This document shows, piece after piece, positions 1 to 64,000 of a stretch of 64,000 nucleotides of DNA. The translations under genes were made by a program, and so were the position numbers. The DNA lies in IMG/VR virus record IMGVR_UViG_3300029554_000001, one strand, 5' to 3'. The notes under the pieces are model-generated. The model was not told the DNA's origin. It did no database searches and worked only from the letters and a program-made list of their open reading frames with translations. Numbering within the stretch: the stretch's first letter is position 1; each line of letters starts with the position of its first letter. This stretch comes from a virus.

Positions 1-1350
1 AAAACAGAAGAAGAAATAGAATTAGAACTAAATAAAGATGAAAATAAATCAATTAAAAAGAATTTAAAATATTATAAGAATTTTGATGGATTTAAAATTG
101 GTTTAGGAAATGAAATTTATTTAGTAGATAGACCTATCGAAGATGAAAAAATTAGCAAGTTTTTTCACTTTATTTTAATTGCAAAAGATAAAAAGGGTTA
201 TGAACAAATAAAAAGAATTTCTTCTGATAGCGCTTGGAAAAATTGGTATCGTTCTGGAATAATGGAAAGAGTTCCGACTTATAAAGATGAACTTGAGTCT
301 ATTATTGGGGATGAAAAAGGTCATATTATAGCACAATCTGCGTGTTTAGGTTCAGAATTGGATAATTTAATTCTTGAATATTTAAATACGAACGATAAAA
401 GTATTAAACAAAAAATTGACGCTTTTATTAAATGGTGTATAAAAATATTCGGAAAAGAAAATTTTTATTTGGAAATTCAACCTTGTGTAATTAAACAAGA
501 CAAAGATGGAAACAATTTACCACATGAACAAGCAATGGTAAATCAATTTATGTTTGTTTTAAGTAAAGCTTATGGATTGAAAGTCATTTGTAGTACTGAT
601 AGCCATTATTTAACAAAAAATGATGCAAAAATTCATGAGGCATATTTAAAAGCAGATGACAATGAAAAATCTCGTAACAGAGAAGTGGCTAGTTTTTATG
701 AAACGACTTATATGTTTTCTATAAGTGAACTAGTAGAAACGCTGTCATATCATTTAACAATTGACCAAATTAAAGAAGCTTTAATAAATACTCAACGTAT
801 TTATGATAGTATTGAAGTCTTTGATTTATATCACTCCACTATTGTTCCTACTGATAAAAAGATTCCTCCATTTAAGGTAAAGCATATTTTTAAAGATTGG
901 TATGATAAATATGAATATTTAAAAAAGTATGCCGAATCTGAGGATAAACAAGACCAGTATTTGCTTTATTTGGTAGAACAAGGGTTTGAAAAGAAAAAAC
1001 AATGGGGAGATTCCTCTTATCATTTTGCCACTTATGATGAAAATGGTAAAATTATAGAAGAACATGATAAAATAGTAACTCAAGAAGAAAAAATTGCTCG
1101 TATTAATGAAGAGTTTAGTAGCTTTTGGCAAATTTCTGAGCGTTTAAATCAAAAATTATCTGCATATTATGTACTTGTTAGAGGATTGGTACATGAAGTT
1201 ATGTGGAAAGTTTCTTTTGTTGGTGTTGCGCGTGGTTCAGCAGGGGGTAGTTATATTTGCTATCTTTCTGAAATTACTCAAATTAATCCTCTAAAATATG
1301 ACTTGCCTTTCTGGAGACATAGTTCTCCTTTAAGACCAGAGTTGCCAGAT
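1..1350 (+). CDS. DNA polymerase III alpha-type (DnaE/PolC-like) replicase, exon 1; 5' end outside window
   Basis: Frame 1 is open from nt 1. HFILIAKDKKGYEQIKRISS and FWRHSSPLRPELPD match the DnaE PHP-to-palm region. The ORF is cut exactly at the PD|IDVD catalytic motif; the TAA at 1351 is intronic. Confidence 0.85.
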
Positions 1351-2053
1351 TAAATTATTCTAACATTTATTTAAATATTTTAATGAAAGGGGGAATTATG
1401 AGCGTAGAAATAATAAAAGAAAAAGGAAAATATATTTTTAATCAAGAAGCTATTGATTGTGTTGTTAAAAAGTATCAAGAACATAAAGGGTCTGTTACAA
1501 TATAGAAAGAATTAAAAACAGAGTATAATATAGATGTTAGTATTCATGGTATTTATTTAATTTTACATAATAGAGTAGAAATTAGAGATGACCGTGAATA
1601 GGCTTTAAAATATACTTGCGATGATAATTTCTTTAAAGAAATAGATACAGAAGAAAAAGCTTATTGGTTATAAATAGGTTTTAAGATTAGTAACTTTACT
1701 TTATAAAGACGCTACTATTTATTTGGATAGAAAATATGAAAAATATTTAAAAATGTTAGAAATTAGTCGAGAACAGCAGTAATGTTGTTTGTTAAGTCCT
1801 GTAAACCTAAATTGCAATAGGGTGTGCAGAAATGTGCTAACGGTGAAAGCCTACAGTTAAAATAACCATGGTAATACCGTGCCAAGCTTATATGTAAATA
1901 TATGAAGGTGTAACGACTAGCCCAAAGGGGCGTAGGGTGGAGAAGCTGCCACTCGAAAGACGGATACCCTAATAGTTCGGCTAAGGGTAAAAAGATAGTC
2001 TACTCCGACTCTGAATAGAGTGTTAAAGTATTAGGAAACTAACGGTAGTAAGG
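1351..2053 (+). mobile_element. Group I self-splicing intron (T4 td-like, IA2-type) interrupting the polymerase gene
   Basis: Exon 1 ends in U (..CCAGAU) and the intron ends in G (..GUAAGG). Exons rejoin in frame to give PD-IDVD. The 3' core UAACGACUAGCCCAAAGGGGCGUAGGGU...CUCGAAAGACGGAUA closely resembles my memory of the td intron P7-P9 region (UAACGACUAUCCCUUUGGGGAGUAGGGU...CUCGAAACGAUAGA). The GC-richer block 1790-2053 has no ORF. Confidence 0.75.
1398..1673 (+). pseudogene. Truncated LAGLIDADG-type homing endonuclease remnant inside the intron (2 in-frame TAG)
   Basis: RBS GAAAGGGGG precedes ATG 1398. The ORF ends at ..DTEEKAYWL-TAA, just where the LAGLIDADG helix (AYWLGf..DG) should begin. 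Out-of-frame fragments follow (IGFKISNFTL, KDATIYLDRKYEKYLKML). Confidence 0.5.
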
Positions 2054-4642
2054 ATTGATGTAGATAGTGAGGCTTTAAAACGACCACTTATTTTCCAAAA
2101 TATGCATGATTATTATGGAGATGAGAATGTTTTAAATACTCTTACTTTAAAAACAGAGGGAACAAAATCTACAATTTTAGTGTGTGCTAAAGGGTTTGGA
2201 ATAAATAATGATGATGCACAACATTTGGCAGATTTGGTTCCTTTTGAAAGAGGTTCAAACTGGTCATTAAAAGATTGTTTTTACGGGAATGAAGAAAATG
2301 GTAGAATGCCTGTAAAAGAATTTATTAATGAAGTAAATAAGTACGAAGGGTTGAAAGATACTCTTTTTAAGATTGAAGGACTTATTTGTGGTAGGTCTAT
2401 TCATGCTTCGGCATCTTATATTTTTGATGCTGGATATATTGTTCAAAATAGCAAAATGAGAGCGCCGAATGGTACAACTATCACTGCCTATAATATGGAA
2501 GATTCAGATTATATGGGTGGTTTGAAGATAGACACTTTGACTATTGAAATGCTAGATAAGTTACATACAGCAATAGATTTGCTAATTGAAGCAAAAATAA
2601 TTGAAGATAAAGGAAGTTATAAAGCTAATTATGATACTTATCTTCATCCTGATGTGCTTGATTATAATGATTATAAAATGTGGAATTTGTTAGACAAAAA
2701 CCAAATTTTAGATGCATTTCAATTTGATAGTGCAATGGGACAACAAGTTATTACAAAAACTCAACCTCGTTCTATGTTAGAACTTTCTACAGCTAATAGC
2801 TTAATGAGACTTATGGCGCAAGAAGGTGCAACAGAAGCCCCTATGGATACTTATCGTCGTTATAAAAATAATATTCAATTATGGTATAACGAAATGAAAG
2901 AAAATAAATTATCCAACCATGAGCAAGAAATTATGAAGAAACATTTAGGTAAACTTTATGGGGTTGCTGATACTCAGGAAAGTATTATGGAAATGAGTAT
3001 GGACCCTGAAATAAGCGGGTTTGATGTAGTTCTTGCGAATAAGCTTAGAAAATCGGTGGCCAAAAAAAAGAAAGATTTGATTGCTGCTGTTCATGAAAAA
3101 TTTTACAAAAAGGGCGCAGAATTAGGCACTTCAAAAGAACTGCTTAATTATGTTTGGGATGTACAAATTAAAAGACAGCTCGGATATTCTTTTTCAAAAA
3201 ACCATTGTATGCCCTATACAGCCATTTGTCTTCAGTGTATGAACATTGTACAAAAATATGGGGCGTTATATTGGAATTGCGCTTGTTTAATTGTTAATAG
3301 TGGAAGTACAGATGAAGAAAATGTTGATAACAATAGTGGCGTTAACTACGGTAGAATTGCTAAAGCTATGGGCAATATGATTAATGCTGGCATTAAAATT
3401 TCTTTACCTGATATTAATCGTGCTCGTTTTGGTTTTTACCCTGACAAAGACAGCAATGAAATTATTTATGGCTTAAGACCTATTCAGGGATTAGGAGGGA
3501 AAATAGCTAAAGCAATCGTAGATAACAGACCTTATGCCTCAGTTGAAGATTTTTATTCTAAAATGCAAGAATTTAAAGAGTCTGCAAAAGAGAATAAGTT
3601 TGGCGATACGGCTATGATTTCTCTTATCAAAGCGCGGTGTTTTGATAATCTTGAGAAAAAAGATAGAAGAGCAATTATGGAAGGCTTTATTAGGATTATT
3701 TCAAGTCCTGTTAAGTCTCTTAGTATGCCAAATATAGAAGATTTGGCAAATCTTGATTTATTAACTGAAAATCAAAAAAAGTTTGAATTAAGATTATATA
3801 GATTTAGAAACTATGTTTTCCAGAAAAAATTCTTTTATAAACAAATAGGTAAAAGTGCAAGTACAGCTTATTATATCCTTGAAAATAAATTTGCATGGCC
3901 ATTCTTTGAAAAATATTTCCTTAATGACATGATTGATAAAAAAGATTACGACTGGAGCGATGAGGGACAAAGAGTTGTTAAAAGAGGTAGTTTAGACCGA
4001 GTTTTTAATAAACTCATGGCAGATTTTAAAGATGATGTCTTAAGTGACCCTAAAATGCTTGCGGCTGTAAATGAAGCAAAATTTAAGATGGTATGGGATG
4101 AAAAAGCGACGGGGAATCTGTCTAAATGGGAAATGGATTCTATGTGTTATTATTATCATTCTCATGAGTTGTCAAAAGTAAATAAAGAAAAATATAATAT
4201 AATTAATTTTGAGGATTTGCCTCCTGATGGACCAGTTGTTCAAACTTACCTGTATAGAGGACAAGAAAAGAGTCGTTTTGCATTAAGTAGGATTTGTGGA
4301 ACTGTATTGGATAAAAATAAAAATAAGAATACTGTTGATTTATTAACTCCAACAGGGGTAGTAACTTTAAAATTTTATAAAGGTGCTTTTAATTTTTACG
4401 ATAGGCAATTGTCGAAAGATAATGAAGATGGAACAAAGACCGTAATTGAAAAGTCTTGGTTTTCCAGAGGTAATAAGTTATTGATTACTGGTTATAGACG
4501 TGATACACAATTTGTTCCTCGTAAATATTCTGACAGTTTATATAAACATTCTGTTCAATTAATTAAAAGTATTGATGATAATGGCGAGTTAGTTTTAACA
4601 TCGGATAGAGCGGATAAAGAAAGGGAGGAAAATGAGTTCTGA
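2054..4642 (+). CDS. DNA polymerase III alpha-type replicase, exon 2
   Basis: In frame with exon 1 after intron removal (IDVDSEALKRPLIFQNMHDYYG matches DnaE DxDF....YG). An 860-codon ORF ending in TGA. Confidence 0.85.
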   Translation: MDVDSEALKRPLIFQNMHDYYGDENVLNTLTLKTEGTKSTILVCAKGFGINNDDAQHLADLVPFERGSNWSLKDCFYGNEENGRMPVKEFINEVNKYEGLKDTLFKIEGLICGRSIHASASYIFDAGYIVQNSKMRAPNGTTITAYNMEDSDYMGGLKIDTLTIEMLDKLHTAIDLLIEAKIIEDKGSYKANYDTYLHPDVLDYNDYKMWNLLDKNQILDAFQFDSAMGQQVITKTQPRSMLELSTANSLMRLMAQEGATEAPMDTYRRYKNNIQLWYNEMKENKLSNHEQEIMKKHLGKLYGVADTQESIMEMSMDPEISGFDVVLANKLRKSVAKKKKDLIAAVHEKFYKKGAELGTSKELLNYVWDVQIKRQLGYSFSKNHCMPYTAICLQCMNIVQKYGALYWNCACLIVNSGSTDEENVDNNSGVNYGRIAKAMGNMINAGIKISLPDINRARFGFYPDKDSNEIIYGLRPIQGLGGKIAKAIVDNRPYASVEDFYSKMQEFKESAKENKFGDTAMISLIKARCFDNLEKKDRRAIMEGFIRIISSPVKSLSMPNIEDLANLDLLTENQKKFELRLYRFRNYVFQKKFFYKQIGKSASTAYYILENKFAWPFFEKYFLNDMIDKKDYDWSDEGQRVVKRGSLDRVFNKLMADFKDDVLSDPKMLAAVNEAKFKMVWDEKATGNLSKWEMDSMCYYYHSHELSKVNKEKYNIINFEDLPPDGPVVQTYLYRGQEKSRFALSRICGTVLDKNKNKNTVDLLTPTGVVTLKFYKGAFNFYDRQLSKDNEDGTKTVIEKSWFSRGNKLLITGYRRDTQFVPRKYSDSLYKHSVQLIKSIDDNGELVLTSDRADKEREENEF

Positions 4643-7097
4643 ATTCGTTGAAGAAAAATTCATAAAGATAAAAGCGTCTCATTCTAAGACCCTTTATCCG
4701 AGTGCTGGAATTGGGTCAGACGGTAAAAATTGGGGAATAGTTTCTTGGAATATTCTTGAGGTAGAACAAGGGACTCCTACCATGAGTGTTTATGGTGAAG
4801 TTACTTTTACGGGAGAATACACAGATGGAATTGACCCCAATTCTGCCTATGTGTTATTAGGCAAAGAGGTTGAGCATCCCAAATATGGTGTTCAATATCA
4901 ATTAATTTATTATAATAAAGATATTGATTTTTCTAACCAGAAGAATCAAAGAGCTTTTTTAAGAACTTTTTTATCAGAAGGTCAAATGGATGAGTTGTTT
5001 GCTGTATGCGATGACCCATTACAAGCTATTGCAGACCATGATATAGAAACTTTAAAGAAAGCTAAAGGTATTGGAGATTATATTTCTAATTGTATTATTG
5101 AGCGTTTCGAAGCCAGTAAAGATATGTCTACTGTATATTTAGAGCTTGATAAGGTTGGTTTTTCTCCAAACTTTATTTCTAAACTAATTGAAAAATATAA
5201 AGCTCCACAAAAGGTAATTGATATTGTAAAAAACAATCCTTATCAGTTAGTAAAAGATATTAAAGGAGTAGGATTTTTTACTGCGGATAAAGTGGCTTTA
5301 AGGTCAGGTTATAAAACTTATGACACAAAGAGAATTAAATCTTATATCTTATGGTATCTTGATGCCCAAGGAGAAGAAGGCCATTCTTGGGTGTCCGCTG
5401 GTGAATTAATGGGCTCGTTATATGAAGACCTTGGCGGAAAACAAAGTTTAATAGTAGAAGATGAAGATGGTAATCTTGTAAACAATGTTGGTAAAGCTAT
5501 TAAAGAACTTCAAGATGAGGAGTTAATTCGTGTTGAAGAGGGCGATACTAAATCAGGTCGAAGAGTTTATTTAATGAGCTTTTGGAATCTTGAAAAAGAT
5601 ATTGCTTATCATCTTAAAAGATTACTTCAAGGTAATAATTATTTTGTTGCTAATGATTTTGAAGAGAAAATAAAAAGAGCAGAAGAGAAACAAGGTTTTC
5701 AGTTTACTCAAGAGCAAATAGACGGAATTAAGCTGGGAATTGAAAAACAAGTTTGCGTAATTTCTGGTTTAGCTGGTTCTGGTAAAAGTTCGTTAGTTAC
5801 AGGTATTTTATCTGTACTTGATGAATATACTTTTGCTCAATGTGCTTTAAGTGGTAAAGCGGCGGCAAGATTACAAGAAGTTACTGGCAAAGAAGGTTTT
5901 ACTATTCACCGACTTCTTGGATATACTGGTGGTTGTGGTTTTTCTTATGGAGAAGATAATCCATTACCTTATGATATCATTATTTTAGATGAAGTTAGTA
6001 TGGTGGGTGGAGAAATTTTTCTCGATTTAATTAGAGCAATTCCCACAGGCAGTAAACTTTTAATGCTTGGTGATATGGGACAGCTTGAATCTATTGGTTC
6101 TCTTAATTTAGCTGCGGATATGATTAATAGCAAAGAAATTCCTACTGTTGAACTTAAAGAAGTACATAGACAAGCAAAGGCTTCTGGTATTTTAACTACC
6201 GCTTATAATGTAAGAAATGGTATTCAATTATATCAAGATACTGATTATGAAGGTGTTGAAATTCGCGGAGAACTGAAAGATATGGTACTTGATATTAGAA
6301 ATGAAAAAGATGATGATAGAAAAGATACCATTGCTTATTTTGAAAAATATTTTAATAGCCCTCTTGTAAATGGTGACATTGAAAAAATTCAAATTATTTC
6401 TCCTGTGAAAGAACGTGGAGATGCTTGTGTTCACAATTTAAATCTTGATATTCAAAAATTAATTAATCCTGTTGATTTGAATGAATCTCGTCCAAGAATT
6501 TACGTTCAAAAGATGAAAGATGCTTCTGGAAATGACAGGTCTTTTTGGATTCAAGAAGGTGATAAAGTAATGTGTATTAAAAACAATTATAAAGTTTTTG
6601 ATACAAGTGGAGCACAAACAGCTATGTATAATGGGTGGACTGGTGTAGTTACAAGTATTGATTATGAAAATGCCATCGTTGATTTCGATTTAGGAGATGC
6701 ACCTATTATTTTAAAACACAAAGAAGTTAAGGAACATTTAATTCTAGGATATGCTTGTACTACTCATAAATATCAAGGTTCTGGTTGCCCTGTAATTATT
6801 GGAATAATAGATTATAGTACTCCTCCAATGATGCTTTGTCAGCAACAGATTTACACTTTATTAACCAGAGCTAAGAAATTGTGTGTACTTGTAGCTCAAA
6901 CTAAAGCCTTACGACGTTCTATTGATACAAATTTTGTTTCAACAAAAAGAACATTCCTACCTGAATTTTTGAAGTAGGAATACAGATAGCTTAGAGAATA
7001 GTATAATGTGCTTCATAGAAAAGAAGATGAAGAGCGTAGAACTTTAATTAGGCAACTAAAAGATTGGAAAGAAAAAGATGAAGTACAAGAGGAATAA
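4632..7097 (+). CDS. RecD/RecD2-like SF1 DNA helicase
   Basis: Walker A GLAGSGKSS, Walker B IIILDEVSMV, GDMGQLESIG, and C-terminal YACTTHKYQGSG / LLTRAKK. The track stop at 6975 is TAG. Reading 3 TAGs (6975, 6987, 6999) as sense extends 40 codons to TAA 7095-7097, which lies inside a terminator hairpin. Confidence 0.85.
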
Positions 7098-7111
7098 TTT
7101 TTATTATCCTC
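7089..7111 (+). terminator. Intrinsic terminator-like hairpin abutting the next promoter
   Basis: GAGGAATAAT-TTTT-ATTATCCTC, immediately followed by TTGACA. Confidence 0.55.
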
Positions 7112-7140
7112 TTGACAACTTCATTTGATTATGTTATTAT
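7112..7140 (+). promoter_or_regulatory. sigma70-like promoter
   Basis: TTGACA (7112-7117), 17 nt spacer, TATTAT (7135-7140). Confidence 0.6.
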
Positions 7141-7163
7141 ATGAATGATTCAAAGGAGTAACT

Positions 7164-7610
7164 ATGAATCGAGAAGAACGTAGAGCGGTTGTAAAGAAGC
7201 TCACTAAAAAAGGTTTAACAAAAGAAAGCGCTATTACTTTTGTTAAAAGAATGGACAGTATTACCACCAATCCCATTACTGCATGGGAGGGTGAAAAAGT
7301 AACTTTAGATTATAATCGAATTATTACCTATCCAGATTGGAAACAAATGAGAGAAGATTATAGAAATTGGGTTACTGAACACAAAAATGATATTTTTACA
7401 GTTGAGTTTGACTCTTTGAAAAAAGAAAGACAAACTGCTGATTATAATAGCCTTGTTCAATTTGTAGAAGATGAAACTAAACCAAAATGGCTGTTTTGGG
7501 CAGGAGATTTAATTCCTGTTGAGGGACAAACAAGACCTGATACTGATAAAGAAAAGTTAGTAAAAGAATTCAACGAGAAGATTGATAGTATTCTATCTAA
7601 GATGGAATAA
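7164..7610 (+). CDS. Hypothetical protein
   Basis: 148-codon ORF with RBS AAAGGAG upstream. No family recognised. Confidence 0.7.
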   Translation: MNREERRAVVKKLTKKGLTKESAITFVKRMDSITTNPITAWEGEKVTLDYNRIITYPDWKQMREDYRNWVTEHKNDIFTVEFDSLKKERQTADYNSLVQFVEDETKPKWLFWAGDLIPVEGQTRPDTDKEKLVKEFNEKIDSILSKME

Positions 7611-7621
7611 GGAGGACAAAA

Positions 7622-8587
7622 ATGGAACATACGAATTTTATGATGATGATTGGAGTTGTTGCAAGTGGTAAATCCACTCTTGCTCAAAATCTCAAAAATA
7701 TGCTGACTAAAATGGGTCAGCCTACAATGATTGTTTCATCGGATGAAATTCGTGAAACTGTTTTTGGAGATGTAAACGACCAGACTCATAATGACGAGGT
7801 TTTTAAGGAAGTTCGTCGCCGTATTAACAATTGCATTGATAAAATGAATGTTATTGTTGATGCAACTAATATTAATGTTAAATCTCGTAAGAGCTTGTTG
7901 GATATTGTTCGCAATAAGGAGAATGTTACTAAAGTAGCTTATGTTATGACTACTCCCGTTGCTGTTTGTAAAAGACAGAATAAAGCGAGAACTCGTACAG
8001 TTCCCGAAGAAGTTATTGACAGACAGATTGGCAAGTTTGAAATTCCTTTTTATGAAGAAGGTTTTGATACAATTAATTTAATTGGTTGGAATTTTAATCA
8101 GTTTGAAGTAATTGTCCCTCAGTCTAATTGGACTACTGATGATGATTATATTATGAGTTTGATGAAGGGCTTTGACCAGAAAACTTGTCATCATAAGTAC
8201 ACTTTAGATGAACATTGTAGAATTTGTGCCGAAGAAGTTGCTAAAAGAACTGATGATAAGATTCTTTATAGAGCTGCACAAATTCATGACTTAGGCAAGT
8301 TAACTACTGGACAGCCCAAGGAAGATGGTTCTGGAGATTATAGATATTATAGTCATCATAATGTAGGAACGTATGACCTTTTAGCAAATCTTGATTGTAT
8401 TGGATTTACTAACATGGACGATATCTTAAAATGTCTGTTTTATGTTAATTTTCATATGCTTCCATTCTTTCTTGAAACTGAAAAGTCTAAATCTAAATGG
8501 GAAAAGATTATGGGAAAAGAAAACCTTGATAAGCTTTTTTTGTTTAACGAATGCGATAAAATTGCAAGTGGGACTTCTGAAAAATAA
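7622..8587 (+). CDS. Polynucleotide kinase-like P-loop domain fused to an HD phosphohydrolase (RNA end-healing enzyme candidate)
   Basis: N-terminal GVVASGKST P-loop, SSDEIRE and DATN (Pnk/AAA_33-like). C-terminal HHKYTLDEHC...QIHDLGK...YYSHHNVG (HD motif). Sits directly upstream of the RNA ligase. Confidence 0.75.
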   Translation: MEHTNFMMMIGVVASGKSTLAQNLKNMLTKMGQPTMIVSSDEIRETVFGDVNDQTHNDEVFKEVRRRINNCIDKMNVIVDATNINVKSRKSLLDIVRNKENVTKVAYVMTTPVAVCKRQNKARTRTVPEEVIDRQIGKFEIPFYEEGFDTINLIGWNFNQFEVIVPQSNWTTDDDYIMSLMKGFDQKTCHHKYTLDEHCRICAEEVAKRTDDKILYRAAQIHDLGKLTTGQPKEDGSGDYRYYSHHNVGTYDLLANLDCIGFTNMDDILKCLFYVNFHMLPFFLETEKSKSKWEKIMGKENLDKLFLFNECDKIASGTSEK

Positions 8588-8622
8588 TTCAGAAGATAAA
8601 AATTAGTAAAGGAGAGTTTAAG

Positions 8623-9981
8623 ATGAATTTTCATTTTAAGAAAGAGTTTCTTTGGCATCCTCTTTATGAATATGTTATGACTGTTAAAAGAAAGTATATT
8701 CAATCTTATACTCTCCTTAACAACGAACCTTGTCCTGAAAATTACAATTTTAATGATTGGCTCGACAGAATTTTTGAGGCGTGGGAGAATATTACTCCTA
8801 AACTTAATGAAAAGTTGAGTAAGATTTTTGACCCTCTTCAGATTACTTGTTATGACCATTATGTACTTTTTAAGTATAAAGGTTTTATTGAATTGTCTGA
8901 TGATTATGATTTAAATTCTTTTTTTGAATTATATGATGGTCTTTATAGGGAATGTCGTTCTTGTGTCTTTGATTTAAAGAATGACGAAATTGCTTTGGCT
9001 TCTTTGGCAAAGTTTAAGAATTATGGCGAGGATGATGGTGATTGGTCTCCTAAAAAAATTAGGTCTAAATATCATTTTGCTCATGCAGTTTTTATTACTA
9101 ATAAACTTGATGGTTCTTATCAGCAATATAGATATATTGCAGAGGAAGACAGAATTTTAGGTTCTGGTTCTCAGGCATTAGACCCTGTAGAATCTTGGAG
9201 ACTTGCGGCGGGTTATAAACTTTTATCTGAGGGACAAAAAGAATTAATTAGGGATTACCCTGATTACACTTTTATTTTTGAATATATTTCTCCAAAAAAT
9301 CCCATTGTTGTTAAGTATGATGAATCTCAAGAAGGATTGTATTTACTTGCGGCAAGGGATGTTAAGGATGGCAAGGAAGTTTCTTTTGATATTCTTAGTG
9401 ACATGGCTGAGGAATATGATTCTAAAATGACTCAATGGTATTATAATGCTACTTTGTTTAGTGTTTTAGCCGATACCGATAATTATCTTTCTTCTGAAAA
9501 AGAAGGTTGGGTAGTTGATATGGTTGATGGATATAAAAATCATTTTAGATGCAAAATTAAAACATCAGATTATGTCTTGATACATAAAGCATTATCTAAA
9601 AATATATCTCCTAACGCAGTTATTAATGCTATTCATGAAGATAGATTTGATGACTTTTTAGCAAAGTGTCCTGAAGCGTATAGAGAATTAATTATGCAGT
9701 ATTATAATACTGTTCATGAATATCTTAATCTTTATAAAGAGCTTATTGATAAAATTTTAATTAAAGGAAATGCAGAATGTGTAGATTTTTGGAATGATAA
9801 AAAAGAAGCAATGCTTTGGATGGATAAACTTCCCAAAGTGTTAAAGGGCAGAACAAAGACCAAATATCTTGGACAGGAAAATGATTTCTTGTTAAAGAGA
9901 CAGTTTTGCTATAAATATTCTGAAATTACAAAAGCCCTACACAATTTAAAGCGTTTTAAAAATTCTATGGTGGAAGGGTAA
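8623..9981 (+). CDS. RNA ligase, T4 Rnl1-like family
   Basis: Nucleotidyltransferase motifs: I NKLDGS, III FIFEYISPKNPIVVKY, IV EGWVVDM, V RCKIKTSDY. Confidence 0.8.
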   Translation: MNFHFKKEFLWHPLYEYVMTVKRKYIQSYTLLNNEPCPENYNFNDWLDRIFEAWENITPKLNEKLSKIFDPLQITCYDHYVLFKYKGFIELSDDYDLNSFFELYDGLYRECRSCVFDLKNDEIALASLAKFKNYGEDDGDWSPKKIRSKYHFAHAVFITNKLDGSYQQYRYIAEEDRILGSGSQALDPVESWRLAAGYKLLSEGQKELIRDYPDYTFIFEYISPKNPIVVKYDESQEGLYLLAARDVKDGKEVSFDILSDMAEEYDSKMTQWYYNATLFSVLADTDNYLSSEKEGWVVDMVDGYKNHFRCKIKTSDYVLIHKALSKNISPNAVINAIHEDRFDDFLAKCPEAYRELIMQYYNTVHEYLNLYKELIDKILIKGNAECVDFWNDKKEAMLWMDKLPKVLKGRTKTKYLGQENDFLLKRQFCYKYSEITKALHNLKRFKNSMVEG

Positions 9982-9997
9982 CTTTCCACCATTTTTA
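9969..9997 (+). terminator. Intrinsic terminator
   Basis: GGTGGAA-loop-TTCCACC followed by ATTTTTAT. Confidence 0.65.
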
Positions 9998-10054
9998 TAT
10001 ATTATACAATAAAACAGAAACAAATTAAAATTAAACAAAAAAGGATTGACAAAT

Positions 10055-10528
10055 ATGGATGTAAAGATTAAATTGCTGTCTAAGACAGCTAAAATGCCTA
10101 CTAAGGCGCACGAGACTGATGCTTGCTTCGACCTTTATGCTGATTGTCCTGATGATAGTTATTATAGTTGGGATGTTCAGAAAGATGTTGCAGGAATCAA
10201 GATTCGTCCTCACGAAACGGTAAAGGTAAAGACTGGTATTGCAACGGCAATTCCTGTTGGATATTGGGGTGCTGTCTTTGCTCGTAGTGGGTTGGCTACA
10301 AAGCAAAGTTTGCGTCCTGCAAATTGCGTTGGAGTAATTGATGCAGATTATCGTGGTGAATGGATTGTTGCTCTTCATAATGATAGTACTGAAACACAAA
10401 TTATTAGACACGGAGATAGGATTGCTCAAGCTATGATTCTTCCTGTGCTTCCCACTACTTTTGAACAAGTAGAAGAACTTCCCGATACTGAGCGCGGCGC
10501 TGGCGGATTTGGAAGTTCTGGTAATTAA
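10055..10528 (+). CDS. dut: dUTP diphosphatase
   Basis: ACFDLYA, ARSGLA, GVIDADYRGEW and C-terminal RGAGGFGSSG dUTPase motifs. ATG 10055 follows AAGGA. Confidence 0.9.
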   Translation: MDVKIKLLSKTAKMPTKAHETDACFDLYADCPDDSYYSWDVQKDVAGIKIRPHETVKVKTGIATAIPVGYWGAVFARSGLATKQSLRPANCVGVIDADYRGEWIVALHNDSTETQIIRHGDRIAQAMILPVLPTTFEQVEELPDTERGAGGFGSSGN

Positions 10529-10546
10529 AATTTAAAGGAGAAAGTT

Positions 10547-10990
10547 ATGTAGGATTTTTGGAAATTAGCCTTAGAAAATCTTTTGGCAGCTTTGGTGGGA
10601 TTTTCTATTTTTGGCATGGCATATCTTTCTAATGTTAGTTTCTCTTTGTATTATAATATTAAAATTGCAGGAGAGACTTTTGAAAAACAAAGATTAATAA
10701 ATAGCCTTTATAAAATTTTAGCTTTTGCGGGTGGTACAATGTTACTTGTACTTTCTACCTCTTTAATTATTCCTTGGGCAAACAAAAACAATCTTCCTAT
10801 TCCTGCTGAATATAGTACTGTTATTTCAACAGTGGCAACTTTAGGAGTATGTTTATCTGGTTCTTTGAAATATATTTTAGAAGCTTTTAATAAGATGAAG
10901 AAAATTCTGGCTATTAAAGATGAAAATAATACTATTGAAACAGCAAGAGCAAATGCTCTGAAATCTAATAAAGATGTAGAGGGAGAGTAA
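10547..10990 (+). CDS. Membrane protein (TAG as codon 2)
   Basis: RBS AAAGGAG then ATG 10547, with TAG at 10550 in frame with the track ORF at 10583. Multiple hydrophobic helices. Confidence 0.6.
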
Positions 10991-10992
10991 TT

Positions 10993-11535
10993 ATGGCTCT
11001 CCCTAATTATAATAAGCTCGTTATAGGAGATACTGAAACTACTGGATTTAAAGAAAATAGAATTGTTAGTATTGCAATTTTAGTGTATGAAAACGGCAAA
11101 AAAATTGCTGATAAATATATATTAGTAAATCCGTAGACCTAGATTGAAAGTGGAGCATCTAAAGTTAATGGTATCACTTATGATACTATTAAAAATTGCC
11201 CTACATTTGACGAAGTTTGGGAAGAAATAAAAGATTATATGACAGATAGTGTTTGGATTTTTCATAATGCTAAATATGATGCTAACAAAGTAATCTATCC
11301 AGAATTAAAAAGATATCACATTCCAATTCCAAATCATGCTGTTTGTTGTACCTTAGAAAATGCGAAACGTTTAATTCCAAAAGCAGAAGTAGCTAATTAT
11401 AAATTAGGGACTTTGCTTGAACATTTTGGCTATACTTTAGAAAATGCTCATAGCGCAGATGCAGATACTTGGGGTTGTATGAAATTATATAATTAGTTAG
11501 TTAAATTATCTGATGGTAATTTAGATGTTACATAA
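10993..11535 (+). CDS. DnaQ-like DEDDh 3'-5' exonuclease (3 in-frame TAG)
   Basis: Exo I VIGDTETTG, Exo II IFHNAKYDANK, Exo III HSADADTWG. TAGs at 11134, 11140 and 11494 join the fragments in one frame. True stop is TAA 11533. Confidence 0.8.
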
Positions 11536-11558
11536 AAGGACAAAAGGAGATTGATGTT

Positions 11559-11762
11559 ATGGTTGTTTTGTATACCACTAATTGCCCTCGTTGTATTGTT
11601 TTAGAAAAAAAACTTAAGCAAAAGGGAATTGAATTTGAAGCCAGAACTGATTTCGATATAAAGGAAATGATTAAAAAGGGTTTTGCTTCTGCTCCATTAC
11701 TTGAAGTTGATGGAGAAATTATGGCTTTTAATGAAGCAAATCAATGGATTAATAATAATTAA
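11559..11762 (+). CDS. Glutaredoxin/NrdH-like redoxin
   Basis: 67 aa with a CPRC motif at the start of a thioredoxin-fold-sized protein. Immediately upstream of nrdD. Confidence 0.65.
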   Translation: MVVLYTTNCPRCIVLEKKLKQKGIEFEARTDFDIKEMIKKGFASAPLLEVDGEIMAFNEANQWINNN

Positions 11763-11780
11763 AAAGGAGGAAAATTTTAT

Positions 11781-13709
11781 ATGGACATTTCACTTCGTTT
11801 AACAAAAGATTTTGAAAGATGCCTTGAAGATTTAAAAAAGAAATATGGTGAAGATTTCGAATATATTAATGGGGTTCATTCTAGTTAGTTAGATTTTTCA
11901 GAATTCTTAGATAAATTCGTAAATCAAAGCACAATGGCAGATGCTACTATCGACCCTAATGCAAATGCTAGCCATAGAGATATTCGTTCTTTTATGACTG
12001 AAAAGGGGAAGAGTGAAGATAAGCTTTTTGGTTTAAATAAAATTTTCCTTGAAATTAAGAAAAAATGGGGGCTGCGTACTGCTAAAGCTTGGTTAGAATA
12101 GGAATTTAGCAAGGGTTTTTATCTTAACGATTCTGCTACGGCAAGTTATTTTCCCTATTGCTGGGCAAACGATTTAACTCGTTTGGCAAGAGAGGGATTA
12201 TTTTTCCTTGGAGGATATAATAATCAGCCTCCTAAACATTTGGACACATATTTTGATGATGTTATTGAGTTTGTTTCGTTCCTCAGTAACCGTCAATCTC
12301 GGGCCGTTGGTCTCCCAAATGTAATTATTTGGGCTTATTATTTCTGGAAAATGGATATAAAGAATGGGCATTATTTTAAAGACCCAGATACTTATTTAAG
12401 ACAATATTTTCAGAAATTTGTTTACAGATTAAATCAGCCATTCCTTAGAATTGACTAGTGCGCTTTTACAAATGTAAGTATTTTTGACCGTCCTTATCTT
12501 GAATCTTTGTTTGGTGGTTTGGAATTCCCAGATGGGTCTTTCGCTATTGACCAAATTGAAGAAATTATGAAGTGCCAGCGTTTATTTATGGATGTAGTAA
12601 GTGATATTCGCAGTGAAAACATGTTTACTTTCCCTGTTTTAACTTATTCTTTACTTTATAAAGATGGCAAATTTGAAGATGAAGAAACTGCTCGATGGGC
12701 TTGTTATCATAACATTAAGTGGTCTGATTCTAATTTCTTTGTATCTGATAATGTTGGAGTACTTTCAAATTGTTGTCGTTTGCTTTCTGACACTCAAAAG
12801 CTTGATGCTTTTGTTAATTCTATTGGTGGTACAGCATTGTCTGTTGGGTCTTGTCGTGTGAGTACAATTAATCTTATGCGCATTGCATATGAGACTAAAT
12901 TTAATAAAAAGAAATATATTGAACTTCTTAAAGACCGTGTACTTTTGGATTGTAAGGCATTAACTAGTATGCGTCACATTTTAGAGCGCAATATAGAAAA
13001 AGGTTTACTTCCTAACTATCAAGAAGGAGCAGTCGAACTTGACAAGCAATATTGTACTATTGGTATTCTTGGAATGTATGAAGTTATTGATTCTTTTGGA
13101 TTAATTAATACTGACGAGTTTGGTAATAAATATTATACAGAAGAGGGATTGGAATTTGCTTGCCAGATTCTTGATACTATCAATGAAGTAAAAGATAATT
13201 TTGAATGTGATTTTTCTTTTAATGTTGAATCTATTCCTCGGGAAAATTGCGCTGGTGTAATTTGTACCGCAGATAATCTCTTGTTTGAGCAAGATAAATA
13301 TTTTATTTACTCAAATTAGTGGGTCTCATTAACCGAACAATGCACTATTAAAGAAAAGTGTCGTTTAGGAAGCGTACTTGATGAAAAATGTGGTGGCGGC
13401 TGCATTGCTCATATTGATATTGAAAATCGTTTTGCAACAAAAGAAAGTGCTTGGGATATGCTTAATTACATTGCTTCTAAAGGTGTAATTTATTTTGCGT
13501 TTACAACTAAAATTAATGTTTGTGAAGATAAACATTCTTTCATTGGAACTCAAACATGTCCTATTTGTGGAAAGCCTGTAGCAGACCAATATGCAAGAGT
13601 AGTAGGTTTTTATACTCCAGTAAGTAGTTATCAAAAGATTAGAAAAAAGGAATTTAATTTAAGACGTTGGTATAATGTTTTAGATGCAGATTCTATTATG
13701 AAAGGATAA
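11781..13709 (+). CDS. nrdD: Anaerobic (class III) ribonucleoside-triphosphate reductase (4 in-frame TAG)
   Basis: Four track ORFs (12183, 12507, 13458 plus the 5' part) share one frame with ATG 11781. They are joined by TAGs at 11886, 12099, 12456 and 13317. C-terminal Zn ribbon CPICG and glycyl-radical region RVVGFYTP. Confidence 0.85.
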
Positions 13710-13713
13710 ATTT

Positions 13714-14208
13714 ATGGAAGAGAAGATTCATCTTAAAGGTGTTGTCATGGAGGACTTTGTTAATTATGCGAAGCCCTCCCTCTTCCTTATCACTTGTAAA
13801 TGTGATTGGAAATGTTGTCATGAAGCTAATATTCCAATTACTGTATGTCAAAATGAACCTGTGGTAAGACAAGCTACTAAAGAATTTTTAATTTCTTCTA
13901 TTTATAAAGCTTATATAGATAATGAAATTACAAAGGCAGTCGTAATAGGAGGTTTAGAGCCTATGTTGCAATTTGAAGAAGTTTTGTCTTTGTTGGATTA
14001 TTTTAGAAAGCAAAATTGTAATGATGACTTTGTAATTTATACGGGATATTATAAAGAAGAAATAGGAAAAGAAATTGAGCAATTAAAAAAATATCCCAAT
14101 GTAGTTTTAAAATATGGTCGTTACAAACCAAATTCAATTTCACGTTATGATGATGTTTTACAAATTACATTAGTTTCTGATAACCAATATGCAGAGAGGA
14201 TATCTTAA
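13714..14208 (+). CDS. nrdG: NrdG-like anaerobic RNR activase (atypical Cys motif)
   Basis: Positioned after nrdD. GGLEPM and VIYTGYY match NrdG GGDP / TGY. The Cys cluster is CKCDWKCC rather than the canonical CX3CX2C. Confidence 0.55.
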   Translation: MEEKIHLKGVVMEDFVNYAKPSLFLITCKCDWKCCHEANIPITVCQNEPVVRQATKEFLISSIYKAYIDNEITKAVVIGGLEPMLQFEEVLSLLDYFRKQNCNDDFVIYTGYYKEEIGKEIEQLKKYPNVVLKYGRYKPNSISRYDDVLQITLVSDNQYAERIS

Positions 14209-14417
14209 TGTTAAAAATTGTATTGAATGATGACAAAGATTTAGTAGACGAAACAAATCGTCAGCTTGTAGAAATGAAAGAGAAATATGGAAAACAATAT
14301 TGTCCATGTGGTTTAACTCGAACTGATGATATGGTTTGTATTTGCAAAGCCTTTAGAGAACAAAATTATGCTGGTGAATGTAATTGCGGAAAATATAAAA
14401 AGATAGAAGTTGATTAA
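14208..14417 (+). CDS. Small Cys-rich protein (CPC..CIC..CNC)
   Basis: 69-aa ORF overlapping the upstream stop (TAATG). Seven Cys arranged in paired motifs. Confidence 0.6.
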   Translation: MLKIVLNDDKDLVDETNRQLVEMKEKYGKQYCPCGLTRTDDMVCICKAFREQNYAGECNCGKYKKIEVD

Positions 14418-14440
14418 GGGGTATTATACCCCTTTCAACT
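14416..14440 (+). terminator. Terminator-like hairpin
   Basis: AAGGGGTA-TTA-TACCCCTT followed by a T-rich tract. Confidence 0.5.
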
Positions 14441-14456
14441 TATTTCTTATAACTTC

Positions 14457-14485
14457 TTGACAAGACAAAATTTATTTGTTATAAT
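14457..14485 (+). promoter_or_regulatory. sigma70-like promoter
   Basis: TTGACA, 17 nt spacer, TATAAT. Confidence 0.65.
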
Positions 14486-14552
14486 GTCATTAAGTAAGAA
14501 TAGATAAATGTATTTATATATTGTTACTTATTTACATTAAGGAAGGTAAATT

Positions 14553-15368
14553 ATGAATTTAGAAAAAGTTAACAACAGAGTTCATTCAGATTATGAATTT
14601 TTGAATGAACTTGGATATAATGTAGTCGGCGTATTTGTTTATGGTAGTAATAATTACGGAATGGCTACGGAACATTCTGATGTTGACACAAAAGCAATTG
14701 TGCTTCCTCATTTTGATGATATTGTTGATTCTAAAGATTGGGTTAGTAAAGAATATCATCGAGATGAAGATGGAGGAAAGCTTGAAGTTAAAGACATTCG
14801 CTTAATGTTTAATAGTTATTTAAAACAAAACATTAATTTTACAGAAACTTTATTTACTAAATATTTTGAGCTTAATCCTGAATATGCTGGACTGTGGTTG
14901 GGGGCTGTTGTTAAAAATAGAGAAGCTATTGCGCATTATTGTCCTCACAAAGCTGTATTAACAATGTATGGTAACATGAAAACAAAATACAAACAAATGT
15001 TTCATAGAGCCCCTCACAATGAATTTGATATTGATAATTATGGATATGGGTTGAAGGATTTTCATCATATTGCAAGATTAGCAGATTTTATTAAAAGATA
15101 TATAGCAGATGAACCATATGAAAAAATTTTAATTCCTAAAAATCCAGAATTATTAATTAGTTATAAAACCACTCCTATTCCAGTTGAAGATGCTAAAAGA
15201 ATTGCAGAAAACTTAATTACCGAAGCAGAAGTTTTGGTAGATGAATATGTAATGGATAAGCATTTTGAGACTAACAAAGAAGTAGAAGATGTTTTAAGAA
15301 ATGTACAAAGGACAATGATAGCTAATTTTTTAAAGAAAGAGCTTTTAGAAAGTGAGACTAAATTATGA
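14553..15368 (+). CDS. Pol-beta superfamily nucleotidyltransferase (RlaP/PF10127-like)
   Basis: VYGSNNYGMATEHSDVDTKAIV matches the GS..YG....SD.D NTase signature. The roughly 270 aa size is typical of RNA-ligase-associated NTases. Confidence 0.55.
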   Translation: MNLEKVNNRVHSDYEFLNELGYNVVGVFVYGSNNYGMATEHSDVDTKAIVLPHFDDIVDSKDWVSKEYHRDEDGGKLEVKDIRLMFNSYLKQNINFTETLFTKYFELNPEYAGLWLGAVVKNREAIAHYCPHKAVLTMYGNMKTKYKQMFHRAPHNEFDIDNYGYGLKDFHHIARLADFIKRYIADEPYEKILIPKNPELLISYKTTPIPVEDAKRIAENLITEAEVLVDEYVMDKHFETNKEVEDVLRNVQRTMIANFLKKELLESETKL

Positions 15369-15442
15369 GTTATGCAGTAGTTGGTATTTTAGTTGTTTGG
15401 GTTGTTTTATCTTTTCTTATTATGAGCACAATTGACAAGTAA
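15365..15442 (+). CDS. Possible 25-aa hydrophobic peptide
   Basis: ATGA overlap with the upstream stop. Sequence MSYAVVGILVVWVVLSFLIMSTIDK. Confidence 0.3.
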   Translation: MSYAVVGILVVWVVLSFLIMSTIDK

Positions 15443-17430
15443 TGGAGATTAATATGAATAATTACGAAAATATTGCACGCATTAAGGAATTAACGAGTTT
15501 GTTAAATAAGTATCGAGATAAATATTATAATTATAGCGAATCTCTGGTTTCTGATGCAGAATATGATAAGCTGTTTGACGAATTGCGTGAATTAGAAACA
15601 GAAGAGAATTTTATTCTTTCAAATTCTCCCACTCAAACTGTTGGCTATGAAACTGTTGATTCGCTAAAAAAGGTTAAACATGACCATTTAATGCTTTCAC
15701 TTGATAAAACAAAAAGTTGTCAGGATTTGCTTAATTTTGCAGAAGATAGAGAAGTAGCTTTATCTATGAAGTTAGACGGTCTTACTATGTCTGTTAAATA
15801 TGAAAATGGCAAGCTTGTTTCTGCTGAAACTCGTGGCAATGGTGTTGAAGGCACTGATGTTCTTAATAATGCCAAAGTTATGAAGAATCTTCCTTTAACT
15901 ATTGATAGCGAAGAAACCCTTGTTATTGATGGTGAATGTATTATTCTTAGAGAAGATTTTGAACGAATTAACGCAGAACTTCCTGATGGAGAGCAATATG
16001 CTACTCAGCGCAACCTTGCAAGTGGTAGTCTTTCTCTTTTGGACAATAAAATTACGTCTCAGAGAGGTCTTCAATTTTGGGCTTGGAGTTTGATTGAGGG
16101 AACTACGGGTAGTTTTAGAAAAGATATGAATAAGCTTCAGTCTTTGGGATTTACTATTGTTCCCTGTATTTATTTCAATGGTGGTAATGTTGACCTTTAT
16201 GGAATTGAAGATTTAACTATTAAATTGAAACAGACTGCTGATAAGAAAGGCATTCCTGTTGATGGCTGTGTTATTACTTATGATGACATTGCTTATGGTT
16301 TAAGTCTTGGTAACACTGGTCATCATTTCCGTAAGAGTTTAGCTTTTAAGTATGAAGATGAAACTGCTGGAACTATTCTTAGAGACATTGAATGGGCAGT
16401 TGGTAAAACTGGCGTAATTACTCCTACTGCTGTGTTTGAGTCTGTTATTCTTGATAATACAGAAGTAAGTCGCGCATCTGTTCATAATATTAGTATTATC
16501 AAGTCTCTTGGTTTGAGAAAAAATTGTACTGTTAAAGTTGCAAAAATGAACATGATTATTCCCCAGATTGTTTTTTGTAACAAAGATGGTGATGCAGATT
16601 TTGAAATTCCAAAGACTTGCCCGTGCTGTGGTAAGCCTACTACAACTAAAATTTCTGAATCTGGTGCTGAGACTCTTTGGTGCGAAAATCCAGATTGCCC
16701 TGAAAAAAATTTAGCTAAGTTTGTTCAGTTTGTATCTAAGCCAGCAATGAATATTGATGGTTTAAGTGAAGCTACCCTTAAGAGATTTATTGATGCTGGG
16801 TATGTTAAGAAGTATGCAGACCTTTATCATCTTGATAAGTATAAAAACGAAATTATTGAGATGGATGGTTTTGGGGAAAAGTCTTATAGTAAGTTAATTG
16901 AATCTATTGAAAAGTCTCGCCATGTTAAACTTGAAAATCTTCTTGTCGCTTTAAGTATTCCCAATATTGGCAAGACAGCGGCAAAGGAAATCAGTAAACA
17001 TTTTAATGGAGATTGGGTGGCTTTTGAAGAAGCTCTTGATTTTAATAATTTTGATTTCTCTACTTTAGATGGCTTTGGTGAAACAATGTCTCAGGCTATG
17101 CATAACTGGTGGAATAGTGAAGATTTATTGTTTACAAATCTTATTTTTGAATTAAATTTAGTTTGGGATAAGCCAGTACAGATTGCAACGAATGAGTTTA
17201 TCAATGGTAAAACTTTCTGTGTTACAGGTGCTTTTAATACCATGAAACGTTCGGAAATCGAAAAGATTATTACTGATAATTGTGGTAAGTTAACTGGTTC
17301 TGTTTCTAAAAAAACTGATTATCTTTTAACGAACGAAGCTAATAGTGGTTCATCTAAAGCTAAGAAAGCCGCTGAATTAGGGACTTCTATTATGAACGAA
17401 GAAGAATTTTTGAAAAGGATTGGAAAATAA
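15442..17430 (+). CDS. ligA: NAD-dependent DNA ligase
   Basis: Adenylation motif SMKLDGLT, Zn finger CPCCG...C..PDC, HhH region, and a C-terminal BRCT-like FCVTGAF...KTDYLL. Confidence 0.9.
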   Translation: MEINMNNYENIARIKELTSLLNKYRDKYYNYSESLVSDAEYDKLFDELRELETEENFILSNSPTQTVGYETVDSLKKVKHDHLMLSLDKTKSCQDLLNFAEDREVALSMKLDGLTMSVKYENGKLVSAETRGNGVEGTDVLNNAKVMKNLPLTIDSEETLVIDGECIILREDFERINAELPDGEQYATQRNLASGSLSLLDNKITSQRGLQFWAWSLIEGTTGSFRKDMNKLQSLGFTIVPCIYFNGGNVDLYGIEDLTIKLKQTADKKGIPVDGCVITYDDIAYGLSLGNTGHHFRKSLAFKYEDETAGTILRDIEWAVGKTGVITPTAVFESVILDNTEVSRASVHNISIIKSLGLRKNCTVKVAKMNMIIPQIVFCNKDGDADFEIPKTCPCCGKPTTTKISESGAETLWCENPDCPEKNLAKFVQFVSKPAMNIDGLSEATLKRFIDAGYVKKYADLYHLDKYKNEIIEMDGFGEKSYSKLIESIEKSRHVKLENLLVALSIPNIGKTAAKEISKHFNGDWVAFEEALDFNNFDFSTLDGFGETMSQAMHNWWNSEDLLFTNLIFELNLVWDKPVQIATNEFINGKTFCVTGAFNTMKRSEIEKIITDNCGKLTGSVSKKTDYLLTNEANSGSSKAKKAAELGTSIMNEEEFLKRIGK

Positions 17431-17431
17431 T

Positions 17432-17866
17432 ATGGAAGCAATTAAAAATTTTTTTGATGCCTATGCTTTTCTCTCTAATTTTTATAATGCACCTGTAAGT
17501 TATAATGGCTTAACCTATCACAATTCAGAAGCAGCGTTTCAAGCACAAAAAGAAATTAGAGATGAAGACCGTAAAAAATATATTTTCATGAATCCAGCTC
17601 AAGCAAAACTTGCTGGTAGGAATTGTAAGTTGCGTAAAGATTGGGAAGATATTAAAGAGCAAACAATGTATGAAATTGTTAGTGCAAAATTTACTCAGAA
17701 CAAAAATCTCGCCAAACTTCTTCTTGATACTGGTGACGCTTATCTTGAAGAGGGAAATTGGTGGCATGATACTACATGGGGAGTTTGCAATGGTGTTGGA
17801 GAAAATAAGTTAGGAAAGATTCTTATGCGCGTAAGAGAAGAACTTGATGGAGGAATTTGGGAATGA
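17432..17866 (+). CDS. NADAR (YbiA/DUF1768) family protein
   Basis: FLSNFY...YHNSEAAFQAQK...WG signature of NADAR ADP-ribose-processing enzymes. Confidence 0.75.
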   Translation: MEAIKNFFDAYAFLSNFYNAPVSYNGLTYHNSEAAFQAQKEIRDEDRKKYIFMNPAQAKLAGRNCKLRKDWEDIKEQTMYEIVSAKFTQNKNLAKLLLDTGDAYLEEGNWWHDTTWGVCNGVGENKLGKILMRVREELDGGIWE

Positions 17867-18294
17867 ATAGTCAGATGGCTAATAAAGTAGACCATACTAT
17901 TGATGGTAAATGTTCTGGATGTGGAGCTTGTTGTTCTGCAATTCTTTGTGTAAGTGATGCAGAAGTAAAGAAGATTAAAAAGTATCTTGGTCAGCATCCA
18001 GAAGTAAAAATGATTAATCGTAATACTGCTTTAGATAAAGATTTTAAAGATATTTGTCCTTTTTTGAACAAGGAAAACAAGTGCCAAATTTATGAAGTAC
18101 GACCTGAGATTTGTTCTCGTTTTATTTGTTCTGCTTTTAAGGATACTTCTATTCCTCCTCTTAATCATAGAAATAAGAGAATCATTAATATGATTACTAC
18201 ATTTATGGGAGAAAAGACTTGTCCAAATGCTCCTGACCTCGTAGGGTTGAATAAGTTTTATGAAAGTAAAAAGAAAGAGGTTTATGGGAAATGA
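17857..18294 (+). CDS. YkgJ-family Zn/Fe-S cluster protein
   Basis: CSGCGACCS ... CPFL..ENKCQIYEVRPEICSRF (CxxCxxCC family pattern). Confidence 0.7.
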   Translation: MGMNSQMANKVDHTIDGKCSGCGACCSAILCVSDAEVKKIKKYLGQHPEVKMINRNTALDKDFKDICPFLNKENKCQIYEVRPEICSRFICSAFKDTSIPPLNHRNKRIINMITTFMGEKTCPNAPDLVGLNKFYESKKKEVYGK

Positions 18295-18560
18295 CAATTA
18301 AATATTGTTGTGAAAAGTGTGGAAAAGAGTTTTAGTCTTTAGGCGAATGTTATTTACATGAGAGAAAATGTATTGACGGGATAGATGGAAAGAAAGCCGT
18401 TTTAATGCTTGAAGAATTAAGTTATCCTTATGGGCAAGCTGTTTGTAAACATTGTGATAATCATTATATGGTTTATGGATGTGAGCTTTCTTGTAAGTAT
18501 GAAAGGTCTTGTAAAAAGAGAGATAATTATCCTTTCTGGAAAGAAGAGGAAAAGGAATGA
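18291..18560 (+). CDS. Small zinc-finger-like protein (1 in-frame TAG)
   Basis: ATGA overlap. CCEKCGKEF-TAG-SLGECYLHERKC, with TAG at 18333. Ends at TGA 18558. Confidence 0.55.
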
Positions 18561-18826
18561 ATTTTCCAAAAAAGCAGCCTTTAGAATCTACTAAATGGCT
18601 AAAATATAAATTTAATAGAAAAGAAGATAATATTGAAGATGCTCAGACAAATTTGTTAAACTGGACAATTCTTAGTTATAATCCTGTTCAAAAAGATTAT
18701 GTTTTAGCTGGTGTAATTACTAAAGTTACAGAAGATTATGTGGAATTTTTAGGAGACCCTTCTGTTGTTAATACCAGATGGTTTCAGGAATCGTCTGTAG
18801 GGCATAGTTTGGAGTGTTTAAGTTAA
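18557..18826 (+). CDS. Hypothetical protein
   Basis: 89-aa ORF translationally coupled to its neighbours. Confidence 0.6.
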   Translation: MNFPKKQPLESTKWLKYKFNRKEDNIEDAQTNLLNWTILSYNPVQKDYVLAGVITKVTEDYVEFLGDPSVVNTRWFQESSVGHSLECLS

Positions 18827-19437
18827 TGAATTATTATATTTCAGATTTGCACTTTGGGCATAAAAACATTATTAATTTTGACCATCGCCCATATGATACA
18901 ACAGAAGAAATGGAGCTTGGCTTAATTTCTCGTTGGAATAAACAAGTTTCAAATGCAGACCATGTATATGTACTTGGAGATTTTCTGTGGAAAGCAGGGT
19001 CAGATGAATGGATTCGTATTTTAAATAAGTTAAACGGTAATGTTCATTTAATTCAAGGCAATCATGACTGTAACCAATATTCTACAGGAGTTAGGAAAAA
19101 ATTAGCTGAAATTTGTCATTATAAAGAAGTAACTGAGACAGTTGATGGTAAACTTTATAGAGTAATTCTTTCTCATTTTGCAATTCTTTCATATTATGGG
19201 TCTTGTTATGATAATTGTTTCCATTTACATGGACATACTCATACAACCAAAGAACAAGACTTGGTAGAAGATTTTGCTAAAATGGCAAAAGAAAAATTAA
19301 AAAATTCCAATGGGAATGAATATTTAAATAGAGCACAGATGATTAATGTTGGATGTATGATGCCTTATATGAATTATACTCCACAAACTTTTGAATATCT
19401 TTTGATGAAATATAAGAAGGGAGAAATAAAGGCGTAA
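18826..19437 (+). CDS. Calcineurin-like metallophosphoesterase
   Basis: DLHFGH, GDF, GNHD and HGHTH motifs. Confidence 0.85.
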   Translation: MNYYISDLHFGHKNIINFDHRPYDTTEEMELGLISRWNKQVSNADHVYVLGDFLWKAGSDEWIRILNKLNGNVHLIQGNHDCNQYSTGVRKKLAEICHYKEVTETVDGKLYRVILSHFAILSYYGSCYDNCFHLHGHTHTTKEQDLVEDFAKMAKEKLKNSNGNEYLNRAQMINVGCMMPYMNYTPQTFEYLLMKYKKGEIKA

Positions 19438-20216
19438 TGAAAGTAACCCTTTTGAATCCTACTGTATTAGAGGATTTATATAAAAACCACGGTGAATTTG
19501 CTTGTGAATGTTATAATACAGATAAAAAATATGCTGAACGAGTGGGGAAGAAATGTGAAGATTCAGGTCACATGAGTGGTTCTCGTTGTGAATATATTAA
19601 ATTTGAAATTGAAGCAGATAGAGGCACTTTAGAACAGATGATGCGCTCTGAAATTGGAGTGCGTTATGATAATCAGGACAAGTATGCTTACATGGATTTG
19701 ATTGAAGCAATTCCCCGTGTAAGTCCTGATGAGATTGTTAAGAATCTGGCTTCATTTAGATATATTGACAAAAATAATTTTACTTATATTATACCAAGTA
19801 ATATTGAAAAAAATGAGAAAGCCAAGGCTTTGTATCAAAACCTTATGAGTAATATTGATACAACTCGTAGGCTTATTCGTGATATCCTTACTGAGAATGG
19901 TGTTAAGATTAATGCCGCAGTAGAAGATGCTAATTTTGTTTTGCCAAGAGCAACTAATACCACTTTAGCGATAGGTTTTACTCCTGAAGCTTTAATTACA
20001 TTTATGCATAAACGTTTATGTACCCGTGCTCAAGAACCTATTCGCAAAATTGCTGTTGAAATGAAAAGACAAATTGCAGGAATTAATCCAGTGTTTGCTA
20101 AAGAACTTGTTCCTCATTGTCAATATCTTCTTTGGTGTCCAGAGGGCGATAAGTGTTGTGGTAGATATCCTACTCGTGAAGAATTGAGGGATAAATTATG
20201 GAAGCAAGAATTGTAA
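19437..20216 (+). CDS. thyX: FAD-dependent thymidylate synthase-like (ThyX)
   Basis: Divergent, but HMSGSR..EY and FMHKRLCTRAQEPIRKIA resemble ThyX core segments. Nucleotide-metabolism context. Confidence 0.55.
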   Translation: MKVTLLNPTVLEDLYKNHGEFACECYNTDKKYAERVGKKCEDSGHMSGSRCEYIKFEIEADRGTLEQMMRSEIGVRYDNQDKYAYMDLIEAIPRVSPDEIVKNLASFRYIDKNNFTYIIPSNIEKNEKAKALYQNLMSNIDTTRRLIRDILTENGVKINAAVEDANFVLPRATNTTLAIGFTPEALITFMHKRLCTRAQEPIRKIAVEMKRQIAGINPVFAKELVPHCQYLLWCPEGDKCCGRYPTREELRDKLWKQEL

Positions 20217-20749
20217 TAATTAATGGCTCTGGAGGTAGTGGAAAATCTACTTTCGTAAGGTTGTGTAAAGAAATTTTAGAAAGTCAAACAAATTGGAATG
20301 TGCTGGAATTATCTACCGTAGATTGGGTAAAAGCAGTAGCTCAGTTCGCTGGATGGGATGGTAGCAAAGAAGAAAAAGATAGAAAATTTCTTCACGAATT
20401 AAAGATGGCGTTGGAAGAGTGGGATAATTCTCCCAATCAAAAAGTGTTTGACCAGATTAACACAGTGCTCAACAATGAAATGCTAAACAAAAGAAATTGG
20501 CTTTTCTTTGTTAATATTAGAGAACCTAAGTGTATTGGAGCTTTTATTAAACAAAATGAAACAGCAACAGGTTTATCTTGTAAAACTATGTTGGTTGAAA
20601 ATGCAAATGTAGCCCCTATTATTTCCAATCCTGCTGATGGAGAAGTTCATTATTATCATTATGACACAATAATTAGCAATAGCTCTGATTTAGAAAATCT
20701 TAAAAAATGGGCTCATGATTATTTAGAATACGTTCAAAAAATAATTTAA
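20198..20749 (+). CDS. P-loop NTPase (dNMP kinase-like)
   Basis: INGSGGSGKST Walker A at the N-terminus of a 183-aa protein. Confidence 0.5.
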   Translation: MEARIVIINGSGGSGKSTFVRLCKEILESQTNWNVLELSTVDWVKAVAQFAGWDGSKEEKDRKFLHELKMALEEWDNSPNQKVFDQINTVLNNEMLNKRNWLFFVNIREPKCIGAFIKQNETATGLSCKTMLVENANVAPIISNPADGEVHYYHYDTIISNSSDLENLKKWAHDYLEYVQKII

Positions 20750-20813
20750 AAAGTATTGACAATATGGTTCTACTTATGATATACTTACTCATAGGTAGAA
20801 TCATATTTTTAAT

Positions 20814-21086
20814 ATGGAGTATATTATGAAGAGAAAATTAAGTTTCATCGCTTTACAAAACATGGACGGTCATACAGTATGGGTTCATGATTTAGCAAAT
20901 GATTACTATGACCAAGAATGTATTGTAAAAGTTAATGTTGTTAGGACTATTAATCCTTTTAAGAATCAAAAAAAGAAAATTGTTGAATTTGTAGAATCTA
21001 TTGAATTAACTAATGAAGAGTTTAGATTCGTGTATGGATTAAACGGAAAATGTTTAGATGGAGAATTTGAGGTGTACGTAAAATGA
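20814..21086 (+). CDS. Hypothetical protein
   Basis: ORF downstream of TTGACA...TATACT. No family recognised. Confidence 0.6.
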   Translation: MEYIMKRKLSFIALQNMDGHTVWVHDLANDYYDQECIVKVNVVRTINPFKNQKKKIVEFVESIELTNEEFRFVYGLNGKCLDGEFEVYVK

Positions 21087-21346
21087 TTTGTCAAGTTAAT
21101 GCTTACCATTATGAAAAAGGTAATAAGGTTGTTGTTTCTCTTGGGCGTGTAGAAGAAAAGGGAACTGATATTATTCTTAACGCTCAATATCCAGAATGTT
21201 TTAAGCTTATTAAAAAATATATTGACAACAAAGGGTTTAAGAGTTATTATTATAATTGTTATGTTACTCCAGAAGGGGTTTATAATGTAGATTATGGTAG
21301 TTACTCGGATTTTTGTGAGTTTTATAAGGTGAATGATGATGAGTAA
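21083..21346 (+). CDS. Hypothetical protein
   Basis: ATGA-coupled ORF. Confidence 0.6.
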   Translation: MICQVNAYHYEKGNKVVVSLGRVEEKGTDIILNAQYPECFKLIKKYIDNKGFKSYYYNCYVTPEGVYNVDYGSYSDFCEFYKVNDDE

Positions 21347-21929
21347 AAAGAATTATAGCTGGCTTAATTTAAGCTATTTAAATAAATCTTATAAAGGATT
21401 ACCTTTTTTACATCCAAAAAATTTAAAAGACCTTTATCCTGTACACAAGCAGAGAAAAGATAGAGCTTTTAAGGGTTGGTGTAATAGGGACATTTGGAAT
21501 TTTGATGGTTGGTTTCAACAGGTAATCCCTGAAATGTTAGAAGAATTAGCTAAAACTCATGTTGGCTACCCAATGATTGATTTTGACAAAACTCGTCAAA
21601 CTGGCAAACGAGAATATCGTGGTTGGAATGAGCTTACAAGAGAAAAGTTCAATTCTGACGAAGAATACAAAACCGCAGAAGAAGCCCAGTGTAAGGCATG
21701 GGAAGATTACCTGAAAGAAATTGCAACTCATATTCGCAATTCTACTGAAGAGACTTGTCCTAAGAAAAACTCTGTTCTTGAAAAGTATGACGGATGGGCA
21801 AATAAAATTCCCGAAGAAGAACAAGAACAGTATTATCAAGAAAGCGCTGAAATTGATAAGTATATGCAAGCTGAAATTGAAAAAGCTTTAGATATGATTA
21901 AGCCTATCTTTTTTGATTTGTGGGATTAA
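21333..21929 (+). CDS. Hypothetical protein
   Basis: 198-aa ORF overlapping the upstream stop. Confidence 0.6.
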   Translation: MMMSKKNYSWLNLSYLNKSYKGLPFLHPKNLKDLYPVHKQRKDRAFKGWCNRDIWNFDGWFQQVIPEMLEELAKTHVGYPMIDFDKTRQTGKREYRGWNELTREKFNSDEEYKTAEEAQCKAWEDYLKEIATHIRNSTEETCPKKNSVLEKYDGWANKIPEEEQEQYYQESAEIDKYMQAEIEKALDMIKPIFFDLWD

Positions 21930-21933
21930 AAAA

Positions 21934-22113
21934 ATGAGTAAAAAAAGAGTAAAAATTTTAACCTATGATTCACTAATTTTTGAATCTCGTTTAAATATGT
22001 GGCTTAGTAGTTCTAAAAAGAATATTACAGATATTCAATTTACTACAAGATACGATGACGTGTTAGGCAGGGAAAGATATACTGCTTTTATTAAATATGA
22101 GGTAGATAAATGA
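21934..22113 (+). CDS. Hypothetical small protein
   Basis: ATG 21934 lies just after the upstream stop. Confidence 0.5.
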   Translation: MSKKRVKILTYDSLIFESRLNMWLSSSKKNITDIQFTTRYDDVLGRERYTAFIKYEVDK

Positions 22114-23228
22114 TTTATTTAGACCATGCGGCTACAACTTTTGTATCGTCTGAAATCATTGATATTATTAAAGATGATTTAGCTGAATATTGGGGTAATG
22201 CAAGCACGACCTATGGTTTAGGGCGTAAGAGTAAAAATTTAATTGAGGAAAGTCGTGCAAAAATTGCGCATGTTATGTGTGCTTTTCCAGAAGAAATTTA
22301 TTTTACTTCTGGTAGTAGCGAAGGTAATGCGTGGGCTTTAGCTCAAAAAAGCAAATGTTTATGTAGTCCTTATGAGCATCATAATATCACAGAAAATCCC
22401 AAGTCAATAATTATTGATAAGAATTATCTTATTGATGCTGTTAAAGTTACAGAGAAAAGTGAAGAGTTGGGTTTTCTGTGGGGAGATTATAGTGGATTTC
22501 TTTTGTCTTGGATGTATGTAAATAATGAGACAGGAGAAATTTTTAATCCTCGTGAACATATGGATTTAGCTCATAGACTTAATATGTATTATCATTGTGA
22601 TATGACACAGGCTTTAGGTAATGTTCCTATTGATATTAGACACATGGCTGACATTGCTACTTTTAGTGGACATAAGGTGCATTCTCCTAAAGGTGTTGGC
22701 TTTATTTATTTTTCAAAAGATACTTTTCCTGTTGAGAAGATTAAGCCTTTAATTTATGGTGGAGACCAAGAAAGTAATCGTAGAGCTGGTACTGAAAATA
22801 TTCCTTATATTCATGCTTTAGCTTTAACTGTTGATAAAGCTGTTGCCCATCAAAAAGAAAAAGATTTAGCTTGTAAGAAAATGAAGAGAGCTTTTCTTGA
22901 AGAACTTGGTAAATTATTTGAACCAAATGATTATATGATTGTTTCTCCTGCAAATAGTATTAATTCTACAGTGTGTGTTTGCTTTCACAATGTAGAGGGA
23001 GAAATTCTTCAATCTATGTTAGATGAAAAGGAAATTTATGTAGGGACAGGAAGTGCGTGTAATACAGGAGATATGAAAGCATCTGCTGTGTTAGAAGCTA
23101 TGAAGATTCCAGAAGATTATATTCGTGGAGAAATTAGAATTTCTATGAATGAAACTCAAAATACAGTTGAAGATGTAATTGAAACTGCAAGAGTATTACA
23201 TGAATGTTATAAAATGGTTAGGAGTTGA
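22110..23228 (+). CDS. Cysteine desulfurase (NifS/IscS-like class V aminotransferase)
   Basis: PLP-lysine motif FSGHKVHSPKGVGF, RRAGTENI, and a C-terminal GSACN active-site Cys loop. Confidence 0.85.
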   Translation: MIYLDHAATTFVSSEIIDIIKDDLAEYWGNASTTYGLGRKSKNLIEESRAKIAHVMCAFPEEIYFTSGSSEGNAWALAQKSKCLCSPYEHHNITENPKSIIIDKNYLIDAVKVTEKSEELGFLWGDYSGFLLSWMYVNNETGEIFNPREHMDLAHRLNMYYHCDMTQALGNVPIDIRHMADIATFSGHKVHSPKGVGFIYFSKDTFPVEKIKPLIYGGDQESNRRAGTENIPYIHALALTVDKAVAHQKEKDLACKKMKRAFLEELGKLFEPNDYMIVSPANSINSTVCVCFHNVEGEILQSMLDEKEIYVGTGSACNTGDMKASAVLEAMKIPEDYIRGEIRISMNETQNTVEDVIETARVLHECYKMVRS

Positions 23229-23233
23229 TTATA

Positions 23234-25012
23234 ATGAACTTTAAGCCAAGTACATATCAACAAGATATTTTAGATTTTTTTCTTAACAATCCTCAAAGTA
23301 ACATGCTTGTAAATGCTTTGGCTGGAAGTGGTAAGTCAACAACTGCTTGTATGCTTTCTGAACATTCAAAAACTTCTGATTTATATATTGCATTTAATGC
23401 AAGTGTAGTTGAGGAGTTTAAGAAAAAGATTAAGAATCCTAAGACTAAGGTTATGACGATGCATTCTTTAGCATATTCTATTATGCTTTATAATGTAGAA
23501 CAAGAATCTAAGGATTCAGGAGAAAAGCCAAAAGGTTTTGGTTCTCAGCGCTCTAAAAGAACTGTGAGTTTAGATAATTTTAAGCCACATAAAATTCTTG
23601 ATGAAGAAATCACAAAACGTTATGGTAGATATATTGAATTTGCCAAGCGAGTTTTCTTGAAAGATAATTATGTAAATCTTTATAATTTGTGCAGATTAAC
23701 TCTTACCGATATGTCTTCAAATAAAGATGTATCTCGTTTAATTGATGACCATGTATTATTTTTGTATTATGGTGACGAAGGTTATTCTGCGCCTGATATT
23801 AGTGAAATTACTTCTACATTGAAGATTCTTGATACTAAAAGTAGACAACAATTTGAAACTCAAGGTGTAATTGATTTTACTGATATGTTGTGGATTACTT
23901 TTAATAAACTGAAATATGATAATTGGGAAGTCCCTTATTGGGCTTTGTATACAAATATTTATTGTGATGAGGTTCAAGATTTTTCTAATATTCAATTAAA
24001 TTTTCTAAAGTTTATTAAAAGAACTAAGGGTAGATATGTTTTTATTGGAGATTTTCATCAGGCCATTTATAATTTTGCTGGTGCTAATGCTCAAGCTTTT
24101 AATCAAATTCCTAAGATGTTTGCTCCTGTAGAAACTTTTGATTTACCTATTTGTTATCGTTGTGCTAAGTCTCATCTTAGTAGAGTAAATAGAGAATATG
24201 GGATTCCTATTCTTCCTTGTGATGATGCTCCAATGGGGTTTGTTAAAACTATTGACAAAAACAAAATTTCAGAGTATGCTAAAGCAGGAGATATGGTAAT
24301 TTCCAGAAAAAACAAATGGATAGCTGAGGTAGTGCTTGATTTAGCTCGAAATGGAACACCTATTTTTATTGAGGATAAAGATATGGTAGCGGCAATTAAA
24401 AGACAGATTTTATCATCCAAATGCACCTCGGTTGGCACACTCGAAAAATTCCTTCAAAAAGTAATAAGTAATTATAATAAAAAACTCTTTGAAATCGTTT
24501 CAAAAAATGTCCGTGAGGGGGGACACGAGGAAGAGCGTTTGGAAGCCGTGGCGGAGACAAATTCTAAGATAGATAATACGAGCTTTTTGTTAGAGATTTT
24601 GGAAGGGTATCTTGAAAATCATGCCTCTTCTGATAGTATTTCTAAATTTTCTAATTTTATTGATAAACTATTAAATACTACACCTTCTCCTAATTGTGTT
24701 AGACTTTGTAGTATTCATAAAGCTAAAGGCCTTGAAGCTACGAATGTTTTTGTTTTGAATGAAGCTAAAATTAATTATGATTTTAGGAACAGTAAAGAAC
24801 AAAATATTCAGGAAAAGAATTTAAGTTATATTGCAACTACTCGTGCAAAAGAGGGTTTGTATCTTGTTAAAGAACCTTCTAAGACAATAACTACTAGAAA
24901 GACTGATTATCTTCTTTCAGATAACTATCTTCTTCCAGATAACGATGTTTTAAAGAAAAGGGAACAGGATTTTAAGAAAGCTATTGTACGAGAAATTATG
25001 AGTTGTTTTTAA
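23234..25012 (+). CDS. UvrD/PcrA-like SF1 helicase
   Basis: NALAGSGKST Walker A, YCDEVQDF (DExx), FIGDFHQAIYNFAGA, SIHKAKGLE, YIATTRAKE. Confidence 0.85.
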   Translation: MNFKPSTYQQDILDFFLNNPQSNMLVNALAGSGKSTTACMLSEHSKTSDLYIAFNASVVEEFKKKIKNPKTKVMTMHSLAYSIMLYNVEQESKDSGEKPKGFGSQRSKRTVSLDNFKPHKILDEEITKRYGRYIEFAKRVFLKDNYVNLYNLCRLTLTDMSSNKDVSRLIDDHVLFLYYGDEGYSAPDISEITSTLKILDTKSRQQFETQGVIDFTDMLWITFNKLKYDNWEVPYWALYTNIYCDEVQDFSNIQLNFLKFIKRTKGRYVFIGDFHQAIYNFAGANAQAFNQIPKMFAPVETFDLPICYRCAKSHLSRVNREYGIPILPCDDAPMGFVKTIDKNKISEYAKAGDMVISRKNKWIAEVVLDLARNGTPIFIEDKDMVAAIKRQILSSKCTSVGTLEKFLQKVISNYNKKLFEIVSKNVREGGHEEERLEAVAETNSKIDNTSFLLEILEGYLENHASSDSISKFSNFIDKLLNTTPSPNCVRLCSIHKAKGLEATNVFVLNEAKINYDFRNSKEQNIQEKNLSYIATTRAKEGLYLVKEPSKTITTRKTDYLLSDNYLLPDNDVLKKREQDFKKAIVREIMSCF

Positions 25013-25026
25013 GAAAGGATAATTTG

Positions 25027-25239
25027 ATGGCTAAGATTGAATGTAAAGGTTGTACTCCTAATTGTCCTTATTTTCCATATATGGATGGAACAGTTGATTG
25101 GGAATATAATGAGGAAGGATTGAAAGTCAGAAAGAAGAAAAAAATTTTTGTTTGTTCTTATGACGGTCATCAAATTACAAATTGGACTGATGCGTGTCCA
25201 AAAGAATTAGATAGAATACTTAGTGAAAAAATTAATTAA
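25027..25239 (+). CDS. Small Cys-rich protein
   Basis: RBS AAGGA upstream; CKGCTPNCP ... C..C. Confidence 0.55.
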   Translation: MAKIECKGCTPNCPYFPYMDGTVDWEYNEEGLKVRKKKKIFVCSYDGHQITNWTDACPKELDRILSEKIN

Positions 25240-25259
25240 TTATAAAAGGAGTATTTAAA

Positions 25260-25988
25260 ATGGCTAATATTTTTAGTCGCAATTACAAGTTCGATGAGCC
25301 AAAAGTAACTTCTACTCAGGACAAGGGTTATTTTACTACCGAAGTTGCTTCTACTGATGAAGATGGTAAGATTGTTTCTTCTTCTGGTTATGTTTCTGTT
25401 TGGAAGCCCAAGGTAATGCATTGTCCTGACTGTGGTTGTCCTCTTATCCTTAATAACGGTGAGCTTGAATTTGCCGATGAAGATGATGACCTCTATGACT
25501 CTGACGATGACCTCTATGAAACTTGTGTTGAGTATGAGGAAGTAAATAAAGATATGTTTGACCTTCCTCCTTATTACAACATTTGTTATGGCATTCCTGC
25601 GGACCTTTCTTTGGGTAGTGATACTGCTCGTAGACTTGATAATTATTATCATATTGTTGATAAGATTTCTGATAAGTTTGATGAGCGTTGTGCTGGTGAA
25701 ACTATTTGGCTTCGGAATTTGTTTTTGCTTATGATTGCTAACAAGAAGTATGAACCAATTACTATGACCAATCTTGAACATTGTATTGAAGACCTCGCTC
25801 AGTATTGCATTAATGAAGAGATTTCTTATCTTGCTATGCCTTTTATTGGGTGTGGTAAGGGGAAACTTGATTGGACGGATGTTCGTGCTATGATTATTAA
25901 AGTTTTTACTGAAGCTATCAACGAGGCTAAAAAGTTTGATTCTGAATATAATGGTTACAAGATTCATCTTACATTTTGCTACCAGTAA
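25260..25988 (+). CDS. Hypothetical protein (C-terminal half weakly macro-like)
   Basis: RBS AAAGGAG upstream. C-terminal YLAMPFIGCGKGKLDW resembles the macro-domain aFP.igtG..g segment. Weak call. Confidence 0.6.
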   Translation: MANIFSRNYKFDEPKVTSTQDKGYFTTEVASTDEDGKIVSSSGYVSVWKPKVMHCPDCGCPLILNNGELEFADEDDDLYDSDDDLYETCVEYEEVNKDMFDLPPYYNICYGIPADLSLGSDTARRLDNYYHIVDKISDKFDERCAGETIWLRNLFLLMIANKKYEPITMTNLEHCIEDLAQYCINEEISYLAMPFIGCGKGKLDWTDVRAMIIKVFTEAINEAKKFDSEYNGYKIHLTFCYQ

Positions 25989-26096
25989 ATTTGACCGATT
26001 GGATTAGTAAAAAATAACTGAATAAACCCTTGACAAATGTAAATCTCTATGGTAATCTAATCATAGAGATTTACTTATTAAGAAAGGAAGTGGAAA

Positions 26097-27023
26097 ATGC
26101 CCTATAAAAAAAGAAAAGATAATTTGTGGTGTGTTTATAAGCATACAAGCCCTTCTGATGGAGTATATATAGGAATAACAAGTGATTATCCTTTAGCAAG
26201 ATGGAGAAATGGTCGAGGATATGATTGTTGTGAAGTTATGAATAAAGCTATAAAAAAATATGGCTGGGAAAATTTTACTCATGAAATATTATTTGATAAT
26301 TTAACAAAAGAAGAAGCTTGTTAGAAAGAAATAGAATTAATAGCCTTTTACAAAAATTAGGGACATTGTTATAATTTAGCTGAGCGGGGAACTAATGGAT
26401 TAGCTTCAGAAGAAACTAAAAAGAAAATGTCTTCAAATAGACAGCGGAAAAACGCTCATGGTTGGCGGCATATTGTTTCTTCAGAAACTAAACAAACGGT
26501 AGCTAAAAAAATAAAAGGTATTAAAAGAAATTCAAAGACTAAAGAAAAATTAAGTAGCACGCATAGTAAAAAAGTTTATTAGTATAATTTAAACGGAGAA
26601 TTAATTCAGGAATGGGACAGTGTATATCAAGCATCTAATATATTAGGATTAGCTCGAAGCCCAATTACACGTTGTAGATTATATTAGCAAAAAATTTATT
26701 AGAACTGTTTATGGCTGCTTGATTATATTGATGCTATATTAATATAGAAATATTTAAACAATGAAATCATTATTCCTCCGATTAAAAATAAGTCTTTATT
26801 ACAAAAGAAAGTAAGTTGTTTTTAGGATGAGAAAAAAATTAAAACTTTTGATTCTATAAAAGAAGCTTCAAAATGGTCAAAAATTACTGAACAGCAAATT
26901 CGGTATGCTTGTAAAAACAATAAAATTGCAGGAGAATATTATTGGAAATATGAAGAAGATTATTTTGGTGACAATTATTTTCTTTATTGGGCCAATAATC
27001 AGGATAAAATAAAATAGGAGTAA
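26097..27023 (+). CDS. GIY-YIG homing endonuclease (8 in-frame TAG)
   Basis: VYKHTSPSDGVYIGIT...RW..G and YNLAERG (GIY-YIG core), plus basic NUMOD-like repeats. 308 codons with 8 TAG and no TAA or TGA until 27021. Confidence 0.8.
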
Positions 27024-27024
27024 T

Positions 27025-28284
27025 ATGGAATATTGTAAATATCTTATTTTAGTAGACCCTAATAATAATGGGGTTGATTCAAATAAATTCTACAAAATGG
27101 CTGGAAATGGTGATGATACGTTTACTGTAGAATTTGGTCGTGTTGGTGCCACTCCTCAGACTAAAACTTATCCTATGTCTAAATGGAATTCTACTCTTGC
27201 CTCTAAGTTGAAGAAGGGATATGTTGACCGTTCTGATTTGATGCAGGAAGTTATTGCTGATTCCAAAATTGAGGATAAGTCTAATGGAGTAGATGAATTT
27301 AGTTTGGTTCAAAACCTATCTGTCCGAGAGATTGTTAAACGTCTTTGGGATTATGCTAATAAGACTATTCAATCTGCTTATTCTGTTCGTGCTGAAGCTG
27401 TTACTCAGGCTATGATTGATGCTGCTCAGGAAAAGATTGACTATATTGCAGCGAATTACAAAAACTGGTCTGTTGAGGAATTTAACAAGAATTTAAATGA
27501 GTTGTTCATTATTGTCCCTCGTAAGATGAAGCGTGTTTCTGACTGTCTTGTTTCTGATTCTTCTGAATACGACAAAAAGCTTTCTGAGGAACAAAGCTTG
27601 CTTGATACTATGGCTGGTCAGGTTTATAAGCCAAAGGCGAGAATTGTTGATGCTGGTTCTGAAATTAAGGCTTCTGAAAGTATTTTACAGAAGATGGGTA
27701 TTACCATGGAAGAAGCTACTCAGGAAGATATTGCTAAAATTAAAAAGGCAATGGGGGATTCTGCTGGAAAGTTTTACAAGGCTTGGCGTGTTACTAATCT
27801 TGAGACTGAAGAAAGATATCAGAAATTTACTTCAGAAAATAATATTGGTAATGTAAAATTATTCTGCCATGGTAGCCGAAATCAGAATTGGTTTAACATT
27901 CTTAAGATGGGTTTAAAGATTCGCCCCGCAGGAGTTATTACAACAGGTTTGATGTTTGGAAAGGGCGCCTATTTCTCGAATAGTGAGAAGTATCATGGAG
28001 GGGTAGCCAAATCTATTGGTTATACTTCTTTAGGTGGATATTGGACTCGTGATTATCAGAATTGCGGCTTTATTGCTTTCTTTGATGTGGCTATTGGAGA
28101 TAGTGTTGATGCCTATTCTTTTGATTCTAAGTATTATTCTTATAATCTTGAGAGGCTAAAAAAGGACAATCCTAAAGCTTGGAGTTTGTGGGCTCATGGC
28201 AATACTTCTATGCTTCGCAACGATGAAATTATCGTTTACGATGATAGACAAATGACTATTCGATATTTAGTGGAGATTAGATAA
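27025..28284 (+). CDS. WGR domain + PARP catalytic domain protein
   Basis: N-terminal KFYKMAGNGDDTFTVEFGRVGA (WGR). C-terminal H-Y-E signature: LFCHGSRNQNW, GKGAYFS, NDEIIVYD. Confidence 0.8.
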   Translation: MEYCKYLILVDPNNNGVDSNKFYKMAGNGDDTFTVEFGRVGATPQTKTYPMSKWNSTLASKLKKGYVDRSDLMQEVIADSKIEDKSNGVDEFSLVQNLSVREIVKRLWDYANKTIQSAYSVRAEAVTQAMIDAAQEKIDYIAANYKNWSVEEFNKNLNELFIIVPRKMKRVSDCLVSDSSEYDKKLSEEQSLLDTMAGQVYKPKARIVDAGSEIKASESILQKMGITMEEATQEDIAKIKKAMGDSAGKFYKAWRVTNLETEERYQKFTSENNIGNVKLFCHGSRNQNWFNILKMGLKIRPAGVITTGLMFGKGAYFSNSEKYHGGVAKSIGYTSLGGYWTRDYQNCGFIAFFDVAIGDSVDAYSFDSKYYSYNLERLKKDNPKAWSLWAHGNTSMLRNDEIIVYDDRQMTIRYLVEIR

Positions 28285-29037
28285 ATGAAAGAGCCTGTAA
28301 AAATTGGAGACGTTTTCGGTCGTTTGAAGGTTTTGTACAAGTGTGATTACTAGTATCATGGACCTAATCGGAAACGAGCTAATTTGTGGCATGTGCAATG
28401 TTAGTGCGAAAATAAAACAGAATTTGATGTTTTAACAAATAGTTTGACTTCTGGTAACACAAGGTCTTGTGGTTGTTTACAAAAAGAGGCTACTATTGAG
28501 AGTGGAAAGAAAAGAAGAAAATTAAACAAATATGATTTAAGTGGAGAATATGGGATAGGATATACTTCTAAAAATGAACCTTTTTATTTTGATTTAGAAG
28601 ATTATGATAAAATAAAAGAATATGTTTGGGTATATAATAAAGAAAAATATCCTGTTACAACTGTTTATAAAAATAATCAGCCTCATTATTTACATTTAAA
28701 AAGATTTGTTTTAGATATTACTGACTCTAAAATAGATGTAGACCATAAAAACCATGTTCCTTATGATTGCAGAAAAGAAAACTTAAGACCTTTAGAACAT
28801 TATCAAAATATTGGTCATTGTAAAATTTATACTAATAATACTTCTGGTGTTAAAGGCGTAAGTTACGATAAAATGCGAAATAAATGGAAAGCTTCTTTAG
28901 TTGTAAATAAAGAAACTAAATTAAACAAACGTTTTGATACTTTTGAAGAAGCTGTAAAAGCACGTCAAGACGCAGAAGAAAAATATCAACAAGGATTTAG
29001 ATACAATTCTGATGAAGATTTGTATAATAGAGGATAA
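28285..29037 (+). CDS. HNH-type homing endonuclease with AP2 DNA-binding domain (2 in-frame TAG)
   Basis: GDVFGRLKV...SCGC N-terminus, VDHKNH...NLR (HNH), GVKGVSYDKMRNKWKASL...FDTFEEAVKAR (AP2). TAGs join ATG 28285 to the track ORF at 28444. Confidence 0.75.
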
Positions 29038-29042
29038 ATAAA

Positions 29043-29531
29043 ATGATTGGTGAAATGCAGACTGTTTCTAGCGTAACTTTTGGTATTCCTTCTGATTTTC
29101 CTTCTCTTGTAGACTCTGTTGTGGGTTCTCTTAAAAAGGGATATAGAGATTATTGTTTTACAAATAAGCAACTAAAAGAAATTATTGAAAAATGCCACGA
29201 GGCAAATGTAAGTTTTGCTTATCGTAAGCAGTTAGATGAAGATTACAAGATTGAATATATTGAACTTATTCCTTGTACTTTTTATTTCGCAGAAACAGTC
29301 GAGGAAAATAAAGTCGAAAACATTCAGGTAGCAATGGAAAATCTTCCTGTGGCATTAATTTTCTGTCCTAAAAATAATAAGACTGATATTACTATTGATG
29401 CTGATTATCAGGAAAAGAATGAAAAAAGGGCAAAGAGTTATAAGAAGCTTGCATATTTCGATGATGATGGTTGTCCAGTATATATTGAAGACCTTACGAG
29501 AATGAGAAAGGAAAAAGAAAATGGAGTATAA
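29043..29531 (+). CDS. Hypothetical protein
   Basis: 162-aa ORF; no family recognised. Confidence 0.6.
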   Translation: MIGEMQTVSSVTFGIPSDFPSLVDSVVGSLKKGYRDYCFTNKQLKEIIEKCHEANVSFAYRKQLDEDYKIEYIELIPCTFYFAETVEENKVENIQVAMENLPVALIFCPKNNKTDITIDADYQEKNEKRAKSYKKLAYFDDDGCPVYIEDLTRMRKEKENGV

Positions 29532-30354
29532 AACATTAGGCGATAGAATGAAAGGAGCTTACGAGAATAAATATCGCAATTATCTTCCTGAGAATCTTCC
29601 TGTTATTGTTAGGCTTGATGGGCAGCACTTTCATTCCTTCTGTCGTGGTATGAAGAAACCTTTTGACCCAATTTTTGTTAAAACTATGCAACAAACTATG
29701 CTTAAGCTCTGTGAAATTATTCCTAATGTTAAGTTTGGTTATGTTGAATCTGATGAAATTTCTCTTGTCATGATTCAAAGTGAAAGAAATTCTCAGCCTT
29801 GGTTTGATAATAATATTCAAAAGATTGTTAGTACATCTGCTGCGCTTTGCACTCTTTGGTTTAATAATTATTTTGCTGAGAATACTATTATTGATACAAC
29901 TTTGGATATCTTTAATATGGACCAAGATTCTTATGATTGGCGAATGGTTCGTAAGGGAAAAGAAATGCCTACTTTTGATAGTAGAGTATTTGTTGTCCCT
30001 GCCTTTGAAGTGCATAATTATTTTGTTTGGAGACAGCAGGATTGTACTCGAAATTCTATTCAGGCAGTTGCTCAATCTTTGTATCCTCAAAAAGAACTTC
30101 ATGGTATTAACACTACTAAATTGCAGGATAAGATGTTTACTGAAAAGGGTGTAAATTGGAACGATTATACGACAGTAGAGAAACGTGGTACTTGTGCTTA
30201 TCGTGTTCCTACTACTGTTATTGGCAAAGATGGTCAGGAGGCTATTCGTTATAAATGGGTTCTTGATTATGAAATGCCGATTTTAACAAGTGAAGAGGGT
30301 AAAAACTTTATTAGTCAAAAGGTATTTACCAATGAGTTTATTCAAAAATCCTGA
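29521..30354 (+). CDS. Thg1-like protein (tRNA-His guanylyltransferase family 3'-5' nucleotidyltransferase)
   Basis: IVRLDGQHFHSF, KPFD, GYVESDEISLV, FDSRVFVVP....YFVWRQQDCTRNS and EKRGT align with the Thg1/TLP signature blocks. Confidence 0.85.
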   Translation: MEYKTLGDRMKGAYENKYRNYLPENLPVIVRLDGQHFHSFCRGMKKPFDPIFVKTMQQTMLKLCEIIPNVKFGYVESDEISLVMIQSERNSQPWFDNNIQKIVSTSAALCTLWFNNYFAENTIIDTTLDIFNMDQDSYDWRMVRKGKEMPTFDSRVFVVPAFEVHNYFVWRQQDCTRNSIQAVAQSLYPQKELHGINTTKLQDKMFTEKGVNWNDYTTVEKRGTCAYRVPTTVIGKDGQEAIRYKWVLDYEMPILTSEEGKNFISQKVFTNEFIQKS

Positions 30355-30748
30355 ACGTGCTAAATAGCTTGTAGATTTTAGCGGACTAAATGTTGAGGGA
30401 ACTAGTATATATCCTTCTGATTTAGATTTTATCTTAGAACTTTGGGATGTCGGATATATGTTCGGAGAGTTTAAATATAAAGGAAAAGAAGTCGAAAGAG
30501 GGCAAGATTTATATTTAACTCGTATTGTAAGAGCTACAGAAAAAGCAGATAAATTTACTATTAGCTTTGTTGCAGACCATTATATATCTGACACTCACGA
30601 AATGATTCCTGCCGATAAATGTATTGTAAGAAAATATATGTTTACTGGTATATATACATGGCTGTATCCAAAAGAGAAAACTACAGTCAAAGAGTTGCAG
30701 GATTGGTTTGTCCAAAAATGTAGATTTAAAAAACAATATAAAAACTAA
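30332..30748 (+). CDS. Hypothetical protein (1 in-frame TAG)
   Basis: ATG 30332 is in frame with the track ORF at 30458 through TAG 30365. Confidence 0.55.
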
Positions 30749-30817
30749 TATTAATCTATTGACAAAAAATTAAAATTGTGCTATATTATTTTTATAAAAA
30801 GAAAGGAGATAAATCCA

Positions 30818-31345
30818 ATGCAGTTTCAAGTTATGAGTCGTAGAGATTGTGTTAAGTATAGTTATGGTTCTCATGAAGAATCTTCTATTGTAATTAGCAT
30901 TAACGATTCTGCCGATATTGGAGTGCGTCAACTTCCTAACAAGTTTAATAATATTAAAGCGCAATTATCTCTCTTTTTTGATGATATTCAGCCATATAGA
31001 GGTATGAAATACTGGAAGAAAGATGAAGGCGTAATTATAGAAAATTATACAAACGCAGATGGGTTTGTATATGAGTCTCGCATGTATCAGCTTATGACTG
31101 AAAAAGATGCTAAGAAAATTATTGGTTTTGTCAATAAATGGTATAATAAAGTAGATAAGATTATTGTTCATTGTAATGCTGGTATTAGTCGTTCTTCTGG
31201 AGTTTGTGCTGGTATTATGAAATGTTTTACTGGGGATGATAGCCAGATTTATGATAATCCGTATTATCATCCAAATACTTTGTGTTATAATCTTATTTTA
31301 AATGAATATTACAAGGAAGGAGGAAAAAGCAATGGAGAGGATTAA
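30818..31345 (+). CDS. Cys-based phosphatase (PTP/dual-specificity-like, HCX5R)
   Basis: IVHCNAGISRSSG active-site loop. RBS AAAGGAG before ATG 30818. Promoter TTGACA..TATATT upstream. Confidence 0.7.
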   Translation: MQFQVMSRRDCVKYSYGSHEESSIVISINDSADIGVRQLPNKFNNIKAQLSLFFDDIQPYRGMKYWKKDEGVIIENYTNADGFVYESRMYQLMTEKDAKKIIGFVNKWYNKVDKIIVHCNAGISRSSGVCAGIMKCFTGDDSQIYDNPYYHPNTLCYNLILNEYYKEGGKSNGED

Positions 31346-31655
31346 TGCAAAAGTGGGGACGCTTGATACGGGTCGAGGAGTATGCGGTATTTGTTCAGGA
31401 TGCGAAAACGAATTGATTTGCAAATACACAGACGATGTGTTCGAAGCAGAGAAGGCTTTTAATGAGCTCAAGAAAAGTATTAAAGATTATCCTGAGTGTC
31501 TTTCTGTAAAGCTTACTTGTAAATATAAGAAGTATGTTACTACCAAGGCTGACATGTGGGGGTCAGATTGGGCTGGTTCTACTTATACTCGTACAAGTGC
31601 GAATTCTAATTTAGATATTACTCCTACATTGAAAAAGTCAGAATTTTTTTATTAA
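31332..31655 (+). CDS. Hypothetical Cys-containing protein
   Basis: RBS GGAGGA before ATG 31332. Confidence 0.55.
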   Translation: MERINAKVGTLDTGRGVCGICSGCENELICKYTDDVFEAEKAFNELKKSIKDYPECLSVKLTCKYKKYVTTKADMWGSDWAGSTYTRTSANSNLDITPTLKKSEFFY

Positions 31656-31696
31656 ACCATTGACAAATTAATGTTTGTGTGGTAATATAAATATAC

Positions 31697-31900
31697 AGTT
31701 GGTTAATCGGCAGTTACGAGAAGACAAGATAACTCGTAAAGAAATGTGGTGCAACAGCTTTCTTGTCAAAGTGCCTAATATGTTGCCAAAAGACACCTTG
31801 CATCCAACTATAAAATCAAAAGGTAGCGAGTGTATCATTTTAACGGTTTTGGGTACACATCTAAATAAAACTTTGAGAAAAAATAAAAAGAAAGTTTTAT
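31697..31900 (+). ncRNA. Candidate ~200-nt structured RNA (promoter to terminator, no credible ORF)
   Basis: TTGACA..TAATAT promoter at 31661-31689. Helices TTACGAG/CTCGTAA, GCAACA/TGTTGC and AGTTGG/CCAACT. Terminal hairpin AAAACTTT...AAAGTTTT at 31867-31898. Confidence 0.4.
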
Positions 31901-31975
31901 TAAAGCCTTGACAATTTGATGATTGTATGTTATGATTATCATGTTGAAAGGGAAAAGACAAACAATAAAAAATAT

Positions 31976-32061
31976 GCGGGTATGGTGGAATTGGTAGACA
32001 CACTTGATTTAAGTTCAAATGTCTTGCAGACGTGAGGGTTCGAGTCCCTCTACCCGTACCA
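31976..32061 (+). tRNA. tRNA-Leu (anticodon TAA), class II
   Basis: Acceptor GCGGGTA/TACCCGT (G1.U72), loop TTTAAGT, long variable arm, T-arm GAGGG-TTCGAGT-CCCTC, encoded ACCA. Confidence 0.85.
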
Positions 32062-32151
32062 TTCGCTTTTGCGGAACAAACTTGAGGCGAGGGAAGTTAG
32101 AAAACAGTAGTACCTGTACTATGAATTGATTTATAACTCGCCCACATATTA

Positions 32152-32227
32152 CGGGGATTAGCGCAGTTGATAGCGCGCGTGGTTTGGGACCATGAGGCCG
32201 TGGGTTTGAGTCCCACATCTCCGACCA
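32152..32227 (+). tRNA. tRNA-Pro (anticodon TGG)
   Basis: CGGGGAT/ATCTCCG, D-arm GCGC..GCGC, loop TTTGGGA, T-arm GTGGG-TTTGAGT-CCCAC, ACCA. Confidence 0.85.
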
Positions 32228-32265
32228 TATTTTTTAAATTTGTTACAAAAAGTGAGGAATTAATT

Positions 32266-32577
32266 ATGCAGAAGAGTTGGAATAAGTTTGTTGCTGGTCT
32301 TCTTGTTGTTGTGATTTTTGTTGCAGTTTTGGCATTGTCTGGTTGTAACAATAGCAAGAATAGTATCGGGGCTGATGTAGATAGCGTTCCTGTTGGTTTT
32401 ACTGATACTGGTTATATGGTAAAGAATGAACAAAATCGTGTTTATCATATTGTTTCTGATATGAATGGCTGGCTTTATTATTGTTCTGATGTTGAAGGCA
32501 ATCTTACTCCTATTCTAAATGCCTTTGGTACTCCTACTAAGGATACTACTCCTTTTGAGGAAATTAATAATGGTTGA
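32266..32577 (+). CDS. Lipoprotein
   Basis: Signal peptide with lipobox: MQKSWNKFVAGLLVVVIFVAVLALSGC. Confidence 0.7.
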   Translation: MQKSWNKFVAGLLVVVIFVAVLALSGCNNSKNSIGADVDSVPVGFTDTGYMVKNEQNRVYHIVSDMNGWLYYCSDVEGNLTPILNAFGTPTKDTTPFEEINNG

Positions 32578-32932
32578 AAATTATTCTCCCGATGAAAAGT
32601 TCCTTACTCAAGAATTTACTCTAAAGAGAGATGAGTTGGGAAGCTGGCTTACAGATGCAATGTGGGAAGGTCTTAAAGATTGTTTTAGGACTCCCATTTG
32701 CGAAGAAATGACTTGTGAGAAAGATATTGGCTATGAAAGAGTCGTTGGGTTTGTAAGAACTCTTTATGTTGACCCTGAAAATAATTTTGTAACATTTGAG
32801 GGGCTTTTTTGGCCTACGTATTCTTCTAAAACTAAAGAAGAGTGGAATAATATTAATCTTTCTGGTGTTTCTTTTTATGTTGTAGGAGAAAAGAATCCTA
32901 CAAAGATTCCTGTGTCTTGTTTTACAGTGTGA
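32570..32932 (+). CDS. Hypothetical protein
   Basis: ATG overlaps the upstream stop. Confidence 0.6.
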   Translation: MVENYSPDEKFLTQEFTLKRDELGSWLTDAMWEGLKDCFRTPICEEMTCEKDIGYERVVGFVRTLYVDPENNFVTFEGLFWPTYSSKTKEEWNNINLSGVSFYVVGEKNPTKIPVSCFTV

Positions 32933-32940
32933 GGTAAATT

Positions 32941-33375
32941 ATGTCTAAGAAGAGTTTTAAATATCGTAATTAGGTTGTTTGTCCGAAATGTCATCAAAAG
33001 TATTCAGCTAATTCTAATTATGAATGTCCTTATTGTCATACAAAATTCTACGACTTGAGTTTTGTTGATACAAAAACAGAAAATGGTTCGCCTGTTTATG
33101 TAAGATATAAATGTAATGGGTATACTGGCTTTGCAGAAAATCCTAAAGAAGAGTATGATGTATTTATTACAGTAGCAACATTAGGGATTAATGTCGAAAA
33201 CAATTTTAGTCATAATTATGATTATGTTTATAATTTTCGAAATGAATTTTATGCAAGACATTTACAAACCTCTTCTTTTAATGTAAAGGCAGAAATGGAA
33301 GCATTAGCTACTTCAGGAGAAAACGGTGAGCCTATTCTCTTTGTAGTTGAAGCTGTCCCTAAGAAGAAAAAATAA
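32941..33375 (+). CDS. Hypothetical Zn-ribbon protein (1 in-frame TAG)
   Basis: MSKKSFKYRN-TAG-VVCPKCHQ...CPYCH. TAG 32971 joins to the track ORF at 33055. Confidence 0.6.
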
Positions 33376-33381
33376 GGTATG

Positions 33382-33456
33382 CGTCTATAGTCTAACTGGA
33401 TAAAACAAATCTCTCCTAAAGATTAGTTCTGAGTTCGAGTCTCGGTAGGCGTGCCA
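33382..33456 (+). tRNA. tRNA-Arg (anticodon CCT)
   Basis: GCGTCTA/TAGGCGT, loop CTCCTAA, T-arm CTGAG-TTCGAGT-CTCGG, GCCA. Confidence 0.85.
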
Positions 33457-33469
33457 GAAAGGAAAAGAT

Positions 33470-33709
33470 ATGCCCAAGTGGTTGATTATTGGAATTGTTT
33501 TAATTCTTAATCATATTCTGTGGATTTTCTTTGCTCATGTAATGAAGTGCATCGCAGAAAAAAATGAAAATTATTGGGATTTTAAGGCTGACCCATTTGA
33601 ATCTTTGGGCGCATTTTTCTTTCCCTTATTTGTATTTATTTTTTCTGCTGCTAAGTTTGTCAGTAGAAAAGCCATTTATTCTGGCAAATTTGATGATAAT
33701 GAAAAGTAA
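33470..33709 (+). CDS. Small membrane protein
   Basis: Two hydrophobic helices; RBS GAAAGGAAAAG upstream. Confidence 0.6.
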   Translation: MPKWLIIGIVLILNHILWIFFAHVMKCIAEKNENYWDFKADPFESLGAFFFPLFVFIFSAAKFVSRKAIYSGKFDDNEK

Positions 33710-33791
33710 AGGAAATAAAAAAATTCTTTTATTAAATACTTGACAGATTTAAATATCTGTGTTACCCTATAAGAGAAGTGAGGAACATAAG

Positions 33792-34079
33792 TTGGAACTT
33801 TCTAAGAATCCTTCAATTAGATTCCTAACAGTTGTAAATGGTAAGGCTTGGTGTGATAATGATTCCGAAACTAAAAAGTTTAAGTTGACTAATACACCTC
33901 CTGAGCCTTTAAGAAAAGCTGTAGATGTTATTGCAGAAGATTTGGGAATTGATTTTCCTATGAGTTCTGCTAATTATGTTGCTAAAGTATACAAAGATTT
34001 TCTTGTAAAACATTTTGATTCATACCATCAGTATTATAAAAAGTTACAGGAAAATTTGCAAGAAACAGATAAAGAATAA
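33792..34079 (+). CDS. Hypothetical protein (TTG start proposed)
   Basis: The track GTG start at 33759 lies inside the promoter. TTG 33792 follows GTGAGGAA. Confidence 0.5.
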   Translation: MELSKNPSIRFLTVVNGKAWCDNDSETKKFKLTNTPPEPLRKAVDVIAEDLGIDFPMSSANYVAKVYKDFLVKHFDSYHQYYKKLQENLQETDKE

Positions 34080-34090
34080 AGGAGAAGGTT

Positions 34091-34564
34091 ATGTCAGTGT
34101 CTATTATTCAGGGAGATGTCCTTAAGACTTCGGCAAAGTATATTTGTCATCAGGTTAATACCTTTGGTGTAATGGGCGCTGGTGTTGCTCTTCAAATTAA
34201 GAAGAATTATCCTCATGTTTATTTGGAGTATAATAAGTTTTGTAGTTATCATACTCCTGAAGAGCTCTATGGTAAAGTTCTTCGAATTGAGGAAAATAAA
34301 GATAGAGTTTTCTTGAACATGTTTTCTCAGATTGGTATTGGTGGACCAAATGTAAACACCAATTATGAATATTTTCATGAATGTCTTCTTAAGATTCGTG
34401 AAATGATTCCTATTGGAGAAGAGATTGCTATGCCTTATATGATTGGGTGTGGTCTTGCTGGTGGAGATTGGTCTATTATTAGCGCAGATATTTCTGATAC
34501 TTTAGGACTAAGCCATATTGTACGTTTGTATGATTTTAATGGCGTGACTTCTGTGAAAAAGTAA
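34091..34564 (+). CDS. Macro domain protein (ADP-ribose binding/hydrolase)
   Basis: ICHQVNTFGVMGAGVALQIKKNYP and MPYMIGCGLAGGDW match the macro-domain signature. Confidence 0.8.
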   Translation: MSVSIIQGDVLKTSAKYICHQVNTFGVMGAGVALQIKKNYPHVYLEYNKFCSYHTPEELYGKVLRIEENKDRVFLNMFSQIGIGGPNVNTNYEYFHECLLKIREMIPIGEEIAMPYMIGCGLAGGDWSIISADISDTLGLSHIVRLYDFNGVTSVKK

Positions 34565-34566
34565 TT

Positions 34567-35040
34567 ATGAAAGTTTGGCTTAAATATATAGATTATTGTT
34601 ATGAAGATTATTCTCTTGATGCTGTAATGACAGAAGAGGCTATGCTTAAAGATAAACAGAGTTATTATCTTGAAGCGACTGTTAAACTTTCTGAGGATAT
34701 TAAATATCTTACAGATAAAGTAGAAATTGCTAAAAAAGAAAGACAACCTTATATTGAACAGCATAAAGAATATTGTCAGAGAAAGAATGACTTAATTAAA
34801 TCTTTAGATTCATTAGCAACTCTTTCTGATGACCAACAAAAACGTATTTATATTTTACTTAAAGATGTAAAAGCAAAGTTGCGCAAATATACAAAAGAGA
34901 TTGAAAGAAAAAGTTTTTATATCAAAGATTTAGAACGAAAAATTGAAAGACTCAAAAACCAAACTGAGGAAGAAATTCTTGATTCTTATTTAAGAGAAAA
35001 TCGTATTGCTTATGAGAGTTGGGAAGTTCTTGAACATTAA
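34567..35040 (+). CDS. Coiled-coil protein
   Basis: 157-aa ORF rich in K, E and heptad-like repeats. Confidence 0.6.
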   Translation: MKVWLKYIDYCYEDYSLDAVMTEEAMLKDKQSYYLEATVKLSEDIKYLTDKVEIAKKERQPYIEQHKEYCQRKNDLIKSLDSLATLSDDQQKRIYILLKDVKAKLRKYTKEIERKSFYIKDLERKIERLKNQTEEEILDSYLRENRIAYESWEVLEH

Positions 35041-35197
35041 ATATTAATTAAGATAGATACTCCATTGGTTAAGTCTACGTTTGTCTGGTTAAGCTCATTA
35101 CTTTACTGGTATCTTAGTAGGAAACCTATCAGGCTAGCATGAGGTCTCTACGGAGCGTGGGGTTTGATACCATTCATGCGTGAGTGGTATCATATAT

Positions 35198-35273
35198 GCA
35201 GGATTAGTGTTAGCGGTTAGCACGACGGTCTTCCAAACCGTAAGGGCGAGTTCGAATCTCGTATCTTGCTCCA
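35198..35273 (+). tRNA. tRNA-Gly (anticodon TCC)
   Basis: GCAGGAT/ATCTTGC, ACGGT-CTTCCAA-ACCGT, GCGAG-TTCGAAT-CTCGT, TCCA. Confidence 0.9.
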
Positions 35274-35295
35274 TTAAATTTTATTTAATAAACAC

Positions 35296-35324
35296 TTGAC
35301 AAAGCGTTTGTTAGATGTTATAAT
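35296..35324 (+). promoter_or_regulatory. sigma70-like promoter
   Basis: TTGACA, 17 nt spacer, TATAAT. Confidence 0.65.
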
Positions 35325-35351
35325 TCAAAATGTAAAAAGGAAGTACGAAAA

Positions 35352-35798
35352 ATGACTGATATTACCCCTATCGTAGTTGCTGTAATTGGTTTGTGCTCTT
35401 TGATTTTTACAATCGTTCTTATTCCTTATCTTAAGAAGAAGGGTAAGTTGGACGATGTTAATCATGCTCTTACTCAAGCAGAACTTATTCATAAGTATGC
35501 TTTGATTGCAGTTAAGGCTGTTGAGCAGATGTTCCCTCGGGAAATTGAAAAGCGTTTACAGGAAGCAACAAAGTATTTTAATCGGCAGATGGAAGCTCTT
35601 GGTATTACTCTTGATGCAGATGAAGTTCGTAAGGCTATTGAAGCCGCTGTTTATGAGGTGAATCGTGAACTTCACGATGAAAAGTTGAAGGAGAGCCAGC
35701 TTCAAAATACCAATCCTGTTCCTTCGAATGACAAGATTGACAACACTGGTAATGTTATCCCTGATGAAGATACTGTAACTGAAGAAGCAGTAGGCTAA
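35352..35798 (+). CDS. N-terminally anchored membrane protein (LL-H holin-like)
   Basis: A single N-terminal TM (ITPIVVAVIGLCSLIFTIVLIPYL) followed by a charged helical tail. Functional call is weak. Confidence 0.6.
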   Translation: MTDITPIVVAVIGLCSLIFTIVLIPYLKKKGKLDDVNHALTQAELIHKYALIAVKAVEQMFPREIEKRLQEATKYFNRQMEALGITLDADEVRKAIEAAVYEVNRELHDEKLKESQLQNTNPVPSNDKIDNTGNVIPDEDTVTEEAVG

Positions 35799-35953
35799 GA
35801 TAATTTTCCTTTCTTATCTTAATAAATGTGTTGTTGAGACGCAATTACTCAGCGTCTATAAATAAGTTAAGTAACGTGAGGTTTGTTGGTAAAATACGTA
35901 AGTCCTTTCAGGAATGAAAAAAACCAATATTATTAAAATATAAGGAGGCTCTT

Positions 35954-36691
35954 ATGAAACATACTGTTATGGATTAGATTACAGATAAAGAATTTGAACA
36001 AATAGTTAAAAATTCTTATTCTTATCGAGAAGTAGCTGAAAAATGTGGGTATTGTTGTATAAGTGGAGCTTCTTCTAATATTGTGAAAAAGAGAATTTAG
36101 AAATTAAATTTAGATGTTTTTCATTTTAAAAAATCGCTTCATGTTTATCGACCAGATGATGAAATTTTTGTTGAGGATTCAAAAGTAGGGCAGACAGTTT
36201 TAAGAAAACGTTTTTTAGCCTTGAATGTAGTTGAATATAAATGTTCAATATGTGGATAGGAACCATTTTGGAATGGAAAGCCTTTATCGTTAACATTAGA
36301 CCATATAAATGGTAAAAACCATGATAACAGGTTTGACAATTTAAGGTGGGTTTGTCCTAATTGTGATAGATAGCTTCCCACTTTTGGACGGCGTAATGCT
36401 ATTCACGAAGCAAAATATAATTATTGTGTTGATTGTGGAATTGTTATTACTTTTAATGCAACAAGATGTAAAAAATGTGCAGATAAAGTTAAAGCAGAAA
36501 AACAAAAAAATATCAACAAACCAAACAGAGAAGAATTGAAAAAATTAATTAGAGAAAAGAATTTTTTAACTTTAGGAAAAGAGTTTAATGTCTCTGATAA
36601 TACTATTAGAAATTGGTGCGAAAGTTATAATCTTCCAAAAAAAACAAGAGAAATAAGATTAATAAAAGACCAAGATTGGGAATTTTTGTAA
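35954..36691 (+). CDS. HNH homing endonuclease (4 in-frame TAG)
   Basis: LDHINGKNHDNRFDNLRWVCPNCD (HNH), Zn ribbons, and a C-terminal HTH-like NTIRNWC. TAGs at 35975, 36098, 36257 and 36371; codon-by-codon check runs to TAA 36689. Confidence 0.8.
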
Positions 36692-36697
36692 TTAGAT

Positions 36698-36775
36698 GAG
36701 AGTATAGTTCAACTGGTTAGAATGCCGTCTTTACACGTCGGAGGCTTACAGGTTCGAGTCCTGTTACTCTCACCA
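36698..36775 (+). tRNA. tRNA-Val (anticodon TAC)
   Basis: GAGAGTA/TACTCTC, loop TTTACAC, ACAGG-TTCGAGT-CCTGT, ACCA. Confidence 0.85.
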
Positions 36776-36797
36776 TCAGACTTAAATTTAAACAAAA

Positions 36798-36921
36798 GTT
36801 GACACTCACAGCAAATTTATTTTATGTTTTTGGAATAACGTCGTGTAAGGTTCGACTCCTTATTAACAAATCCCTTGAGCAAGGAATAGTTAACCGTGGA
36901 TGGCTAGAAAAAAGTGTCAAG
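36798..36921 (+). ncRNA. ACAGCAA-stem module A (T-arm plus capped-hairpin payload)
   Basis: 5' G-TTGACACT-C-ACAGCAA ... AGTGTCAA-G 3' (8 bp, compensated variant of TAGAC/GTCTA). Payload is the T-arm TAAGG-TTCGACT-CCTTA (36846-36862) then the capped helix TTAAC...GTTAA. Confidence 0.7.
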
Positions 36922-36934
36922 ATTGCTCACTTAT

Positions 36935-37025
36935 GGAGTAGTAAGCCTAATTGGTAAGGCACCAGTTTGCTAAATTGGTAGTAGCTTGAAAGAGCGTACT
37001 GGTTCGAGTCCAGTCTACTTCGCCA
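36935..37025 (+). tRNA. tRNA-Ser (anticodon GCT), class II
   Basis: GGAGTAG/CTACTTC, CCAGT-TTGCTAA-ATTGG, long variable arm, ACTGG-TTCGAGT-CCAGT, GCCA. Confidence 0.85.
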
Positions 37026-37146
37026 CAGAATTTATTATAGCTGCTCGTAGTAAATTCGTAGTATTAGAAGCAGTAAAGGTACGAGTATGGTATCCGGCAC
37101 AGGAGTGGTCGTTAAGGGCGAGATAAAGCTGAACTCCTTTTTATAT

Positions 37147-37265
37147 CCCCATTAGTGTAATGGAGCATTCTCGTTAACTGACGTTGAGTAAACACTAAGG
37201 TAGCTCCTTAGTGATAACAGACACATCGGGAGAGGAAGTTGGTTCGAATCCAATTATGGGGTCCA
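37147..37265 (+). tRNA. tRNA-like gene with a 53-nt insertion in the anticodon loop (anticodon unresolved)
   Basis: Acceptor CCCCATT/TATGGGG (one mismatch), anticodon stem TCTCG (37169-73)/CGGGA (37227-31), T-arm GTTGG-TTCGAAT-CCAAT, TCCA. The insert contains an 8-bp hairpin CACTAAGG/CCTTAGTG. Confidence 0.55.
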
Positions 37266-37400
37266 GTAACCACGATACCGCCTTGAAAAAGGTCGTGGAG
37301 GTTCGCCTAACAGATGGAGTATCGCTTAATGTTAGGATGTGTATATGGCGCACCTAAGTTCAGACCGTTCAGAACCTACAACCATATTAGCGGTGACAGC

Positions 37401-37501
37401 TTGGAGAGACAGCAAATATGCGGCAACTGGTGTAATAATAAAAGTAGCCATGGACAATACTTTTATTATGTTTGGAGTTCGATTCTTCGATGCCGCTCCA
37501 A
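37401..37501 (+). ncRNA. ACAGCAA-led atypical tRNA-like RNA (module variant B)
   Basis: TTGGAG-AG-ACAGCAA-ATAT, then acceptor GCGGCAA/ATGCCGC, a 12-bp hairpin ATAATAAAAGTA/TACTTTTATTAT (loop GCCATGGACAA), T-arm TGGAG-TTCGATT-CTTCG, and T-CCA. The leader TTGGAG pairs with CTCCAA, overlapping the CCA. Confidence 0.5.
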
Positions 37502-37860
37502 AAGACAGAATGGTTAGATATTTCTTGATGTCTTCAAAAAACAAGAAATCCGTAAGGTCTGTACGAAACATTCCTTGGAATACAGTTTAGCTGGTTACAA
37601 TGTATTCGACACTGAACCGCCCTCCAAGTCTGATGGACTGGTAACAATAGAAAGACCGTTGCTTTGCTTAACTGGGTACGTTAAACCCTTATGCAATGAG
37701 CAAAACTGATAATGAAAATGACCAAGATAGTTGAGTGTAAGCCCCTTATAAGGAATAGCCTCTCCTCAGCCAAACCGAGGACAGATAAGTGAAAAGCTGG
37801 TCTGTCAGTAGTTATCAGTTTTTGTTCCTTATATATTTAATAAAATAAAAGGGTGTTTTT
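37502..37860 (+). ncRNA. ORF-free structured region (unknown RNA)
   Basis: GC-richer than the coding DNA. Long-range pairing AACTGATAA (about 37697)/TTATCAGTT (about 37812) and several local hairpins. Track ORFs here lack RBSs. Confidence 0.3.
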
Positions 37861-38181
37861 ATGGATTACATTGATAAGCAGTTTGCTAAACGTGGATATA
37901 AATTAGTACGTCAAAATGAATATGGCGCTTATTATGAAAGAAAAGATAATAAGTTTAATTATACAAGTGAGCTTGATATTATAGCCAAAGCAAATGGTAA
38001 GCATCTTGTTCAGTGTTATGATGCCCAAGTAGTTTATGGTCATCCTGAAAAGGATTCTAACAACTATCGTGTTATGAATGAAGTTGATGGAATTGATGCT
38101 TCTCTTTCTTTTTGGATTTGGTTAAAGTTTCATCAGCTTAAAAGAAAGTATAAATGGGATAAGGTGAAGAAACATGATTGA
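37861..38181 (+). CDS. Hypothetical protein
   Basis: 106-aa ORF after AAAAGGGTG. Confidence 0.6.
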   Translation: MDYIDKQFAKRGYKLVRQNEYGAYYERKDNKFNYTSELDIIAKANGKHLVQCYDAQVVYGHPEKDSNNYRVMNEVDGIDASLSFWIWLKFHQLKRKYKWDKVKKHD

Positions 38182-38446
38182 GACATATATTAAGAAGCCT
38201 GTTGCTGTTCAAGCAATTATTTGGACCGGCGATAATGAGGATGAAATTACAAGCTTTGTTGGTGCTCATTGTTGTGTTACGACAGAGCATACTATGAATG
38301 GCGTTAAGAAGAATCTTATTATGTATACTCTCGAAGGTTATCACTGTGCCTCTGTTGGCGATTATATTGTCAAAGGTATTAAGGGAGAATTTTATCCTGT
38401 TAAGCCTGATATTATGGAATTAACTTATGTTAAGGTGACTGAGTAA
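38174..38446 (+). CDS. Hypothetical protein
   Basis: Overlaps the upstream stop. Confidence 0.6.
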   Translation: MIETYIKKPVAVQAIIWTGDNEDEITSFVGAHCCVTTEHTMNGVKKNLIMYTLEGYHCASVGDYIVKGIKGEFYPVKPDIMELTYVKVTE

Positions 38447-38826
38447 TGGATACTTCTTTGTTTGAAATTGTTGGTCATTATTCTATTTGGACTGGTGAAA
38501 TTACTAAATTCCGAGTTGATGATATTCTAAGAGATAAAGAATTTAATTATTGGTATAAGATAGATTCTGAAACTATTGAATATCCTTGGGAAGTTCGTAT
38601 TTTAGATGCTACTCAAGTTTGGACTAATGCTGACTGTTATCAAGATAGTACATCAGGTAAATGGATTTATAGATGCATTCCTTATGACGGTTTAATCTTT
38701 ACCCTTGAAGCTAATTCTATGACAGAATTGGTAGACCTTATTAGAGATTTTGTTACTCCTCCTGAAGACATGGAAACTAAACTTGTTGCAAGTTCTAATT
38801 ATGATTGTTTTACTCAAAAGTTCTAA
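38446..38826 (+). CDS. Hypothetical protein
   Basis: TAATG coupling. Confidence 0.6.
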   Translation: MDTSLFEIVGHYSIWTGEITKFRVDDILRDKEFNYWYKIDSETIEYPWEVRILDATQVWTNADCYQDSTSGKWIYRCIPYDGLIFTLEANSMTELVDLIRDFVTPPEDMETKLVASSNYDCFTQKF

Positions 38827-38931
38827 TAAAGACTTGACAAAGATTTAAAAGTGTGGTAAGATAAATACATCTTAAGAGAAGAGAAAAACAAAAAACTTCT
38901 CAAAAAGACAAAAATAAATTTTAATAAGTGG

Positions 38932-38960
38932 TTGACATCTTAAAGATGATATGCTATAAT
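38932..38960 (+). promoter_or_regulatory. sigma70-like promoter (extended -10) driving an RNA cluster
   Basis: TTGACA, 17 nt spacer, TGcTATAAT. Confidence 0.65.
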
Positions 38961-38992
38961 AAGTGCATAAATAAAACCTCCTGAATAATAAA

Positions 38993-39109
38993 GTAGACTC
39001 TTACAGCAAATTTTCTAAAGGATAACACAATTGTCTTGAAAACAATCATTAGCGAGTTCGATTCTCGTCAGAGGGCGCTCTGTGGTGAATAATACGCAAA
39101 AGAGTCTAG
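38993..39109 (+). ncRNA. ACAGCAA-stem module 1 (anticodon-arm mimic, T-arm and capped helix)
   Basis: G-TAGACTCT-T-ACAGCAA ... AGAGTCTA-G. Payload is ATTGT-CTTGAAA-ACAAT (39030-39046; same loop as tRNA-Ser-TGA), T-arm GCGAG-TTCGATT-CTCGT, and the capped helix CAGAG-GGCG-CTCTG. Confidence 0.7.
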
Positions 39110-39121
39110 GTTAATTAATTT

Positions 39122-39197
39122 GGTCGGTTAGTCAAGTGGGCTAAGACACTGGCCTTTCACGTCAGTAGCACGGGTTCGAACCCCGTACCGACTACCA
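39122..39197 (+). tRNA. tRNA-Glu (anticodon TTC)
   Basis: GGTCGGT/ACCGACT, CTGGC-CTTTCAC-GTCAG, ACGGG-TTCGAAC-CCCGT, ACCA. Confidence 0.85.
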
Positions 39198-39370
39198 TTA
39201 TTCAAATCAGAAATCCGTTCTTATGATAGTGTGAGTAAGTTTTATCGGAATTAAATGAGGGGAACTTAAATCTATCGAAGGGTTAAGAAATAATTGTTTG
39301 ACGAAAAGTTGTTTCTCCTTTCTCTCTATCTGAGATGAATAATTTCCTTTCTGTAAGATGATATTGTAAA

Positions 39371-39504
39371 GTAGAGACTAACAGCAATTTTAAAATTATG
39401 TTAAAAAACCAAGCTCCCATTCTTCGGTTCGAATCCGAACGTCTTCAGTTGAAGTATGTAGCCAAGTGGTTTAAGGCAGGAGCCCATAATAACAATGTCT
39501 CTAG
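39371..39504 (+). ncRNA. ACAGCAA-stem module 2 carrying a circularly permuted tRNA-Gln-like body
   Basis: G-TAGAGAC-TA-ACAGCAA ... GTCTCTA-G. Internal order: GCTCC, var CATTC, T-arm TTCGG-TTCGAAT-CCGAA, acceptor 3' CGTCTTC, cap AGTTG, acceptor 5' AAGTATG, TA, D-arm GCC-AAGTGGTTTAA-GGC, A, GGAGC. Confidence 0.7.
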
Positions 39505-39511
39505 TATTTAT

Positions 39512-39588
39512 GCCCGTGTAGCTCAGTTGGTAGAAGCATTTGCCTTTTAAGCAAAGGGTCGAGAGTTCGAGTCTCTCCACGAGCACCA
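39512..39588 (+). tRNA. tRNA-Lys (anticodon TTT)
   Basis: GCCCGTG/CACGAGC (C3.A70 mismatch), TTTGC-CTTTTAA-GCAAA, GAGAG-TTCGAGT-CTCTC, ACCA. Confidence 0.85.
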
Positions 39589-39604
39589 AAAGCATTAGTA
39601 CATT

Positions 39605-39669
39605 GTAGACGCTTACAGCAATTTTAATTGTACTTATCTGTTAAATAAGAATACACAAAAAGCGTCTAG
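39605..39669 (+). ncRNA. ACAGCAA-stem module 3 (65 nt; bare anticodon-stem-loop mimic, GUU loop)
   Basis: G-TAGACGCT-T-ACAGCAA ... AGCGTCTA-G. The apical hairpin CTTAT-CTGTTAA-ATAAG (39633-39649) has the same 7-nt loop as tRNA-Asn at 40971. Confidence 0.7.
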
Positions 39670-39696
39670 CCCCTTTCTAAAGGAGAACAATTAAAT

Positions 39697-39781
39697 GGGT
39701 GAGTAGTGAATCGGCAAACACGCTTGACTGTAAATCAAGTTCCTGACGGAGTAGAAGGGTCGGCACCTTCCTCACCCACCA
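39697..39781 (+). tRNA. tRNA-Tyr (anticodon GTA), class II, unusual T-loop
   Basis: GGGTGAG/CTCACCC, CTTGA-CTGTAAA-TCAAG, long variable arm, T-arm GAAGG-GTCGGCA-CCTTC (G replaces T54), ACCA. Confidence 0.8.
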
Positions 39782-39807
39782 ATTTAAAATTTAAAGGAGA
39801 AAATATT

Positions 39808-39978
39808 ATGGGTTTTATGGGAGAAATTTCAGAAAATATTGGTTGGAATGATTGTATTAATTATCTTCTAAAAAATGTTGATAAATTTCAATCAACTTTA
39901 GAAGGTGGAGCTTATGATTATTTTCCAAATGATGAAATTAAAGAAATTTTAAAGAATTTAATTAGACCGGAAATCTAA
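39808..39978 (+). CDS. Hypothetical small protein
   Basis: RBS AAAGGAG before ATG 39808. The upstream part of the track ORF overlaps tRNA-Tyr. Confidence 0.55.
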   Translation: MGFMGEISENIGWNDCINYLLKNVDKFQSTLEGGAYDYFPNDEIKEILKNLIRPEI

Positions 39979-40000
39979 TAAAATTTTTGTTTTAAAACTC

Positions 40001-40029
40001 TTGACAAAATGAAAATTTTATGCTATAGT
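40001..40029 (+). promoter_or_regulatory. sigma70-like promoter (extended -10)
   Basis: TTGACA, 17 nt spacer, TGcTATAGT. Confidence 0.65.
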
Positions 40030-40106
40030 AAAAATATGATAAAGATACAAATTTATTTGTAAGCTAATTGTTCATTTTTTATTGTTCATAAAAGCATTCC
40101 TTTCAA

Positions 40107-40237
40107 GTAGACTCTAACAGCAACTTTACAATCACAAATGCTAAGGACCTGTTTGTTGGAGGTTCGAATCCTTCACTCCCGACCATCGGGAGTTAGCTCA
40201 ACGGATAGAGCAACAGATTTTGTAAAAATGAGTCTAG
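40107..40237 (+). ncRNA. ACAGCAA-stem module 4 carrying a circularly permuted tRNA with encoded ACCA
   Basis: G-TAGACTC-TA-ACAGCAA ... GAGTCTA-G with a second helix TTTACAA/TTGTAAA. Internal order: CCTGT, TTGTT, T-arm GGAGG-TTCGAAT-CCTTC, acceptor 3' ACTCCCG, A-CCA-T, acceptor 5' CGGGAGT (perfect 7 bp), TA, D-arm GCTC-AACGGATA-GAGC, A, ACAGA. Confidence 0.75.
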
Positions 40238-40292
40238 TTAATAAATTGACGCTCCTATTTTCTTCAAATAGGCAAATATAAATTCCTTTCAA

Positions 40293-40410
40293 GTAGACAC
40301 GTACAGCAAAATTACTTGATGCTTTAATGTGGAAAATTAACGATAAGGTTCGACTCCTTAATCTTCTTTAGAAGATGCGTGGTTGCTGGAAATCAAAAAA
40401 ACGTGTCTAG
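40293..40410 (+). ncRNA. ACAGCAA-stem module 5 (anticodon-arm mimic GGA, T-arm and capped helix)
   Basis: G-TAGACACG-T-ACAGCAA ... CGTGTCTA-G. Payload is TTAAT-GTGGAAA-ATTAA (40324-40340), T-arm TAAGG-TTCGACT-CCTTA (identical to module A), and ATCTTCT-TT-AGAAGAT. Confidence 0.7.
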
Positions 40411-40419
40411 GTTAAATAT

Positions 40420-40504
40420 GGCTGAGTGGCGAAATTGGCATACGCAGTTGCTTCAAGTACAACCCTCGAAAGAGATGTGGGTTCAAGTCCCACCTCAGCT
40501 ACCA
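40420..40504 (+). tRNA. tRNA-Leu (anticodon CAA), class II
   Basis: GGCTGAG/CTCAGCT, loop TTCAAGT, long variable arm, GTGGG-TTCAAGT-CCCAC, ACCA. Confidence 0.8.
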
Positions 40505-40970
40505 TAATTGCATCTCAATTGGCAGATAGCGAATGCAATTTATATTAAACTGCCCGATTCAGCAAGGATGGCTAAAGCCTTGTCGGTGCTCCATATATTT
40601 GAACTCATTTTTAGTCCGTTAAGCTAAAACCCTCTCTCCCGACCGAAGAAGGTGTAGAATACAAGTTAATGGTATTCGAATGGGAAGAACACCAACTATA
40701 AGATAAGGCAACTTACCAAGGTGCAAATATGGCAAGAAAACCTTTTGGACGAAATTGGTGCCGTGCTTACGGGGATAGATAGTTGCGCATCTATCTAAAC
40801 AAAAACTCTGATTACTGCAACTAAATCGGGGTAGGTATTGAGGTTATGGGTCATGTAACCTTAAAACACAATAAGCCGAGCATACTGCTTATTGCTCCTA
40901 ACAGGTGGTGCTGAGGATGAACAACAAAAGCCAAGTTATAGAGTTCTTGTAAAAAACTCTATTGTTATTT
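40505..40970 (+). ncRNA. ORF-free ~465-nt structured region (unknown RNA)
   Basis: No ORF in any frame in the track. GC-richer than flanks. Local helices include ATTGCAT/ATGCAAT and GATAGAT/ATCTATC. Confidence 0.3.
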
Positions 40971-41047
40971 GGAAGTATAGCTCAGTTGGCTAGAGCGCTT
41001 GGCTGTTAACCAAGATGTCACAAGTTCAAGTCTTGTTATTTCCGCCA
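40971..41047 (+). tRNA. tRNA-Asn (anticodon GTT)
   Basis: GGAAGTA/TATTTCC, CTTGG-CTGTTAA-CCAAG, ACAAG-TTCAAGT-CTTGT, GCCA. Confidence 0.9.
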
Positions 41048-41048
41048 A

Positions 41049-41125
41049 AAGTGGAGGGTGTAGGTTCGAGTCCTGCCCTGCTCGTGGGAAACCCTTGCAG
41101 GAAGCTGCTAGGTACAGCGCCACTT
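41049..41125 (+). ncRNA. Circularly permuted tRNA-like domain (no ACAGCAA stem)
   Basis: Closing stem AAGTGG/CCACTT. Order: var AGGGT, T-arm GTAGG-TTCGAGT-CCTGC, capped helix CCTGC...GCAGG, AA, D-arm-like GCTG-CTAGGTA-CAGC, G. Starts 1 nt after the CCA of tRNA-Asn. Confidence 0.5.
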
Positions 41126-41181
41126 AGAATTTCTTTCACCTTATTACGCGAAATATGGGATTGAGATGTTGCTTTAGTCGG

Positions 41182-41207
41182 GTTCTTTTACAGCAGAAAA
41201 TAAGAAC
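41182..41207 (+). ncRNA. Minimal hairpin bearing a TTACAGCAG loop (possible degenerate module)
   Basis: GTTCTT-TTACAGCAGAAAAT-AAGAAC. Confidence 0.3.
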
Positions 41208-41399
41208 GCACCTGTTTAATTGGGTTTTTTAGTTCAGTAAAAACAAGAAAAACCTCGGTTGTTTAGAAATTTTCTTCTGATATTGAATGAAAACATTTAG
41301 AGAATTCTCTCATTGCAATGCCGAAAGGTAGCAAGATATGAAAACAGCTAATTGGTGAACATATTTGCTACCGAGTAGGGATAAGAGAGAATTAAATAT

Positions 41400-41475
41400 G
41401 CTTTGGTAGCTCAATTGGTAGAGCAGTGGACTGAAAATCCACGTGTAGCCAGTTCGATTCTGGCCTAAAGCACCA
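41400..41475 (+). tRNA. tRNA-Phe (anticodon GAA)
   Basis: GCTTTGG/CTAAAGC, GTGGA-CTGAAAA-TCCAC, GCCAG-TTCGATT-CTGGC, ACCA. Confidence 0.9.
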
Positions 41476-41476
41476 T

Positions 41477-41560
41477 TGCTGGCGAGTGAAACGGATATAT
41501 AAATCACGCTTGGCTCATACCCAAGTAATAGTGGGTTCGACTCCCATGCTTCAGCAACCA
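41477..41560 (+). tRNA. tRNA with CAT anticodon (Met or Ile2), irregular acceptor/T junction and oversized D-loop
   Basis: CTTGG-CTCATAC-CCAAG is a perfect anticodon arm. T-arm GTGGG-TTCGACT-CCCAT. Acceptor TGCTGGC/TTCAGCA has 2 extra nt (GC) after the T-stem. ACCA. Confidence 0.55.
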
Positions 41561-41584
41561 AAAAATAAAAGGAAGTAAATTCTA

Positions 41585-41893
41585 ATGACTATTAATTTTA
41601 AGATTTACATTTATTAGACAGCAAATAATAAAAAGTTTGTTTATAGATGTCCTCATTGTAATAAAGGGATAATGCAAGTAGCAGAAACTAAAACTGCTAA
41701 AGATGAAACTAATTTTTTATCTTGGAATTATACTTGCCCAGTTTGTAAGAAGCAGATTGTCTCTATTGAAAAAGACGGTTGTTCTTCTTTTAAAAGTGTG
41801 TTCCCTCCAATGACTCAAATTAGTGATAAAGAATTTACTGATATTAAAAAGGATGTAGGAGAGAAGGGTATTTATCTATTCTCTGAAACATAA
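41585..41893 (+). CDS. Zn-ribbon protein (1 in-frame TAG)
   Basis: ATG 41585 and TAG 41615 are in frame with the track ORF at 41672. CPHC...CPVC. Confidence 0.55.
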
Positions 41894-41896
41894 AAT

Positions 41897-41992
41897 GCTA
41901 GCGTACAGAAATTGGTTATAACTGCCTAGACTTGAAATCTTGTGTGTTGACGTTGAATCAGCCTGTGGGTTCGAATCCTACCGCTAGCGCCA
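41897..41992 (+). tRNA. tRNA-Ser (anticodon TGA), class II
   Basis: GCTAGCG/CGCTAGC, CTAGA-CTTGAAA-TCTTG, long variable arm, GTGGG-TTCGAAT-CCTAC, GCCA. Confidence 0.8.
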
Positions 41993-42010
41993 TTAAACGG
42001 AGTCTTTAAT

Positions 42011-42217
42011 ATGAAAATTTGGAATGGAAATGATTTTGAATATCTTGGTTATTTTGTAAAAAATAATAAGAAAGCCAAATATTTTGAGGTTTTTGATAAG
42101 AATGGCAATCTTCTTTTCAAACAAACTAATTGGGGTCATGCTTGTGTGACTTCAGTTAAACATAAGATTGAAGACTTTCATAAAAAATATGGACAGGAGA
42201 TTAAAAATGAACAATAA
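42011..42217 (+). CDS. Hypothetical small protein
   Basis: 68-aa ORF. Confidence 0.55.
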   Translation: MKIWNGNDFEYLGYFVKNNKKAKYFEVFDKNGNLLFKQTNWGHACVTSVKHKIEDFHKKYGQEIKNEQ

Positions 42218-42722
42218 TAATTCAATCGAAATCGAACGTAAGTTTTTAATCTCTGGTTTTCCTAAAGTCGATTTTGATGAAGTCGGAATTGTTAAAACTA
42301 TCTATATTAATATCAAATATAATTCTGATGGAAAAATTTTACAGGAAATTCGTATAAGACGTTGGTTTGAAAGTGGCAAAGGTTATCGTCCAGATGCTCT
42401 TACTTTTAAATCTGGTGGTACTTTAACTCGTACTGAAATTGAAACAAATCTTACAGATAATTCTTTGTTTGACTGTTTTAATGAACTTGGTTATAATCCT
42501 ATTGTAAAAGATTATAGAGGTCTTTACAATAATGGCTATTTAATTGAATTCAATCTTGTAGATGGCGGTACTGATACTGCTTTCTATTATGCCGAAGTTG
42601 AATTTGATTCTGAGGAAGAAGCTAACAGTTATGTTTGGCCTTTTCCTGAAGTATTTATTGAGGAAGTTACTAATAAGCCTGAATATAAGATGGCAAATTA
42701 TTGGAAACGTACTCGTGGATAA
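42207..42722 (+). CDS. CYTH-domain (triphosphate tunnel metalloenzyme) protein
   Basis: N-terminal IEIERKFLI (ExExK signature). RBS GGACAGGAG before ATG 42207. Confidence 0.7.
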   Translation: MNNNNSIEIERKFLISGFPKVDFDEVGIVKTIYINIKYNSDGKILQEIRIRRWFESGKGYRPDALTFKSGGTLTRTEIETNLTDNSLFDCFNELGYNPIVKDYRGLYNNGYLIEFNLVDGGTDTAFYYAEVEFDSEEEANSYVWPFPEVFIEEVTNKPEYKMANYWKRTRG

Positions 42723-42746
42723 GGACTATTGTTTAGTCCTTTATTT

Positions 42747-42822
42747 GCTGGATTAGCTCAGTTGGTAGAGCGATTGATTTGTAATCAATAGGTCGGGGGT
42801 TCGAATCCGTCATCCAGCTCCA
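42747..42822 (+). tRNA. tRNA-Thr (anticodon TGT)
   Basis: GCTGGAT/ATCCAGC, ATTGA-TTTGTAA-TCAAT, T-loop TTCGAAT, TCCA. Confidence 0.85.
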
Positions 42823-42857
42823 CAAATTTTCTTGTCAAATAAAAGAGGATTTTTATT

Positions 42858-43031
42858 ATGGATGAATTTTTAATCTCAGAAGAGAATATGAAAATCTTTG
42901 AGCAGATTAAAGCTTTAAAGAAAGATAAATATACCATGAAAGATGTTAATACCATTTGCGAATTGCTTGGGGTTAAATTGTTTTGGTATCAAAAGTTTGT
43001 TCTTCTTCATCTTCTTAATGATAAAAATTAA
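42858..43031 (+). CDS. Possible 57-aa protein
   Basis: RBS AAAAGAGGA before ATG 42858. Below the track length cutoff. Confidence 0.4.
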   Translation: MDEFLISEENMKIFEQIKALKKDKYTMKDVNTICELLGVKLFWYQKFVLLHLLNDKN

Positions 43032-43042
43032 ATGAGGTACAT

Positions 43043-43324
43043 ATGCCGATAAGAAACGGAAACAATGATATTTATAGTGACATTTTCTTCCAATATTTGA
43101 ATGAGAATGAAGAGAAGATGATTGATGAAGTGGCTTCTAAGCTTGAAAAACACAATCCAGTTCTTTATCCTAAAGATGTTTCAGTAGCAATTTCGAAATC
43201 CATTTATAGTGATTATAAGAAATATCTTTATGAACATGGATATACTTTTAAGAAAGAATACTTAGAAGAATACTTAGAAGAATACTTTAAAAATTTAACA
43301 GAAGAAATTCTTAAAAACTCTTGA
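43043..43324 (+). CDS. Hypothetical protein
   Basis: 93-aa ORF containing the internal repeat EEYLEEYLEEY. Confidence 0.55.
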   Translation: MPIRNGNNDIYSDIFFQYLNENEEKMIDEVASKLEKHNPVLYPKDVSVAISKSIYSDYKKYLYEHGYTFKKEYLEEYLEEYFKNLTEEILKNS

Positions 43325-43404
43325 CAAAAGAAATTGAATGTGATATACTAAATTATAGTTTCAAATCTATTATCCAGTTTTATTAAATTTTAAGTGTGAT
43401 TAAA

Positions 43405-43638
43405 ATGAGTAAACAGATTAAATTGACTCCTTTACAAAAATTAGAGTTTATCAAAATGTGGTTGGGAAAGGATTTCTTTTTTCCTAAGCAACGTGAAGAA
43501 AAACTTTTAGATTTGTTAAAGGATGAAAAAGAAATCAAATGCTCAAAAGACTATAATTCTTACTTAGCTACTTTAAAATTTCTTGAACAAGTTCTTACAG
43601 ATGCTCAAACATGGGATGAATTTGTTGAGGATGAATAA
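43405..43638 (+). CDS. Hypothetical protein
   Basis: ATG 43405 lies downstream of TTGACA..TATACT. Confidence 0.55.
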   Translation: MSKQIKLTPLQKLEFIKMWLGKDFFFPKQREEKLLDLLKDEKEIKCSKDYNSYLATLKFLEQVLTDAQTWDEFVEDE

Positions 43639-43658
43639 AAAGAAATTTTAAAAAGTAC

Positions 43659-43687
43659 TTGACAAGATGAAGAGTATATGTTATACT
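43659..43687 (+). promoter_or_regulatory. sigma70-like promoter driving the distal RNA cluster
   Basis: TTGACA, 17 nt spacer, TATACT. Confidence 0.65.
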
Positions 43688-43719
43688 TAAGATGTGGTTG
43701 AGAGATACAACCTAAAAAT

Positions 43720-43815
43720 GCGGGAGTTAAGGAGAGGCCACCTTACCACATTCCGAGTGTGGGTTAAATCCGTCAAGAACGGTGCTCGCGGGTTCGAATC
43801 CCGTCTCCCGCTCCA
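43720..43815 (+). tRNA. Class II (long variable arm) tRNA with apparent CCG anticodon
   Basis: GCGGGAG/CTCCCGC, D-arm AAGG..CCTT, CCACA-TTCCGAG-TGTGG, about 25-nt variable arm with CCGT/ACGG stem, GCGGG-TTCGAAT-CCCGT, TCCA. Confidence 0.6.
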
Positions 43816-43942
43816 TTCCTTAGTAGTTTAAAAGACGATAAACAAATTAAAATACCCTTCAGTCGGAAAGCCTCTAATGAGTATAGAATGGCACTCAAGT
43901 AGGGAGTTCTGGATGGGCGAATCGGAACCACCAGCTAAGGAA
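43816..43942 (+). ncRNA. Cloverleaf-like element closed by an 8-bp stem
   Basis: TTCCTTAG/CTAAGGAA closing stem, then TA and D-arm-like GTTT..AAAC. Shares the 13-mer AGTAGTTTAAAAG (43822-43834) with the insert of tRNA-Ile (44638-44650). Confidence 0.35.
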
Positions 43943-43950
43943 AAATATAT

Positions 43951-44110
43951 AGGGGTGTAGCCAAGCGGTAAGGCAAGGGACTTTCAAGAATTAATTCAAG
44001 TAGAATCCAGTGGATTAGTTTAAAGACTGTTTCGACGGTATATTGGTTCAAGTCCAATATTCTTGACCAGACTCCCTGACTCGAAGGTTCAAATCCTTCC
44101 ATCCCTGCCA
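43951..44110 (+). tRNA. tRNA-Gln (anticodon TTG) interrupted by a 85-nt tRNA-like insert
   Basis: AGGGGTG/CATCCCT, Gln-type D-arm GCC-AAGCGGTAA-GGC, anticodon stem AGGGA (43976-80)/TCCCT (44073-77), GAAGG-TTCAAAT-CCTTC, G73, CCA. Loop halves CTTT (43981-84) and GAC (44070-72) sum to CTTTGAC. Confidence 0.75.
43985..44069 (+). tRNA. Nested tRNA-like gene inside the tRNA-Gln anticodon loop
   Basis: Perfect acceptor CAAGAAT/ATTCTTG, TA, D-arm ATTC-AAGTA-GAAT, stem CAGT/ACTG with a 14-nt loop, T-arm ATTGG-TTCAAGT-CCAAT, then A-CCA. Confidence 0.6.
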
Positions 44111-44139
44111 TAAGTAACAATTCAAATTATCGTTTACGT

Positions 44140-44284
44140 GTAGACGCTTACAGCAAACAATAATAAAATCAAATTCTAGTAAAAAAGATATAAATTAATA
44201 TTTAAAAAAGATTTTGGGTATTGTTCCTTGCTAATTAGTTTATGATGCTTTCATGATTCTCCTTTGTTAGTATTATGCGTCTAG
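44140..44284 (+). ncRNA. ACAGCAA-stem module 6 (AT-rich ~120-nt payload)
   Basis: G-TAGACGC-TT-ACAGCAA ... GCGTCTA-G. Confidence 0.6.
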
Positions 44285-44291
44285 TTTATAA

Positions 44292-44358
44292 GTGCCGTAC
44301 CAAGGTTGGGGTCGCTCGACGGAGGGCTTAAGAAGGGGTTCGAATCCCCCACGGTGCA
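44292..44358 (+). ncRNA. 67-nt tRNA-like element (acceptor and T-arm only)
   Basis: GTGCCGT/ACGGTGC (2 G.U pairs), T-arm (A)GGGG-TTCGAAT-CCCC(C). No convincing anticodon arm. Confidence 0.35.
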
Positions 44359-44414
44359 AGATTGAATTGTTTGGAGTACTACAAACAAGATGGTAAGTTA
44401 TTGATGATTTAAAA

Positions 44415-44479
44415 GTAAACCCTTACAGCAATTTAACTACTTAATTTTTGCTTGAAAAAAGATTATGGATAGGGTTTAG
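44415..44479 (+). ncRNA. ACAGCAA-stem module 7 (65 nt)
   Basis: G-TAAACCCT-T-ACAGCAA ... AGGGTTTA-G (G>A in the 5' strand compensated by C>T in the 3' strand). U/A-stem hairpin containing the CTTGAAA string (44451-57). Confidence 0.65.
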
Positions 44480-44495
44480 ATTTGTAATGTTAAAA

Positions 44496-44585
44496 GTAGA
44501 CACTAACAGCAATTTTAAAAAGTATTCTATATATATATTAAAATGCCAAAATTTAATTGTACATATTAACTTTTAAAGTGTCTAG
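44496..44585 (+). ncRNA. ACAGCAA-stem module 8 (AT-rich payload)
   Basis: G-TAGACACT-A-ACAGCAA ... AGTGTCTA-G. Confidence 0.6.
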
Positions 44586-44595
44586 GATTTTATAT

Positions 44596-44731
44596 AGGAC
44601 GGTAGCTTAATCGGTTTAAGCCTCCGACTTATCTGAGAGTAGTTTAAAAGTAAAACTGTTAATGTAAGTGCAAGACTTGCCTTTCAGACCAAATCGGAAG
44701 ATTGTGAGTTCGAGTCTCACCCGTCCCACCA
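44596..44731 (+). tRNA. tRNA-Ile (anticodon TAT) interrupted by a 59-nt minihelix insert
   Basis: AGGACGG/CCGTCCC (A1.C72 mismatch), D-arm GCTT..AAGC, anticodon stem TCCGA (44623-27)/TCGGA (44694-98), GTGAG-TTCGAGT-CTCAC, ACCA. Loop halves CTTAT (44628-32) and AA (44692-93) sum to CTTATAA. Confidence 0.75.
44633..44691 (+). ncRNA. Nested acceptor-stem/D-arm minihelix ending in ACCA
   Basis: CTGAGAG/CTTTCAG (7 bp, one G.U), TA, GTTT-AAAAGTA-AAAC, short hairpin, then A-CCA. Confidence 0.55.
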
Positions 44732-44749
44732 TTTATAATTAAAAATAAA

Positions 44750-44819
44750 GTAGACTCTTACAGCGATTACTTAGAGACTTGTGATGTGGGATTACATATG
44801 TTTTGAAAAATGAGTCTAG
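44750..44819 (+). ncRNA. ACAGCAA-stem module 9 (loop variant ACAGCGA)
   Basis: G-TAGACTC-TT-ACAGCGA ... GAGTCTA-G with internal hairpin TGTGAT-GTGGG-ATTACA. Confidence 0.6.
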
Positions 44820-44828
44820 CTTTATTAA

Positions 44829-44905
44829 GCGCCTGTAGTCTAATTGGATAAAACCGCACTCTTCTAAAGTGTATCTTATGAGTTCGAATCTCGTCAGGCG
44901 TGCCA
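44829..44905 (+). tRNA. tRNA-Arg (anticodon TCT)
   Basis: GCGCCTG/CAGGCGT, GCACT-CTTCTAA-AGTGT, ATGAG-TTCGAAT-CTCGT, GCCA. Confidence 0.85.
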
Positions 44906-44934
44906 CTTAAGGTCATTTGACTTTATTTAACATT

Positions 44935-45005
44935 GCGGCGTAGTATAATGGTCAATGCGCACGGCTCTAACCCGTGAAATGCTCGTTCGATTCGAAGTCG
45001 CCGCT
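44935..45005 (+). tRNA. Candidate amber-suppressor tRNA (anticodon CTA)
   Basis: Perfect anticodon arm CACGG-CTCTAAC-CCGTG (44960-44976). Acceptor GCGGCG/CGCCGC, TA, D-arm GTA-TAATGGTCAA-TGC. T-loop TTCGATT with an imperfect stem GCTCG/CGAAG. No encoded CCA. Confidence 0.6.
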
Positions 45006-45112
45006 GAAATATCTAAGGAAAAGTATTTTTCCTTTTGACATATAAGCAGAATAAACAAAAAATTAAAATAAAAACTAAAGTAAAACAAAGAAATTAAAGG
45101 AGACAAAAAATT

Positions 45113-45568
45113 ATGTGTGACAACTGCAAGAACGACATTTCCCGACCGTCTAATTCTTCTATTGCTTATGGTGTTTATGAGAGTGGTGGCGTAGTCAAGG
45201 CTGAGGTAACTGATACTGCATTTGATGCAATGCATGTTATTACTCGTCTTTGTGAAAAGGCTGATATGAAGACTATTTCTCTCGAAGGTATTTGGGAGAA
45301 CACTCTTCTTGAAAACAGCTATCGTGGTAAGGCTAAGGTAAACCATGCTGATGGTGACAAGTTCGTTGAAGATATTGGTAAGGAATTTGCTCGTGGCAAG
45401 GCTCTTGAAAAGTATCATCGAGCATTTGACCGTAAGATTCTTGCAATGCTTCTTGATGCACGAGTTCTGGTTGCAACCATTGAACATTATTGTGCTAAGA
45501 AGAGCATCAACACTGAAAAGATTCCTTCGATTGAAGCGATTTCTAAGAAGCGCTTTGGTTGTAAGTAA
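45113..45568 (+). CDS. Hypothetical protein
   Basis: RBS AAAGGAG upstream; 151 aa. Confidence 0.65.
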   Translation: MCDNCKNDISRPSNSSIAYGVYESGGVVKAEVTDTAFDAMHVITRLCEKADMKTISLEGIWENTLLENSYRGKAKVNHADGDKFVEDIGKEFARGKALEKYHRAFDRKILAMLLDARVLVATIEHYCAKKSINTEKIPSIEAISKKRFGCK

Positions 45569-45739
45569 TTAAAAATAAAAAGTAGTCCGTTTAAAATTTT
45601 CATAAATTCACTCCAAAAAGAGGAAGAGGTCGAATGGCTTCTTCCTTTTTTTACACATTTTTTATAGAATTTTTTAATAAATGCTTGACAAGAAAAGATA
45701 TATATGGTAATATTTAGACAAATAGAAAGGAGAGTTGAT

Positions 45740-46159
45740 ATGGCAATTAATAACATTACATACGGAGAGGTTGAGGAATTTTTCTCGGAGCTTATTTCTC
45801 CCACAACTCCTAAAGCTCGTAAGTATTATGTTTATGGTACTTATCAAAGAGCTATTGAGGACGCAAAGGTTGAGAAGGAATTTGAAGATGTTTTCAAGAG
45901 TTCTGGTGGATATCAGTGGAGTTACAGTGCCACCATGATTGGTGAAGACATGTGCGTTATTACTTGGTATGACAAGGGAGAGGTAAAGGGCTATATTCCT
46001 TGTTATAAGGATAAAGAAGGACACATTCACGATTCTTCGGCTGCTTTTCTTGATTTTGATGAGGCAGTACTTGGGTGTGTAGCTTTTAAGAAAACCAATG
46101 AAGTAAATGCTGTTGAATGGATGTGCAAGCTTATTGCAAACAATGATTCAAAGCATTAA
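45740..46159 (+). CDS. Hypothetical protein
   Basis: Promoter TTGACA..TAATAT and RBS GAAAGGAG before ATG 45740. Confidence 0.65.
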   Translation: MAINNITYGEVEEFFSELISPTTPKARKYYVYGTYQRAIEDAKVEKEFEDVFKSSGGYQWSYSATMIGEDMCVITWYDKGEVKGYIPCYKDKEGHIHDSSAAFLDFDEAVLGCVAFKKTNEVNAVEWMCKLIANNDSKH

Positions 46160-46210
46160 AATTAAATTAAAGCAATAAAAATTTAAAACAATAAAAAGAG
46201 GTAAAATAAA

Positions 46211-46576
46211 ATGCGTAAGCTTAATACGATTCAGAAGAGAAACAACCTTAATACTGTGTACGCAGTGGATGAAAAGGGTGTTGGAAATGCCAATCATGTT
46301 TACAATGTTGTTGTAACTGATGGTCAGGGTAATGAGACTCCCTATTCTATTGCTTTCCAGAATGGTCCTCGTAAGGAAATGGATTCAATTCATGGACTTC
46401 TTGATACAGACCTTCTTGAGATTGTTCGTGACCGTCTTCAGGGATTTCAGTCTGGCGAGTTTGCTTGTCGTGAAAATGCGATTGCACTTACTCATCTCGA
46501 AGAGTGTTTGCTCTGGATGAATCTTCGTGTTGAAAATCGTGCAGAACGTGGAGTGCTTGGCACTAATAATAAGTAA
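46211..46576 (+). CDS. Conserved phage protein of unknown function
   Basis: 121 aa with IAFQNGPRKE...LLEIVRDRLQGFQSG.F.CRENA...LEE.L.W...R...R..RGV.GT, a pattern I recall from other phage hypotheticals. Confidence 0.65.
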   Translation: MRKLNTIQKRNNLNTVYAVDEKGVGNANHVYNVVVTDGQGNETPYSIAFQNGPRKEMDSIHGLLDTDLLEIVRDRLQGFQSGEFACRENAIALTHLEECLLWMNLRVENRAERGVLGTNNK

Positions 46577-47019
46577 TGATGGATGGAAAGAATCTTACTG
46601 TAATTAAAGGGGGGAAGGATGAAAATTCTTCTCCTTCTTTAGAAAATAGACCAATTCCAAAGTGCAAATTCTGTTCTCAGCCAATGATTGCTGGAGAGAA
46701 AGATACCTATTATTGCACTTGTAAGAATTATTTATCTTATTTGCGTTTATTAGAACAAATGCAAAAGTTAGAAGAAACTTATAAAACCAATATGGCTACT
46801 TATCAATCTATTGCTCAAAAGCTTTTGCAGGATTCTGATTACTATAAAAAGGTAATTGCTCTTACAAGAAAGAGACAGGAAGAAGAAAAAGAAGAAAAAA
46901 ATAATCCTAAGAAGCCAGTAAAGATAATTGACTTTACAGAAATAAACAATAATAAAAATAAGACAAAAGCTGAAGACGATGATATTTTAGGATATTATTG
47001 GTTTCCTCCAATTAACTAA
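46576..47019 (+). CDS. Hypothetical protein (Zn-ribbon plus K/E-rich tail)
   Basis: TAATG coupling; CKFC...CTC. Confidence 0.6.
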   Translation: MMDGKNLTVIKGGKDENSSPSLENRPIPKCKFCSQPMIAGEKDTYYCTCKNYLSYLRLLEQMQKLEETYKTNMATYQSIAQKLLQDSDYYKKVIALTRKRQEEEKEEKNNPKKPVKIIDFTEINNNKNKTKAEDDDILGYYWFPPIN

Positions 47020-47062
47020 ATTATTAATAAAACAAAGTAAAAAGAAAGGAGACAAAAAAAAT

Positions 47063-47344
47063 ATGCCACAGTGGGAAAGATGGCAAGGAGAATTACTTCA
47101 CAGTCTCCAAGATATTATAACATATAGTCATTTAGGACTTGTATTTACTTTAATTCCAAACGAAGAAATTTCTATAGACCAAGAAGAAAAAGATTTGCAT
47201 TTATCAATTAAAGCAATGGTTTATAAGAAATATTATAATTCTATTTCGCCCCCAAGATGGACTTGGAATGATTCTTTAGCATCCGCAAAAAATAATTTAA
47301 TGGTATTTATCAATGAATGGTTAAAGAGAAGGGGGCTGATGTAA
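47063..47344 (+). CDS. Hypothetical protein
   Basis: RBS AAAGGAG upstream. Confidence 0.6.
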   Translation: MPQWERWQGELLHSLQDIITYSHLGLVFTLIPNEEISIDQEEKDLHLSIKAMVYKKYYNSISPPRWTWNDSLASAKNNLMVFINEWLKRRGLM

Positions 47345-47352
47345 TACAGACG

Positions 47353-47715
47353 ATGGAAAATAATAATAAAAAATTGCATGGTATTTTAGGATTAATTCTT
47401 AATGCTTTTTACTTTTTTATTGGAGCTTATTATTTAACTACTTGTCATACGACAAGTATATTGTCATATATTGTTTTAGTAATAGCCTTCTCTGTTTATG
47501 TTGGGTATTGTTATACTTTTGGTGTTAAATGGGAGATTAAGCGTATTCAATCTAACGAAGAGAAAATTGAAAACATAGAAAAGAAAATCGAAACAATGGA
47601 GAAGAGTATCAATTATCTTATGGAACACTCTCCTTTAGATGAAGAAAAATATAATAGATATTTAGATATTTCTGAACAAGAGGGGTTTGACCCAATTACA
47701 CATCAGCGACTTTAA
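47353..47715 (+). CDS. Membrane protein
   Basis: Two TM helices followed by a coiled-coil segment. Confidence 0.55.
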   Translation: MENNNKKLHGILGLILNAFYFFIGAYYLTTCHTTSILSYIVLVIAFSVYVGYCYTFGVKWEIKRIQSNEEKIENIEKKIETMEKSINYLMEHSPLDEEKYNRYLDISEQEGFDPITHQRL

Positions 47716-47774
47716 AAAAATTTTTGAAAAGTATGTAATAAGCACTTGACAAAATAAAAGTTAAGTGCTATTAT

Positions 47775-48040
47775 ATAACCAAGCTAAAGGTAACACTTTA
47801 GCGAACAAGGAAAGGCTTAAGACAAGATGTAGCAAGCATTATTTAATTGATTTGGTTGTAAAGCGTTTCACCAACGCAGATTGCTACGACGAACTAAACT
47901 TGCTTAAAGGTAGCGGGAGCAATCCTCTAAAAGATTTCCGATGGTGGTTTGGAACTTCTCTATTTGGTGTAAGAAGGTAAATGGATAAGGCAACATTCGT
48001 GTTAGCGTTTATCGTGTAGGAAATTTTAGAGTAGATAAAA
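47775..48040 (+). ncRNA. Candidate ~260-nt structured leader or RNA
   Basis: Promoter TTGACA..TATTAT at 47746-47774. Helices GCTAAAG/CTTTAGC and GTAGCAA/TTGCTAC. The track ORF 47765-47980 starts inside the promoter and lacks an RBS. Confidence 0.35.
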
Positions 48041-48055
48041 AGAAAGGGAAATATA

Positions 48056-48418
48056 ATGTCTACTAAAATTTACGAAATTATTCCTTATGAAGTAGAAACT
48101 TTGAAGTGGGAAAAAGACAATTGGGAAGAAGTTGTAGAGTTTTTTAAAGCTCATAATGTTGAAATTAAGAATATTGTTAAATATTCTGAAAAGGCGCTTG
48201 AAAGTTTTAAAAAGCTTAATAAGACTTGGTTTGAAAAAAATATTGATAATGAAGGTAGACATGCTTTTGTTGCTTATAGACCGGAAGATGATTCTCATGA
48301 TGAATATGAAGAATTTGTTGAACTTGGGGATTATTTTGTAATTGGAAAAGATGGCTTAGTTTATGTAAAACATGGATTTAATTTTGAGAATATGTTTAGG
48401 GAGAAAGAAAATGTTTGA
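48056..48418 (+). CDS. Hypothetical protein
   Basis: RBS AAAGGGAAA upstream; 120 aa. Confidence 0.6.
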   Translation: MSTKIYEIIPYEVETLKWEKDNWEEVVEFFKAHNVEIKNIVKYSEKALESFKKLNKTWFEKNIDNEGRHAFVAYRPEDDSHDEYEEFVELGDYFVIGKDGLVYVKHGFNFENMFREKENV

Positions 48419-48788
48419 AGTTAAGTTTCTTCGTCATAACAAAGAAAAATACAGAAGCAATGTTTCTCAAGAGTATTCTTTCAAGAAAACTTTTAATACT
48501 GTAACAGAATTTATGCAGTATTTGGATAAAGCTCCTCGACTTTCTGTTTCAGTAGTTAATTATAGTGGTCTTAGTCATTCTGAATGGTATGCTTTTTGTC
48601 AAAAAAGGCATCAGAAACTTTGGAATGATAGACTTAAATATAAAAAAGAACATCCTGAAATTTCTTGGATTGACCAGTATCTTACGCCTGAGCACAAAAA
48701 AAGAGAATTCCTTAATTTGTTAAAAGGTGGAAAGTTTGAGCCTGCTCATAATCTTCCCAAAAATTATTATAAGAAGCATGATTTGTAA
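48411..48788 (+). CDS. Hypothetical protein
   Basis: ATG 48411 follows GGGAGAAAG and overlaps the upstream stop. Confidence 0.6.
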   Translation: MFEVKFLRHNKEKYRSNVSQEYSFKKTFNTVTEFMQYLDKAPRLSVSVVNYSGLSHSEWYAFCQKRHQKLWNDRLKYKKEHPEISWIDQYLTPEHKKREFLNLLKGGKFEPAHNLPKNYYKKHDL

Positions 48789-48806
48789 CTTAAATTGATT
48801 TAATAT

Positions 48807-48856
48807 AAAGTTGTCAAGAAAAAGTTTTTAGAACTTCTTGACAACTTTATTTTTTT
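48807..48856 (+). terminator. 14-bp perfect hairpin terminator whose 3' arm carries the next -35
   Basis: AAAGTTGTCAAGAA / TTCTTGACAACTTT followed by ATTTTTTT. Confidence 0.7.
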
Positions 48857-48866
48857 GTGGTATACT
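48838..48866 (+). promoter_or_regulatory. sigma70-like promoter embedded in the terminator arm
   Basis: TTGACA (48838-43), 17 nt spacer, TATACT (48861-66). Confidence 0.6.
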
Positions 48867-48898
48867 TTATTTACAAAAATATTCAAGGAGTTTTTGAA

Positions 48899-49144
48899 AT
48901 GGAAAAAACTTTTAATATCAAGTGTACGATGGAAGAAAGATGGATTGATTCTTTTCTTTCTATGTTACGTTATATGGAAGCCTGTGGAAAAATTGGACAT
49001 TCTACTTTAATTGGTTTCTATAGTGATGGTGATGGAGATTTCCGACCTCTGTTTGAACCTGATGTACAATTTAATAGAGATGATGGCTATGTTCCTGAAA
49101 AGGATAGTGGCAAAATCCCTTCGAGGATTTATGATGCTGGCTAA
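48899..49144 (+). CDS. Hypothetical protein
   Basis: RBS AAGGAG before ATG 48899. Confidence 0.6.
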   Translation: MEKTFNIKCTMEERWIDSFLSMLRYMEACGKIGHSTLIGFYSDGDGDFRPLFEPDVQFNRDDGYVPEKDSGKIPSRIYDAG

Positions 49145-49173
49145 AAGTTAGCCAAGATTGGAGACTTTAATGA

Positions 49174-49389
49174 TTGGAAGTATTGGAAAGTAAAACAGTT
49201 GTTCCTTTTACGCCAGAAGAATTTGCCGAAAGAGCGCAAGAGATTGTAGATTTATGTCAAGGTGATGCAACTCTTTTAAATGGTTGGGGACATAGAGCAA
49301 TGGATAGTTTAATGGAAGATGTGTTATGGTCTTTAGGTTTTGATAAACGGATTGAAATTTTTGACCAGCTACGTCGGGTGAGGTATTGA
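49174..49389 (+). CDS. Hypothetical protein (TTG start)
   Basis: 71-codon ORF; GGAGA upstream. Confidence 0.45.
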   Translation: MEVLESKTVVPFTPEEFAERAQEIVDLCQGDATLLNGWGHRAMDSLMEDVLWSLGFDKRIEIFDQLRRVRY

Positions 49390-49399
49390 AAGGCATAAT

Positions 49400-49948
49400 A
49401 TGAAACAAATTAGGAAAAATGTTTTTGAGACTAATTCTTCAAGTGTTCATTCATTGAGTATTAGTGGTAAAGATAATTATGATTATACTCAACTTAATGA
49501 TTATATTGAAGAAGATTATGGTCACAATGGTTACGGCAAGTATCTAAAATTAAATTTTGAATCTTTTGGATGGGGTTGGGACTCTGATTTAGATGAAAAT
49601 AGCGCAATAGCTAAACTTGAATATATCTTAACTGCGATAACTTGTTTCCAAGGTTATAATATTAATTGGAGCAGTAGAGAAGATAAAGAAGAAGCTATTA
49701 AAGAAGTTATGGAATCTGATGATTTCCAAAAGTTTGAAGATGATGTAAAGTATGCTCTTTCTAAACATGATATTCACATTATAGGAATTAAAATTAGTCC
49801 TGATGAAGATGGTTATGTAGACCATCAAAGTCTTGATTATTATGTTTCTGATGGGATGTATTATATTTTTGCAAGAGATGGAATTACATTAGAAGATTAT
49901 ATTTTTAATAAATGTTATAGTTTGATTATCGACAATGACAATCACTAA
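49400..49948 (+). CDS. FETNSSSxH-family protein, paralogue 1
   Basis: N-terminus MKQIRKNVFETNSSSVHSLSI, later DGYVDHQS. One of four paralogues. Confidence 0.7.
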   Translation: MKQIRKNVFETNSSSVHSLSISGKDNYDYTQLNDYIEEDYGHNGYGKYLKLNFESFGWGWDSDLDENSAIAKLEYILTAITCFQGYNINWSSREDKEEAIKEVMESDDFQKFEDDVKYALSKHDIHIIGIKISPDEDGYVDHQSLDYYVSDGMYYIFARDGITLEDYIFNKCYSLIIDNDNH

Positions 49949-49989
49949 CACAAAATAAAATAAAAGTGAAAATTTAAGGAGTATTATAA

Positions 49990-50196
49990 ATGTCTAATAA
50001 CAATAGTTGTATGTTTAAGTGCAAGAAGAAGAACTCAATTGATGGAAAGATTTATCGTGTATATCAGATTTTACCACTCCCTAGTCAGCTTGGTACTCTT
50101 GGTCTGATAGGCATTATGTATTGTGAACAGGACAAGAAGTTTGACGCTAATGATTTAAGCCAGTTTGAAATTATTGAAGAGATTTCCCTTCAGTAA
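49990..50196 (+). CDS. Hypothetical small protein
   Basis: RBS AAGGAG upstream. Confidence 0.55.
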   Translation: MSNNNSCMFKCKKKNSIDGKIYRVYQILPLPSQLGTLGLIGIMYCEQDKKFDANDLSQFEIIEEISLQ

Positions 50197-50295
50197 TTAA
50201 ATCAAAAAACTAACAAAACAATTTAATAAATACTTGACATTTACCTCTCCTTATGATATTCTCTTAATAGAAAAAAATAAGGAGAGTTGTTTTTT

Positions 50296-51090
50296 ATGAA
50301 CATTTATAATCAGTATAATCGCTTTGTTCATTTTGTCGGTGATATTCTTATTACTGACCCTTGTTATATTATCCGCGAAGACGGTAAGATGAATTACAAG
50401 ACTTATCCTAATATGGAAGATTATTATTCTAAATACAAGATTATTGGGAATGGGCATAAGGGTTATCCTACTCCTGATATGTATGAAGATGTTACTTGGG
50501 TTGACATGAAGAACCCCTGTATTTCTGCCACCGCTTCTAAAAGCGCTCTTTCTCCCGAGGAGGAACATGCTATTGCTGTAGCTTATCGTGATTGGCAGAA
50601 TGGAGAGCATACTAGTGACCCTAACATCCATAGGGTTTCTTTTTCTCCCACTTACGAAGCTGAAAACAAAGCTTACAACGAAGCTGTAACAAAGTGGGAA
50701 AAAGAACAGGAAGATGACTGGGGAAAGTGTTGCTGTGGAGGAGCCATGATGGAACTTGGTATTAAAACCTCTATTGTTTGCGACACTATTTATGGTGATT
50801 GGTCTTGCACTACTTATAATAGTTTAACTAAGAAAAAACTTGGAGAGTTCTGTGCTGATTCTGGTCAGGTTGGTATTTTCCTTATGAGCGAAGTTCTTGA
50901 ATACAACCCCAATCTTGACCTTCCCAAGCACTGTGCTACTATTATTAAAAACTTTGACGGACATATTCGTGTCAACAAGAAGAATAATGGCAAGTACACT
51001 TATGATGGCGAAGAATATGATGATATTGTTGCAGAGGTTGAAGGTGTCAGCAATACCTTGAATTTCAAAAGTGTTCAGACTGGATTTTAA
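50296..51090 (+). CDS. Hypothetical protein
   Basis: Promoter TTGACA upstream and RBS AAGGAGAG before ATG 50296. Confidence 0.65.
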   Translation: MNIYNQYNRFVHFVGDILITDPCYIIREDGKMNYKTYPNMEDYYSKYKIIGNGHKGYPTPDMYEDVTWVDMKNPCISATASKSALSPEEEHAIAVAYRDWQNGEHTSDPNIHRVSFSPTYEAENKAYNEAVTKWEKEQEDDWGKCCCGGAMMELGIKTSIVCDTIYGDWSCTTYNSLTKKKLGEFCADSGQVGIFLMSEVLEYNPNLDLPKHCATIIKNFDGHIRVNKKNNGKYTYDGEEYDDIVAEVEGVSNTLNFKSVQTGF

Positions 51091-51099
51091 GGAGATAAT

Positions 51100-51732
51100 A
51101 TGAAACAGATTAGACGTAATGTTTTTGAAACTAACAGTAGCTCAAGTCATTCTCTTGTAATTACGACTGACAATGAGCACTATACCAGAGAAGAAATTAA
51201 TAAAAATTTTTATATGACTGATGGTATCGTAAGATTGTGGGAGTCTTCTCTTGAATTTTATCGCTCTCCTTTTGACATGCTTGTGACTTTTAAGGATAAG
51301 CTGAGATATGCTATTGCATCTTCTAATGGCAATCTTGTAGACCAGTGTAGAGAACTTTGTTATAAGTATGTGGATGGATTTGTAGACTTTGAATTTGACA
51401 CCAAAGATTATGTTTGGGATTCAGAAGTTAAAGATTATGTAGAAACAGATGACCCCATTCCTAACTATGGTGGTACTGATGACTATCAAATTGAGGGATG
51501 GCTTAAGTATTATAATGTATCTCTTGAGGAATTTTTAACTAATAAGAAATATATTGTAGTTGTGGATGGAGACGAGTATTGCGTATGGTCTAATATTAAA
51601 GATTCTGGTTTGGTTGATGTAAAAAAAATTATTCACGATAGCTATGAAGAATCCGAAGCAGAATGGCGTGAGCAATATTTAGCTCGACTGGAAAAGGAGA
51701 AAAAAGATGCAGACTCCAAACATGAGGACTAA
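51100..51732 (+). CDS. FETNSSSxH-family protein, paralogue 2
   Basis: N-terminus MKQIRRNVFETNSSSSHSLVI. Confidence 0.7.
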   Translation: MKQIRRNVFETNSSSSHSLVITTDNEHYTREEINKNFYMTDGIVRLWESSLEFYRSPFDMLVTFKDKLRYAIASSNGNLVDQCRELCYKYVDGFVDFEFDTKDYVWDSEVKDYVETDDPIPNYGGTDDYQIEGWLKYYNVSLEEFLTNKKYIVVVDGDEYCVWSNIKDSGLVDVKKIIHDSYEESEAEWREQYLARLEKEKKDADSKHED

Positions 51733-52138
51733 GCACAAAATGAAGCGCTATGAATTATCTGATTATTTTCTTTCTTTGACTACAGGGGAACAAATTAGTC
51801 TCCTTACTAATACAGGGTTTAAAAAGGGGTTTTGGAGAGAACCTGAAAAGTTGAGTCATTATTGGATGACTTATCATTTTTGTCTTTTTAACTCCGAAAA
51901 AGAAAGAATTTCGTATGAATTTAGTTTTGATGTAGCGATTGACATTTATGACCTTAAATCTTGGAATGATTTTGATAATCTTGAAGTTATTGATGATGAT
52001 TTTGGTCAACCGTACTATGCTTTTTTTAGAGCTCAAGATAGCGGACATAGTTTTCCTTTTCTTGATATGATTATTAAGAAATATGAAAATCAAATGAGTA
52101 AATTGGTAGAAGCTAAAATTTTAAAAGAGGTAAATTAA
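51707..52138 (+). CDS. Hypothetical protein
   Basis: RBS AAGGAG 7 nt before ATG 51707. Confidence 0.6.
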   Translation: MQTPNMRTKHKMKRYELSDYFLSLTTGEQISLLTNTGFKKGFWREPEKLSHYWMTYHFCLFNSEKERISYEFSFDVAIDIYDLKSWNDFDNLEVIDDDFGQPYYAFFRAQDSGHSFPFLDMIIKKYENQMSKLVEAKILKEVN

Positions 52139-52576
52139 ATGAAGCAAATTCGTAAGAATGTATTTGAAACGAATTCTTCTTCTACTCATACCCTTGCCAT
52201 TTGTACCGAGGATGAGTATAAAAAATGGCAAGAAGGTAAAATGCTTTTTAACAAATGGAATGAAACTTTTATTAAAAACTCCATTAATATTACTAAGCAA
52301 GATAAAGTAGAAGCCGAAGAAAGATATAACACATATAAAGGGAAATATTATAAAGACTGGTCTGAACTTACAGAAGCAGAAAGAGACGAGTATACTTATA
52401 ATTATATTGCCCAGCAACGCAGACAGGAAAAGAGCTTTTCTTTTGAAGAGGATGGTTTGACCTATCAAGAATTTATGCAAGATTGTAGTAATGGGGGACT
52501 TGAAACCGAAACTTCTCGCTATATTTCCCCGAGTGGAGACAAGCTTGTTATTACTTGTGCTTATGGTTATAACTAA
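52139..52576 (+). CDS. FETNSSSxH-family protein, paralogue 3
   Basis: N-terminus MKQIRKNVFETNSSSTHTLAI. Confidence 0.7.
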   Translation: MKQIRKNVFETNSSSTHTLAICTEDEYKKWQEGKMLFNKWNETFIKNSINITKQDKVEAEERYNTYKGKYYKDWSELTEAERDEYTYNYIAQQRRQEKSFSFEEDGLTYQEFMQDCSNGGLETETSRYISPSGDKLVITCAYGYN

Positions 52577-52592
52577 TAGTTAAAAATATTTT

Positions 52593-52642
52593 AATAAGTC
52601 AAGGAGAATATTTTTTATTAACTCCTTGACTTATTTGTTTTT
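52593..52642 (+). terminator. 14-bp perfect hairpin terminator whose 3' arm carries the next -35
   Basis: AATAAGTCAAGGAG / CTCCTTGACTTATT followed by TGTTTTTG. Confidence 0.7.
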
Positions 52643-52654
52643 GTGCGGTATAAT
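52626..52654 (+). promoter_or_regulatory. sigma70-like promoter embedded in the terminator arm
   Basis: TTGACT, 17 nt spacer, TATAAT. Confidence 0.6.
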
Positions 52655-52680
52655 TTAATTACTCGAAAGGAGATGTAATT

Positions 52681-53079
52681 ATGCTCGAAGGAATTAATAT
52701 TATTAGTACAGAAGTAACTAAAGATGTAGACGTTTCTCTTTTTATTTTTATTTGTGGAATTGCTTGCGTTTTGATGTTTTGTTCAATCCAACTTCTAAAA
52801 GCTGGTTTTGGAATTACAAAATCTACTTCGCACAAACTCTTTAAAATTGTTTTTAACAGTTTAAATATTGTTATTTTAGGAATTTGCTTATTCTTTTCTT
52901 CTGTTATTGTAAGCAAAGCTCTTAATGATTGTTTTTTCAATCCAGTTTATACCACAAAATATACTGTAACAATTTCCGATGAAGTTAGCTACAATGAATT
53001 TACTAAAAAATATAAAGTTCTTGAATACAATGAAAAAGATAACACTTATGTAATTAGGGAGAAAGAAAATGTCAATTGA
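52681..53079 (+). CDS. Two-TM membrane protein, tandem paralogue 1
   Basis: MLEGINIISTE.., two TM helices, and C-terminal FNPVY..KY.V...D..S..F..KY......DN.Y.I.E. Confidence 0.65.
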   Translation: MLEGINIISTEVTKDVDVSLFIFICGIACVLMFCSIQLLKAGFGITKSTSHKLFKIVFNSLNIVILGICLFFSSVIVSKALNDCFFNPVYTTKYTVTISDEVSYNEFTKKYKVLEYNEKDNTYVIREKENVN

Positions 53080-53455
53080 AAATAATCCAGCAATTGAAGT
53101 ACTTAATACAGTTACAACTACAAGTAACGGAAACATGTTTATTCTTATTATGTCTGTTGTTATTGTTGTTATTGGAATTGCTGGTATATGCGTATTTATT
53201 GTAGATTGGGTTAAAAGAAGAGGGTCAATGGATGGATTTTGTGCTATTATTGTCGCAACAATTATTTTCTGCGTAATTGCAGGATTCAATGTTTATGCAA
53301 TGAAGCATCCAGTTGAAACTATTTCTTATGAAGTTAGATTTACTGACCCTGACCATTTTTCTTTAACTGATTATGAAAAACTTGAAGAAGACTATATTGT
53401 TTCCAGAAAAGGGAAAATTTACACATTAAAAGAAAGGGTTGACAAAGATGATTGA
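53069..53455 (+). CDS. Two-TM membrane protein, tandem paralogue 2
   Basis: Overlaps its neighbours; same TM and C-terminal layout. Confidence 0.65.
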   Translation: MSIENNPAIEVLNTVTTTSNGNMFILIMSVVIVVIGIAGICVFIVDWVKRRGSMDGFCAIIVATIIFCVIAGFNVYAMKHPVETISYEVRFTDPDHFSLTDYEKLEEDYIVSRKGKIYTLKERVDKDD

Positions 53456-53807
53456 TGGTGTTAATCTAATTACTACTGAAACTATTTGTATTTCTGGTGG
53501 TTTTTTAAGTAATTTAATTCCTGCTATTATTGCAGCACTAGGTTGTATTGTTGCAATTATTGTATCAATTTCTTGGGTTAAGAAAGAAGAAGCATGGGTC
53601 GCATTTTTCTTTTGTTTATCTATGGGTCTTTGTTTAGGTATTGTTTCTTTTATTTGTTTCAATGATGCCTTTAATCCAAGATATGAAGAGCGATATCTTG
53701 TTCAGTTAGACGATAAAATTTCTTCTGAGTTTATTGACAAATATGATATTGTAGAACGAAAAGATAATAATGTCTATATAATTAAAGAGAGGAATACAGA
53801 TGATTGA
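53448..53807 (+). CDS. Two-TM membrane protein, tandem paralogue 3
   Basis: MIDGVNLITTE.., ...FNPRYEERYLVQLDD....F..KY......NNVYIIKER. Confidence 0.65.
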   Translation: MIDGVNLITTETICISGGFLSNLIPAIIAALGCIVAIIVSISWVKKEEAWVAFFFCLSMGLCLGIVSFICFNDAFNPRYEERYLVQLDDKISSEFIDKYDIVERKDNNVYIIKERNTDD

Positions 53808-54153
53808 TGGTGTTGAAGTTTTAACTTCCGAAATGGTCAGAACATCTCCTGAATTTGATGAGCTAATTTTTGTTGGGATTCTTTTTATAGGTTTCGCCTT
53901 AGTTATATTTTATTGCTTTGGCTACTGTGTTAAAAACAAATTTGGTTGGTTAGCTCTTGTTAGTGCTATAGGTGTTATTTTACTTAGTTTGGTTGCTGGT
54001 AAGATGTTTAAAGATGCTTTCTTTCCAATCTATGAAGAAAGATATATGGTACAATTAAAAGAAGAAGTTTCTTTAGATTTTATAAAGAATTATGAGATTC
54101 TTGAAGATAAAGGAAATGATATCTATATTGTTCGAGAGAAAGGAAACGAATAA
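53800..54153 (+). CDS. Two-TM membrane protein, tandem paralogue 4
   Basis: MIDGVEVLTSE.., ...FFPIYEERYMVQLKE....F..NY......NDIYIVREK. Confidence 0.65.
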   Translation: MIDGVEVLTSEMVRTSPEFDELIFVGILFIGFALVIFYCFGYCVKNKFGWLALVSAIGVILLSLVAGKMFKDAFFPIYEERYMVQLKEEVSLDFIKNYEILEDKGNDIYIVREKGNE

Positions 54154-54252
54154 AAATGAAGTTTTATTGGGTTAATTTTACCTGAAAATATCTTTTTTTA
54201 GACTTGTTTTTATTTGAAAAGTTGCAAAAATAATATAAAATAGGAGAAAGTA

Positions 54253-54423
54253 ATGAAGATTTATTGTGCATATGACCACCTGAATTGTGAGTCTGCTCCA
54301 AAGTCTCAGGAAGAGATTCATGCTTGTGAATATTATGGTTCTTACCTATGTAATGCTTGCCCCTCTCGTTATGATGGTGACAAGGTAAAGAAATATATGG
54401 AGGATAATCCTCGTGAACACTAA
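54253..54423 (+). CDS. Possible 56-aa Cys-rich protein
   Basis: RBS AGGAGAAAG before ATG 54253. Codon check runs to TAA 54421. Confidence 0.45.
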   Translation: MKIYCAYDHLNCESAPKSQEEIHACEYYGSYLCNACPSRYDGDKVKKYMEDNPREH

Positions 54424-54679
54424 TGGAGTTAAACTGTATAATGAACGTGTAACGAAAGAATTCCTTAAGTATCGTAAGGTTCGTCGTATTTATTGCAGTG
54501 ATTGTGATGTTGAAATGAAGCTGGGTGAAATGAATTATACTACTTATGCTACTTATCCGCCCATTTATGAGTTTGTATGTCCCAAGTGTAATCACAAAAT
54601 GACTTCTTCTGTTATGTATCCTGTAATTGAAGAAGTTTGGGAAAATGAAGATGATATGAAAAGAGAGGTAATGGACTAA
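54413..54679 (+). CDS. Zn-ribbon protein (GTG start)
   Basis: GGAGGA lies 8 nt before GTG 54413. CSDC...CPKC. Confidence 0.55.
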   Translation: MNTNGVKLYNERVTKEFLKYRKVRRIYCSDCDVEMKLGEMNYTTYATYPPIYEFVCPKCNHKMTSSVMYPVIEEVWENEDDMKREVMD

Positions 54680-55635
54680 TGAGCAATATTAAGACTTACC
54701 AGAATGGCAACTATGTCGTGACCATCGACTTGGATAGCGGAACCAAGACTCGTGAAAATGATTTGAGCTTTTTCAAGGCTGATTTTCCAGAGTGCTGTGA
54801 TTATAAAATTACTAATAATTGCGCACAGGGTTGTAGTTTTTGCCATGAGAACAGCACTCCTAATGGTAAGCATGGCGATATTCTCGGTGAACAGGGTATC
54901 AAGGTTCTTGAAAGTTTCCATGAATACACCGAGCTTGCAATCGGAGGTGGAGACCCCCTTTCTCACCCTGATTTGATTCCGTTCCTTCGCAAGTGCAAAG
55001 AGTTGAATCTTATTCCCAATATTACGGTTCATCAGTTTGAATTTATGAAGAATCAGGAACTCATTGAACAGCTTGTTAATGAAAAGCTCATCTATGGTAT
55101 TGGTGTCTCTCTTGTTGACCCTCTTCAGCCGCAGTTTCTCAAAACTATTTCTAAGTATCCCAATCTTGTTCTCCATGTCATTAATGGTATTGTGACGATG
55201 GATACTCTTCGTACTCTTAAGAATCGTGGGCTTAAGATTCTTATTCTTGGCTACAAGACAGTTCGTCGTGGTGAAGAGTATGTTAAGGAAGATTGGGCTA
55301 AGGAACTTGTAGCAAATAAGCAGAAGGCAATCTATGACAATCTTGGTCGCATGATTGATGAAAAGTGGTTCTCTGTTATTAGTTTTGACAATCTTGCTAT
55401 TAAACAGCTTGAGCCTAAGCGTCTTATGTCTGAGGAAGATTGGAATACTATGTATATGGGTGAAGACTATGATAATATGTCTAGTGCTTCTATGTACATT
55501 GATGCAGTAGAAATGCAATTTGCTTGTAACTCTTGTGATGTAAATCATCGTTATGATGTTGGCAATAAGACTGTTACTGAAATGTATCAGTTCTTGAGGG
55601 ATTTAAAGGAGAATAGCAATGAAACAGATTCGTAA
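54679..55635 (+). CDS. Radical SAM enzyme
   Basis: CAQGCSFC (CX3CX2C) near the N-terminus, plus GGGDPL. Confidence 0.75.
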   Translation: MSNIKTYQNGNYVVTIDLDSGTKTRENDLSFFKADFPECCDYKITNNCAQGCSFCHENSTPNGKHGDILGEQGIKVLESFHEYTELAIGGGDPLSHPDLIPFLRKCKELNLIPNITVHQFEFMKNQELIEQLVNEKLIYGIGVSLVDPLQPQFLKTISKYPNLVLHVINGIVTMDTLRTLKNRGLKILILGYKTVRRGEEYVKEDWAKELVANKQKAIYDNLGRMIDEKWFSVISFDNLAIKQLEPKRLMSEEDWNTMYMGEDYDNMSSASMYIDAVEMQFACNSCDVNHRYDVGNKTVTEMYQFLRDLKENSNETDS

Positions 55636-56203
55636 GAATGTATTCGAAACTAATTCTAGCTCTTGTCATTCACTTGTTATTTCAAAAGATAATTATGGTC
55701 CAGAACATATTCCAGCTTATTTAAATTTTAATGCGGATGAAGATTATGGTTGGGACAGATGTTGTTACTCTTCCACAGAAGATAAAGCTTCTTATCTTTA
55801 CACTGCTATGCTTAATTGTGATATGTTTGCTCAAGCAAAAGATTTTAAGCGTAAACTTGAAGAAGATTTTAAGATTAAAATTTTCGTCCCCACCTATAAA
55901 AGAGAGACAAGTAAATATGGTGGTTGGGAATTTTGGGATTGTAGCGGTTCTGTAGACCATGCAGGAGAACTTGTTCCCTTTATTAATGAAATTCTTGAAG
56001 ACGATGATAAATTGAAGCGTTTCCTTTTCGACCCAAAAAGTTGTATTTATACTGGCAATGATAATGGTTGCAACCCTGATGACAATTGTTATGTTGCTGA
56101 TGTAGATGAAAATGGTGAACATTACGATTGGGACATTGAAAAAAATGTTAAACATCCTCTTTGGGATGGAGAACATTATGAATATTACTTTAAGGGGAAT
56201 TAA
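55619..56203 (+). CDS. FETNSSSxH-family protein, paralogue 4
   Basis: N-terminus MKQIRKNVFETNSSSCHSLVI, later GSVDHAGE. Overlaps the 3' end of the radical SAM gene. Confidence 0.7.
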   Translation: MKQIRKNVFETNSSSCHSLVISKDNYGPEHIPAYLNFNADEDYGWDRCCYSSTEDKASYLYTAMLNCDMFAQAKDFKRKLEEDFKIKIFVPTYKRETSKYGGWEFWDCSGSVDHAGELVPFINEILEDDDKLKRFLFDPKSCIYTGNDNGCNPDDNCYVADVDENGEHYDWDIEKNVKHPLWDGEHYEYYFKGN

Positions 56204-56205
56204 TA

Positions 56206-56580
56206 ATGAATAACACAGGAGATTATTATCCCGTTAAAGGATATTGTAATGAAAAAGGCATTTCTTGTGAATATGCTAATATTAGAGGATATTGTGGTTT
56301 AACTGCGTGCTTGAAGCATAATTCTGTTCAGTTGAATAATACATCTGATTTTAGTTTAAATTTTTCTCGCTCTGAAAAATCTAAGATGTTTATTAAACTT
56401 GAGCCAAAAGAATTTAACATGCAGAAAAATTTTGATGATACAGTTAATTTAAATTTTACTCTGCCTATTATAAATCAGGATTCTAATGAAGAAACTGGTA
56501 CTTTAAAAGTAAAAATTCCTCGTGCTAAATATGAATTCGAAAAAGGTGGAATTAAAATTTTTCTCTTAAAATCTGAGTAA
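56206..56580 (+). CDS. Hypothetical protein
   Basis: 124-aa ORF directly after paralogue 4. Confidence 0.6.
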   Translation: MNNTGDYYPVKGYCNEKGISCEYANIRGYCGLTACLKHNSVQLNNTSDFSLNFSRSEKSKMFIKLEPKEFNMQKNFDDTVNLNFTLPIINQDSNEETGTLKVKIPRAKYEFEKGGIKIFLLKSE

Positions 56581-56609
56581 GGGTATAATTGGGTATAAGA
56601 GGGTATAAT

Positions 56610-57080
56610 ATGGTTGATATTAAATGGCTTTAGACTCAAGAAGGATAGAAAGCTTATTAGACTTGGATAAGGAAATTAGCAAACCGAGCAGAAGATAGGA
56701 CAGATATTCCAATTTTAGTAGATACCAACGGAGAAATTTAGGTTTGGGTAACAATAAATAAAAAATATCTATCTAAAGAGCAATTTGAAAAACTTGCTGA
56801 TAAATCTGATGGTGAAATTACTACAAAATTAGAATTTAAAACAAAAGATATTATTATAAGAGAGCTTACTTCTATCGCAAAGAGCAGAGAGGCTTTAGCA
56901 GATAATGAAGATGAAAGAGAACTTTTATGTCCCCTTGTTTCATTGTTTCAAGGAATAGAAGATGCTATTACTAATGATATTTGCTATAAAGCTCAAAATG
57001 CTAAACAGCTTTTTATAAACAATTTCGAAAAAAATTTAGGAAAAAACGAAAATAATTCTAATAACCTCTTGACAAACTAA
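56610..57080 (+). CDS. Hypothetical protein (4 in-frame TAG)
   Basis: 156 codons from ATG 56610 to TAA 57078, with TAGs at 56631, 56646, 56658 and one further downstream. No other stop in frame. Confidence 0.55.
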
Positions 57081-57097
57081 GATACATCTGTTATAGT
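57069..57097 (+). promoter_or_regulatory. sigma70-like promoter for the module-10/Ro-like transcript
   Basis: TTGACA (57069-74), 17 nt spacer, TATAGT (57092-97). Confidence 0.65.
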
Positions 57098-57114
57098 ATC
57101 TATTGTCATAAGTA

Positions 57115-57177
57115 GTTAGACTCTCACAGCAAACTACAAAAAACTTTTATTTTGGAAAAAGGACAAAAAGAGTCTAG
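57115..57177 (+). ncRNA. ACAGCAA-stem module 10, in the 5' leader of the Ro60-like gene
   Basis: GT-TAGACTCT-C-ACAGCAA (57117-57132) ... AGAGTCTA-G (57169-57177). Followed by the hairpin TCCTTT-AGA-AAAGGA (57178-57192), which includes the AAGGAG RBS. Confidence 0.65.
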
Positions 57178-57199
57178 TCCTTTAGAAAAGGAGAAAATT

Positions 57200-58930
57200 A
57201 TGTATAACTACAACAATCCTAACAAGAAGAATAACACTAAGGCTTGGGCTCCTAAGCCTGAAAAGCCTGTTACTAAGTCCAACCGAGTTAGCCGTAAGGC
57301 TTCTTTCATGGACAAGGTTGAGAATACTGCCAAGGGCTACTACACTCAGGTTGCAATTCCTTCTCTTCCTGCTGATAAGCAGTACACTTCTAATGGTGCT
57401 ATTGCCTACAAGTCCTCTGGTTCTGCTCTTCTTGATATCAATACTTCCATTACCGCTCTTCGTAGTCTTCCTGATGGTAATATTGTGAAGAAGTTCCGTG
57501 CAGCTTATTCTGAGAATCCTCGTCTCGCTATTCGTTGGCTGTTCTATGCTGGCGATATCCGTGAGGGTCAGGGTGAGCGCCGTCTCTTCCAGATTTGCCT
57601 TAAGGATATGATGAACAATGGTGGTGCTCAGATTGTGGCGAACCTGATTCCTATGATTCCTGAGTATTCTCGTTGGGATTATATCTATGTTGTCATGGAT
57701 AATCCTACTACTAAGCCTGTTGTTCGTGAACTGATTCGTAAGCAGTGGAAGGAAGATATGGCTAATATGAAGAAGGGCAAGTCCATTAGCCTTATGGCGA
57801 AGTGGCTTGATAGTGCTTCTTCTCACAGCCATGATACTCGTAAGCGTGGTCTTAAGACTATGGATATGCTCGGTCTGACTGAACGTGAGTATCGTAAGGG
57901 GCTGTCTGCTCTCCGTAAGCACCTTGATGTTGTTGAGCGTAAGATGTCTTCTCAGAATTGGCAGAGCATTAATTACGAGACTGTTCCTTCTAAGGCAAAC
58001 CTTAATTACAACAAGGCTTTCCTTCGTAATGATGAGGAGCGCCGTCGTGCCTATTTGAACGCTCTTACTAAGGGCGAGGCAAAGATTAATTCTTCCGTAT
58101 CTAATCCTTGTGACATTGTTCACAAGTATTGCGAGAATGATTGGGGTACTTCTCCTCATTCTTATGATGCCGCCCTTGAAGGCATGTGGAAGGCTCTTCC
58201 CAATCTTGTAACCGATGATAGTTCCACTATTGTTGTTGCCGATGGTTCTGGTTCTATGTGTGCTACCGTGGGTCGTACTCGTATGACTGCTCTTGAGGTT
58301 GCTAACTCTCTTGCAATTTACTTTGCAGAGCGTGCTAAGGGTGCATACAAGGGTCGTTACATTACTTTCTCTGCACGTCCTCAGATGGTTAATGTTAATC
58401 ATGACTCTTTGCGTGCAAATCTTAGAGAAGCTGCTCGTCATAGTGAGGTTGCTAATACCAACCTTGAAGCAGTATTTGACCTGATTCTTGATACTGCAAT
58501 TAAGAATCATTCTCCTCAGAGTGATTTGCCTAAGAATATTCTGATTATCAGTGATGGTGGTTGGGATTCTATGGTAAATATCCGTAATGTTAGCACTGGC
58601 AGTAATGGTTACGGTGGTTATGGTTATTGGGGTTATAACAGCACTCGTGCTACTGCTAAGGAAGCTCCTGCTTTCCTTAAGTCCATTGAGCAGAAGTACA
58701 AGAACGCTTCCTATGAGTGTCCAAAAATTTGTTTTTGGAATGTGTGCGGAAATGGTAACACTAATAATGGTCTTCCTATGACCAAGAATGACTATGGTAT
58801 CATGGTCAGCGGGTTTAGTGTTCAAACTTTGAAAATGATTCTCAGTGGCAAGACTAATCCTTGGGATGCACTTATGGAAGTGGTCTTGGATAAGCGTTAT
58901 GACAAGATTGAGGAGCTTGCTTTTAAGTAA
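57200..58930 (+). CDS. Ro60-like protein: helical N-domain (DUF2828/TROVE-like) plus vWA domain with MIDAS
   Basis: GAIAYKSSGSALLD, ENPRLAIRWLFYAGDIREGQGERRLF, MIDAS VVADGSGSM. C-terminal ICFWNV...NNGLP...YGIMVSGFSVQTLKMI parallels Ro60 LIVCGM..NGF.IADP.DRGMLDMCGFDTGALDVI. Confidence 0.65.
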   Translation: MYNYNNPNKKNNTKAWAPKPEKPVTKSNRVSRKASFMDKVENTAKGYYTQVAIPSLPADKQYTSNGAIAYKSSGSALLDINTSITALRSLPDGNIVKKFRAAYSENPRLAIRWLFYAGDIREGQGERRLFQICLKDMMNNGGAQIVANLIPMIPEYSRWDYIYVVMDNPTTKPVVRELIRKQWKEDMANMKKGKSISLMAKWLDSASSHSHDTRKRGLKTMDMLGLTEREYRKGLSALRKHLDVVERKMSSQNWQSINYETVPSKANLNYNKAFLRNDEERRRAYLNALTKGEAKINSSVSNPCDIVHKYCENDWGTSPHSYDAALEGMWKALPNLVTDDSSTIVVADGSGSMCATVGRTRMTALEVANSLAIYFAERAKGAYKGRYITFSARPQMVNVNHDSLRANLREAARHSEVANTNLEAVFDLILDTAIKNHSPQSDLPKNILIISDGGWDSMVNIRNVSTGSNGYGGYGYWGYNSTRATAKEAPAFLKSIEQKYKNASYECPKICFWNVCGNGNTNNGLPMTKNDYGIMVSGFSVQTLKMILSGKTNPWDALMEVVLDKRYDKIEELAFK

Positions 58931-58995
58931 GTTTTAAATATAAAAGGGGGAAGGGAATTATTCTCTTCTCCTTTTTTGCCTATAAAGGAGTGAAA

Positions 58996-60312
58996 ATGGA
59001 AACTGTAAAGCAAAATAAACAATTAATGGAAATTTGGGATACAGAAGAAAATAAAAAACAAAATATTTTCCCCGAAAATATTTCTTTGGGAAGTTCTAAA
59101 ATAAAAATAAACTGGAAAGATAAATATGGTCATAAATGGCAAAGAGCTGTTTCTGTATAGTTAAGAGCAAAAAATATATGCCCCATTTGTGCTAATAAAA
59201 AAATAATAAGAGAAAATAGCTTTGCTACTCTTTATCCAGAGATTTTAAAAGACTGGGATTATGATAAAAATACAATATCGCCATTTAATATTTCTCCAAA
59301 ATCAGGTCGAAAAGTTTGGTGGAAGTGTTTTATTTGTGGATTTAATTGGTAGACCAGAGTAAGCCATAGAACACAAAATGGAACTGGTTGTCCTGAATGC
59401 TCTAAAAGCATAATTTCACAGAAAAAATAGGCAACTGATTATTAGCATAGTTTGGCTAATCTTTATCCTTAGTTATTATCAGAGTGGGATTATAATAAAA
59501 ATGATAAAAAACCATCAGAAATTTATGCCCATTCTTCTTATAACGCATGGTGGAAATGCGAATTTGGGCATTCTTGGTAGGCGAAAGTACATTCTCGAAC
59601 AAGAGAAAAACCTGCTGGATGTCCAATTTGTCTAAAAAGATATTGTAGCAGTTTTCCAGAGTAGGCTATTTATTATTACTTTTAGTAGGTAACTAAAACT
59701 ATTAATAGAGATTAGAGCTTTGGAAGAGAAAAAGAAATAGATATTTATTGCCCAAAATTAAAAATTGGAATAGAATATAATCGGTCATTTTTCCATCAAA
59801 ATGAAAAAACAGAAGATAAAATTAAGTTCTTTAAAGAAAAAGGCATTAGACTAATTGTTGTTACAGATGCAAAAGAGAACAAAGTAGATAATGATTGTAT
59901 TTATCATAAAGAGACAGATGAGGATTTATCTTGGGCTATTAAAGAAATTTTTAAAATAATTCAAATAGAACCTCCATTAATTGATATTGGCAAAGACAGA
60001 AATTCTATTTTGGATAACTATATGTTTTCCATGAAAGAAAAAAGTTTATTAGCTAAAGTACCTGATGTTATATATCAATGGGATTATGAAAAAAATTACC
60101 CTTTAAAACCAGAATAGTTTTTACCACAGAGTCGTTTTGAAGCTAATTGGAAATGCTCAAATCGGCATTTATGGAAGCAAAGAATTTGTAATAAAGTAAC
60201 TCATCAAAATGGAAAATATCATATCTCTCAATGTAGCATCTGTAAACCAATTAAAGGTGGATTTAAATTGTCCCCGTTTGCCACTGAACTAACTTATGAA
60301 AGAGAGGGGTAA
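58996..60312 (+). CDS. Homing-endonuclease-like protein: repeated treble-clef Zn ribbons plus Vsr/PD-(D/E)xK-like core (11 in-frame TAG)
   Basis: Repeats WxCxxGHxW..(x)..R....GCPxC. FPEQAIYYYF and EIDIYCPKLKIGIEYN..FFH. 438 codons checked one by one: 11 TAG, no TAA or TGA before 60310. Confidence 0.75.
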
Positions 60313-60330
60313 TTCCCTCTCTTTTTTTTA
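60301..60330 (+). terminator. Intrinsic terminator
   Basis: AGAGAGGG-loop-CCCTCTCT followed by T8. Confidence 0.7.
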
Positions 60331-60411
60331 TTGTTTTCTATTGACAAACAAGGAAAATTGTGTTATTCTTCATATACAATCACAATTATATTAAGTGAAA
60401 GGTGTATTATT

Positions 60412-60654
60412 ATGGGCTATTTTCGTAATTTAACTAATGCGGAACTTTGGTCGGCTTGTTCAGAGCTTAAAGAAATTGAAAAAAAGAATCCTCCAAAAAA
60501 CAAAGAGAATTGGCCTATTAAGTACGGAAGCTATTTTTCTAAGGCAGTAGATTATTATGACCATTTCGTATCTATGCCAGTTACAGTAGCGGTAAGCGAA
60601 CTTAAATTTGAGGTAGAAAGACGAGGTATTATTAATGACTGTAAAAGAGTATAA
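60412..60654 (+). CDS. Hypothetical protein
   Basis: ATG 60412 after GAAAGGTG. The upstream part of the track ORF overlaps the promoter. Confidence 0.55.
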   Translation: MGYFRNLTNAELWSACSELKEIEKKNPPKNKENWPIKYGSYFSKAVDYYDHFVSMPVTVAVSELKFEVERRGIINDCKRV

Positions 60655-61063
60655 TGAATGGCGTAAAGAATTTGGTCGTGTTCAAGTTTTACTTTATGCT
60701 TTTCCAAATGTTTTAAAGAAAATTGGCAATGAAGATTTAATCAAAGAGCTTAAGATTTTAGGTTATGATGAGCATACTCTTGACTTTCTTAATTCAGCCA
60801 TGGATGCTTTTGAGAAAGCTGAAAAGGAAGAACTTATGAAAGATATGAATGTTCAACCTGACCCAAATACTACTACTCCTAAAAAAGCACCTGTTATACC
60901 AGAAGAGCCTAAAAATCCTTCTATTTCTAATTATCATCTTCAACCTGCTTGGTGTAGTAATTGTATTCATAGTTGGGGAGTAGACTGTTTTAGAGACCCT
61001 CTAAATGATATACCTTGTCCTAATTATAGAAGAGACCCGCCCGATGGAGGCTTTTACGGATAA
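60635..61063 (+). CDS. Hypothetical protein
   Basis: 142-aa ORF with a Cys-rich C-terminus. Confidence 0.6.
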   Translation: MTVKEYNEWRKEFGRVQVLLYAFPNVLKKIGNEDLIKELKILGYDEHTLDFLNSAMDAFEKAEKEELMKDMNVQPDPNTTTPKKAPVIPEEPKNPSISNYHLQPAWCSNCIHSWGVDCFRDPLNDIPCPNYRRDPPDGGFYG

Positions 61064-62013
61064 TGAGAGTTTTATCTTTGTTTGATGGTATTTGTTGCGG
61101 TCATCTGGCACTTGAGAGAGCTAGAATTAAGATTGATTCTTATGATGCTTATGAAATTGAAAAGAACGCAATTAAAGCCACAGAAACAAATTTCCCTGAT
61201 GTAGTTCAGCATGGAGATGTAACTATAGAAGATTTTACCAAATACAAAGGTAAAATTGAGTTACTTATTGGGGGTTCTCCTTGTACAAATTTGAGCATGG
61301 CTGGTAATGGTCAAGGATTAAAAGGTTCTCAAAGTAAATTGTTTTATGAATATGCTCGTGCAATAAAAGAAGCCCATCCAAAATATTTTTTACTTGAAAA
61401 TGTAATTATGAAAAAAGAATGGGAAGATATTATTACAAATATTCTTGGAGTAGAACCCATTGAAATTAATTCTTCTCTTGTTTCAGCACAGAACAGACGT
61501 AGACTTTATTGGACTAATATCCCTAATGTAACACTTCCCGAAGATAAAAACATTACTCTGGAAGATATTCTTGAAGATATTGAATTTCCTAATCCTGCGG
61601 CAATTAGAGGGCGCAGATTAAACAAAGCCACTATTGTTGGTCGCAGATTAGATAAAAATGGTCATAGAAAAGATACTGATAAAACAATTCCTATTACTCA
61701 GTGTCTTGAAGTCCGCGCTACAAATACAGACAAATCAAATTGTCTCACTACTGTAGACAAGGATAATGTTCTTACACCACTTTCTATTGGTAGACATCCA
61801 GATGCTTTTAAAAATAATTTGCCTTTTAGATATTATACTACTAAAGAAATGTGTCGTTTACAGACTGTTCCTGATGATTTTCTTAATATGATTCCAGATA
61901 GTGCAGCAAGAAAAGCGTTAGGAAACGGATGGACAGTAGATGTAATTGCCCATATTCTCAGTTTTCTTCCAGATGAATATAAAGAGGATAAAACAAATGA
62001 AAACGATGATTAA
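61063..62013 (+). CDS. DNA (cytosine-5)-methyltransferase
   Basis: Motif I LFDGICCG, IV GGSPCTNLS, VI LLENV, VIII QNRRRLYW, X GNGWTV. Confidence 0.9.
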   Translation: MRVLSLFDGICCGHLALERARIKIDSYDAYEIEKNAIKATETNFPDVVQHGDVTIEDFTKYKGKIELLIGGSPCTNLSMAGNGQGLKGSQSKLFYEYARAIKEAHPKYFLLENVIMKKEWEDIITNILGVEPIEINSSLVSAQNRRRLYWTNIPNVTLPEDKNITLEDILEDIEFPNPAAIRGRRLNKATIVGRRLDKNGHRKDTDKTIPITQCLEVRATNTDKSNCLTTVDKDNVLTPLSIGRHPDAFKNNLPFRYYTTKEMCRLQTVPDDFLNMIPDSAARKALGNGWTVDVIAHILSFLPDEYKEDKTNENDD

Positions 62014-62200
62014 GATTGGTGAAAAAGAATTTGTTAATGGCGATATCTATTACAATCCTTTTTTCGGTGATTTATGGATAATTCAAAACGATACAAAAAT
62101 TAAGAAAATTAATGATAGTTATATTACTGATATTGATGATGTTGCTGAATTTGTATATGTTGGTCATATAGATTTAGAATAGCAAGGAGTGATAAAATGA
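61997..62200 (+). CDS. Hypothetical small protein (1 in-frame TAG)
   Basis: ATG 61997 after AGAGGA. TAG 62180 read through to TGA 62198. Confidence 0.5.
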
Positions 62201-62562
62201 GCTACGATATTAGTTACAGAGTCCAATGTAAGGATAATCCTAAACTTTGGGCTGATGTTGGAAACTGTGAAGCAAATATTACTTACAATTTGCGTGAAAT
62301 GATTTAGAAATCTACAAGCTTGGAGTGGAAAAATGAAGAAGATAATGGTCTTGTAAAAGATGTTATTCCTTTTATTATTCACGGTTTAGAAGAGCTTGAA
62401 AGATTCCCAAATAAATATAAACAGTATGAATCTCCTAATGGATGGGGAACAATTAATGGATGCAAGAGTTTCTTTACCCGATGTATTTTAGATTGGACTA
62501 ATTTTACAAAAGATAGTTGGACCTCTCCATATAAAGATATTGTACATTTCTGGATTGTTTAA
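62197..62562 (+). CDS. Hypothetical protein (1 in-frame TAG)
   Basis: ATGA coupling. TAG 62305 joins to the track ORF at 62320. Confidence 0.55.
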
Positions 62563-62753
62563 TGGATTTGTTTAATATTAATTTAGTTTACGGCCTATTT
62601 TGTTTTTATTTTAGCACTATAATAGGAATTGCAGGGTTAGACCATTCTACTGGAACAATTCTAACCCCTTTCTGTTTATTTATTAGTGGCTGTTTGTTTA
62701 TGATTGGAATACATTTTTTAAAACTATATCCAAAAGATAAAAAAGGAGATTAA
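62562..62753 (+). CDS. Small membrane protein
   Basis: Two hydrophobic helices. Confidence 0.55.
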   Translation: MDLFNINLVYGLFCFYFSTIIGIAGLDHSTGTILTPFCLFISGCLFMIGIHFLKLYPKDKKGD

Positions 62754-62754
62754 A

Positions 62755-62982
62755 ATGACAATTGAACGACTTAGAGATATTCTCAATGATGTAGCAAACG
62801 GTGCGAATTGGGAACTGTATAAAAACTCATTAGTAGTAATTAGTGTAGAAGATTCCAGAAACACCGTGGGAAGTAGGCCTTATACAAAAGTTCGCTCAGT
62901 AGGCATGGGCTTTGATTGGGAAGCGGGTCAATTTAGAATTGAACCTGAAAATAAATTAATGGAGGTTAGTAAAAGAAAATGA
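62755..62982 (+). CDS. Hypothetical protein
   Basis: 75-aa ORF after GGAGA. Confidence 0.55.
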   Translation: MTIERLRDILNDVANGANWELYKNSLVVISVEDSRNTVGSRPYTKVRSVGMGFDWEAGQFRIEPENKLMEVSKRK

Positions 62983-63251
62983 ACACTACTCAAGTTGCTT
63001 TGTGCATCATTCTTGCTATCGGAGTTTTAACAATTTTCTTTTTAGCAGGAACTATTATTGGTGGTATCCATGCTTATTCAAAGGCTTTTACAGAAGCCGA
63101 AGAAACTCATAAAAATTTAGATGAGGCTAAAGAAGGTCTTATTAAATCTTTAGAGGAAAAAGCAGAAGCACAAAAAGAACTTATTGAATCCTATGAAGAG
63201 TTGGTAAAAACTCTTCAAGAAAAAAATAATAAACCCTTGACAGAGAACTAA
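62979..63251 (+). CDS. N-terminally anchored coiled-coil protein
   Basis: TM helix followed by a K/E-rich helix. Confidence 0.55.
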   Translation: MNTTQVALCIILAIGVLTIFFLAGTIIGGIHAYSKAFTEAEETHKNLDEAKEGLIKSLEEKAEAQKELIESYEELVKTLQEKNNKPLTEN

Positions 63252-63265
63252 TCTTATGGTATATT
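63237..63265 (+). promoter_or_regulatory. sigma70-like promoter for a long noncoding transcript
   Basis: TTGACA, 17 nt spacer, TATATT. Confidence 0.6.
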
Positions 63266-63271
63266 AAGATT

Positions 63272-63925
63272 GTCCCAAGGGAAAGGATGAAAAAAGTGCG
63301 GAAGAGATTCCCACTGATTTGCACTACACAGGCCTGATAGACAAATCACGTTCTTGACTGTAAGATGCACAATTGAATATTCAATAATAGCTGAGATGCA
63401 ATGACTTCTTAGATATGTATAAGACGATTTATACTGTCGGAAGCATCCTTCGTAGGAATAGGAACTATGAAGATACTAAGAGCGGCAAGCTCTCCACCTG
63501 AAAGTTAATGGTGGAAATTCTTGCAAGAATCACGAAATCCTACCTTCCGAATTCTTGCTCGGTAGTGTAGGTTGATTGCCAACTAAAGATGTTGGACAAA
63601 GAGCGCGACTTCATTTAGAGGTCAGGACCAGAGGCTCATAGTGAGGTGAACGTTGTCTATTCCTCACCTTTAATAAGAATCCGATGGGGGTCGGAGCGCT
63701 TATTATCGTATTTGAATAACCTACGGGTAGGTTGTTCGCAGTTTTACAGAAGACTTATAAACACTTGTCCGTCGAAATGGGTAGCCGCAAACGGGAAAGT
63801 TTCAATGAGTGCAGGAAGTAATGTAACGGGGAATAACTTCTAAGTCTTCGCAATTTATTGGATTAGCTAATTTAATAAAAGGTCTCATAATTAATTTAAT
63901 ATTGATTATGAGACTATTATTTTTA
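63272..63925 (+). ncRNA. ~650-nt promoter-to-terminator noncoding RNA (unknown class; large ornate RNA candidate)
   Basis: No credible ORF; the only track ORF (63646-63843) lacks an RBS. GC-richer than flanks. Ends in a 10-bp terminator GTCTCATAAT/ATTATGAGAC plus a T-run (63882-63925). Confidence 0.5.
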
Positions 63926-63940
63926 TAATAGAGGTGTAAC

Positions 63941-64000
63941 ATGGACAATTTCTGGAAGACATCACTGGAAAATAAGAAGAAAGAATGGAAGACGGTTCTC
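63941..64000 (+). CDS. Hypothetical protein, 5' fragment (continues beyond window)
   Basis: RBS GAGGTG before ATG 63941. MDNFWKTSLEN resembles the N-terminus MQDFWKLALEN of the 10547 protein. Confidence 0.45.
   Translation, partial: MDNFWKTSLENKKKEWKTVL

Follow-up and report, generated by a model that had tools for sequence, protein, structure and literature searches.

The window analysed here, a 64,000-nt stretch of viral DNA, carries on its + strand eleven elements built on one common frame, in which a stem arm of 7 to 9 perfect pairs is followed by 0 to 2 nt, the core ACAGCAA, a payload of 35 to 125 nt, the complementary arm and a G. We interpret these elements, with a probability of about 0.7, as genes for one family of small non-coding RNAs that would be Y-RNA-like, bound through a common handle by a Ro60-like protein of the phage and cut from transcripts of the tRNA array. 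Each RNA would be closed by a 7- to 9-bp stem formed by its own 5′ and 3′ ends. The constant part, or handle, would consist of this stem, the unpaired ACAGCAA that adjoins it internally on the 5′ side and the unpaired G that follows it, and the payload would be the variable part, in many cases part of a tRNA (an entire permuted tRNA, a T-arm with a closed acceptor or an anticodon-arm-like hairpin). An undescribed Y-RNA-like class is the most likely reading because the handle adjoins a Ro60-like gene in many unrelated phages. We found no earlier account of the stem/ACAGCAA motif in the literature.

Eleven elements with a common frame

All eleven elements listed by an earlier, sequence-only reading of the window were found. 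Each coordinate pair spans the first paired base to the 3′ G; bit scores and E values are those of a covariance model built from distant phages only and then run on the window.

36799..36921, + strand: module 1; stem TTGACACT/AGTGTCAA, core ACAGCAA, 3′ G; payload of a T-arm (TAAGGTTCGACTCCTTA) and an acceptor-like helix broken by a small hairpin; partial covariance-model match
38994..39109, + strand: module 2; stem TAGACTCTT/AAGAGTCTA; about 30 nt downstream of a 12/12 consensus promoter (38932-38960); payload of an anticodon-arm-like hairpin (ATTGT-CTTGAAA-ACAAT), a T-arm and a capped acceptor-like helix; 29.8 bits, E 7.5e-5
39372..39504, + strand: module 3; stem TAGAGAC/GTCTCTA; permuted tRNA-like body made of a 3′ half, a 4-bp capped acceptor, a Gln-like D-arm and an anticodon stem GGAGC/GCTCC
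39606..39669, + strand: module 4; stem TAGACGCTT/AAGCGTCTA; short AT-rich payload; 55 bits, E 3.3e-11
40108..40237, + strand: module 5; stem TAGACTC/GAGTCTA; downstream of a promoter at 40001-40029; payload a complete circularly permuted tRNA
40294..40410, + strand: module 6; stem TAGACACGT/ACGTGTCTA; payload of a T-arm and a capped helix; 24.5 bits, E 0.0017
44141..44284, + strand: module 7; stem TAGACGC/GCGTCTA; long AT-rich payload
44416..44479, + strand: module 8; stem TAAACCCT/AGGGTTTA; short payload; 37.1 bits, E 1.1e-6
44497..44585, + strand: module 9; stem TAGACACT/AGTGTCTA; AT-rich payload; 36.5 bits, E 1.5e-6
44751..44819, + strand: module 10; stem TAGACTC/GAGTCTA, variant core ACAGCGA; 31.2 bits, E 3.4e-5
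57117..57177, + strand: module 11; stem TAGACTCT/AGAGTCTA; leader of the Ro60-like gene; 41.1 bits, E 1.1e-7
37400..37503, + strand: doubtful looser copy; CTTGGAG-AG-ACAGCAA, possibly pairing over 6 bp with CTCCAA near 37497, within a long non-coding stretch

The terminal stem is a perfect Watson-Crick helix of 7 to 9 bp in all eleven elements, and its 5′ arm always starts exactly 9 nt upstream of the core. The frame had been described as opening and closing with a G; the closing G, directly 3′ of the second arm, is borne out in 11 of 11, but the base preceding the 5′ arm is G in only ten copies and T at 57117. The core, which is ACAGCAA in ten copies and ACAGCGA at 44751, is predicted to be mostly unpaired (probability 0.63-0.81 for ACAGCAA), in line with the single-stranded state proposed for it.

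Under a strict definition (the core, an arm at −9 and at least 7 perfect pairs within 300 nt), we obtained 11 matches, all of them on the + strand and none on the other, versus an average of 0.38 matches per window, both strands summed, for 104 permutations of the core. These 11 take in the looser site at 37400 and leave out 44751, which is not counted because of its variant core. A looser IUPAC pattern gave 14 matches versus 5.1 expected, and 14 was reached in 0 of 100 shuffles. The two looser variants proposed at 37401 and 41182 are unsupported by the covariance model (E > 10) and still doubtful.

The elements had also been placed behind strong promoters, which is true of those at 38994, 40108 and 57117, the only three with a near-consensus sigma-70 promoter directly upstream; the rest are embedded in the tRNA array. 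Five modules start 17-30 nt 3′ of a tRNA gene and seven end 7-27 nt 5′ of one. The description given of the payloads holds: module 5 contains a true circularly permuted tRNA, several modules contain a T-arm with a capped acceptor-like helix, and others are AT-rich, 6 of the 11 payloads being without tRNA features. In module 5, the anticodon 3′ strand, the T-arm, the acceptor 3′ strand and A73-CCA come first and are followed, after 1 nt, by the acceptor 5′ strand, the D-arm and the anticodon 5′ strand, with the loop AUUUUGU; in ARAGORN, the duplicated element yields a 74-nt tRNA with the frame as its 56-nt "intron". Across payloads in general, a 5-bp/7-nt YUNNNRN hairpin, resembling a tRNA arm, occurs in 41% versus 4.6% in shuffles.

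Conservation at the RNA level and linkage to a Ro60-like gene

A near-consensus promoter precedes module 11 and a 576-aa open reading frame follows it, an arrangement absent from the sequence-only reading. This region and two other genes considered below comprise the following features.

57069..57097, + strand: promoter-like site, TTGACA-17-TATAGT plus a TG extension, read from the sequence, preceding module 11 and the Ro60-like gene
57200..58930, + strand: gene for the 576-aa Ro60-like protein; Pfam DUF2828, DUF7788 and vWA
7622-8587: kinase+HD protein, Pfam scan
8623-9981: T4 Rnl1-like RNA ligase, Pfam scan

The module starts about 12 nt downstream of the likely transcription start, its 3′ G is 22 nt upstream of the ATG of the gene, and directly 3′ of it a small hairpin (UCCUUU-AGA-AAAGGA) contains the Shine-Dalgarno sequence. 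The AlphaFold model of the encoded protein, which is of moderate quality (mean pLDDT 67.5; TM 0.35-0.53), has a Ro60-like fold: its only significant Foldseek matches are TROVE/Ro60 structures (E 5e-6 to 2e-4), aligned over the full length, and the best three are 9kop, 9nen and 9nep with a probability of 1.0. Sequence profiles do not reach Ro60 in the PDB, and the Pfam TROVE model does not match this DUF2828/DUF7788-family protein. Eleven of 32 homologues match Pfam vWA_Ro60, and mycobacteriophage homologues are annotated as "Ro-like RNA binding protein".

The handle is linked to the Ro60-like gene across phages from different families. Among 80 other viral loci, found via the protein alone (44-99% identity), a stem/ACAGCAA module stands at most 450 nt upstream of the Ro60-like gene in 66; the remaining 14 have no module of the same definition within that distance, and may have variant cores or RNAs placed elsewhere. 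Under the strict definition, the 80 loci hold 157 modules on the gene strand versus 3 antisense and a mean of 4.5 for permuted cores, and 84 of the 157 end no more than 250 nt upstream of the gene. In a reverse search by RNA pattern alone, the true-module loci (L010, L030, L047, L091, L097 and L110) also encode the protein. Cultured phages show this pairing as well: three tandem copies lie upstream of gp57 in Listeria phage A511 and two upstream of the Ro60-like gene in Campylobacter phage CP8; in Escherichia phage JH2, 3-4 copies lie downstream of the gene among tRNAs, and in Mycobacterium phage Moostard, three follow the "Ro-like RNA binding protein" gene. Staphylococcus phage Alsa_3 has the core variants ACAGCCA and ACAGCTA. 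Within the window the linkage holds for one copy only (module 11), most copies being 12-20 kb from the gene.

The stem functions at the RNA level, with an invariant core. The proposal that the stem is selected as an RNA helix is supported by the 157 to 3 strand bias in the 80 related loci. In stems with a single mismatch, G·U, not A·C, is enriched (G·U in 21 of 51 versus a background of 16%). All 7 stem pairs covary across phages, a count that is descriptive only because the modules counted were picked for perfect stems; the enrichment tests alone escape this circularity. The stem sequence varies by lineage (TAGAC, TAAGC, TGGAC, AGACC, AAGAC and others), and the core and the 3′ G are constant. 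The distant-phage covariance model detects 7 of the 11 window copies at E ≤ 0.002, and its ten best window matches are all elements of the sequence-only reading.

Relation to Y RNAs and alternative explanations

Y RNA genes neighbour Ro60 in the same orientation, and the RNAs mimic tRNA (PMC4201824). Rsr/Ro60 binds Y RNAs of the bacterial YrlA type (Rfam RF02553; Chen et al. 2014, PMC4201824), which share with our elements a small size with paired 5′ and 3′ ends, a short, purine-rich motif conserved on the 5′ strand adjoining the end stem, a variable tRNA-mimic module (T-arm, D-arm and loop-closed acceptor) whose acceptor is sometimes cleavable, with a CCA end, and a position as same-strand neighbours of the Ro60 gene, often in more than one copy. 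YrlA was the only non-tRNA family touching any element in an Rfam scan: module 5 aligns to the whole model (positions 1-114) at 42.2 bits, below the gathering score of 69, and this match is driven by the tRNA-like part. GGUCCGA and GNCGAAN0-1G, the canonical Ro60-binding motifs of Y RNAs, are absent from the elements. The canonical motif, GNCGAAN0-1G in YrlA, is replaced here by ACAGCAA, and we therefore consider the elements a sister class outside Rfam YrlA. They also differ from YrlA in their partner protein, which is of the DUF2828/DUF7788 family rather than one matched by the TROVE model, in that most payloads are not full tRNA-like domains, and in reaching up to ~12 copies per genome, scattered through the tRNA array. 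The initial suggestion that YrlA-type Y RNAs are the closest class was a good guess, considering the sub-threshold match, the Ro60-like gene behind one copy and the handle that travels with the protein.

The Ro60 of Thermus phage phiLo, whose structure (PDB 9KOP) is the top structural match of ORF 57200-58930, binds two upstream Yrl RNAs, Yrl1 and Yrl2, and both binding and PNPase recruitment were demonstrated experimentally (PMC12135203), whereas here binding is proposed. In both phages a Ro60 homologue has its partner RNAs, putative ones in our case, directly upstream of its gene, and a 5′-3′ stem flanks an internal loop with a short conserved motif (PMC12135203); phiLo differs in having a CGAA motif and only two RNAs, without a tRNA array.

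It seems unlikely that the handle is instead a cis-acting hairpin for processing or regulation that another factor reads (a host or phage endoribonuclease, RNA polymerase in put-/nut-like antitermination, or a translational repressor) and that punctuates or stabilises tRNA-array and leader transcripts, the nearby Ro60-like gene being incidental or the only gene so regulated. Copies do occupy transcribed spacers and often stop 7-27 nt short of the 5′ end of a tRNA, one is in a 5′ leader beside the hairpin holding the Shine-Dalgarno sequence, the payload is apparently unstructured in about half of them, and the outer stem is lineage-specific, as for the site of a co-evolving enzyme. Nevertheless, the handle tracks one protein family among phages with little else in common, tandem arrays of 2-4 modules stand by the gene even where the fetched stretch has few or no tRNA genes (that of Moostard has tandem modules by the gene and one annotated tRNA), and payloads are enriched in tRNA-arm mimics, needless for a mere cleavage signal. 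A 7-bp stem is also too short as a substrate for RNase III.

Circularly permuted tRNA genes reportedly occur in the red alga Cyanidioschyzon merolae and some archaea, and the elements could be permuted or split tRNA genes whose paired ends act like the bulge-helix-bulge of such genes and are cut and ligated, the circle then being opened at the acceptor to give working tRNAs. This we regard as distinctly improbable. Module 5 is a complete permuted tRNA with the 3′ half upstream of the 5′ half, paired transcript ends and A73-CCA one nucleotide from position 1, a short linker thus joining the acceptor ends; other phages have about 20 permuted tRNA-like modules, and the window encodes an RNA ligase and a kinase+HD protein. 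Against this, 6 of the 11 window payloads have no tRNA features, and several others have an acceptor helix of only 4-5 bp, loop-capped and without CCA. The junction is not a 3-nt bulge/4-bp helix/3-nt bulge but leaves at least 9 unpaired nt on the 5′ strand and 0-3 on the 3′ strand, the frame interrupts the anticodon loop in 40108 and the D/anticodon arm boundary in 38994, the same frame occurs in an mRNA leader (57117), and a partial scan of ten large ORFs found no splicing endonuclease. Repeats acting at the DNA level, either miniature inverted-repeat transposable elements or attC-like single-strand recombination sites that need complementary arms, would share terminal inverted repeats around a variable "cargo", many copies per genome and outer arms conserved within a genome; we find this reading extremely hard to reconcile with the 157 to 3 bias toward the direction of transcription, an invariant core that is asymmetric and present in one arm only, stems that tolerate G·T but not A·C, the lack of target-site duplications and of a linked transposase or integrase, the fixed position of orthologous copies among related genomes and a payload that aligns to the YrlA RNA model.

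Proposed maturation and role of the RNAs

Genomic linkage together with similarity of fold suggests that the RNAs and the protein associate. If the phage's own Ro60-like ring protein (ORF 57200-58930) binds at the handle, the RNAs would relate to it, and load onto it, as Y RNAs do to Ro60/Rsr, and the payload might act as an adaptor or decoy toward tRNA-binding host or phage factors. Most copies would be transcribed within the tRNA array and probably released by flanking tRNA-processing cuts by RNase P, RNase Z and exonucleases. More tentatively, the leader copy at 57117 might provide a co-expressed partner RNA or allow the protein to repress its own translation.

For Listeria phage CKA15 (PMC12282133) and coliphage Bas63 (PMC11482910), whose Ro60-like protein counters the ppl defence system (PMC11482910), the authors suspected unidentified Y RNAs near Ro60-like genes, proposing as such abundant non-coding transcripts or "tRNA genes" near the gene; neither paper names the RNAs or a motif (PMC12282133, PMC11482910). 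These phages belong to the same groups as A511 and JH2 (P100/A511-like and Felixounavirus), and CKA15_055 and Bas63 gp130 are probably of the same Ro60-like family, judged from the A511 and JH2 homologues. Judging from A511 and JH2, the stem/ACAGCAA handle provides a sequence definition for these suspected Y RNAs.

The stem/ACAGCAA modules and their payloads

Reading of positions 36500-45200 and 56900-57500, combined with a mechanical search, located all eleven elements proposed in the sequence-only reading, each of them on the + strand. These modules, named here by their start coordinate, are almost certainly small RNA genes in which a handle, made of a terminal stem, an ACAGCAA core and a 3′ G, encloses a variable insert, the payload. 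In every copy the 5′ arm starts exactly 9 nt 5′ of the core (variant ACAGCGA at 44751), 7-9 perfect Watson-Crick pairs are formed with a 3′ arm located 35-125 nt downstream, and a G lies immediately 3′ of that arm. A strict definition requiring the core, an arm anchored at −9 and, within 300 nt, a partner forming at least 7 perfect pairs with it returned 11 matches on the + strand of the window and none on the − strand, against a mean of 0.38 matches on both strands pooled for 104 control permutations of the core. The G also claimed to precede the 5′ arm is replaced by a T at 57117. The strong promoters described for the elements are near-consensus in front of 38994, 40108 and 57117 only, the remaining copies lying inside the tRNA array. 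Five copies follow a tRNA at a distance of 17-30 nt, and seven precede one at 7-27 nt.

The payloads differ widely in their likeness to tRNA. The 40108-40237 payload is a complete circularly permuted tRNA, in which the anticodon-stem 3′ strand, variable loop, T-arm, acceptor 3′ strand, A73-CCA and one nucleotide are followed by the acceptor 5′ strand, U8, D-arm and anticodon 5′ strand with the loop AUUUUGU. When this element was joined to itself, ARAGORN reported a 74-nt tRNA with a 56-nt “intron” corresponding to the frame. It is the only copy of the window in which the 3′ half precedes the 5′ half, and a permuted-tRNA reading of all copies was rejected, as ARAGORN called a tRNA in only 1 of the 11 duplicated elements. 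The bulge-helix-bulge of red-algal and archaeal permuted tRNA genes is absent from the junction, where a simple stem leaves at least 9 nt unpaired on the 5′ strand and 0-3 nt on the 3′ strand. The tRNA-like domain typical of YrlA RNAs (T-arm, D-arm and loop-closed acceptor-like helix) is complete in 40108. It is partial in 36799, 38994, 39372 and 40294, which contain a T-arm and a short loop-capped acceptor-like helix, with an additional anticodon-arm-like hairpin in 38994. It is absent from 39606, 44141, 44416, 44497, 44751 and 57117, whose AT-rich payloads have no tRNA features. In the wider family, drawn from other phages as described below, mimics of tRNA arms are enriched in payloads: a 5-bp stem with a 7-nt YUNNNRN loop occurs in 41% of payloads vs 4.6% of shuffled payloads. 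Some of these loops are T-loops, and others resemble anticodon loops (CUUUUAA, CUGCUAA and CUUGAAA, for example). About 20 modules of this wider set are permuted and tRNA-like, whereas in a few the enclosed tRNA-like body is unpermuted.

Further observations concern the tRNA region. ARAGORN, with introns allowed, detected tRNA-like genes with anticodon-loop insertions of 46-85 nt, too short for group I introns, at 37147-37265, 43951-44110 and 44596-44731. Two of the three are also matched by the Rfam tRNA model, one has the anticodon UCA, and the insertion of 43951 contains a second T-arm. The tRNA at 44935-45005 has a CUA anticodon of the amber-suppressor type and the ARAGORN label “Pyl”. Together, the CUA tRNA and the UCA tRNA-like gene hint at stop-codon reassignment in part of the phage genes. 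Between modules 44141-44284 and 44416-44479, a tRNA-like sequence at 44294-44362 combines an acceptor-like GTGCCGT/ACGGTGC pairing with a good T-arm, GGGGTTCGAATCCCC; neither ARAGORN nor Rfam called a tRNA there. Long non-coding stretches with a G+C content above that of their surroundings (37040-37820, 40510-40960, 41050-41400 and 43820-43950) may be further structured RNAs; they gave no Rfam match at threshold and only weak ones to wcaG (40880-40975) and YrlA (41052-41122). Elsewhere in the window, Pfam matches place a DnaE-like DNA polymerase III alpha in two ORFs, 262-1353 and 2102-4642, separated by about 750 non-coding nt that could be an intron or another intervening element and that contain a weak module-like site at 1764-1919, TAGTCGAGA-ACAGCAG ... 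CGACTA-G. A WGR+PARP-like protein is encoded at 27025-28284 (Pfam). A Pnkp-like kinase+HD protein (7622-8587) adjoins a T4 Rnl1-like RNA ligase (8623-9981) (Pfam), a neighbourhood that suggests tRNA repair.

Linkage of the modules to a Ro60-like protein

The last copy lies between a promoter and an ORF that the sequence-only reading had not seen, and ends 22 nt before that ORF.

Features at the 57-kb copy
57069-57097, promoter TTGACA-17-TATAGT, 5′ of the copy
57117-57177, + strand, module in the leader of the ORF
57200-58930, + strand, 576-aa ORF matching Pfam DUF2828, DUF7788 and vWA_2

Structure prediction of the ORF product from an alignment of 32 homologues (mean pLDDT of 67.5, moderate confidence) yielded a helical region at residues ~32-332 followed by an alpha/beta vWA domain at ~343-550, in agreement with the Ro60/TROVE architecture of a HEAT-like helical-repeat ring and a vWA domain. 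In a Foldseek comparison with the PDB, the only significant matches were 9kop, Ro60 of Thermus phage phiLo, and 9nen and 9nep_A, human Ro60 in the presence and in the absence of misfolded pre-5S rRNA (probability 1.0, E-values of 5e-6 to 2e-4, alignments of 544-578 columns); all others had E > 0.01. The Pfam vWA_Ro60 model was matched by 11 of the 32 homologues (best E-value of 1.1e-5), and mycobacteriophage homologues (~32% identity) are annotated “Ro-like RNA binding protein”. Pfam TROVE gave no match at E ≤ 10 for the ORF product or its homologues, and neither phmmer nor hmmsearch found Ro60 among PDB sequences. The connection to Ro60 is therefore made through the fold comparison and the vWA_Ro60 model, phmmer and profile searches having failed to provide sequence-level proof. 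Since sequence searches alone miss Ro60, we regard the protein as a divergent Ro60-like family. By tblastn it is found in 695 cultured phage records, including Felix O1-like, A511/P100-like, Twort-like, Campylobacter and mycobacterial phages.

Across phage families, the modules are tightly linked to this Ro60-fold protein in a strand-specific manner. We retrieved 80 viral loci (1.63 Mb) by the protein alone, at 44-99% identity; in 66 of them a stem/ACAGCAA module lies no more than 450 nt upstream of the gene, often as 2-4 copies in tandem. Under the strict definition, 157 modules lie on the gene strand vs 3 on the other, permuted cores averaging 4.5, and 84 of the 157 end at most 250 nt upstream of the gene. 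Conversely, IMG/VR was scanned with the RNA pattern alone; leaving aside close relatives of the window, the loci with true modules (L010, L030, L047, L091, L097 and L110) each encode the protein in the fetched stretch. Cultured phages of unrelated groups share this arrangement.

Modules near the Ro60-like gene in cultured phages
Listeria phage A511: three modules in tandem between a promoter and gp57
Escherichia phage JH2 (Felixounavirus): three or four modules just downstream, among tRNAs, one with a permuted tRNA-like body
Mycobacterium phage Moostard (GC-rich): three modules directly after the gene, the middle one YrlA-like (37.9 bits)
Campylobacter phage CP8: two modules upstream
Staphylococcus phage Alsa_3, 4521-5040 of the fetched locus: two modules downstream of the Ro60-like gene, with cores ACAGCCA and ACAGCTA

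The variant cores of Alsa_3 indicate that, in some lineages, the sixth position of the core is free to vary, and hence that exact-core searches undercount the family.

A set of 152 non-redundant modules gave the consensus W-A-G-R-C-N-C-N-N-ACAGCAA-(U-rich) ... (A-rich)-N-N-G-N-G-Y-C-U-W-G. The 3′ G, kept in 90% of these modules, is unpaired because the base 5′ of the arm is almost never C, and the core is predicted to be unpaired with a probability of 0.63-0.81. Paralogues of one genome have their outer stem sequence in common, but it is otherwise lineage-specific: TAGAC in the window phage and TAAGC, TGGAC, AGACC or AAGAC/GAGAC/AAGGC in other lineages. An alignment of 45 modules from distant phages has two-sided changes at all seven pairs, a count that is descriptive because modules were chosen for perfect stems; the non-circular evidence for the helix is the strand and position enrichment in the 80 loci. 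Among stems with one non-standard pair, G.U accounts for 21 of 51 vs 16% in controls, and A.C stays at background, which means that the helix matters in the + strand RNA and not in DNA. A second helix inside the handle, in which the U-rich tract 3′ of the core would pair with the A-rich tract that leads into the 3′ arm, was rejected as no better than shuffled controls.

A covariance model (R1) was built from 45 modules of distant phages only, none with a TAGAC stem, whose source loci encode proteins at most about 56% identical. Its ten best matches in the 64 kb all fall among the elements of the sequence-only reading. With filters off, 39604-39671 scores 55 bits (E-value of 3e-11), and 57115, 44414, 44495, 44749, 38992 and 40292 are also recovered at E ≤ 0.002; the four copies with the longest payloads score low because of their long insertion. 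The model missed two looser sites put forward earlier, 37401 and 41182. By DNA, the INPHARED phage collection contains no relative beyond an 80-nt tRNA match. We conclude that the elements are almost certainly real structured RNAs of one family.

Relation to Y RNAs and proposed mode of action

Y RNAs bind Ro60/Rsr with the stem into which their two ends pair, together with a short motif on its 5′ strand, and the remainder of the RNA tethers other proteins, e.g. PNPase. The modules resemble them in build and in putative mode of action: the end-paired stem is followed, after 0-2 nt, by the invariant ACAGCAA predicted to be unpaired, and a Ro60-like protein is encoded nearby on the same strand in the window (copy 57117-57177) and in most of 80 other loci. 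They differ in the motif, as none of the Ro60-binding motifs GGUCCGA of animals, GNCGAAN0-1G of bacteria and CGAA of phage phiLo (PMC4201824, PMC12135203) is present at the equivalent place, which is occupied by ACAGCAA. They also differ from known Ro60 partners in that their proposed partner protein is outside Pfam TROVE. Bacterial YrlA RNAs are tRNA mimics, one of which is cut by RNase P and given CCA (PMC4201824). The sequence-only reading had found YrlA closest in architecture but could assign the elements to no RNA class; Rfam at gathering thresholds reports only tRNAs in the window, and at E ≤ 5 the sole non-tRNA family touching an element is YrlA (RF02553), which matches 40131-40229 over its whole model with 42.2 bits, under the curated gathering threshold of 69 bits. 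The second Moostard module (37.9 bits) also falls under this threshold, no other copy matches YrlA at E ≤ 5, and no ribozyme family (hammerhead, twister, pistol, hatchet, HDV) was detected. In the literature on phage permuted tRNAs, DUF2828, Ro-like proteins and phage Y RNAs we found no description of the ACAGCAA handle; most subscription journals are outside this coverage, so that an earlier description is possible. Given the Y-RNA-like build, the failed motif and YrlA tests and the lack of a paper defining the handle, we class the modules as a putative variant of Y RNAs.

We propose, with a probability of about 0.7, that the modules are partners of the Ro60-like protein. They would be the RNA family cognate to phage Ro60 proteins of the DUF2828 type, a family that stands out by its copy number and by modular payloads made of tRNA fragments. 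The handle would be the docking site of the protein, and the payload would serve as an adaptor or decoy that can be exchanged. Those copies that lie in the tRNA array would be freed by flanking tRNA-processing cuts, and in payloads of the 40108 type the acceptor could be opened by RNase P, leaving a CCA end. Protein binding at the leader copy 57117 might feed back on translation; this is the weakest point of the proposal, and the leader arrangement is not conserved in all lineages. Immediately 3′ of this module, at 57177-57195, the hairpin UCCUUU-AGA-AAAGGA encloses the Shine-Dalgarno of the Ro60-like gene, and the payload contains AAAGGAC, able to pair with GUCCUUU instead; module and hairpin are possibly a translational switch. 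A similar trio was observed in the viral locus L143.

Published observations on other phages fit a partnership with Ro60. Two RNA genes lie upstream of the Ro60 gene of phiLo; the protein binds both RNAs and also engages the PNPase of the host (PMC12135203). The most abundant transcripts of Listeria phage CKA15 come from non-coding regions at most 2 kb upstream of an Rsr-like gene, and the authors of that study suggested that they are Y RNAs (PMC12282133). The Ro60-like gp130 of Bas63, encoded upstream of a tRNA block, counters the ppl defence system, and Y RNAs hidden among the tRNA genes were its authors' guess (PMC11482910); judging from synteny with JH2, gp130 would belong to the same family as the protein of the window. 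We also noted in A511 a ~550-nt non-coding region (904-1500 of the fetched locus) behind a consensus promoter, located ~1 kb 5′ of gp57 and its three modules, without Rfam match or similarity to the long non-coding stretches of the window. Its location makes it the probable counterpart of the extremely abundant CKA15 non-coding transcripts (PMC12282133).

Other explanations account for parts of these data. That some other factor reads the stem as a hairpin for processing or regulation is the most serious of them, if an unlikely one; it leaves the specific protein linkage and the tRNA-arm payloads unexplained. Permuted tRNAs matured by cutting and ligation would fit one copy, in a genome that encodes an Rnl1-like ligase (8623-9981) and a kinase/HD protein (7622-8587), but this scheme accounts neither for most copies nor for the geometry of the junction or the copy in the leader, and we consider it improbable. 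The strand bias, together with the G.U pattern and the asymmetry of the core, effectively rules out a repeat acting at the DNA level.

Significance for phage Ro60-like genes and tRNA regions

The handle puts a name to putative partner RNAs, previously not pinned down, for widespread phage Ro60-like genes, at least one homologue of which acts as an anti-defence factor (PMC11482910). Being short and searchable, it makes these RNAs annotatable in hundreds of genomes, accounts for “empty” spacers and mis-called small ORFs of phage tRNA regions, and renders direct tests easy to design. A more speculative, rather doubtful extension is that one phage Ro60-like ring takes up, through the universal handle, a library of payloads made of tRNA fragments (anticodon arms with several specificities, T-arm/acceptor tops and complete permuted tRNAs with CCA). 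The loaded ring would act as a programmable decoy, or as a platform for repair, against host defences that target tRNAs, e.g. anticodon nucleases. If true, it would account for the interleaving of these RNAs with phage tRNA genes and for the scoring of a Felixounavirus homologue as an anti-defence gene. The proposed partnership with the Ro60-like protein would in itself broaden the concept of Y RNAs to one protein with many adaptors, whose payloads copy individual tRNA arms, and such a natural scaffold, displaying RNA hairpins on a protein ring, may be usable.

What the first reader, a model, noticed from the sequence alone, without database searches (positions are those of the whole stretch)
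39371..40237. Two modules carry circularly permuted tRNA bodies (acceptor stem capped, anticodon stem opened into the module stem)
**Module 4 (40107-40237).** Elements in 5' to 3' order:
- anticodon-stem 3' strand CCTGT
- 5-nt variable loop
- T-arm GGAGG-TTCGAAT-CCTTC
- acceptor 3' strand ACTCCCG
- A-CCA-T
- acceptor 5' strand CGGGAGT (perfect 7 bp)
- U8-A9
- D-arm GCTC-AACGGATA-GAGC
- A26
- anticodon-stem 5' strand ACAGA

This is a complete cloverleaf whose ends are in the anticodon loop. Its acceptor end is closed by a 5-nt cap that contains an encoded discriminator plus CCA.

**Module 2 (39371-39504).**
- It has the same order with a tRNA-Gln-like D-arm (GCC-AAGTGGTTTAA-GGC) and variable loop (CATTC).
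- The anticodon stem is GGAGC/GCTCC.
- The cap is AGTTG.
- The acceptor is 7 bp with two mismatches.

**How they connect to the module stem.** In both, a second helix (TTTACAA/TTGTAAA; TTATG/CATAA) links the opened anticodon stem to the ACAGCAA stem.

**Two readings**
- (a) Y-RNA-type tRNA mimics.
- (b) Genuine permuted tRNA genes that need RNase P plus 3' processing at the cap and ligation at the anticodon loop. To my knowledge this is known only in some algae and one archaeon.
Basis: seen in the sequence. Interest (0 to 1): 0.85.

Follow-up and report, generated by a model that had tools for sequence, protein, structure and literature searches.

The report
Phage tRNA-mimic Y-like RNAs
The two "permuted tRNAs" are real, but they are most likely tRNA-shaped domains of small non-coding RNAs that partner a phage Ro60-like protein, and they belong to a widespread, apparently undescribed phage RNA family, not genes for working tRNAs.

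Summary
Modules 2 (39371-39504) and 4 (40107-40237) each hold a complete tRNA body minus the anticodon loop, in the order V-loop, T-arm, capped acceptor, D-arm. ARAGORN calls both as tRNAs once re-ordered (0 of 1000 shuffles).

They are two of 11 same-strand modules sharing a frame: a covarying closing stem plus single-stranded ACAGCAA. One frame copy sits in the leader of a 576-aa DUF2828/vWA gene (57200-58930). That protein's ten best structural matches are all Ro60.

In 80 loci fetched by that protein, framed modules lie 173:8 on the gene's strand. In 64-68 of the 80 they lie just upstream of the gene. Unannotated copies flank the homologue in FelixO1, Listeria, Staphylococcus, Bacillus, Enterococcus, Campylobacter, Fusobacterium, Synechococcus and Mycobacterium phages.

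Related phages carry the same RNA in normal tRNA order, with the acceptor open and the frame capped.

Reading (a), a Y-RNA-type (YrlA-like) mimic, is supported. Reading (b), a decoding permuted tRNA, is not, because no anticodon loop is encoded.

These RNAs differ from YrlA in their motif and protein partner and are missed by Rfam. Module 4's 7-bp acceptor plus ACCA-U cap suggests RNase P nicking. Binding and processing are inferred, not shown.

The parts
40107..40237 (+). Module 4: a framed ncRNA with a complete permuted tRNA body. Frame stem 40108-40114 / 40230-40236; ACAGCAA 40117-40123; linking helix 40125-40131 / 40220-40226; opened anticodon stem 40148-40152 / 40213-40217; T-arm 40158-40174; 7-bp acceptor hairpin 40175-40193 with cap ACCAT 40182-40186; D-arm 40196-40211.
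   Evidence: YrlA 42.2 bits; R1 72.5 bits; this is a seed sequence.
39371..39504 (+). Module 2: a framed ncRNA with a permuted tRNA-Gln-like body. Frame stem 39372-39378 / 39497-39503; ACAGCAA 39381-39387; helix TTATG 39396-39400 / CATAA 39485-39489; GCTCC 39413-39417 / GGAGC 39479-39483; T-arm 39423-39439; bulged acceptor hairpin 39440-39458 with no CCA; D-arm 39461-39477.
38993..39109 (+). Module 1: same frame. Payload is a pseudo-anticodon arm (ATTGT-CTTGAAA-ACAAT), a T-arm and a capped hairpin, in normal order.
   Evidence: The pseudo-anticodon triplet varies among close orthologues.
39605..39669 (+). Module 3: frame only (65 nt), no tRNA-like payload.
40293..40410 (+). Module 5: frame with a T-arm and a capped 6-bp hairpin.
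36798..36921 (+). Module 0: variant frame (GTTGACACTC...GTGTCAAG) with a T-arm and a hairpin.
44140..44284 (+). Frame module, 145 nt, no tRNA-like payload.
44415..44479 (+). Frame module, 65 nt (variant TAAACC stem).
44496..44585 (+). Frame module, 90 nt.
44750..44819 (+). Frame module, 70 nt (motif variant ACAGCGA).
57116..57177 (+). Frame module in the 5' leader of the Ro60-like gene. It lies between the promoter and the ribosome-binding site and is a candidate autoregulatory site.
   Evidence: The same position holds in 64-68 of 80 related loci.
57200..58930 (+). Ro60-like protein gene (576 aa; DUF2828 + DUF7788 + vWA; PHROG 850 'RNA-binding protein'). This is the proposed protein partner of the frame.
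   Evidence: top 10 Foldseek hits all Ro60; vWA_Ro60 in 11 of 32 homologues.
57069..57097 (+). Sigma-70-like promoter (TTGACA-17-TATAGT) driving the leader module and the Ro60-like gene.
   Evidence: Read directly from the sequence.
38932..38960 (+). Consensus promoter (TTGACA-17-TATAAT, with TG) upstream of module 1 - tRNA-Glu - module 2 - tRNA-Lys - module 3 - tRNA-Tyr.
40001..40029 (+). Near-consensus promoter (TTGACA-17-TATAGT, with TG) upstream of module 4 - module 5 - tRNA-Leu.
7622..9981 (+). PNK-like kinase (7622-8587) and Rnl1-type RNA ligase (8623-9981). These are tRNA-repair context genes.
29521..30354 (+). Thg1-like tRNA 5'-end repair enzyme (tRNA-repair context).

Best explanation
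Modules 2 and 4 are small non-coding RNAs of a Y-RNA-like family.

Each module is closed by a 7-9 bp terminal stem, followed on the 5' side by a single-stranded AC(A/U)GCAA motif. I call this stem plus motif the 'frame'. I infer that the frame is the binding site for the phage's own Ro60-like ring protein (DUF2828/vWA, 57200-58930). This mirrors how the terminal stem plus the GNCGAA/CGAA motif of Y and YrlA RNAs binds Ro60.

The variable interior of each module is the payload. In modules 2 and 4 the payload is a tRNA mimic with a T-arm, D-arm and acceptor stem and intact elbow nucleotides, but no anticodon loop. As proposed for YrlA, such a domain can recruit or occupy tRNA-binding factors on the ribonucleoprotein. 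Candidates are RNase P, the CCA-adding enzyme, tRNA-modifying enzymes, the phage's Rnl1, PNK-like kinase and Thg1-like repair proteins, or host anti-phage tRNA nucleases.

The frame copy in the protein's own mRNA leader probably gives feedback control.

The permuted gene order probably arose by tandem duplication of normal-order units. Those units occur as arrays upstream of the gene in other phages, and the permuted caps look like the inter-unit spacers of those arrays.

Module 4 has a perfect 7-bp acceptor plus A73-CCA-U, so it is probably nicked by RNase P and trimmed to a CCA end. That would give a two-piece tRNA-like RNA.

Shown here: the structure, the conservation and the co-occurrence. 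Inferred: protein binding, processing and biological role.
For: 1. Architecture. The order T-arm, capped acceptor, D-arm, closed by an opened anticodon stem and a terminal stem, is that of the Rfam YrlA model, which module 4 matches end to end. It is also the published description of YrlA (PMC4201824).

2. The frame. There are 11 copies on the + strand against 1.7 expected. The inner base pairs of the stem covary between copies.

3. The protein.
- The AF2 model's top 10 PDB matches are all Ro60, E 5e-7 to 2e-5, near full length, and include Thermus phage phiLo Ro60.
- Eleven of 32 homologues hit Pfam vWA_Ro60.
- It belongs to PHROG 850, 'RNA-binding protein'.
- Homologues in cultured phages are annotated 'Ro-like RNA binding protein'.

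4. Linkage.
- One frame copy lies in the gene's leader.
- In 80 loci fetched by the protein alone there are 173 modules on the gene's strand and 8 on the other.
- 64 of 80 loci (strict finder) or 68 of 80 (relaxed finder) have a module just upstream of the gene, against a 3.8% background.
- Loci found by the RNA motif alone contain the protein.
- No other window protein co-occurs comparably.

5. Breadth. Unannotated modules flank the homologue in FelixO1, Bacillus PK-3, Enterococcus EF1, Mycobacterium Rumpelstiltskin, Listeria LP-048, Staphylococcus S-CoN_Ph1, Campylobacter CP81, Fusobacterium Fnu1 and Synechococcus B23. KVP40 has the ACAGCAA motif in the gene's leader, but no closing stem was found there. 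FelixO1, PK-3 and Rumpelstiltskin also have permuted tRNA-like payloads.

6. Payload structure. 94% of cells are paired and 15 of 16 pairs change on both sides, while slid registers give 48% or less.

7. Normal-order homologues have paired acceptor stems and a capped frame.

8. Precedents. M. smegmatis YrlA, which has a 7-bp acceptor, is cut by RNase P and receives CCA in vivo (PMC4201824). Phage phiLo Ro60 binds two Y-like RNAs encoded upstream of its gene (PMC12135203).
Against: - There is no experimental evidence here for transcription, stability, protein binding or cleavage.
- Modules 2 and 4 lie 17-18 kb from the Ro60-like gene, not within the 4 kb typical of YrlA.
- The protein gives no sequence hit to TROVE or to any PDB Ro60. 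The structural match rests on a medium-quality model (pLDDT 67, TM 0.31-0.39).
- The motif ACAGCAA differs from the GNCGAA Ro-binding motif.
- Module 4 is below the Rfam YrlA threshold (42 against 69 bits). Module 2 and the cultured-phage examples do not match YrlA at all.
- The covariation set was selected for hairpins, which is an ascertainment bias.
- My strict module finder required ACAGCAA, so that motif's invariance is partly circular. The variants TCAGCAA, ACUGCAA and ACAGCUA were, however, found independently.
Confidence: 0.72

Rival explanations
1. These are genuine permuted tRNA genes. The transcript is circularised or ligated across the anticodon region (for example by the phage Rnl1 and PNK-like kinase) and opened at the cap by RNase P and 3' trimming. 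The product would be a decoding tRNA (Gln-like for module 2).
For: - Both bodies are complete cloverleaves that ARAGORN accepts once re-ordered.
- Module 4 has a 7-bp acceptor plus an encoded ACCA.
- The phage encodes Rnl1, a PNK-like kinase and a Thg1-like enzyme.
- ARAGORN calls no tRNA-Gln in the window, and module 2 is Gln-like.
Against: - No anticodon loop is encoded. After the opened stem come CCAUAAU and UUUUGUA, which lack U33/R37 in register, and these pair into a conserved second helix.
- Joining the ends would leave a loop of more than 40 nt containing the frame.
- By inspection there is no bulge-helix-bulge motif.
- The identical frame encloses payloads with no tRNA features and sits in an mRNA leader.
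- Normal-order homologues carry 45-55 nt in place of the anticodon loop, and their pseudo-anticodon triplets vary freely between orthologues.
- Module 2 has a bulged acceptor and no CCA.
Confidence: 0.04
2. The frame is a generic RNA processing, stability or attenuation hairpin, such as an RNase III/E site or a 5' stabiliser, or it is bound by some other factor. It would punctuate tRNA-array transcripts and the Ro-like mRNA. The tRNA-like interiors would be decaying tRNA pseudogenes trapped between such hairpins, with no ribonucleoprotein involving the Ro60-like protein.
For: - Modules sit between tRNAs and immediately after strong promoters.
- Many modules have no recognisable payload.
- Binding to the protein is untested.
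Against: - A single-stranded heptamer conserved across phages of Actinobacteria, Firmicutes, Proteobacteria, Fusobacteria and Cyanobacteria argues for a specific, phage-encoded reader and not for host RNases.
- The motif tracks one protein family and no other.
- The tRNA-like payloads keep covarying stems and tertiary-contact nucleotides, which pseudogenes would not.
Confidence: 0.12
3. The tRNA-like RNAs act mainly on their own, as decoys or sponges for host tRNA-targeting defence nucleases or as substrates for tRNA enzymes. The Ro60-like protein would only stabilise or degrade them.
For: - Pseudo-anticodon loops (C-U-NNN-A-A) have freely varying triplets, which could reflect diversifying decoy specificity.
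- The genomic context is rich in tRNA-repair genes.
Against: - Modules 2 and 4 have no anticodon loop to bait anticodon nucleases.
- Many frame modules lack any tRNA-like part.
- This rival concerns the downstream role and does not conflict with the ribonucleoprotein model.
Confidence: 0.1

Closest known systems
YrlA (Rfam RF02553), bacterial and phage Y-RNA-like tRNA mimics bound by Ro60/Rsr (Chen et al. 2014, PMC4201824)
   Same: - Terminal 5'-3' stem with a conserved purine-rich motif just after its 5' strand.
- Interior tRNA-like domain in the same permuted order: V-loop, T-arm, capped acceptor stem, D-arm.
- Same strand as a Ro60-type gene, and several paralogous RNAs per genome.
- M. smegmatis YrlA, which has a 7-bp acceptor, is cut by RNase P and receives CCA, which parallels module 4's design.
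   Different: - The motif is AC(A/U)GCAA, not GNCGAAN0-1G.
- The partner protein is DUF2828/DUF7788 (no TROVE hit by sequence), not a TROVE Ro60.
- There are 11 modules per genome, dispersed in a tRNA array up to about 20 kb from the gene.
- Payloads are modular: none, T-arm only, normal-order, or permuted.
- CCA is encoded in several caps.
- Rfam's model scores module 4 below threshold and misses the rest.
Thermus phage phiLo Ro60 with Yrl1/Yrl2 (PMC12135203; PDB 9L5Y)
   Same: A phage-encoded Ro60-fold protein with small structured RNAs encoded directly upstream of its gene. It is the best structural match to the window protein.
   Different: - phiLo Ro60 is a recognisable Ro60 homologue.
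- Its RNAs carry a CGAA motif, and in the passages I read they are not described as tRNA-like.
- Only two RNAs were reported.
Permuted tRNA genes of Cyanidioschyzon merolae and other algae, and of Thermofilum pendens (from my own knowledge; also cited in PMC4090602, which was found but not read)
   Same: The 3' half (T-arm, acceptor 3' strand) lies upstream of the 5' half (acceptor 5' strand, D-arm), joined by a short linker at the acceptor end.
   Different: Those genes encode both halves of a normal anticodon loop and a bulge-helix-bulge junction. They are processed by the splicing endonuclease and ligase through a circular intermediate to give decoding tRNAs. None of this is present here.
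Two-piece (circularly permuted) tmRNA
   Same: A tRNA-like domain encoded in permuted order, cut at the acceptor end to give a two-piece RNA with a CCA terminus.
   Different: Here there is no tag reading frame or pseudoknots, ARAGORN finds no tmRNA, a full D-arm is present, and there is no SmpB-type context.

Membership tests
YrlA / Y RNA-like (RF02553) | tRNA-like domain in the order (V)-T arm-capped 'acceptor' stem-D arm, with conserved T-loop and D-loop nucleotides | tested here: met
   U8, A14, G18G19, A21, T54-C56, A58 and G53-C61 are all present. In module 4 the A15:U48 pair is possible.
YrlA / Y RNA-like (RF02553) | Score at or above the Rfam gathering threshold (69 bits) | tested here: not met
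   Module 4 scores 42.2 bits (E 1.3e-6). Module 2 gives no hit at E<=10. The Rumpelstiltskin and PK-3 modules give no hit at E<=1.
YrlA / Y RNA-like (RF02553) | GNCGAAN0-1G motif near the 5' end (the putative Ro60 contact) | tested here: not met
   AC(A/U)GCAA occupies the equivalent position: 5' side of the internal loop, directly after the terminal stem.
YrlA / Y RNA-like (RF02553) | Encoded within about 4 kb of a Ro60 (TROVE) orthologue, on the same strand | tested here: inconclusive
   The strand is the same and the genome is the same, but the distance is 17-18 kb for modules 2 and 4. Another frame copy lies 23 nt upstream of the gene. In relatives the modules abut the gene. The protein has the Ro60 fold and a vWA_Ro60 hit, but no TROVE hit.
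YrlA / Y RNA-like (RF02553) | Physical association with the Ro60 protein | not testable with these tools
   This needs EMSA, RIP or CLIP.
Permuted tRNA gene (algal/archaeal type) | 3' half upstream of 5' half, with the acceptor ends joined by a short linker | tested here: met
Permuted tRNA gene (algal/archaeal type) | The outer ends reconstitute a 7-nt anticodon loop (U33, anticodon, R37) when joined | tested here: not met
   The flanks form a second helix and the frame, and no loop-like sequence is in register.
Permuted tRNA gene (algal/archaeal type) | Bulge-helix-bulge junction and a splicing endonuclease | tested here: not met
   By inspection the termini form a continuous 7-9 bp helix without 3-nt bulges. 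No EndA-like gene was found among the ORFs scanned, but that scan was not exhaustive.
Permuted tRNA gene (algal/archaeal type) | A mature, aminoacylated, decoding tRNA product | not testable with these tools
   This needs tRNA-seq and charging assays.
Two-piece tmRNA | Tag-peptide reading frame and a tmRNA call | tested here: not met
   ARAGORN finds no tmRNA. The Rfam tmRNA_permuted model gives only a 13-bit chance hit elsewhere.
Ro60 (TROVE + vWA) protein family, for the partner protein | HEAT-repeat ring followed by a vWA domain | tested here: inconclusive
   The top 10 Foldseek hits are all Ro60 over more than 520 columns, and vWA_Ro60 is hit in 11 of 32 homologues. Against this, the model's pLDDT is 67, TM is 0.31-0.39, and there is no TROVE or PDB sequence hit.

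The most novel reading that the evidence does not exclude
The AC(A/U)GCAA-framed RNAs together with DUF2828 proteins may form a pan-phage ribonucleoprotein system. The protein is present in at least 695 cultured phage genomes, including FelixO1, KVP40, P100-like Listeria phages and cluster-L mycobacteriophages. In this system tRNA-derived RNAs exist in both circular permutations and are matured by the tRNA machinery to carry genuine CCA ends, and possibly amino acids. They might act as anticodon-less tRNA surrogates or decoys that protect or repair the translation apparatus against host tRNA-targeting defences.
Probability: 0.25. Interest if true: 0.85.

Novelty: new variant of a known kind. 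Interest (0 to 1): 0.68.

Why it matters
Ro60-Y RNA particles and tRNA-mimicking YrlA RNAs are known, including in a few phages. What was found here goes further:
- The large 'Ro-like / DUF2828 / PHROG 850' protein family has no described RNA partner in the literature I could search.
- That family appears to have a conserved, easily recognisable RNA ligand present in many model phages. There it sits in unannotated gaps, or is mis-annotated as tiny ORFs or as 'tRNA-Undet'.

This gives a direct, testable handle on what these proteins do. Binding assays, knock-outs in FelixO1, LeBron or P100, and RNase P and charging assays are all feasible.

It also shows one RNA architecture occurring naturally in two circular permutations. 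And it links the system to phage tRNA arrays and tRNA-repair genes, which bears on the open question of how phages counter host attacks on tRNA.

Tried and rejected
- Megablast of the 10-kb array against cultured phages found only a tRNA-Thr match, so there is no close cultured relative.
- Sequence searches of the protein and its profile against the PDB, and Pfam at E<=10, found no Ro60 or TROVE hit. Only fold comparison and the vWA_Ro60 model link it to Ro60.
- Rfam at gathering thresholds reports only tRNAs in the window.
- I first thought module 4 derives from tRNA-Pro, because of C1:G72 and A73. 
- My first D-arm regular expression found nothing because of a greedy-quantifier bug. This was fixed.
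- Many hits of covariance model R1 are not permuted modules. Some are junctions of adjacent canonical tRNAs, which is a known false-positive class (PMC4201824). Others are junctions of adjacent normal-order units. I separated these with ARAGORN.
- I considered reading the frame as a transposon-like terminal inverted repeat and rejected it, because the inner stem positions covary between copies instead of being identical.
- A relaxed frame finder has a high background (114 hits on the wrong strand). Counts from it are used only for the upstream-enrichment comparison.
Full report
**Context**

The window is an AT-rich (about 32% GC) phage fragment with every gene on the + strand.
- A tRNA array spans roughly 32-45 kb. 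ARAGORN tRNAs there, including a CTA suppressor. Rfam adds two tRNA hits with long inserts.
- No close cultured relative exists.
- About a dozen IMG/VR contigs of 110-220 kb are syntenic with the window.

**Observation**

Four independent tests show they are not chance.
- When each module's 5' half is placed before its 3' half and joined by any of four synthetic 7-nt loops, ARAGORN calls a tRNA in 8 of 8 constructs. With shuffled halves it of 1000.
- Rfam's YrlA model aligns to module 4 from end to end at 42.2 bits, E 1.3e-6 for 15 kb, which is below the 69-bit gathering threshold.
- Unconstrained folding recovers the closing stem, T-arm, capped acceptor and D-arm in both modules, with z = -3.3 and -2.4.
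- Both modules are conserved in 8-9 related contigs. Changes there fall in loops or are compensatory, for example CCTGT/ACAGA becoming TCTGT/ATAGA, and TTATG/CATAA becoming GTATG/CATAC.

Module 4 has no clear isotype.

**The frame**

Modules 2 and 4 are two of 11 + strand elements that share a frame (11 found, 1.7 expected).
- The 5' side reads G-(U)AGAC-nnn(n)-ACAGCAA.
- The 3' side is A-rich and ends nnn-GUCU(A/U)-G.
- The inner stem base pairs differ between copies but stay complementary.
- Interiors range from about 30 to 120 nt.
- Some have no tRNA features. Modules 0, 1 and 5 carry a T-arm plus a hairpin, and module 1 also has a pseudo-anticodon arm. Only modules 2 and 4 carry full permuted tRNA bodies.
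- Near-consensus promoters precede module 1 and module 4.

**The protein**

One frame copy (57116-57177) lies between a TTGACA-17-TATAGT promoter and the ribosome-binding site of a 576-aa ORF at 57200-58930. That ORF matches DUF2828, DUF7788 and vWA_2.
- It gives no sequence hit to any solved structure, and no TROVE hit.
- An AlphaFold model (pLDDT 67, pTM 0.52) has Ro60 as all ten of its best PDB matches. E-values run from 5e-7 to 2e-5 over 520-640 alignment columns, and Thermus phage phiLo Ro60 is first. TM-scores are modest, 0.31-0.39.
- Eleven of 32 homologues hit Pfam vWA_Ro60.
- The protein is in PHROG 850, 'RNA-binding protein', at E 2e-116.
- Of 50,697 cultured-phage records, 695 encode a homologue. 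It is annotated 'Ro-like RNA binding protein' in cluster-L mycobacteriophages.

**Frame and protein go together**

- Loci retrieved from IMG/VR by the 14-base RNA pattern alone included seven that encode the protein at 32-46% identity, next to the frame.
- Conversely, I fetched 80 loci by the protein alone, at 43-99% identity. A strict frame finder gave 173 modules on the gene's strand and 8 on the other.
- Of those 80 loci, 64 had a module ending within 600 nt upstream of the gene.
- A finder that tolerates G.U pairs gave 68 of 80, against 3.8% for random 400-nt windows in the same loci.
- Leaders missed by the strict finder carry variants, such as CGACCGAC-UCAGCAA...GCGGUCG, or GGGCAUA-AACAGCAA...UGUGUCC with G.U pairs.
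- No other window protein co-occurs comparably. The runners-up are RNA-repair genes.

In cultured phages, unannotated modules flank the homologue as follows.
- FelixO1 has four, one with a permuted tRNA-like payload.
- Bacillus PK-3 has five, two with permuted payloads.
- Enterococcus EF1 has one in the leader.
- Mycobacterium Rumpelstiltskin has three GUGGAC...ACAGCAA...GUCCAG modules after gp54, and the middle one is permuted tRNA-like.
- Listeria LP-048 has three in the leader, with an RtcB ligase gene nearby.
- Staphylococcus S-CoN_Ph1 has three, which are annotated as tiny ORFs.
- Campylobacter CP81, Fusobacterium Fnu1 and Synechococcus B23 also carry them. In B23 one unit is annotated 'tRNA-Undet'.
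- KVP40 has the motif in its leader, but no closing stem was found.

Rfam does not detect these.

**Payload structure and the un-permuted form**

Thirteen divergent permuted payloads align well.
- 94% of cells are paired.
- 15 of 16 pairs change on both sides.
- Slid registers give 48% pairing or less.
- Caveat: the set was chosen for having hairpins.

A covariance model built from this alignment (R1) finds many further hits, all on the gene's strand. On inspection, many are junctions between adjacent normal-order units with this layout:
- acceptor 5' strand, D-arm, N26 and a short stem;
- a capped hairpin, then (U)A-AC(A/U)GCAA-nUUUAc;
- a pseudo-anticodon loop, V-loop, T-arm and acceptor 3' strand;
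- N73, sometimes CCA, then a ...AUAU spacer.

These units form arrays of 2-3 that end at the gene start.

Going round the circle, the order of elements is identical to that of modules 2 and 4. Only the position of the ends differs: frame open and acceptor capped in the window, acceptor open and frame capped elsewhere.
- The segment ACAGCAACUUUACAA...AUGCU.GGA.C.GU is shared between module 4 and a normal-order unit of L162.
- The caps of permuted modules (ACCA-U, UCCA-UAU, GCCA-UUG, GCCA-UUUUU, CCCA-UAAU) resemble the inter-unit spacers of those arrays. This suggests permutation by tandem duplication.

**Interpretation**

Reading (a) fits published knowledge.
- YrlA RNAs have a terminal stem with a short motif contacted by Ro60, plus a T / acceptor-stem / D tRNA-like domain. 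They are encoded near Ro60 on the same strand, and occur in bacteria and some phages.
- M. smegmatis YrlA has a 7-bp acceptor, is cleaved by RNase P and receives CCA in vivo (PMC4201824).
- Phage phiLo Ro60 binds two Y-like RNAs encoded upstream of its gene and assembles with host PNPase (PMC12135203).

The present RNAs differ in four ways:
- the motif is AC(A/U)GCAA, not GNCGAA;
- the protein family is DUF2828;
- copy number is higher and payloads are modular;
- they exist in both permutations.

I found no description of an RNA partner for this protein family in the searchable literature.

Reading (b) fails on its key requirement, because no anticodon loop is encoded or reconstitutable.
- The frame also encloses non-tRNA payloads and sits in an mRNA leader.
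- Pseudo-anticodon triplets in related units vary freely between orthologues.

**Mechanism**

Shown here:
- the structure, its conservation and covariation;
- the linkage to the Ro60-like gene, including the leader position.

Inferred:
- the protein binds the stem plus AC(A/U)GCAA;
- the leader copy gives autoregulation;
- the tRNA-like domain engages tRNA-binding factors;
- module 4 is nicked by RNase P at ACCAU|C and trimmed to a CCA end.

The window also encodes Rnl1, a PNK-like kinase, a Thg1-like enzyme, and weaker Macro, DSP-phosphatase and nucleotidyltransferase matches. Other phages place PNK, RtcB or Rnl1 near the gene. This points to a role in tRNA damage and repair during infection, but the role itself is unproven.

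**Verdict**

- This is a new variant of a known kind. Its unexpected breadth across model phages makes it worth experimental follow-up.

Noticed in passing
window 43951-44107 and 44596-44728: Two tRNA genes (Rfam tRNA, 49 bits each) carry inserts of about 85 and 60 nt in the anticodon loop. The inserts are closed by 7-8 bp helices (TCAAGAAT/ATTCTTGA and CTGAGAG/CTTTCAG). They are far too short for group I introns. The first insert contains its own T-arm-like hairpin, and neither has an ACAGCAA motif. How they are processed is unknown.
   Followed up: partly
window 58997-60312 and 44935-45005: The ORF just downstream of the Ro60-like gene is a Zn-ribbon repeat protein with many in-frame TAG codons. 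A CTA-anticodon suppressor tRNA lies at 44935-45005. This implies amber read-through or recoding for at least this gene.
   Followed up: no
window 37389-37500: A degenerate normal-order tRNA-like unit: GCGGTGA...ACAGCAA (37409)...T-arm-like TGGAG-TTCGATT-CTTCG, then ATGCCGC-TCCA. The MFE fold pairs the two ends. It may be a twelfth family member, in the un-permuted orientation.
   Followed up: partly
window 41052-41122: A T-arm plus hairpins flanked by AAGTGG/CCACTT, directly after tRNA-Asn. It gives weak YrlA (22.8 bits) and R1 (23.3 bits) hits and has no ACAGCAA frame.
   Followed up: no
window 39040-39056 (module 1); L162, L154, L159, L173, L188, L161 units: Pseudo-anticodon loops keep the C-U-NNN-A-A pattern, but the triplet differs between close orthologues (UGA, GCA and GAA in module 1; UUU, UAU, GUU, UGU and GCU elsewhere). 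This could be neutral drift or diversifying selection on a decoy.
   Followed up: partly
L203 5424-5680 (Mycobacterium phage Rumpelstiltskin NC_023732, about 41420-41676): Three unannotated frame modules sit between gp54 ('RNA-binding protein') and a terminator. The middle one carries a permuted tRNA-like domain (R1 38.6 bits). This is a tractable system, because the LeBron homologue gp53 is moderately toxic when over-expressed (PMC13148394).
   Followed up: partly
L200 5713-6544 (Salmonella phage FelixO1 NC_005282, about 23872-24703): Four unannotated AAGACC...ACAGCAA...GGUCUG modules sit among the tRNAs just downstream of ORF42 ('RNA-binding protein'). The last one (L200 6422-6544) has a permuted tRNA-like payload.
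   Followed up: partly
L201 1296-3875 (Bacillus phage PK-3 ON881243): A stretch upstream of the DUF2828 gene with almost no annotation. It holds about 17 unannotated tRNAs (Rfam) interleaved with frame modules. One module is a permuted Gln-like body with the motif variant ACAGCUA.
   Followed up: partly
L205 4496-4702; L206 2797-2944; L209 4824-4933: Likely mis-annotations in public records. The Staphylococcus and Campylobacter phage modules overlap tiny 'hypothetical protein' CDSs. The Synechococcus phage B23 normal-order unit is annotated 'tRNA-Undet-???'.
   Followed up: no
window 27025-28284, 29521-30354, 30776-31345, 34091-34564, 14553-15368: Further genes that may act on RNA or NAD: a PARP-like protein with a WGR domain, a Thg1-like enzyme, a DSP-type phosphatase, a weak Macro match and a nucleotidyltransferase. 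They sit alongside Rnl1 and the PNK-like kinase at 7.6-10 kb.
   Followed up: partly

Follow-up and report, generated by a model that had tools for sequence, protein, structure and literature searches.

What does a small RNA that ends in a likeness of an anticodon arm do in the tRNA array of a phage? The question is raised by a 63-nt module at 39606-39668 (+ strand) of the window, as we call the whole 64,000-nt stretch of viral DNA that was analysed. A sequence-only reading had placed this element at 39605-39669 (65 nt) and described it as a conserved stem plus a rod ending in CTTAT-CUGUUAA-ATAAG. Both the description and the coordinates are borne out. The closing stem of this module (module 3) pairs UAGACGCUU with AAGCGUCUA and is followed by ACAGCAA and then by the rod with its terminal CUUAU-CUGUUAA-AUAAG:

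39606-39614 and 39660-39668, + strand: P1, the 9-bp closing stem, 5′ strand TAGACGCTT and 3′ strand AAGCGTCTA (read from the sequence)
39615-39621, + strand: ACAGCAA motif
about 39628-39632, paired with 39652-39656, + strand: P2
39633-39649, + strand: anticodon-arm-like hairpin, with CTTAT at 39633-39637, loop CTGTTAA at 39638-39644 and ATAAG at 39645-39649

The minimum free energy fold of module 3 lacks the anticodon-like hairpin; because folding of single modules is unreliable in AT-rich sequence, comparative evidence was used for the module structure. A covariance model trained on the modules of other phages only, R1, finds module 3 over its full length with 59 bits and an E-value of 2.2e-12. 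Hairpin and loop are unchanged in seven close relatives, to which we give little weight as these are about 95% identical overall. Module 3 has no match to the YrlA family of Rfam (RF02553; Rfam 15, E ≤ 5).

The module family

Module 3 is one of 11 modules in the window, all on the + strand, which share P1 and ACAGC(A/G)A. Their constant part is a terminal P1 of 7-9 bp with ACAGCAA on its 5′ side (ACAGCGA in module 9); the distal part, here called the cargo, is variable. Ten of the modules lie inside the tRNA array, 12-20 kb away from the gene of a protein that models as Ro60-like (ORF 57200-58930), and one lies between a promoter and this ORF. The other ten modules are the following:

36799-36920, + strand: module 0; variant P1 TTGACACT/AGTGTCAA and ACAGCAA; T-arm-like hairpin 36845-36863 in the cargo; weak R1 match
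38994-39108, + strand: module 1; P1 38994-39002 / 39100-39108; ACAGCAA; anticodon-arm mimic 39030-39046 with loop CUUGAAA; further hairpins, T-arm-like at 39052-39068 and an extra CAGAG-GGCG-CTCTG
39372-39503, + strand: module 2; P1 TAGAGAC/GTCTCTA; ACAGCAA 39381-39387; permuted tRNA-like cargo with T arm 39423-39439, D-arm-like GCCAAGTGGTTTAAGGC and an anticodon-stem analogue GCTCC/GGAGC leading into P1
40108-40236, + strand: module 4; P1 40108-40114 / 40230-40236; ACAGCAA 40117-40123; YrlA-type tRNA-like domain as cargo, with T arm 40157-40175, a 7-bp acceptor-like stem closed by CCA, and a D arm
40294-40409, + strand: module 5; P1 TAGACACGT/ACGTGTCTA; ACAGCAA; hairpin TTAAT-GUGGAAA-ATTAA 40324-40340; further hairpins, T-arm-like at 40344-40360 and ATCTTC-TTTA-GAAGAT
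44141-44283, + strand: module 6; P1 TAGACGC/GCGTCTA and ACAGCAA; long, AT-rich cargo
44416-44478, + strand: module 7; P1 TAAACCCT/AGGGTTTA and ACAGCAA; U/A-stem hairpin with loop GCUUGAA; R1 34.5 bits, E = 3e-6
44497-44584, + strand: module 8; P1 TAGACACT/AGTGTCTA and ACAGCAA; R1 28.5 bits
44751-44818, + strand: module 9; P1 TAGACTC/GAGTCTA and ACAGCGA; hairpin TGTGA-UGUGGGA-TTACA 44780-44796; R1 28.3 bits
57117-57176, + strand: module 10; P1 57117-57124 / 57169-57176; ACAGCAA 57126-57132; R1 36.9 bits, E = 8e-7

Module 10 is flanked by a promoter-like site (TTGACA/TATAGT) on the 5′ side and by the Ro60-like gene on the 3′ side. Loose regular-expression detectors gave many false matches in the AT-rich DNA and were tightened; an alignment of 16 short modules with MAFFT was ragged at the 3′ end, and R1 was built from a cleaner set of 10 sequences. 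A scan of the 64-kb window with R1 at E < 10 returned known modules only, all of them on the + strand. None of the modules was called as a tRNA by ARAGORN or by Rfam RF00005, even at E ≤ 5, and at the same threshold modules 0-3 and 5-10 matched no Rfam 15 model, self-cleaving ribozymes included. In related phages the positions of the modules are orthologous, and the cargo of module 8 varies among these phages with P1 and the motif constant. In a megablast search of GenBank phages with the whole array, a tRNA-Thr match was all that was found, and the array is therefore without a close cultured relative.

The modules are a family of structured RNAs that is tied to one gene. Among 80 related viral contigs with homologues of the Ro60-like protein (43-99% identity), a stem-ACAGCAA-stem arrangement is found beside the gene in most of the upstream regions listed. 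The modules lie near the homologous gene and on the same strand, and their stem sequences differ between contigs, with compensating changes. The same modules are present in the five cultured phages LeBron, VpaE1, LMTA-57, PK-3 and EFGrKN; cultured phages with modules include Bacillus, Listeria, Enterococcus and Felix-O1-like phages as well as mycobacteriophages, and phages of Firmicutes, Actinobacteria and Proteobacteria alike retain P1 and ACAGCAA. In VpaE1 (Felixounavirus) the modules sit in gaps of the tRNA array, and in LeBron and several contigs they lie downstream of the gene. No module with the ACAGCAA motif was found within 5 kb of the homologue in Aeromonas phage Aeh1. The gene strand has ACAGCAA in 213 distinct contexts and the opposite strand in 15, with 22-32 for scrambled heptamers. 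In an alignment of 100 distinct R1 matches, which is fitted to the R1 model itself, P1 is 100% paired with compensatory changes at 7 of 7 pairs, and the distal hairpin is 89.5% paired with compensatory changes at 5 of 5 (slid controls, 31-54%). The common stem had been proposed from the sequence as a protein-binding platform, and it behaves as such a platform would: P1 and ACAGCAA are conserved, P1 covaries, and the modules are syntenic with the gene.

Mimicry of the anticodon arm

Anticodon-arm mimicry is a real and recurrent trait of the module family. The 91 non-redundant modules of other phages contain 19 CUNNNAA hairpins, a 28-fold excess over the 0.67 ± 0.8 expected (200 shuffles, maximum 3), and the 11 modules of the window contain two, vs. 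0.145 in shuffles (P = 0.011). The shuffle test on the 91 modules is free of a bias that affects the loop statistics among R1 matches, where the training of R1 on anticodon-type members favours such loops: there, 23 of the 43 seven-nt distal loops among 100 distinct matches are CUNNNAA. An anticodon-like loop is thus carried by 23 of these 100 matches, or about a quarter of the family, and the cargo of the other roughly three quarters consists of T/D/acceptor mimics, UGGG-type loops and AT-rich rods. The mimic loops keep C32, U33, A37 and A38 on covarying stems of 4-5 bp; between lineages the stems change in a compensatory way and CU...AA is retained. The displayed triplets are those of real tRNAs, UUU (Lys) being the commonest, followed by GUU, UGA, GCU, GCA and GUA.

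The loop of module 3 had been read as the exact anticodon loop of the phage's tRNA-Asn(GUU), and a direct comparison of the two loops confirms this: the tRNA has CTTGG-CTGTTAA-CCAAG. Likewise, ATTGT-CTTGAAA-ACAAT in module 1, at 39030-39046, does carry the loop of tRNA-Ser(UGA), as had been claimed. Since loops of the CUNNNAA type are present in 8 of the 17 tRNAs of the window, a loop of this type would match one of them exactly by chance in 12.5% of cases, and identity with a tRNA loop of the phage is weaker evidence than the enrichment of the hairpins. For two other modules the proposed assignments stand in part. The hairpin TTAAT-GTGGAAA-ATTAA is indeed present in module 5 (40324-40340), but the loop, which had been interpreted as GGA (Ser), has a G at position 32; no matching tRNA was found in the window, and the loop fits better into a second recurrent class, xUGGGAx. 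In module 7 the string CTTGAAA is there, but the register of the U/A stem gives the loop GCUUGAA, which makes the case ambiguous.

The candidate partner protein and known Ro60/Y-RNA systems

The gene that accompanies the modules in related phages is represented in the window by one ORF:

57200-58930, + strand: candidate partner protein gene; 576 aa; Pfam DUF2828 and DUF7788/vWA; PHROG 850 ‘RNA-binding protein’

Its product models as a distant, divergent Ro60-like protein. When the AF2 model of the protein (pLDDT 68.6) was compared with the PDB using Foldseek, the top eight matches were all Ro60 (2i91, 9nep, 1yvr, 1yvp, 9nen), with a probability of 1.00 and E-values of 5e-7 to 6e-6. The alignments extend over about 600 columns and cover both parts of a Ro60 protein, the ring of HEAT-like repeats and the vWA/MIDAS domain after it, at TM-scores of 0.32-0.39 and with the stated pLDDT of 68.6. 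Pfam TROVE was not found in the protein, sequence and profile searches of PDB chains did not return Ro60, and NCBIfam gave no match. The likeness is at the level of the fold only. GenBank homologues carry the annotation ‘Ro-like RNA binding protein’, and by tblastn homologues are present in 695 of 50,697 GenBank phage records, among them model phages that infect E. coli, Salmonella, Listeria, Staphylococcus, Enterococcus, Bacillus and Mycobacterium. The homologue in phage JohannRWettstein, which we take to be Bas63, is 32% identical (tblastn). Bas63 gp130, a Felixounavirus DUF2828 protein, has been called Ro60-like and is reported to counter the ppl defence system, for which the authors propose degradation of DNA, not tRNA (PhageMaP preprint, PMC11482910). 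The Bas63 gene is located directly upstream of a tRNA array, and the same authors guessed that some annotated tRNAs might be Y RNAs but stopped short of identifying the RNAs, which here are defined by P1 and ACAGCAA (PMC11482910).

Y RNAs are encoded beside Ro60, are sometimes co-transcribed with it, and mimic tRNA (PMC4201824). The closest parallels to the modules are the bacterial and phage YrlA and YrlB RNAs (RF02553; Chen et al. 2014, PMC4201824). These are small RNAs too; a genome likewise has several of them, encoded on the strand of an adjacent Ro60-type gene, and their 5′ and 3′ ends form a terminal stem. The T arm, D arm and closed acceptor stem of YrlA recur in modules 2 and 4, and shorter hairpin-type companions, as in YrlB, are found among the modules. 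Module 4 matches the full length of the YrlA model (40131-40229, 42.2 bits, E = 9e-7), as does the middle module of LeBron (39.8 bits, E about 1e-5 to 1e-6), both below the gathering score of 69. There are clear differences, however. The modules have ACAGCAA after an extra outer stem in place of the proposed Ro-contact GNCGAAN0-1G of YrlA, their partner would be a DUF2828 protein and not a Pfam TROVE Ro60, and up to 11 copies are dispersed through the tRNA array here. Also, the conserved resemblance of YrlA to tRNA resides in the stem-loops of the T and D arms, between which lies an acceptor-like stem (PMC4201824), whereas some of the modules mimic the anticodon arm. The known Ro-contact motifs (GGUCCGA; GNCGAAN0-1G / CGAA) are absent from the modules, with ACAGCAA in their stead; the one exception is module 4, where an internal CACAAAUGC shows a weak alignment with the YrlA motif. 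The possibility that modules 2 and 4 are tRNA genes in circular permutation, which would need splicing, was considered and dropped in view of the full-length YrlA match of module 4 and the Ro60-like gene.

The Ro60 of Thermus phage phiLo binds two upstream Y-like RNAs (Yrl1/Yrl2) and the host PNPase (PMC12135203). It resembles our system in that a phage Ro60-type protein has Y-like RNAs just upstream of its gene, with a 5′-3′ stem flanking an internal loop that contains a short conserved motif. In contrast, the phiLo protein is a recognisable Ro60, its RNA motif is CGAA, and binding has been demonstrated there and is putative here; the word anticodon has no occurrence in that paper (PMC12135203). 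Metazoan Y RNAs and Ro60 (RF00019; PDB 1yvp) share with the modules a conserved lower stem, which in the metazoan RNAs binds the Ro ring, and a variable distal module for other partners, and it is to these structures that the predicted fold of the DUF2828 protein matches. The modules have no sequence similarity to metazoan Y RNAs, lack their bulged GGUCCGA helix and carry different cargo. We found no Rfam family or literature description of a P1-ACAGCAA RNA, and some YrlA-type members, for example those of mycobacteriophages, may be among the 22 phages of Chen et al. 2014.

Proposed function and competing explanations

We consider it probable that the modules are Y-RNA-like small non-coding RNAs, which act as RNA partners of the divergent Ro60-like protein encoded by the phage itself. 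The family has the appearance of a hitherto undescribed branch of Ro/Y-RNA systems in a tRNA-repair setting. Both the binding and the cellular function we infer along the following lines. The modules and the tRNA array would be transcribed together, from strong promoters of the sigma-70 type, and the modules presumably released through processing of the adjacent tRNAs. P1 and the single-stranded ACAGCAA opposite an A-rich 3′ strand may form the protein-binding platform, as synteny, conservation and covariation suggest. The distal variable part would then be a cargo in the likeness of portions of tRNA. In modules 2 and 4 it is a complete elbow of the YrlA type, with T arm, D arm and an acceptor stem that is closed and ends in CCA, in module 1 an anticodon arm plus T arm, and in module 3 the anticodon arm alone. 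By analogy with Ro/Y RNPs, this cargo may link the Ro-like ring to proteins by which tRNA, or its anticodon arm, is recognised, or may control the access of the ring to these proteins.

A tRNA-conflict setting for the modules is plausible. The window encodes a T4 Rnl1-type RNA ligase, a PNK-like kinase and a Thg1-like enzyme, and in Listeria phage LMTA-57 the homologous gene is adjoined by RtcB. Because of the Rnl1-type, PNK-like and Thg1-like genes and the Bas63 homologue that counters a host defence, the likeliest arena is a conflict over tRNA integrity during infection, in which the RNPs would sequester or monitor anticodon-directed enzymes, or organise the repair or decay of damaged tRNA. 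Could the DUF2828 ring with interchangeable anticodon-arm RNAs (Lys-UUU, Asn-GUU, Tyr-GUA, Ser, Cys) even act as a programmable bait, which captures or neutralises host anticodon-directed defence nucleases or reports their activity to repair enzymes? We regard this as a speculative idea that is rather unlikely to be right; if it were, the loop repertoire would be a record of the tRNAs attacked by host defences.

A simpler version had been proposed from the sequence, namely that the modules with an anticodon arm, which cannot be charged, serve as decoys or sponges that titrate or mis-direct host anticodon nucleases (with PrrC/RloC, colicin-E5/D-like proteins, PARIS AriB, and retron or Septu effectors as putative targets) and that the common stem is merely a handle for stability or protein. 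It is a special case of the Ro60-partner explanation rather than a true alternative, and we think it doubtful. The common stem, the synteny with the Ro60 gene and the recurrent anticodon-arm mimicry uphold that interpretation in part; the Ro60-like gene itself and the YrlA-like modules 2 and 4 had been missed. The mimicry is real and recurrent, with tRNA-specific loop features on covarying stems, and the displayed triplets belong to real tRNAs, most frequently UUU. Lys-UUU is targeted by PrrC and PARIS, and GUN anticodons by colicin E5, which we count in its favour. Rnl1 and PNK are the answer of T4 to PrrC, and the presence of both in this phage suggests pressure from anticodon nucleases. A homologous protein does counter a defence system, but the system countered by Bas63 gp130, ppl, is proposed to degrade DNA (PMC11482910). 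Moreover, about three quarters of the family carry other cargo, the phage's own tRNA set already includes replacements for these anticodons, and known Ro/Y RNPs function in RNA decay and quality control, as tethers or as gates (PMC4201824, PMC12135203).

The modules might instead act in cis, as RNase III/E sites that punctuate the transcripts of the tRNA array, with module 10 as an autoregulatory operator in the 5′ UTR of the Ro-like mRNA. Module 10 does lie between promoter and ribosome-binding site, its AAAGGAC (57158-57164) can, as read from the sequence, alternatively pair with GTCCTTT (57177-57183) just 5′ of the Shine-Dalgarno sequence, and the other modules are located between tRNAs. 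We nevertheless judge this improbable: in LeBron and several contigs the modules are downstream of the gene, a cleavage site has no need of variable tRNA-mimic cargo, and the YrlA-type members resemble stable Ro-bound RNAs (PMC4201824). A cis role would also be compatible with a role in trans, since M. smegmatis Y RNAs are processed from an rsr precursor (PMC4201824). That the modules are decayed tRNA genes, pseudogenes or fragments from duplications in the array with functionless relics as loops and the stem as a processing or spacer element, is very unlikely in our view. Their place among tRNA genes, their T-arm, D-arm and anticodon-arm pieces, and the probable origin of YrlA-type RNAs from tRNA according to Chen et al. 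(PMC4201824) would fit. However, P1 and ACAGCAA are foreign to tRNA and are kept with compensatory changes across phages of three phyla, the modules keep to one strand and are associated with a single gene, and the mimic stems are unlike those of the phage's own tRNAs (CTTAT vs. CTTGG; ATTGT vs. CTAGA) and covary while CU...AA stays. Inverted-repeat ends and many copies per genome recall MITE-like miniature mobile elements with P1 as terminal inverted repeat, which we find hardly conceivable given that copies are almost all on one strand (213 vs. 15) and at orthologous positions in related phages, and that Pfam scans of 20 window ORFs gave no transposase domain. The inner P1 positions also change compensatorily between copies and lineages, and what is preserved is therefore RNA pairing and not a transposase site.

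The Ro60-partner explanation would give a function to DUF2828, a common orphan protein whose RNA partners had not been defined in the literature that we searched. P1 and ACAGCAA provide a searchable signature by which unannotated gaps in phage tRNA arrays become annotatable as small-RNA genes. The tRNA mimicry of Y RNAs would be widened from the T/D/acceptor elbow to the anticodon arm. Finally, the Rnl1/PNK/Thg1 repair genes and the reported counter-defence phenotype offer a testable link between Ro/Y biology and tRNA conflict, for which cultured phages exist.

The ACAGCAA module family

In the window sequence, module 3 (39606-39668, + strand) reads UAGACGCUU-ACAGCAA-UUUUAA-UUGUA-CUUAU-CUGUUAA-AUAAG-AA-UACA-CAAAA-AAGCGUCUA. 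Its two ends pair in a 9-bp terminal stem (P1); between them runs a rod capped by a 5-bp stem with the 7-nt loop CUGUUAA. A motif search combined with a stem-closing script located eleven P1-ACAGC(A/G)A...P1' copies in the window, with all listed copies on the + strand.

Module starts in the window (motif plus closing stem)
36799, +: module 0
38994, +: module 1
39372, +: module 2
39606, +: module 3
40108, +: module 4
40294, +: module 5
44141, +: module 6
44416, +: module 7
44497, +: module 8
44751, +: module 9
57117, +: module 10

The outer P1 bases UAGAC/GUCUA are kept among these modules, while the inner bases vary with compensation (CUC/GAG, CGC/GCG, ACG/CGU, CCC/GGG). Between the two strands of P1 lies cargo of ~45 to ~125 nt. 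In modules 2 and 4 it is a permuted tRNA-like body with T and D arms and a loop-closed acceptor-like stem (7 bp and closed by CCA in module 4), and the anticodon-stem analogue runs into P1; module 1 carries an anticodon arm and a T arm, and module 3 an anticodon arm and nothing else. The Rfam model of YrlA, a bacterial Y-RNA-like family, matches module 4 over its whole length (40131-40229, E = 9e-7) in E-value mode, its 42.2 bits lying below the gathering score of 69. Consensus promoters at 38932-38960 (12/12) and 40001-40029 (11/12) precede the module clusters.

Synteny with a Ro60-like gene

Upstream of ORF 57200-58930, module 10 separates the gene from a TTGACA/TATAGT promoter-like site. 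The 576-aa product contains Pfam DUF2828 and DUF7788/vWA and belongs to PHROG 850 ‘RNA-binding protein’. Sequence methods did not detect Ro60 for this product. The eight best PDB matches of an AlphaFold2 model built from a 34-sequence alignment (pLDDT 68.6) are all Ro60 (2i91, 9nep, 1yvr, 1yvp, 9nfa, 9nen), with E = 5e-7 to 6e-6 over ~600 aligned columns that cover both the helical repeats and the vWA domain, at TM-scores of only 0.32-0.39. Independent agreement comes from the GenBank annotation of mycobacteriophage homologues as ‘Ro-like RNA binding protein’ and from a preprint describing the Bas63 homologue gp130 as structurally Ro60-like (PMC11482910). AAAGGAC (57158-57164), in the 3' portion of module 10, is able to pair with GTCCTTT (57177-57183) just 5' of the GGAG ribosome-binding site of the gene (region 57158-57193); judging from sequence, this pairing, in competition with P1, could be an autoregulatory switch.

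Homologues of the protein were found in 80 viral contigs (43-99% identity), and in most of the upstream regions printed a stem-ACAGCAA-stem element adjoins the gene, often 2-3 in tandem. The P1 pairs are unlike in sequence yet complementary, e.g. GCGACCGACU/GCGGUCGAG, GGGGCGCGA/GCGCCCC and AAGACACNN/..GUGUCUU. At these loci the gene strand has ACAGCAA in 213 distinct contexts versus 15 occurrences on the other strand, composition-matched heptamers occur 22-32 times, and a perfect 7-bp closing stem surrounds 55% of ACAGCAA occurrences versus ~20% in controls. With tblastn, homologues were detected in 695 GenBank phages, including Felixounavirus, mycobacteriophages such as LeBron and Itos, and phages of Listeria, Staphylococcus, Enterococcus, Bacillus, Campylobacter, Aeromonas and Vibrio; LMTA-57 and EFGrKN are placed in Herelleviridae by their records.

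Modules in named phages
LeBron: 3 modules directly downstream of gp53, the middle one YrlA-like (39.8 bits)
VpaE1: 4 modules, AGAAGACC-NNNN-ACAGCAA...GGUCUGG, in tRNA-array gaps, the array being 3' of the gene
Listeria LMTA-57: 3 modules immediately upstream of the gene
Bacillus PK-3: 4 modules
Enterococcus EFGrKN: 2 modules

No module occurs within 5 kb of the homologue gene in Aeromonas Aeh1. LMTA-57 has an RtcB ligase gene 1.3 kb downstream of its Ro60-like gene; bacterial rsr and Y RNAs often share operons with RtcB/RtcA (PMC7790460). In the Felixounavirus phage VpaE1, unannotated gaps of the tRNA array gave two Rfam matches below threshold, one to permuted tmRNA (32.5 bits) and one to tRNA-Sec (39 bits), at 8817-9000 and 9439-9525 of locus L201.

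The covariance model R1 was trained on ten modules from other phages (alignment A5), each verified against its locus, with no window sequence. On the 64-kb window it recovered module 3 at 39606-39669 (59 bits, E = 2.2e-12) with all pairs intact, and its 9 matches at E < 10 were all known modules on the + strand. Across 55 sources it gave 110 matches at E <= 1e-3, and wherever a locus has a defined orientation they lie on the gene strand. The derived alignment has P1 paired in 100% of cells with compensatory changes at 7/7 pairs, and the distal hairpin in 89.5% with 5/5, versus 31-54% in slid controls; because this alignment was fitted to the model, the pairing figures are somewhat inflated. 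These analyses show the RNA family, its structure, its covariation and its synteny with the gene.

Anticodon-arm mimicry

The sequence-only reading had proposed that modules display the anticodon loops of the phage's own tRNAs. The module 3 loop is indeed identical to that of tRNA-Asn(GUU), whose stem differs (CTTGG/CCAAG), and module 1 (ATTGT-CUUGAAA-ACAAT, 39030-39046) has the same loop as tRNA-Ser(UGA). The other two cases are weak: the GUGGAAA loop of module 5 is present, but it has G at position 32 and matches the loop of no tRNA found in the window, and module 7 has the U/A stem, but in a register that gives the loop GCUUGAA instead of CUUGAAA. At a chance of 12.5% per loop, an exact match to a tRNA loop of the same phage is only mildly informative.

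Loop form was assessed in 91 non-redundant modules (viral loci L120-L199) by counting hairpins that have 7-nt loops on stems of 4 bp or more, against 200 interior shuffles. CUNNNAA hairpins number 19 versus 0.67 ± 0.8 (maximum 3 in 200), and YUNNNRN loops 45 versus 12.1 ± 3.5. By eye, ~3 of the 19 lie inside near-complete tRNA bodies or mis-closed candidates and the rest in true modules, mostly ~30 nt in from the 5' end. Of 100 distinct matches to R1, 43 have a 7-nt distal loop and 23 of these a CUNNNAA loop, with the triplets UUU (9), GUU (6, mostly orthologues of module 3), UGA (3), GCU (2), GCA (2) and GUA (1). Many different stems bear these loops; the cultured phages PK-3 and EFGrKN have ACAAU-CUUUUAA-AUUGU and ACAU-CUGCAAA-AUGU, respectively. 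Intermediate forms combine anticodon and T arms. Some members of the family do mimic the anticodon arms of tRNAs.

A second recurrent distal loop class is xUGGGAx/UUGG. UGG(G)-rich loops (UGUGGGA, AGUGGGA, UUGGA, AUUUUGGUU) were seen at 44780-44796 and 40324-40340 and at the viral loci L146, L162, L188, L191, L201 (VpaE1) and L202; they recall D-loop G18-G19 and may mimic another tRNA face.

Genetic setting and interpretation

The window is an AT-rich phage segment with in-frame TAG codons, found in many ORFs (e.g. 41586-41895, 32941-33375, 35955-36690), one of them HNH-like. An amber suppressor tRNA (CUA anticodon) lies at 44935-45005, and TAG appears to be a sense codon in this phage. ARAGORN reports 17 tRNAs between 31976 and 45005. 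Rfam adds two, at 43951-44107 and 44596-44728 (49 bits each; neither called by ARAGORN), with anticodon-loop inserts of 87 and 62 nt, far below the length of a group I intron; both inserts end close to a CAGAC motif. The 87-nt insert resembles a tRNA nested in a tRNA: it is closed by a terminal stem of 7-8 bp of its own (TCAAGAAT/ATTCTTGA), contains the T-arm-like hairpin ATTGG-TTCAAGT-CCAAT and has a 3' CCA. The ~800 nt non-coding, relatively GC-rich stretch 37020-37800 has several T-arm-like hairpins (around 37240 and 37480), an ACAGCAA at 37409 with a long-range closing stem (37400-37628) and no Rfam match at E <= 1; it could harbour intron-containing tRNAs or larger module variants. Two more structured-looking non-coding stretches of the array span 40505-40970 and 41048-41400. 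A weak YrlA match lies at 41052-41122 (22.8 bits, E = 0.35), and at 41485-41547 there is a near-threshold tRNA (27.6 bits) whose anticodon loop has CAU and whose D region is unusual.

RNA-repair and ADP-ribose toolkit
7622-8587: P-loop kinase, PNK-like (match to polynucleotide kinase)
8623-9981: T4 Rnl1-type RNA ligase (Pfam RNA_lig_T4_1; PHROG 562)
27025-28284: PARP-like protein (PARP+WGR)
29521-30354: Thg1-like tRNA 5'-end repair enzyme (3'-5' polymerase)
34091-34564: PHROG 335 ‘phosphatase’, macro-domain-like by eye, no Pfam match

T4 Rnl1 and Pnkp mend tRNA-Lys cut by the anticodon nuclease PrrC. In Bas63, loss of the homologous gene g130 sensitises the phage to the ppl defence system (PMC11482910).

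Could the anticodon-arm modules be decoys for anticodon nucleases, as the sequence-only reading speculated? Such a role, a sub-hypothesis of a Y-RNA-like reading, is compatible with the module family, structure, synteny and mimicry, but we consider it unlikely. Known Ro/Y RNPs work as tethers and gates, with precedents in RYPER, a Ro/Y RNP with PNPase (PMC4201824), and in phiLo Ro60-Yrl-PNPase (PMC12135203), and most family members carry other cargo. Strand bias, compensatory change or cross-phylum conservation contradicts each of the readings of the modules as relic tRNA fragments, pure processing signals or MITEs.

Phage Ro60/Y RNA systems and YrlA tRNA mimicry are already known; for Bas63, one preprint went no further than a guess that there might be Y RNAs among its ‘tRNAs’ (PMC11482910). 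In Rfam 15 and the searchable literature, which did not include the phages listed by Chen et al. 2014, we found nothing that describes RNAs of the ACAGCAA type as a family, their pairing with DUF2828 proteins, their spread through tRNA arrays in up to 11 copies or their anticodon-arm mimicry.

The evidence best supports the modules as Y-RNA-like RNAs that partner a divergent phage Ro60; their excision, their binding to the protein and their function are inferred. P1 and ACAGCAA would be the constant handle for the protein and the tRNA-mimic cargo the variable effector end, of which module 3, with its anticodon arm only, would be the minimal form.
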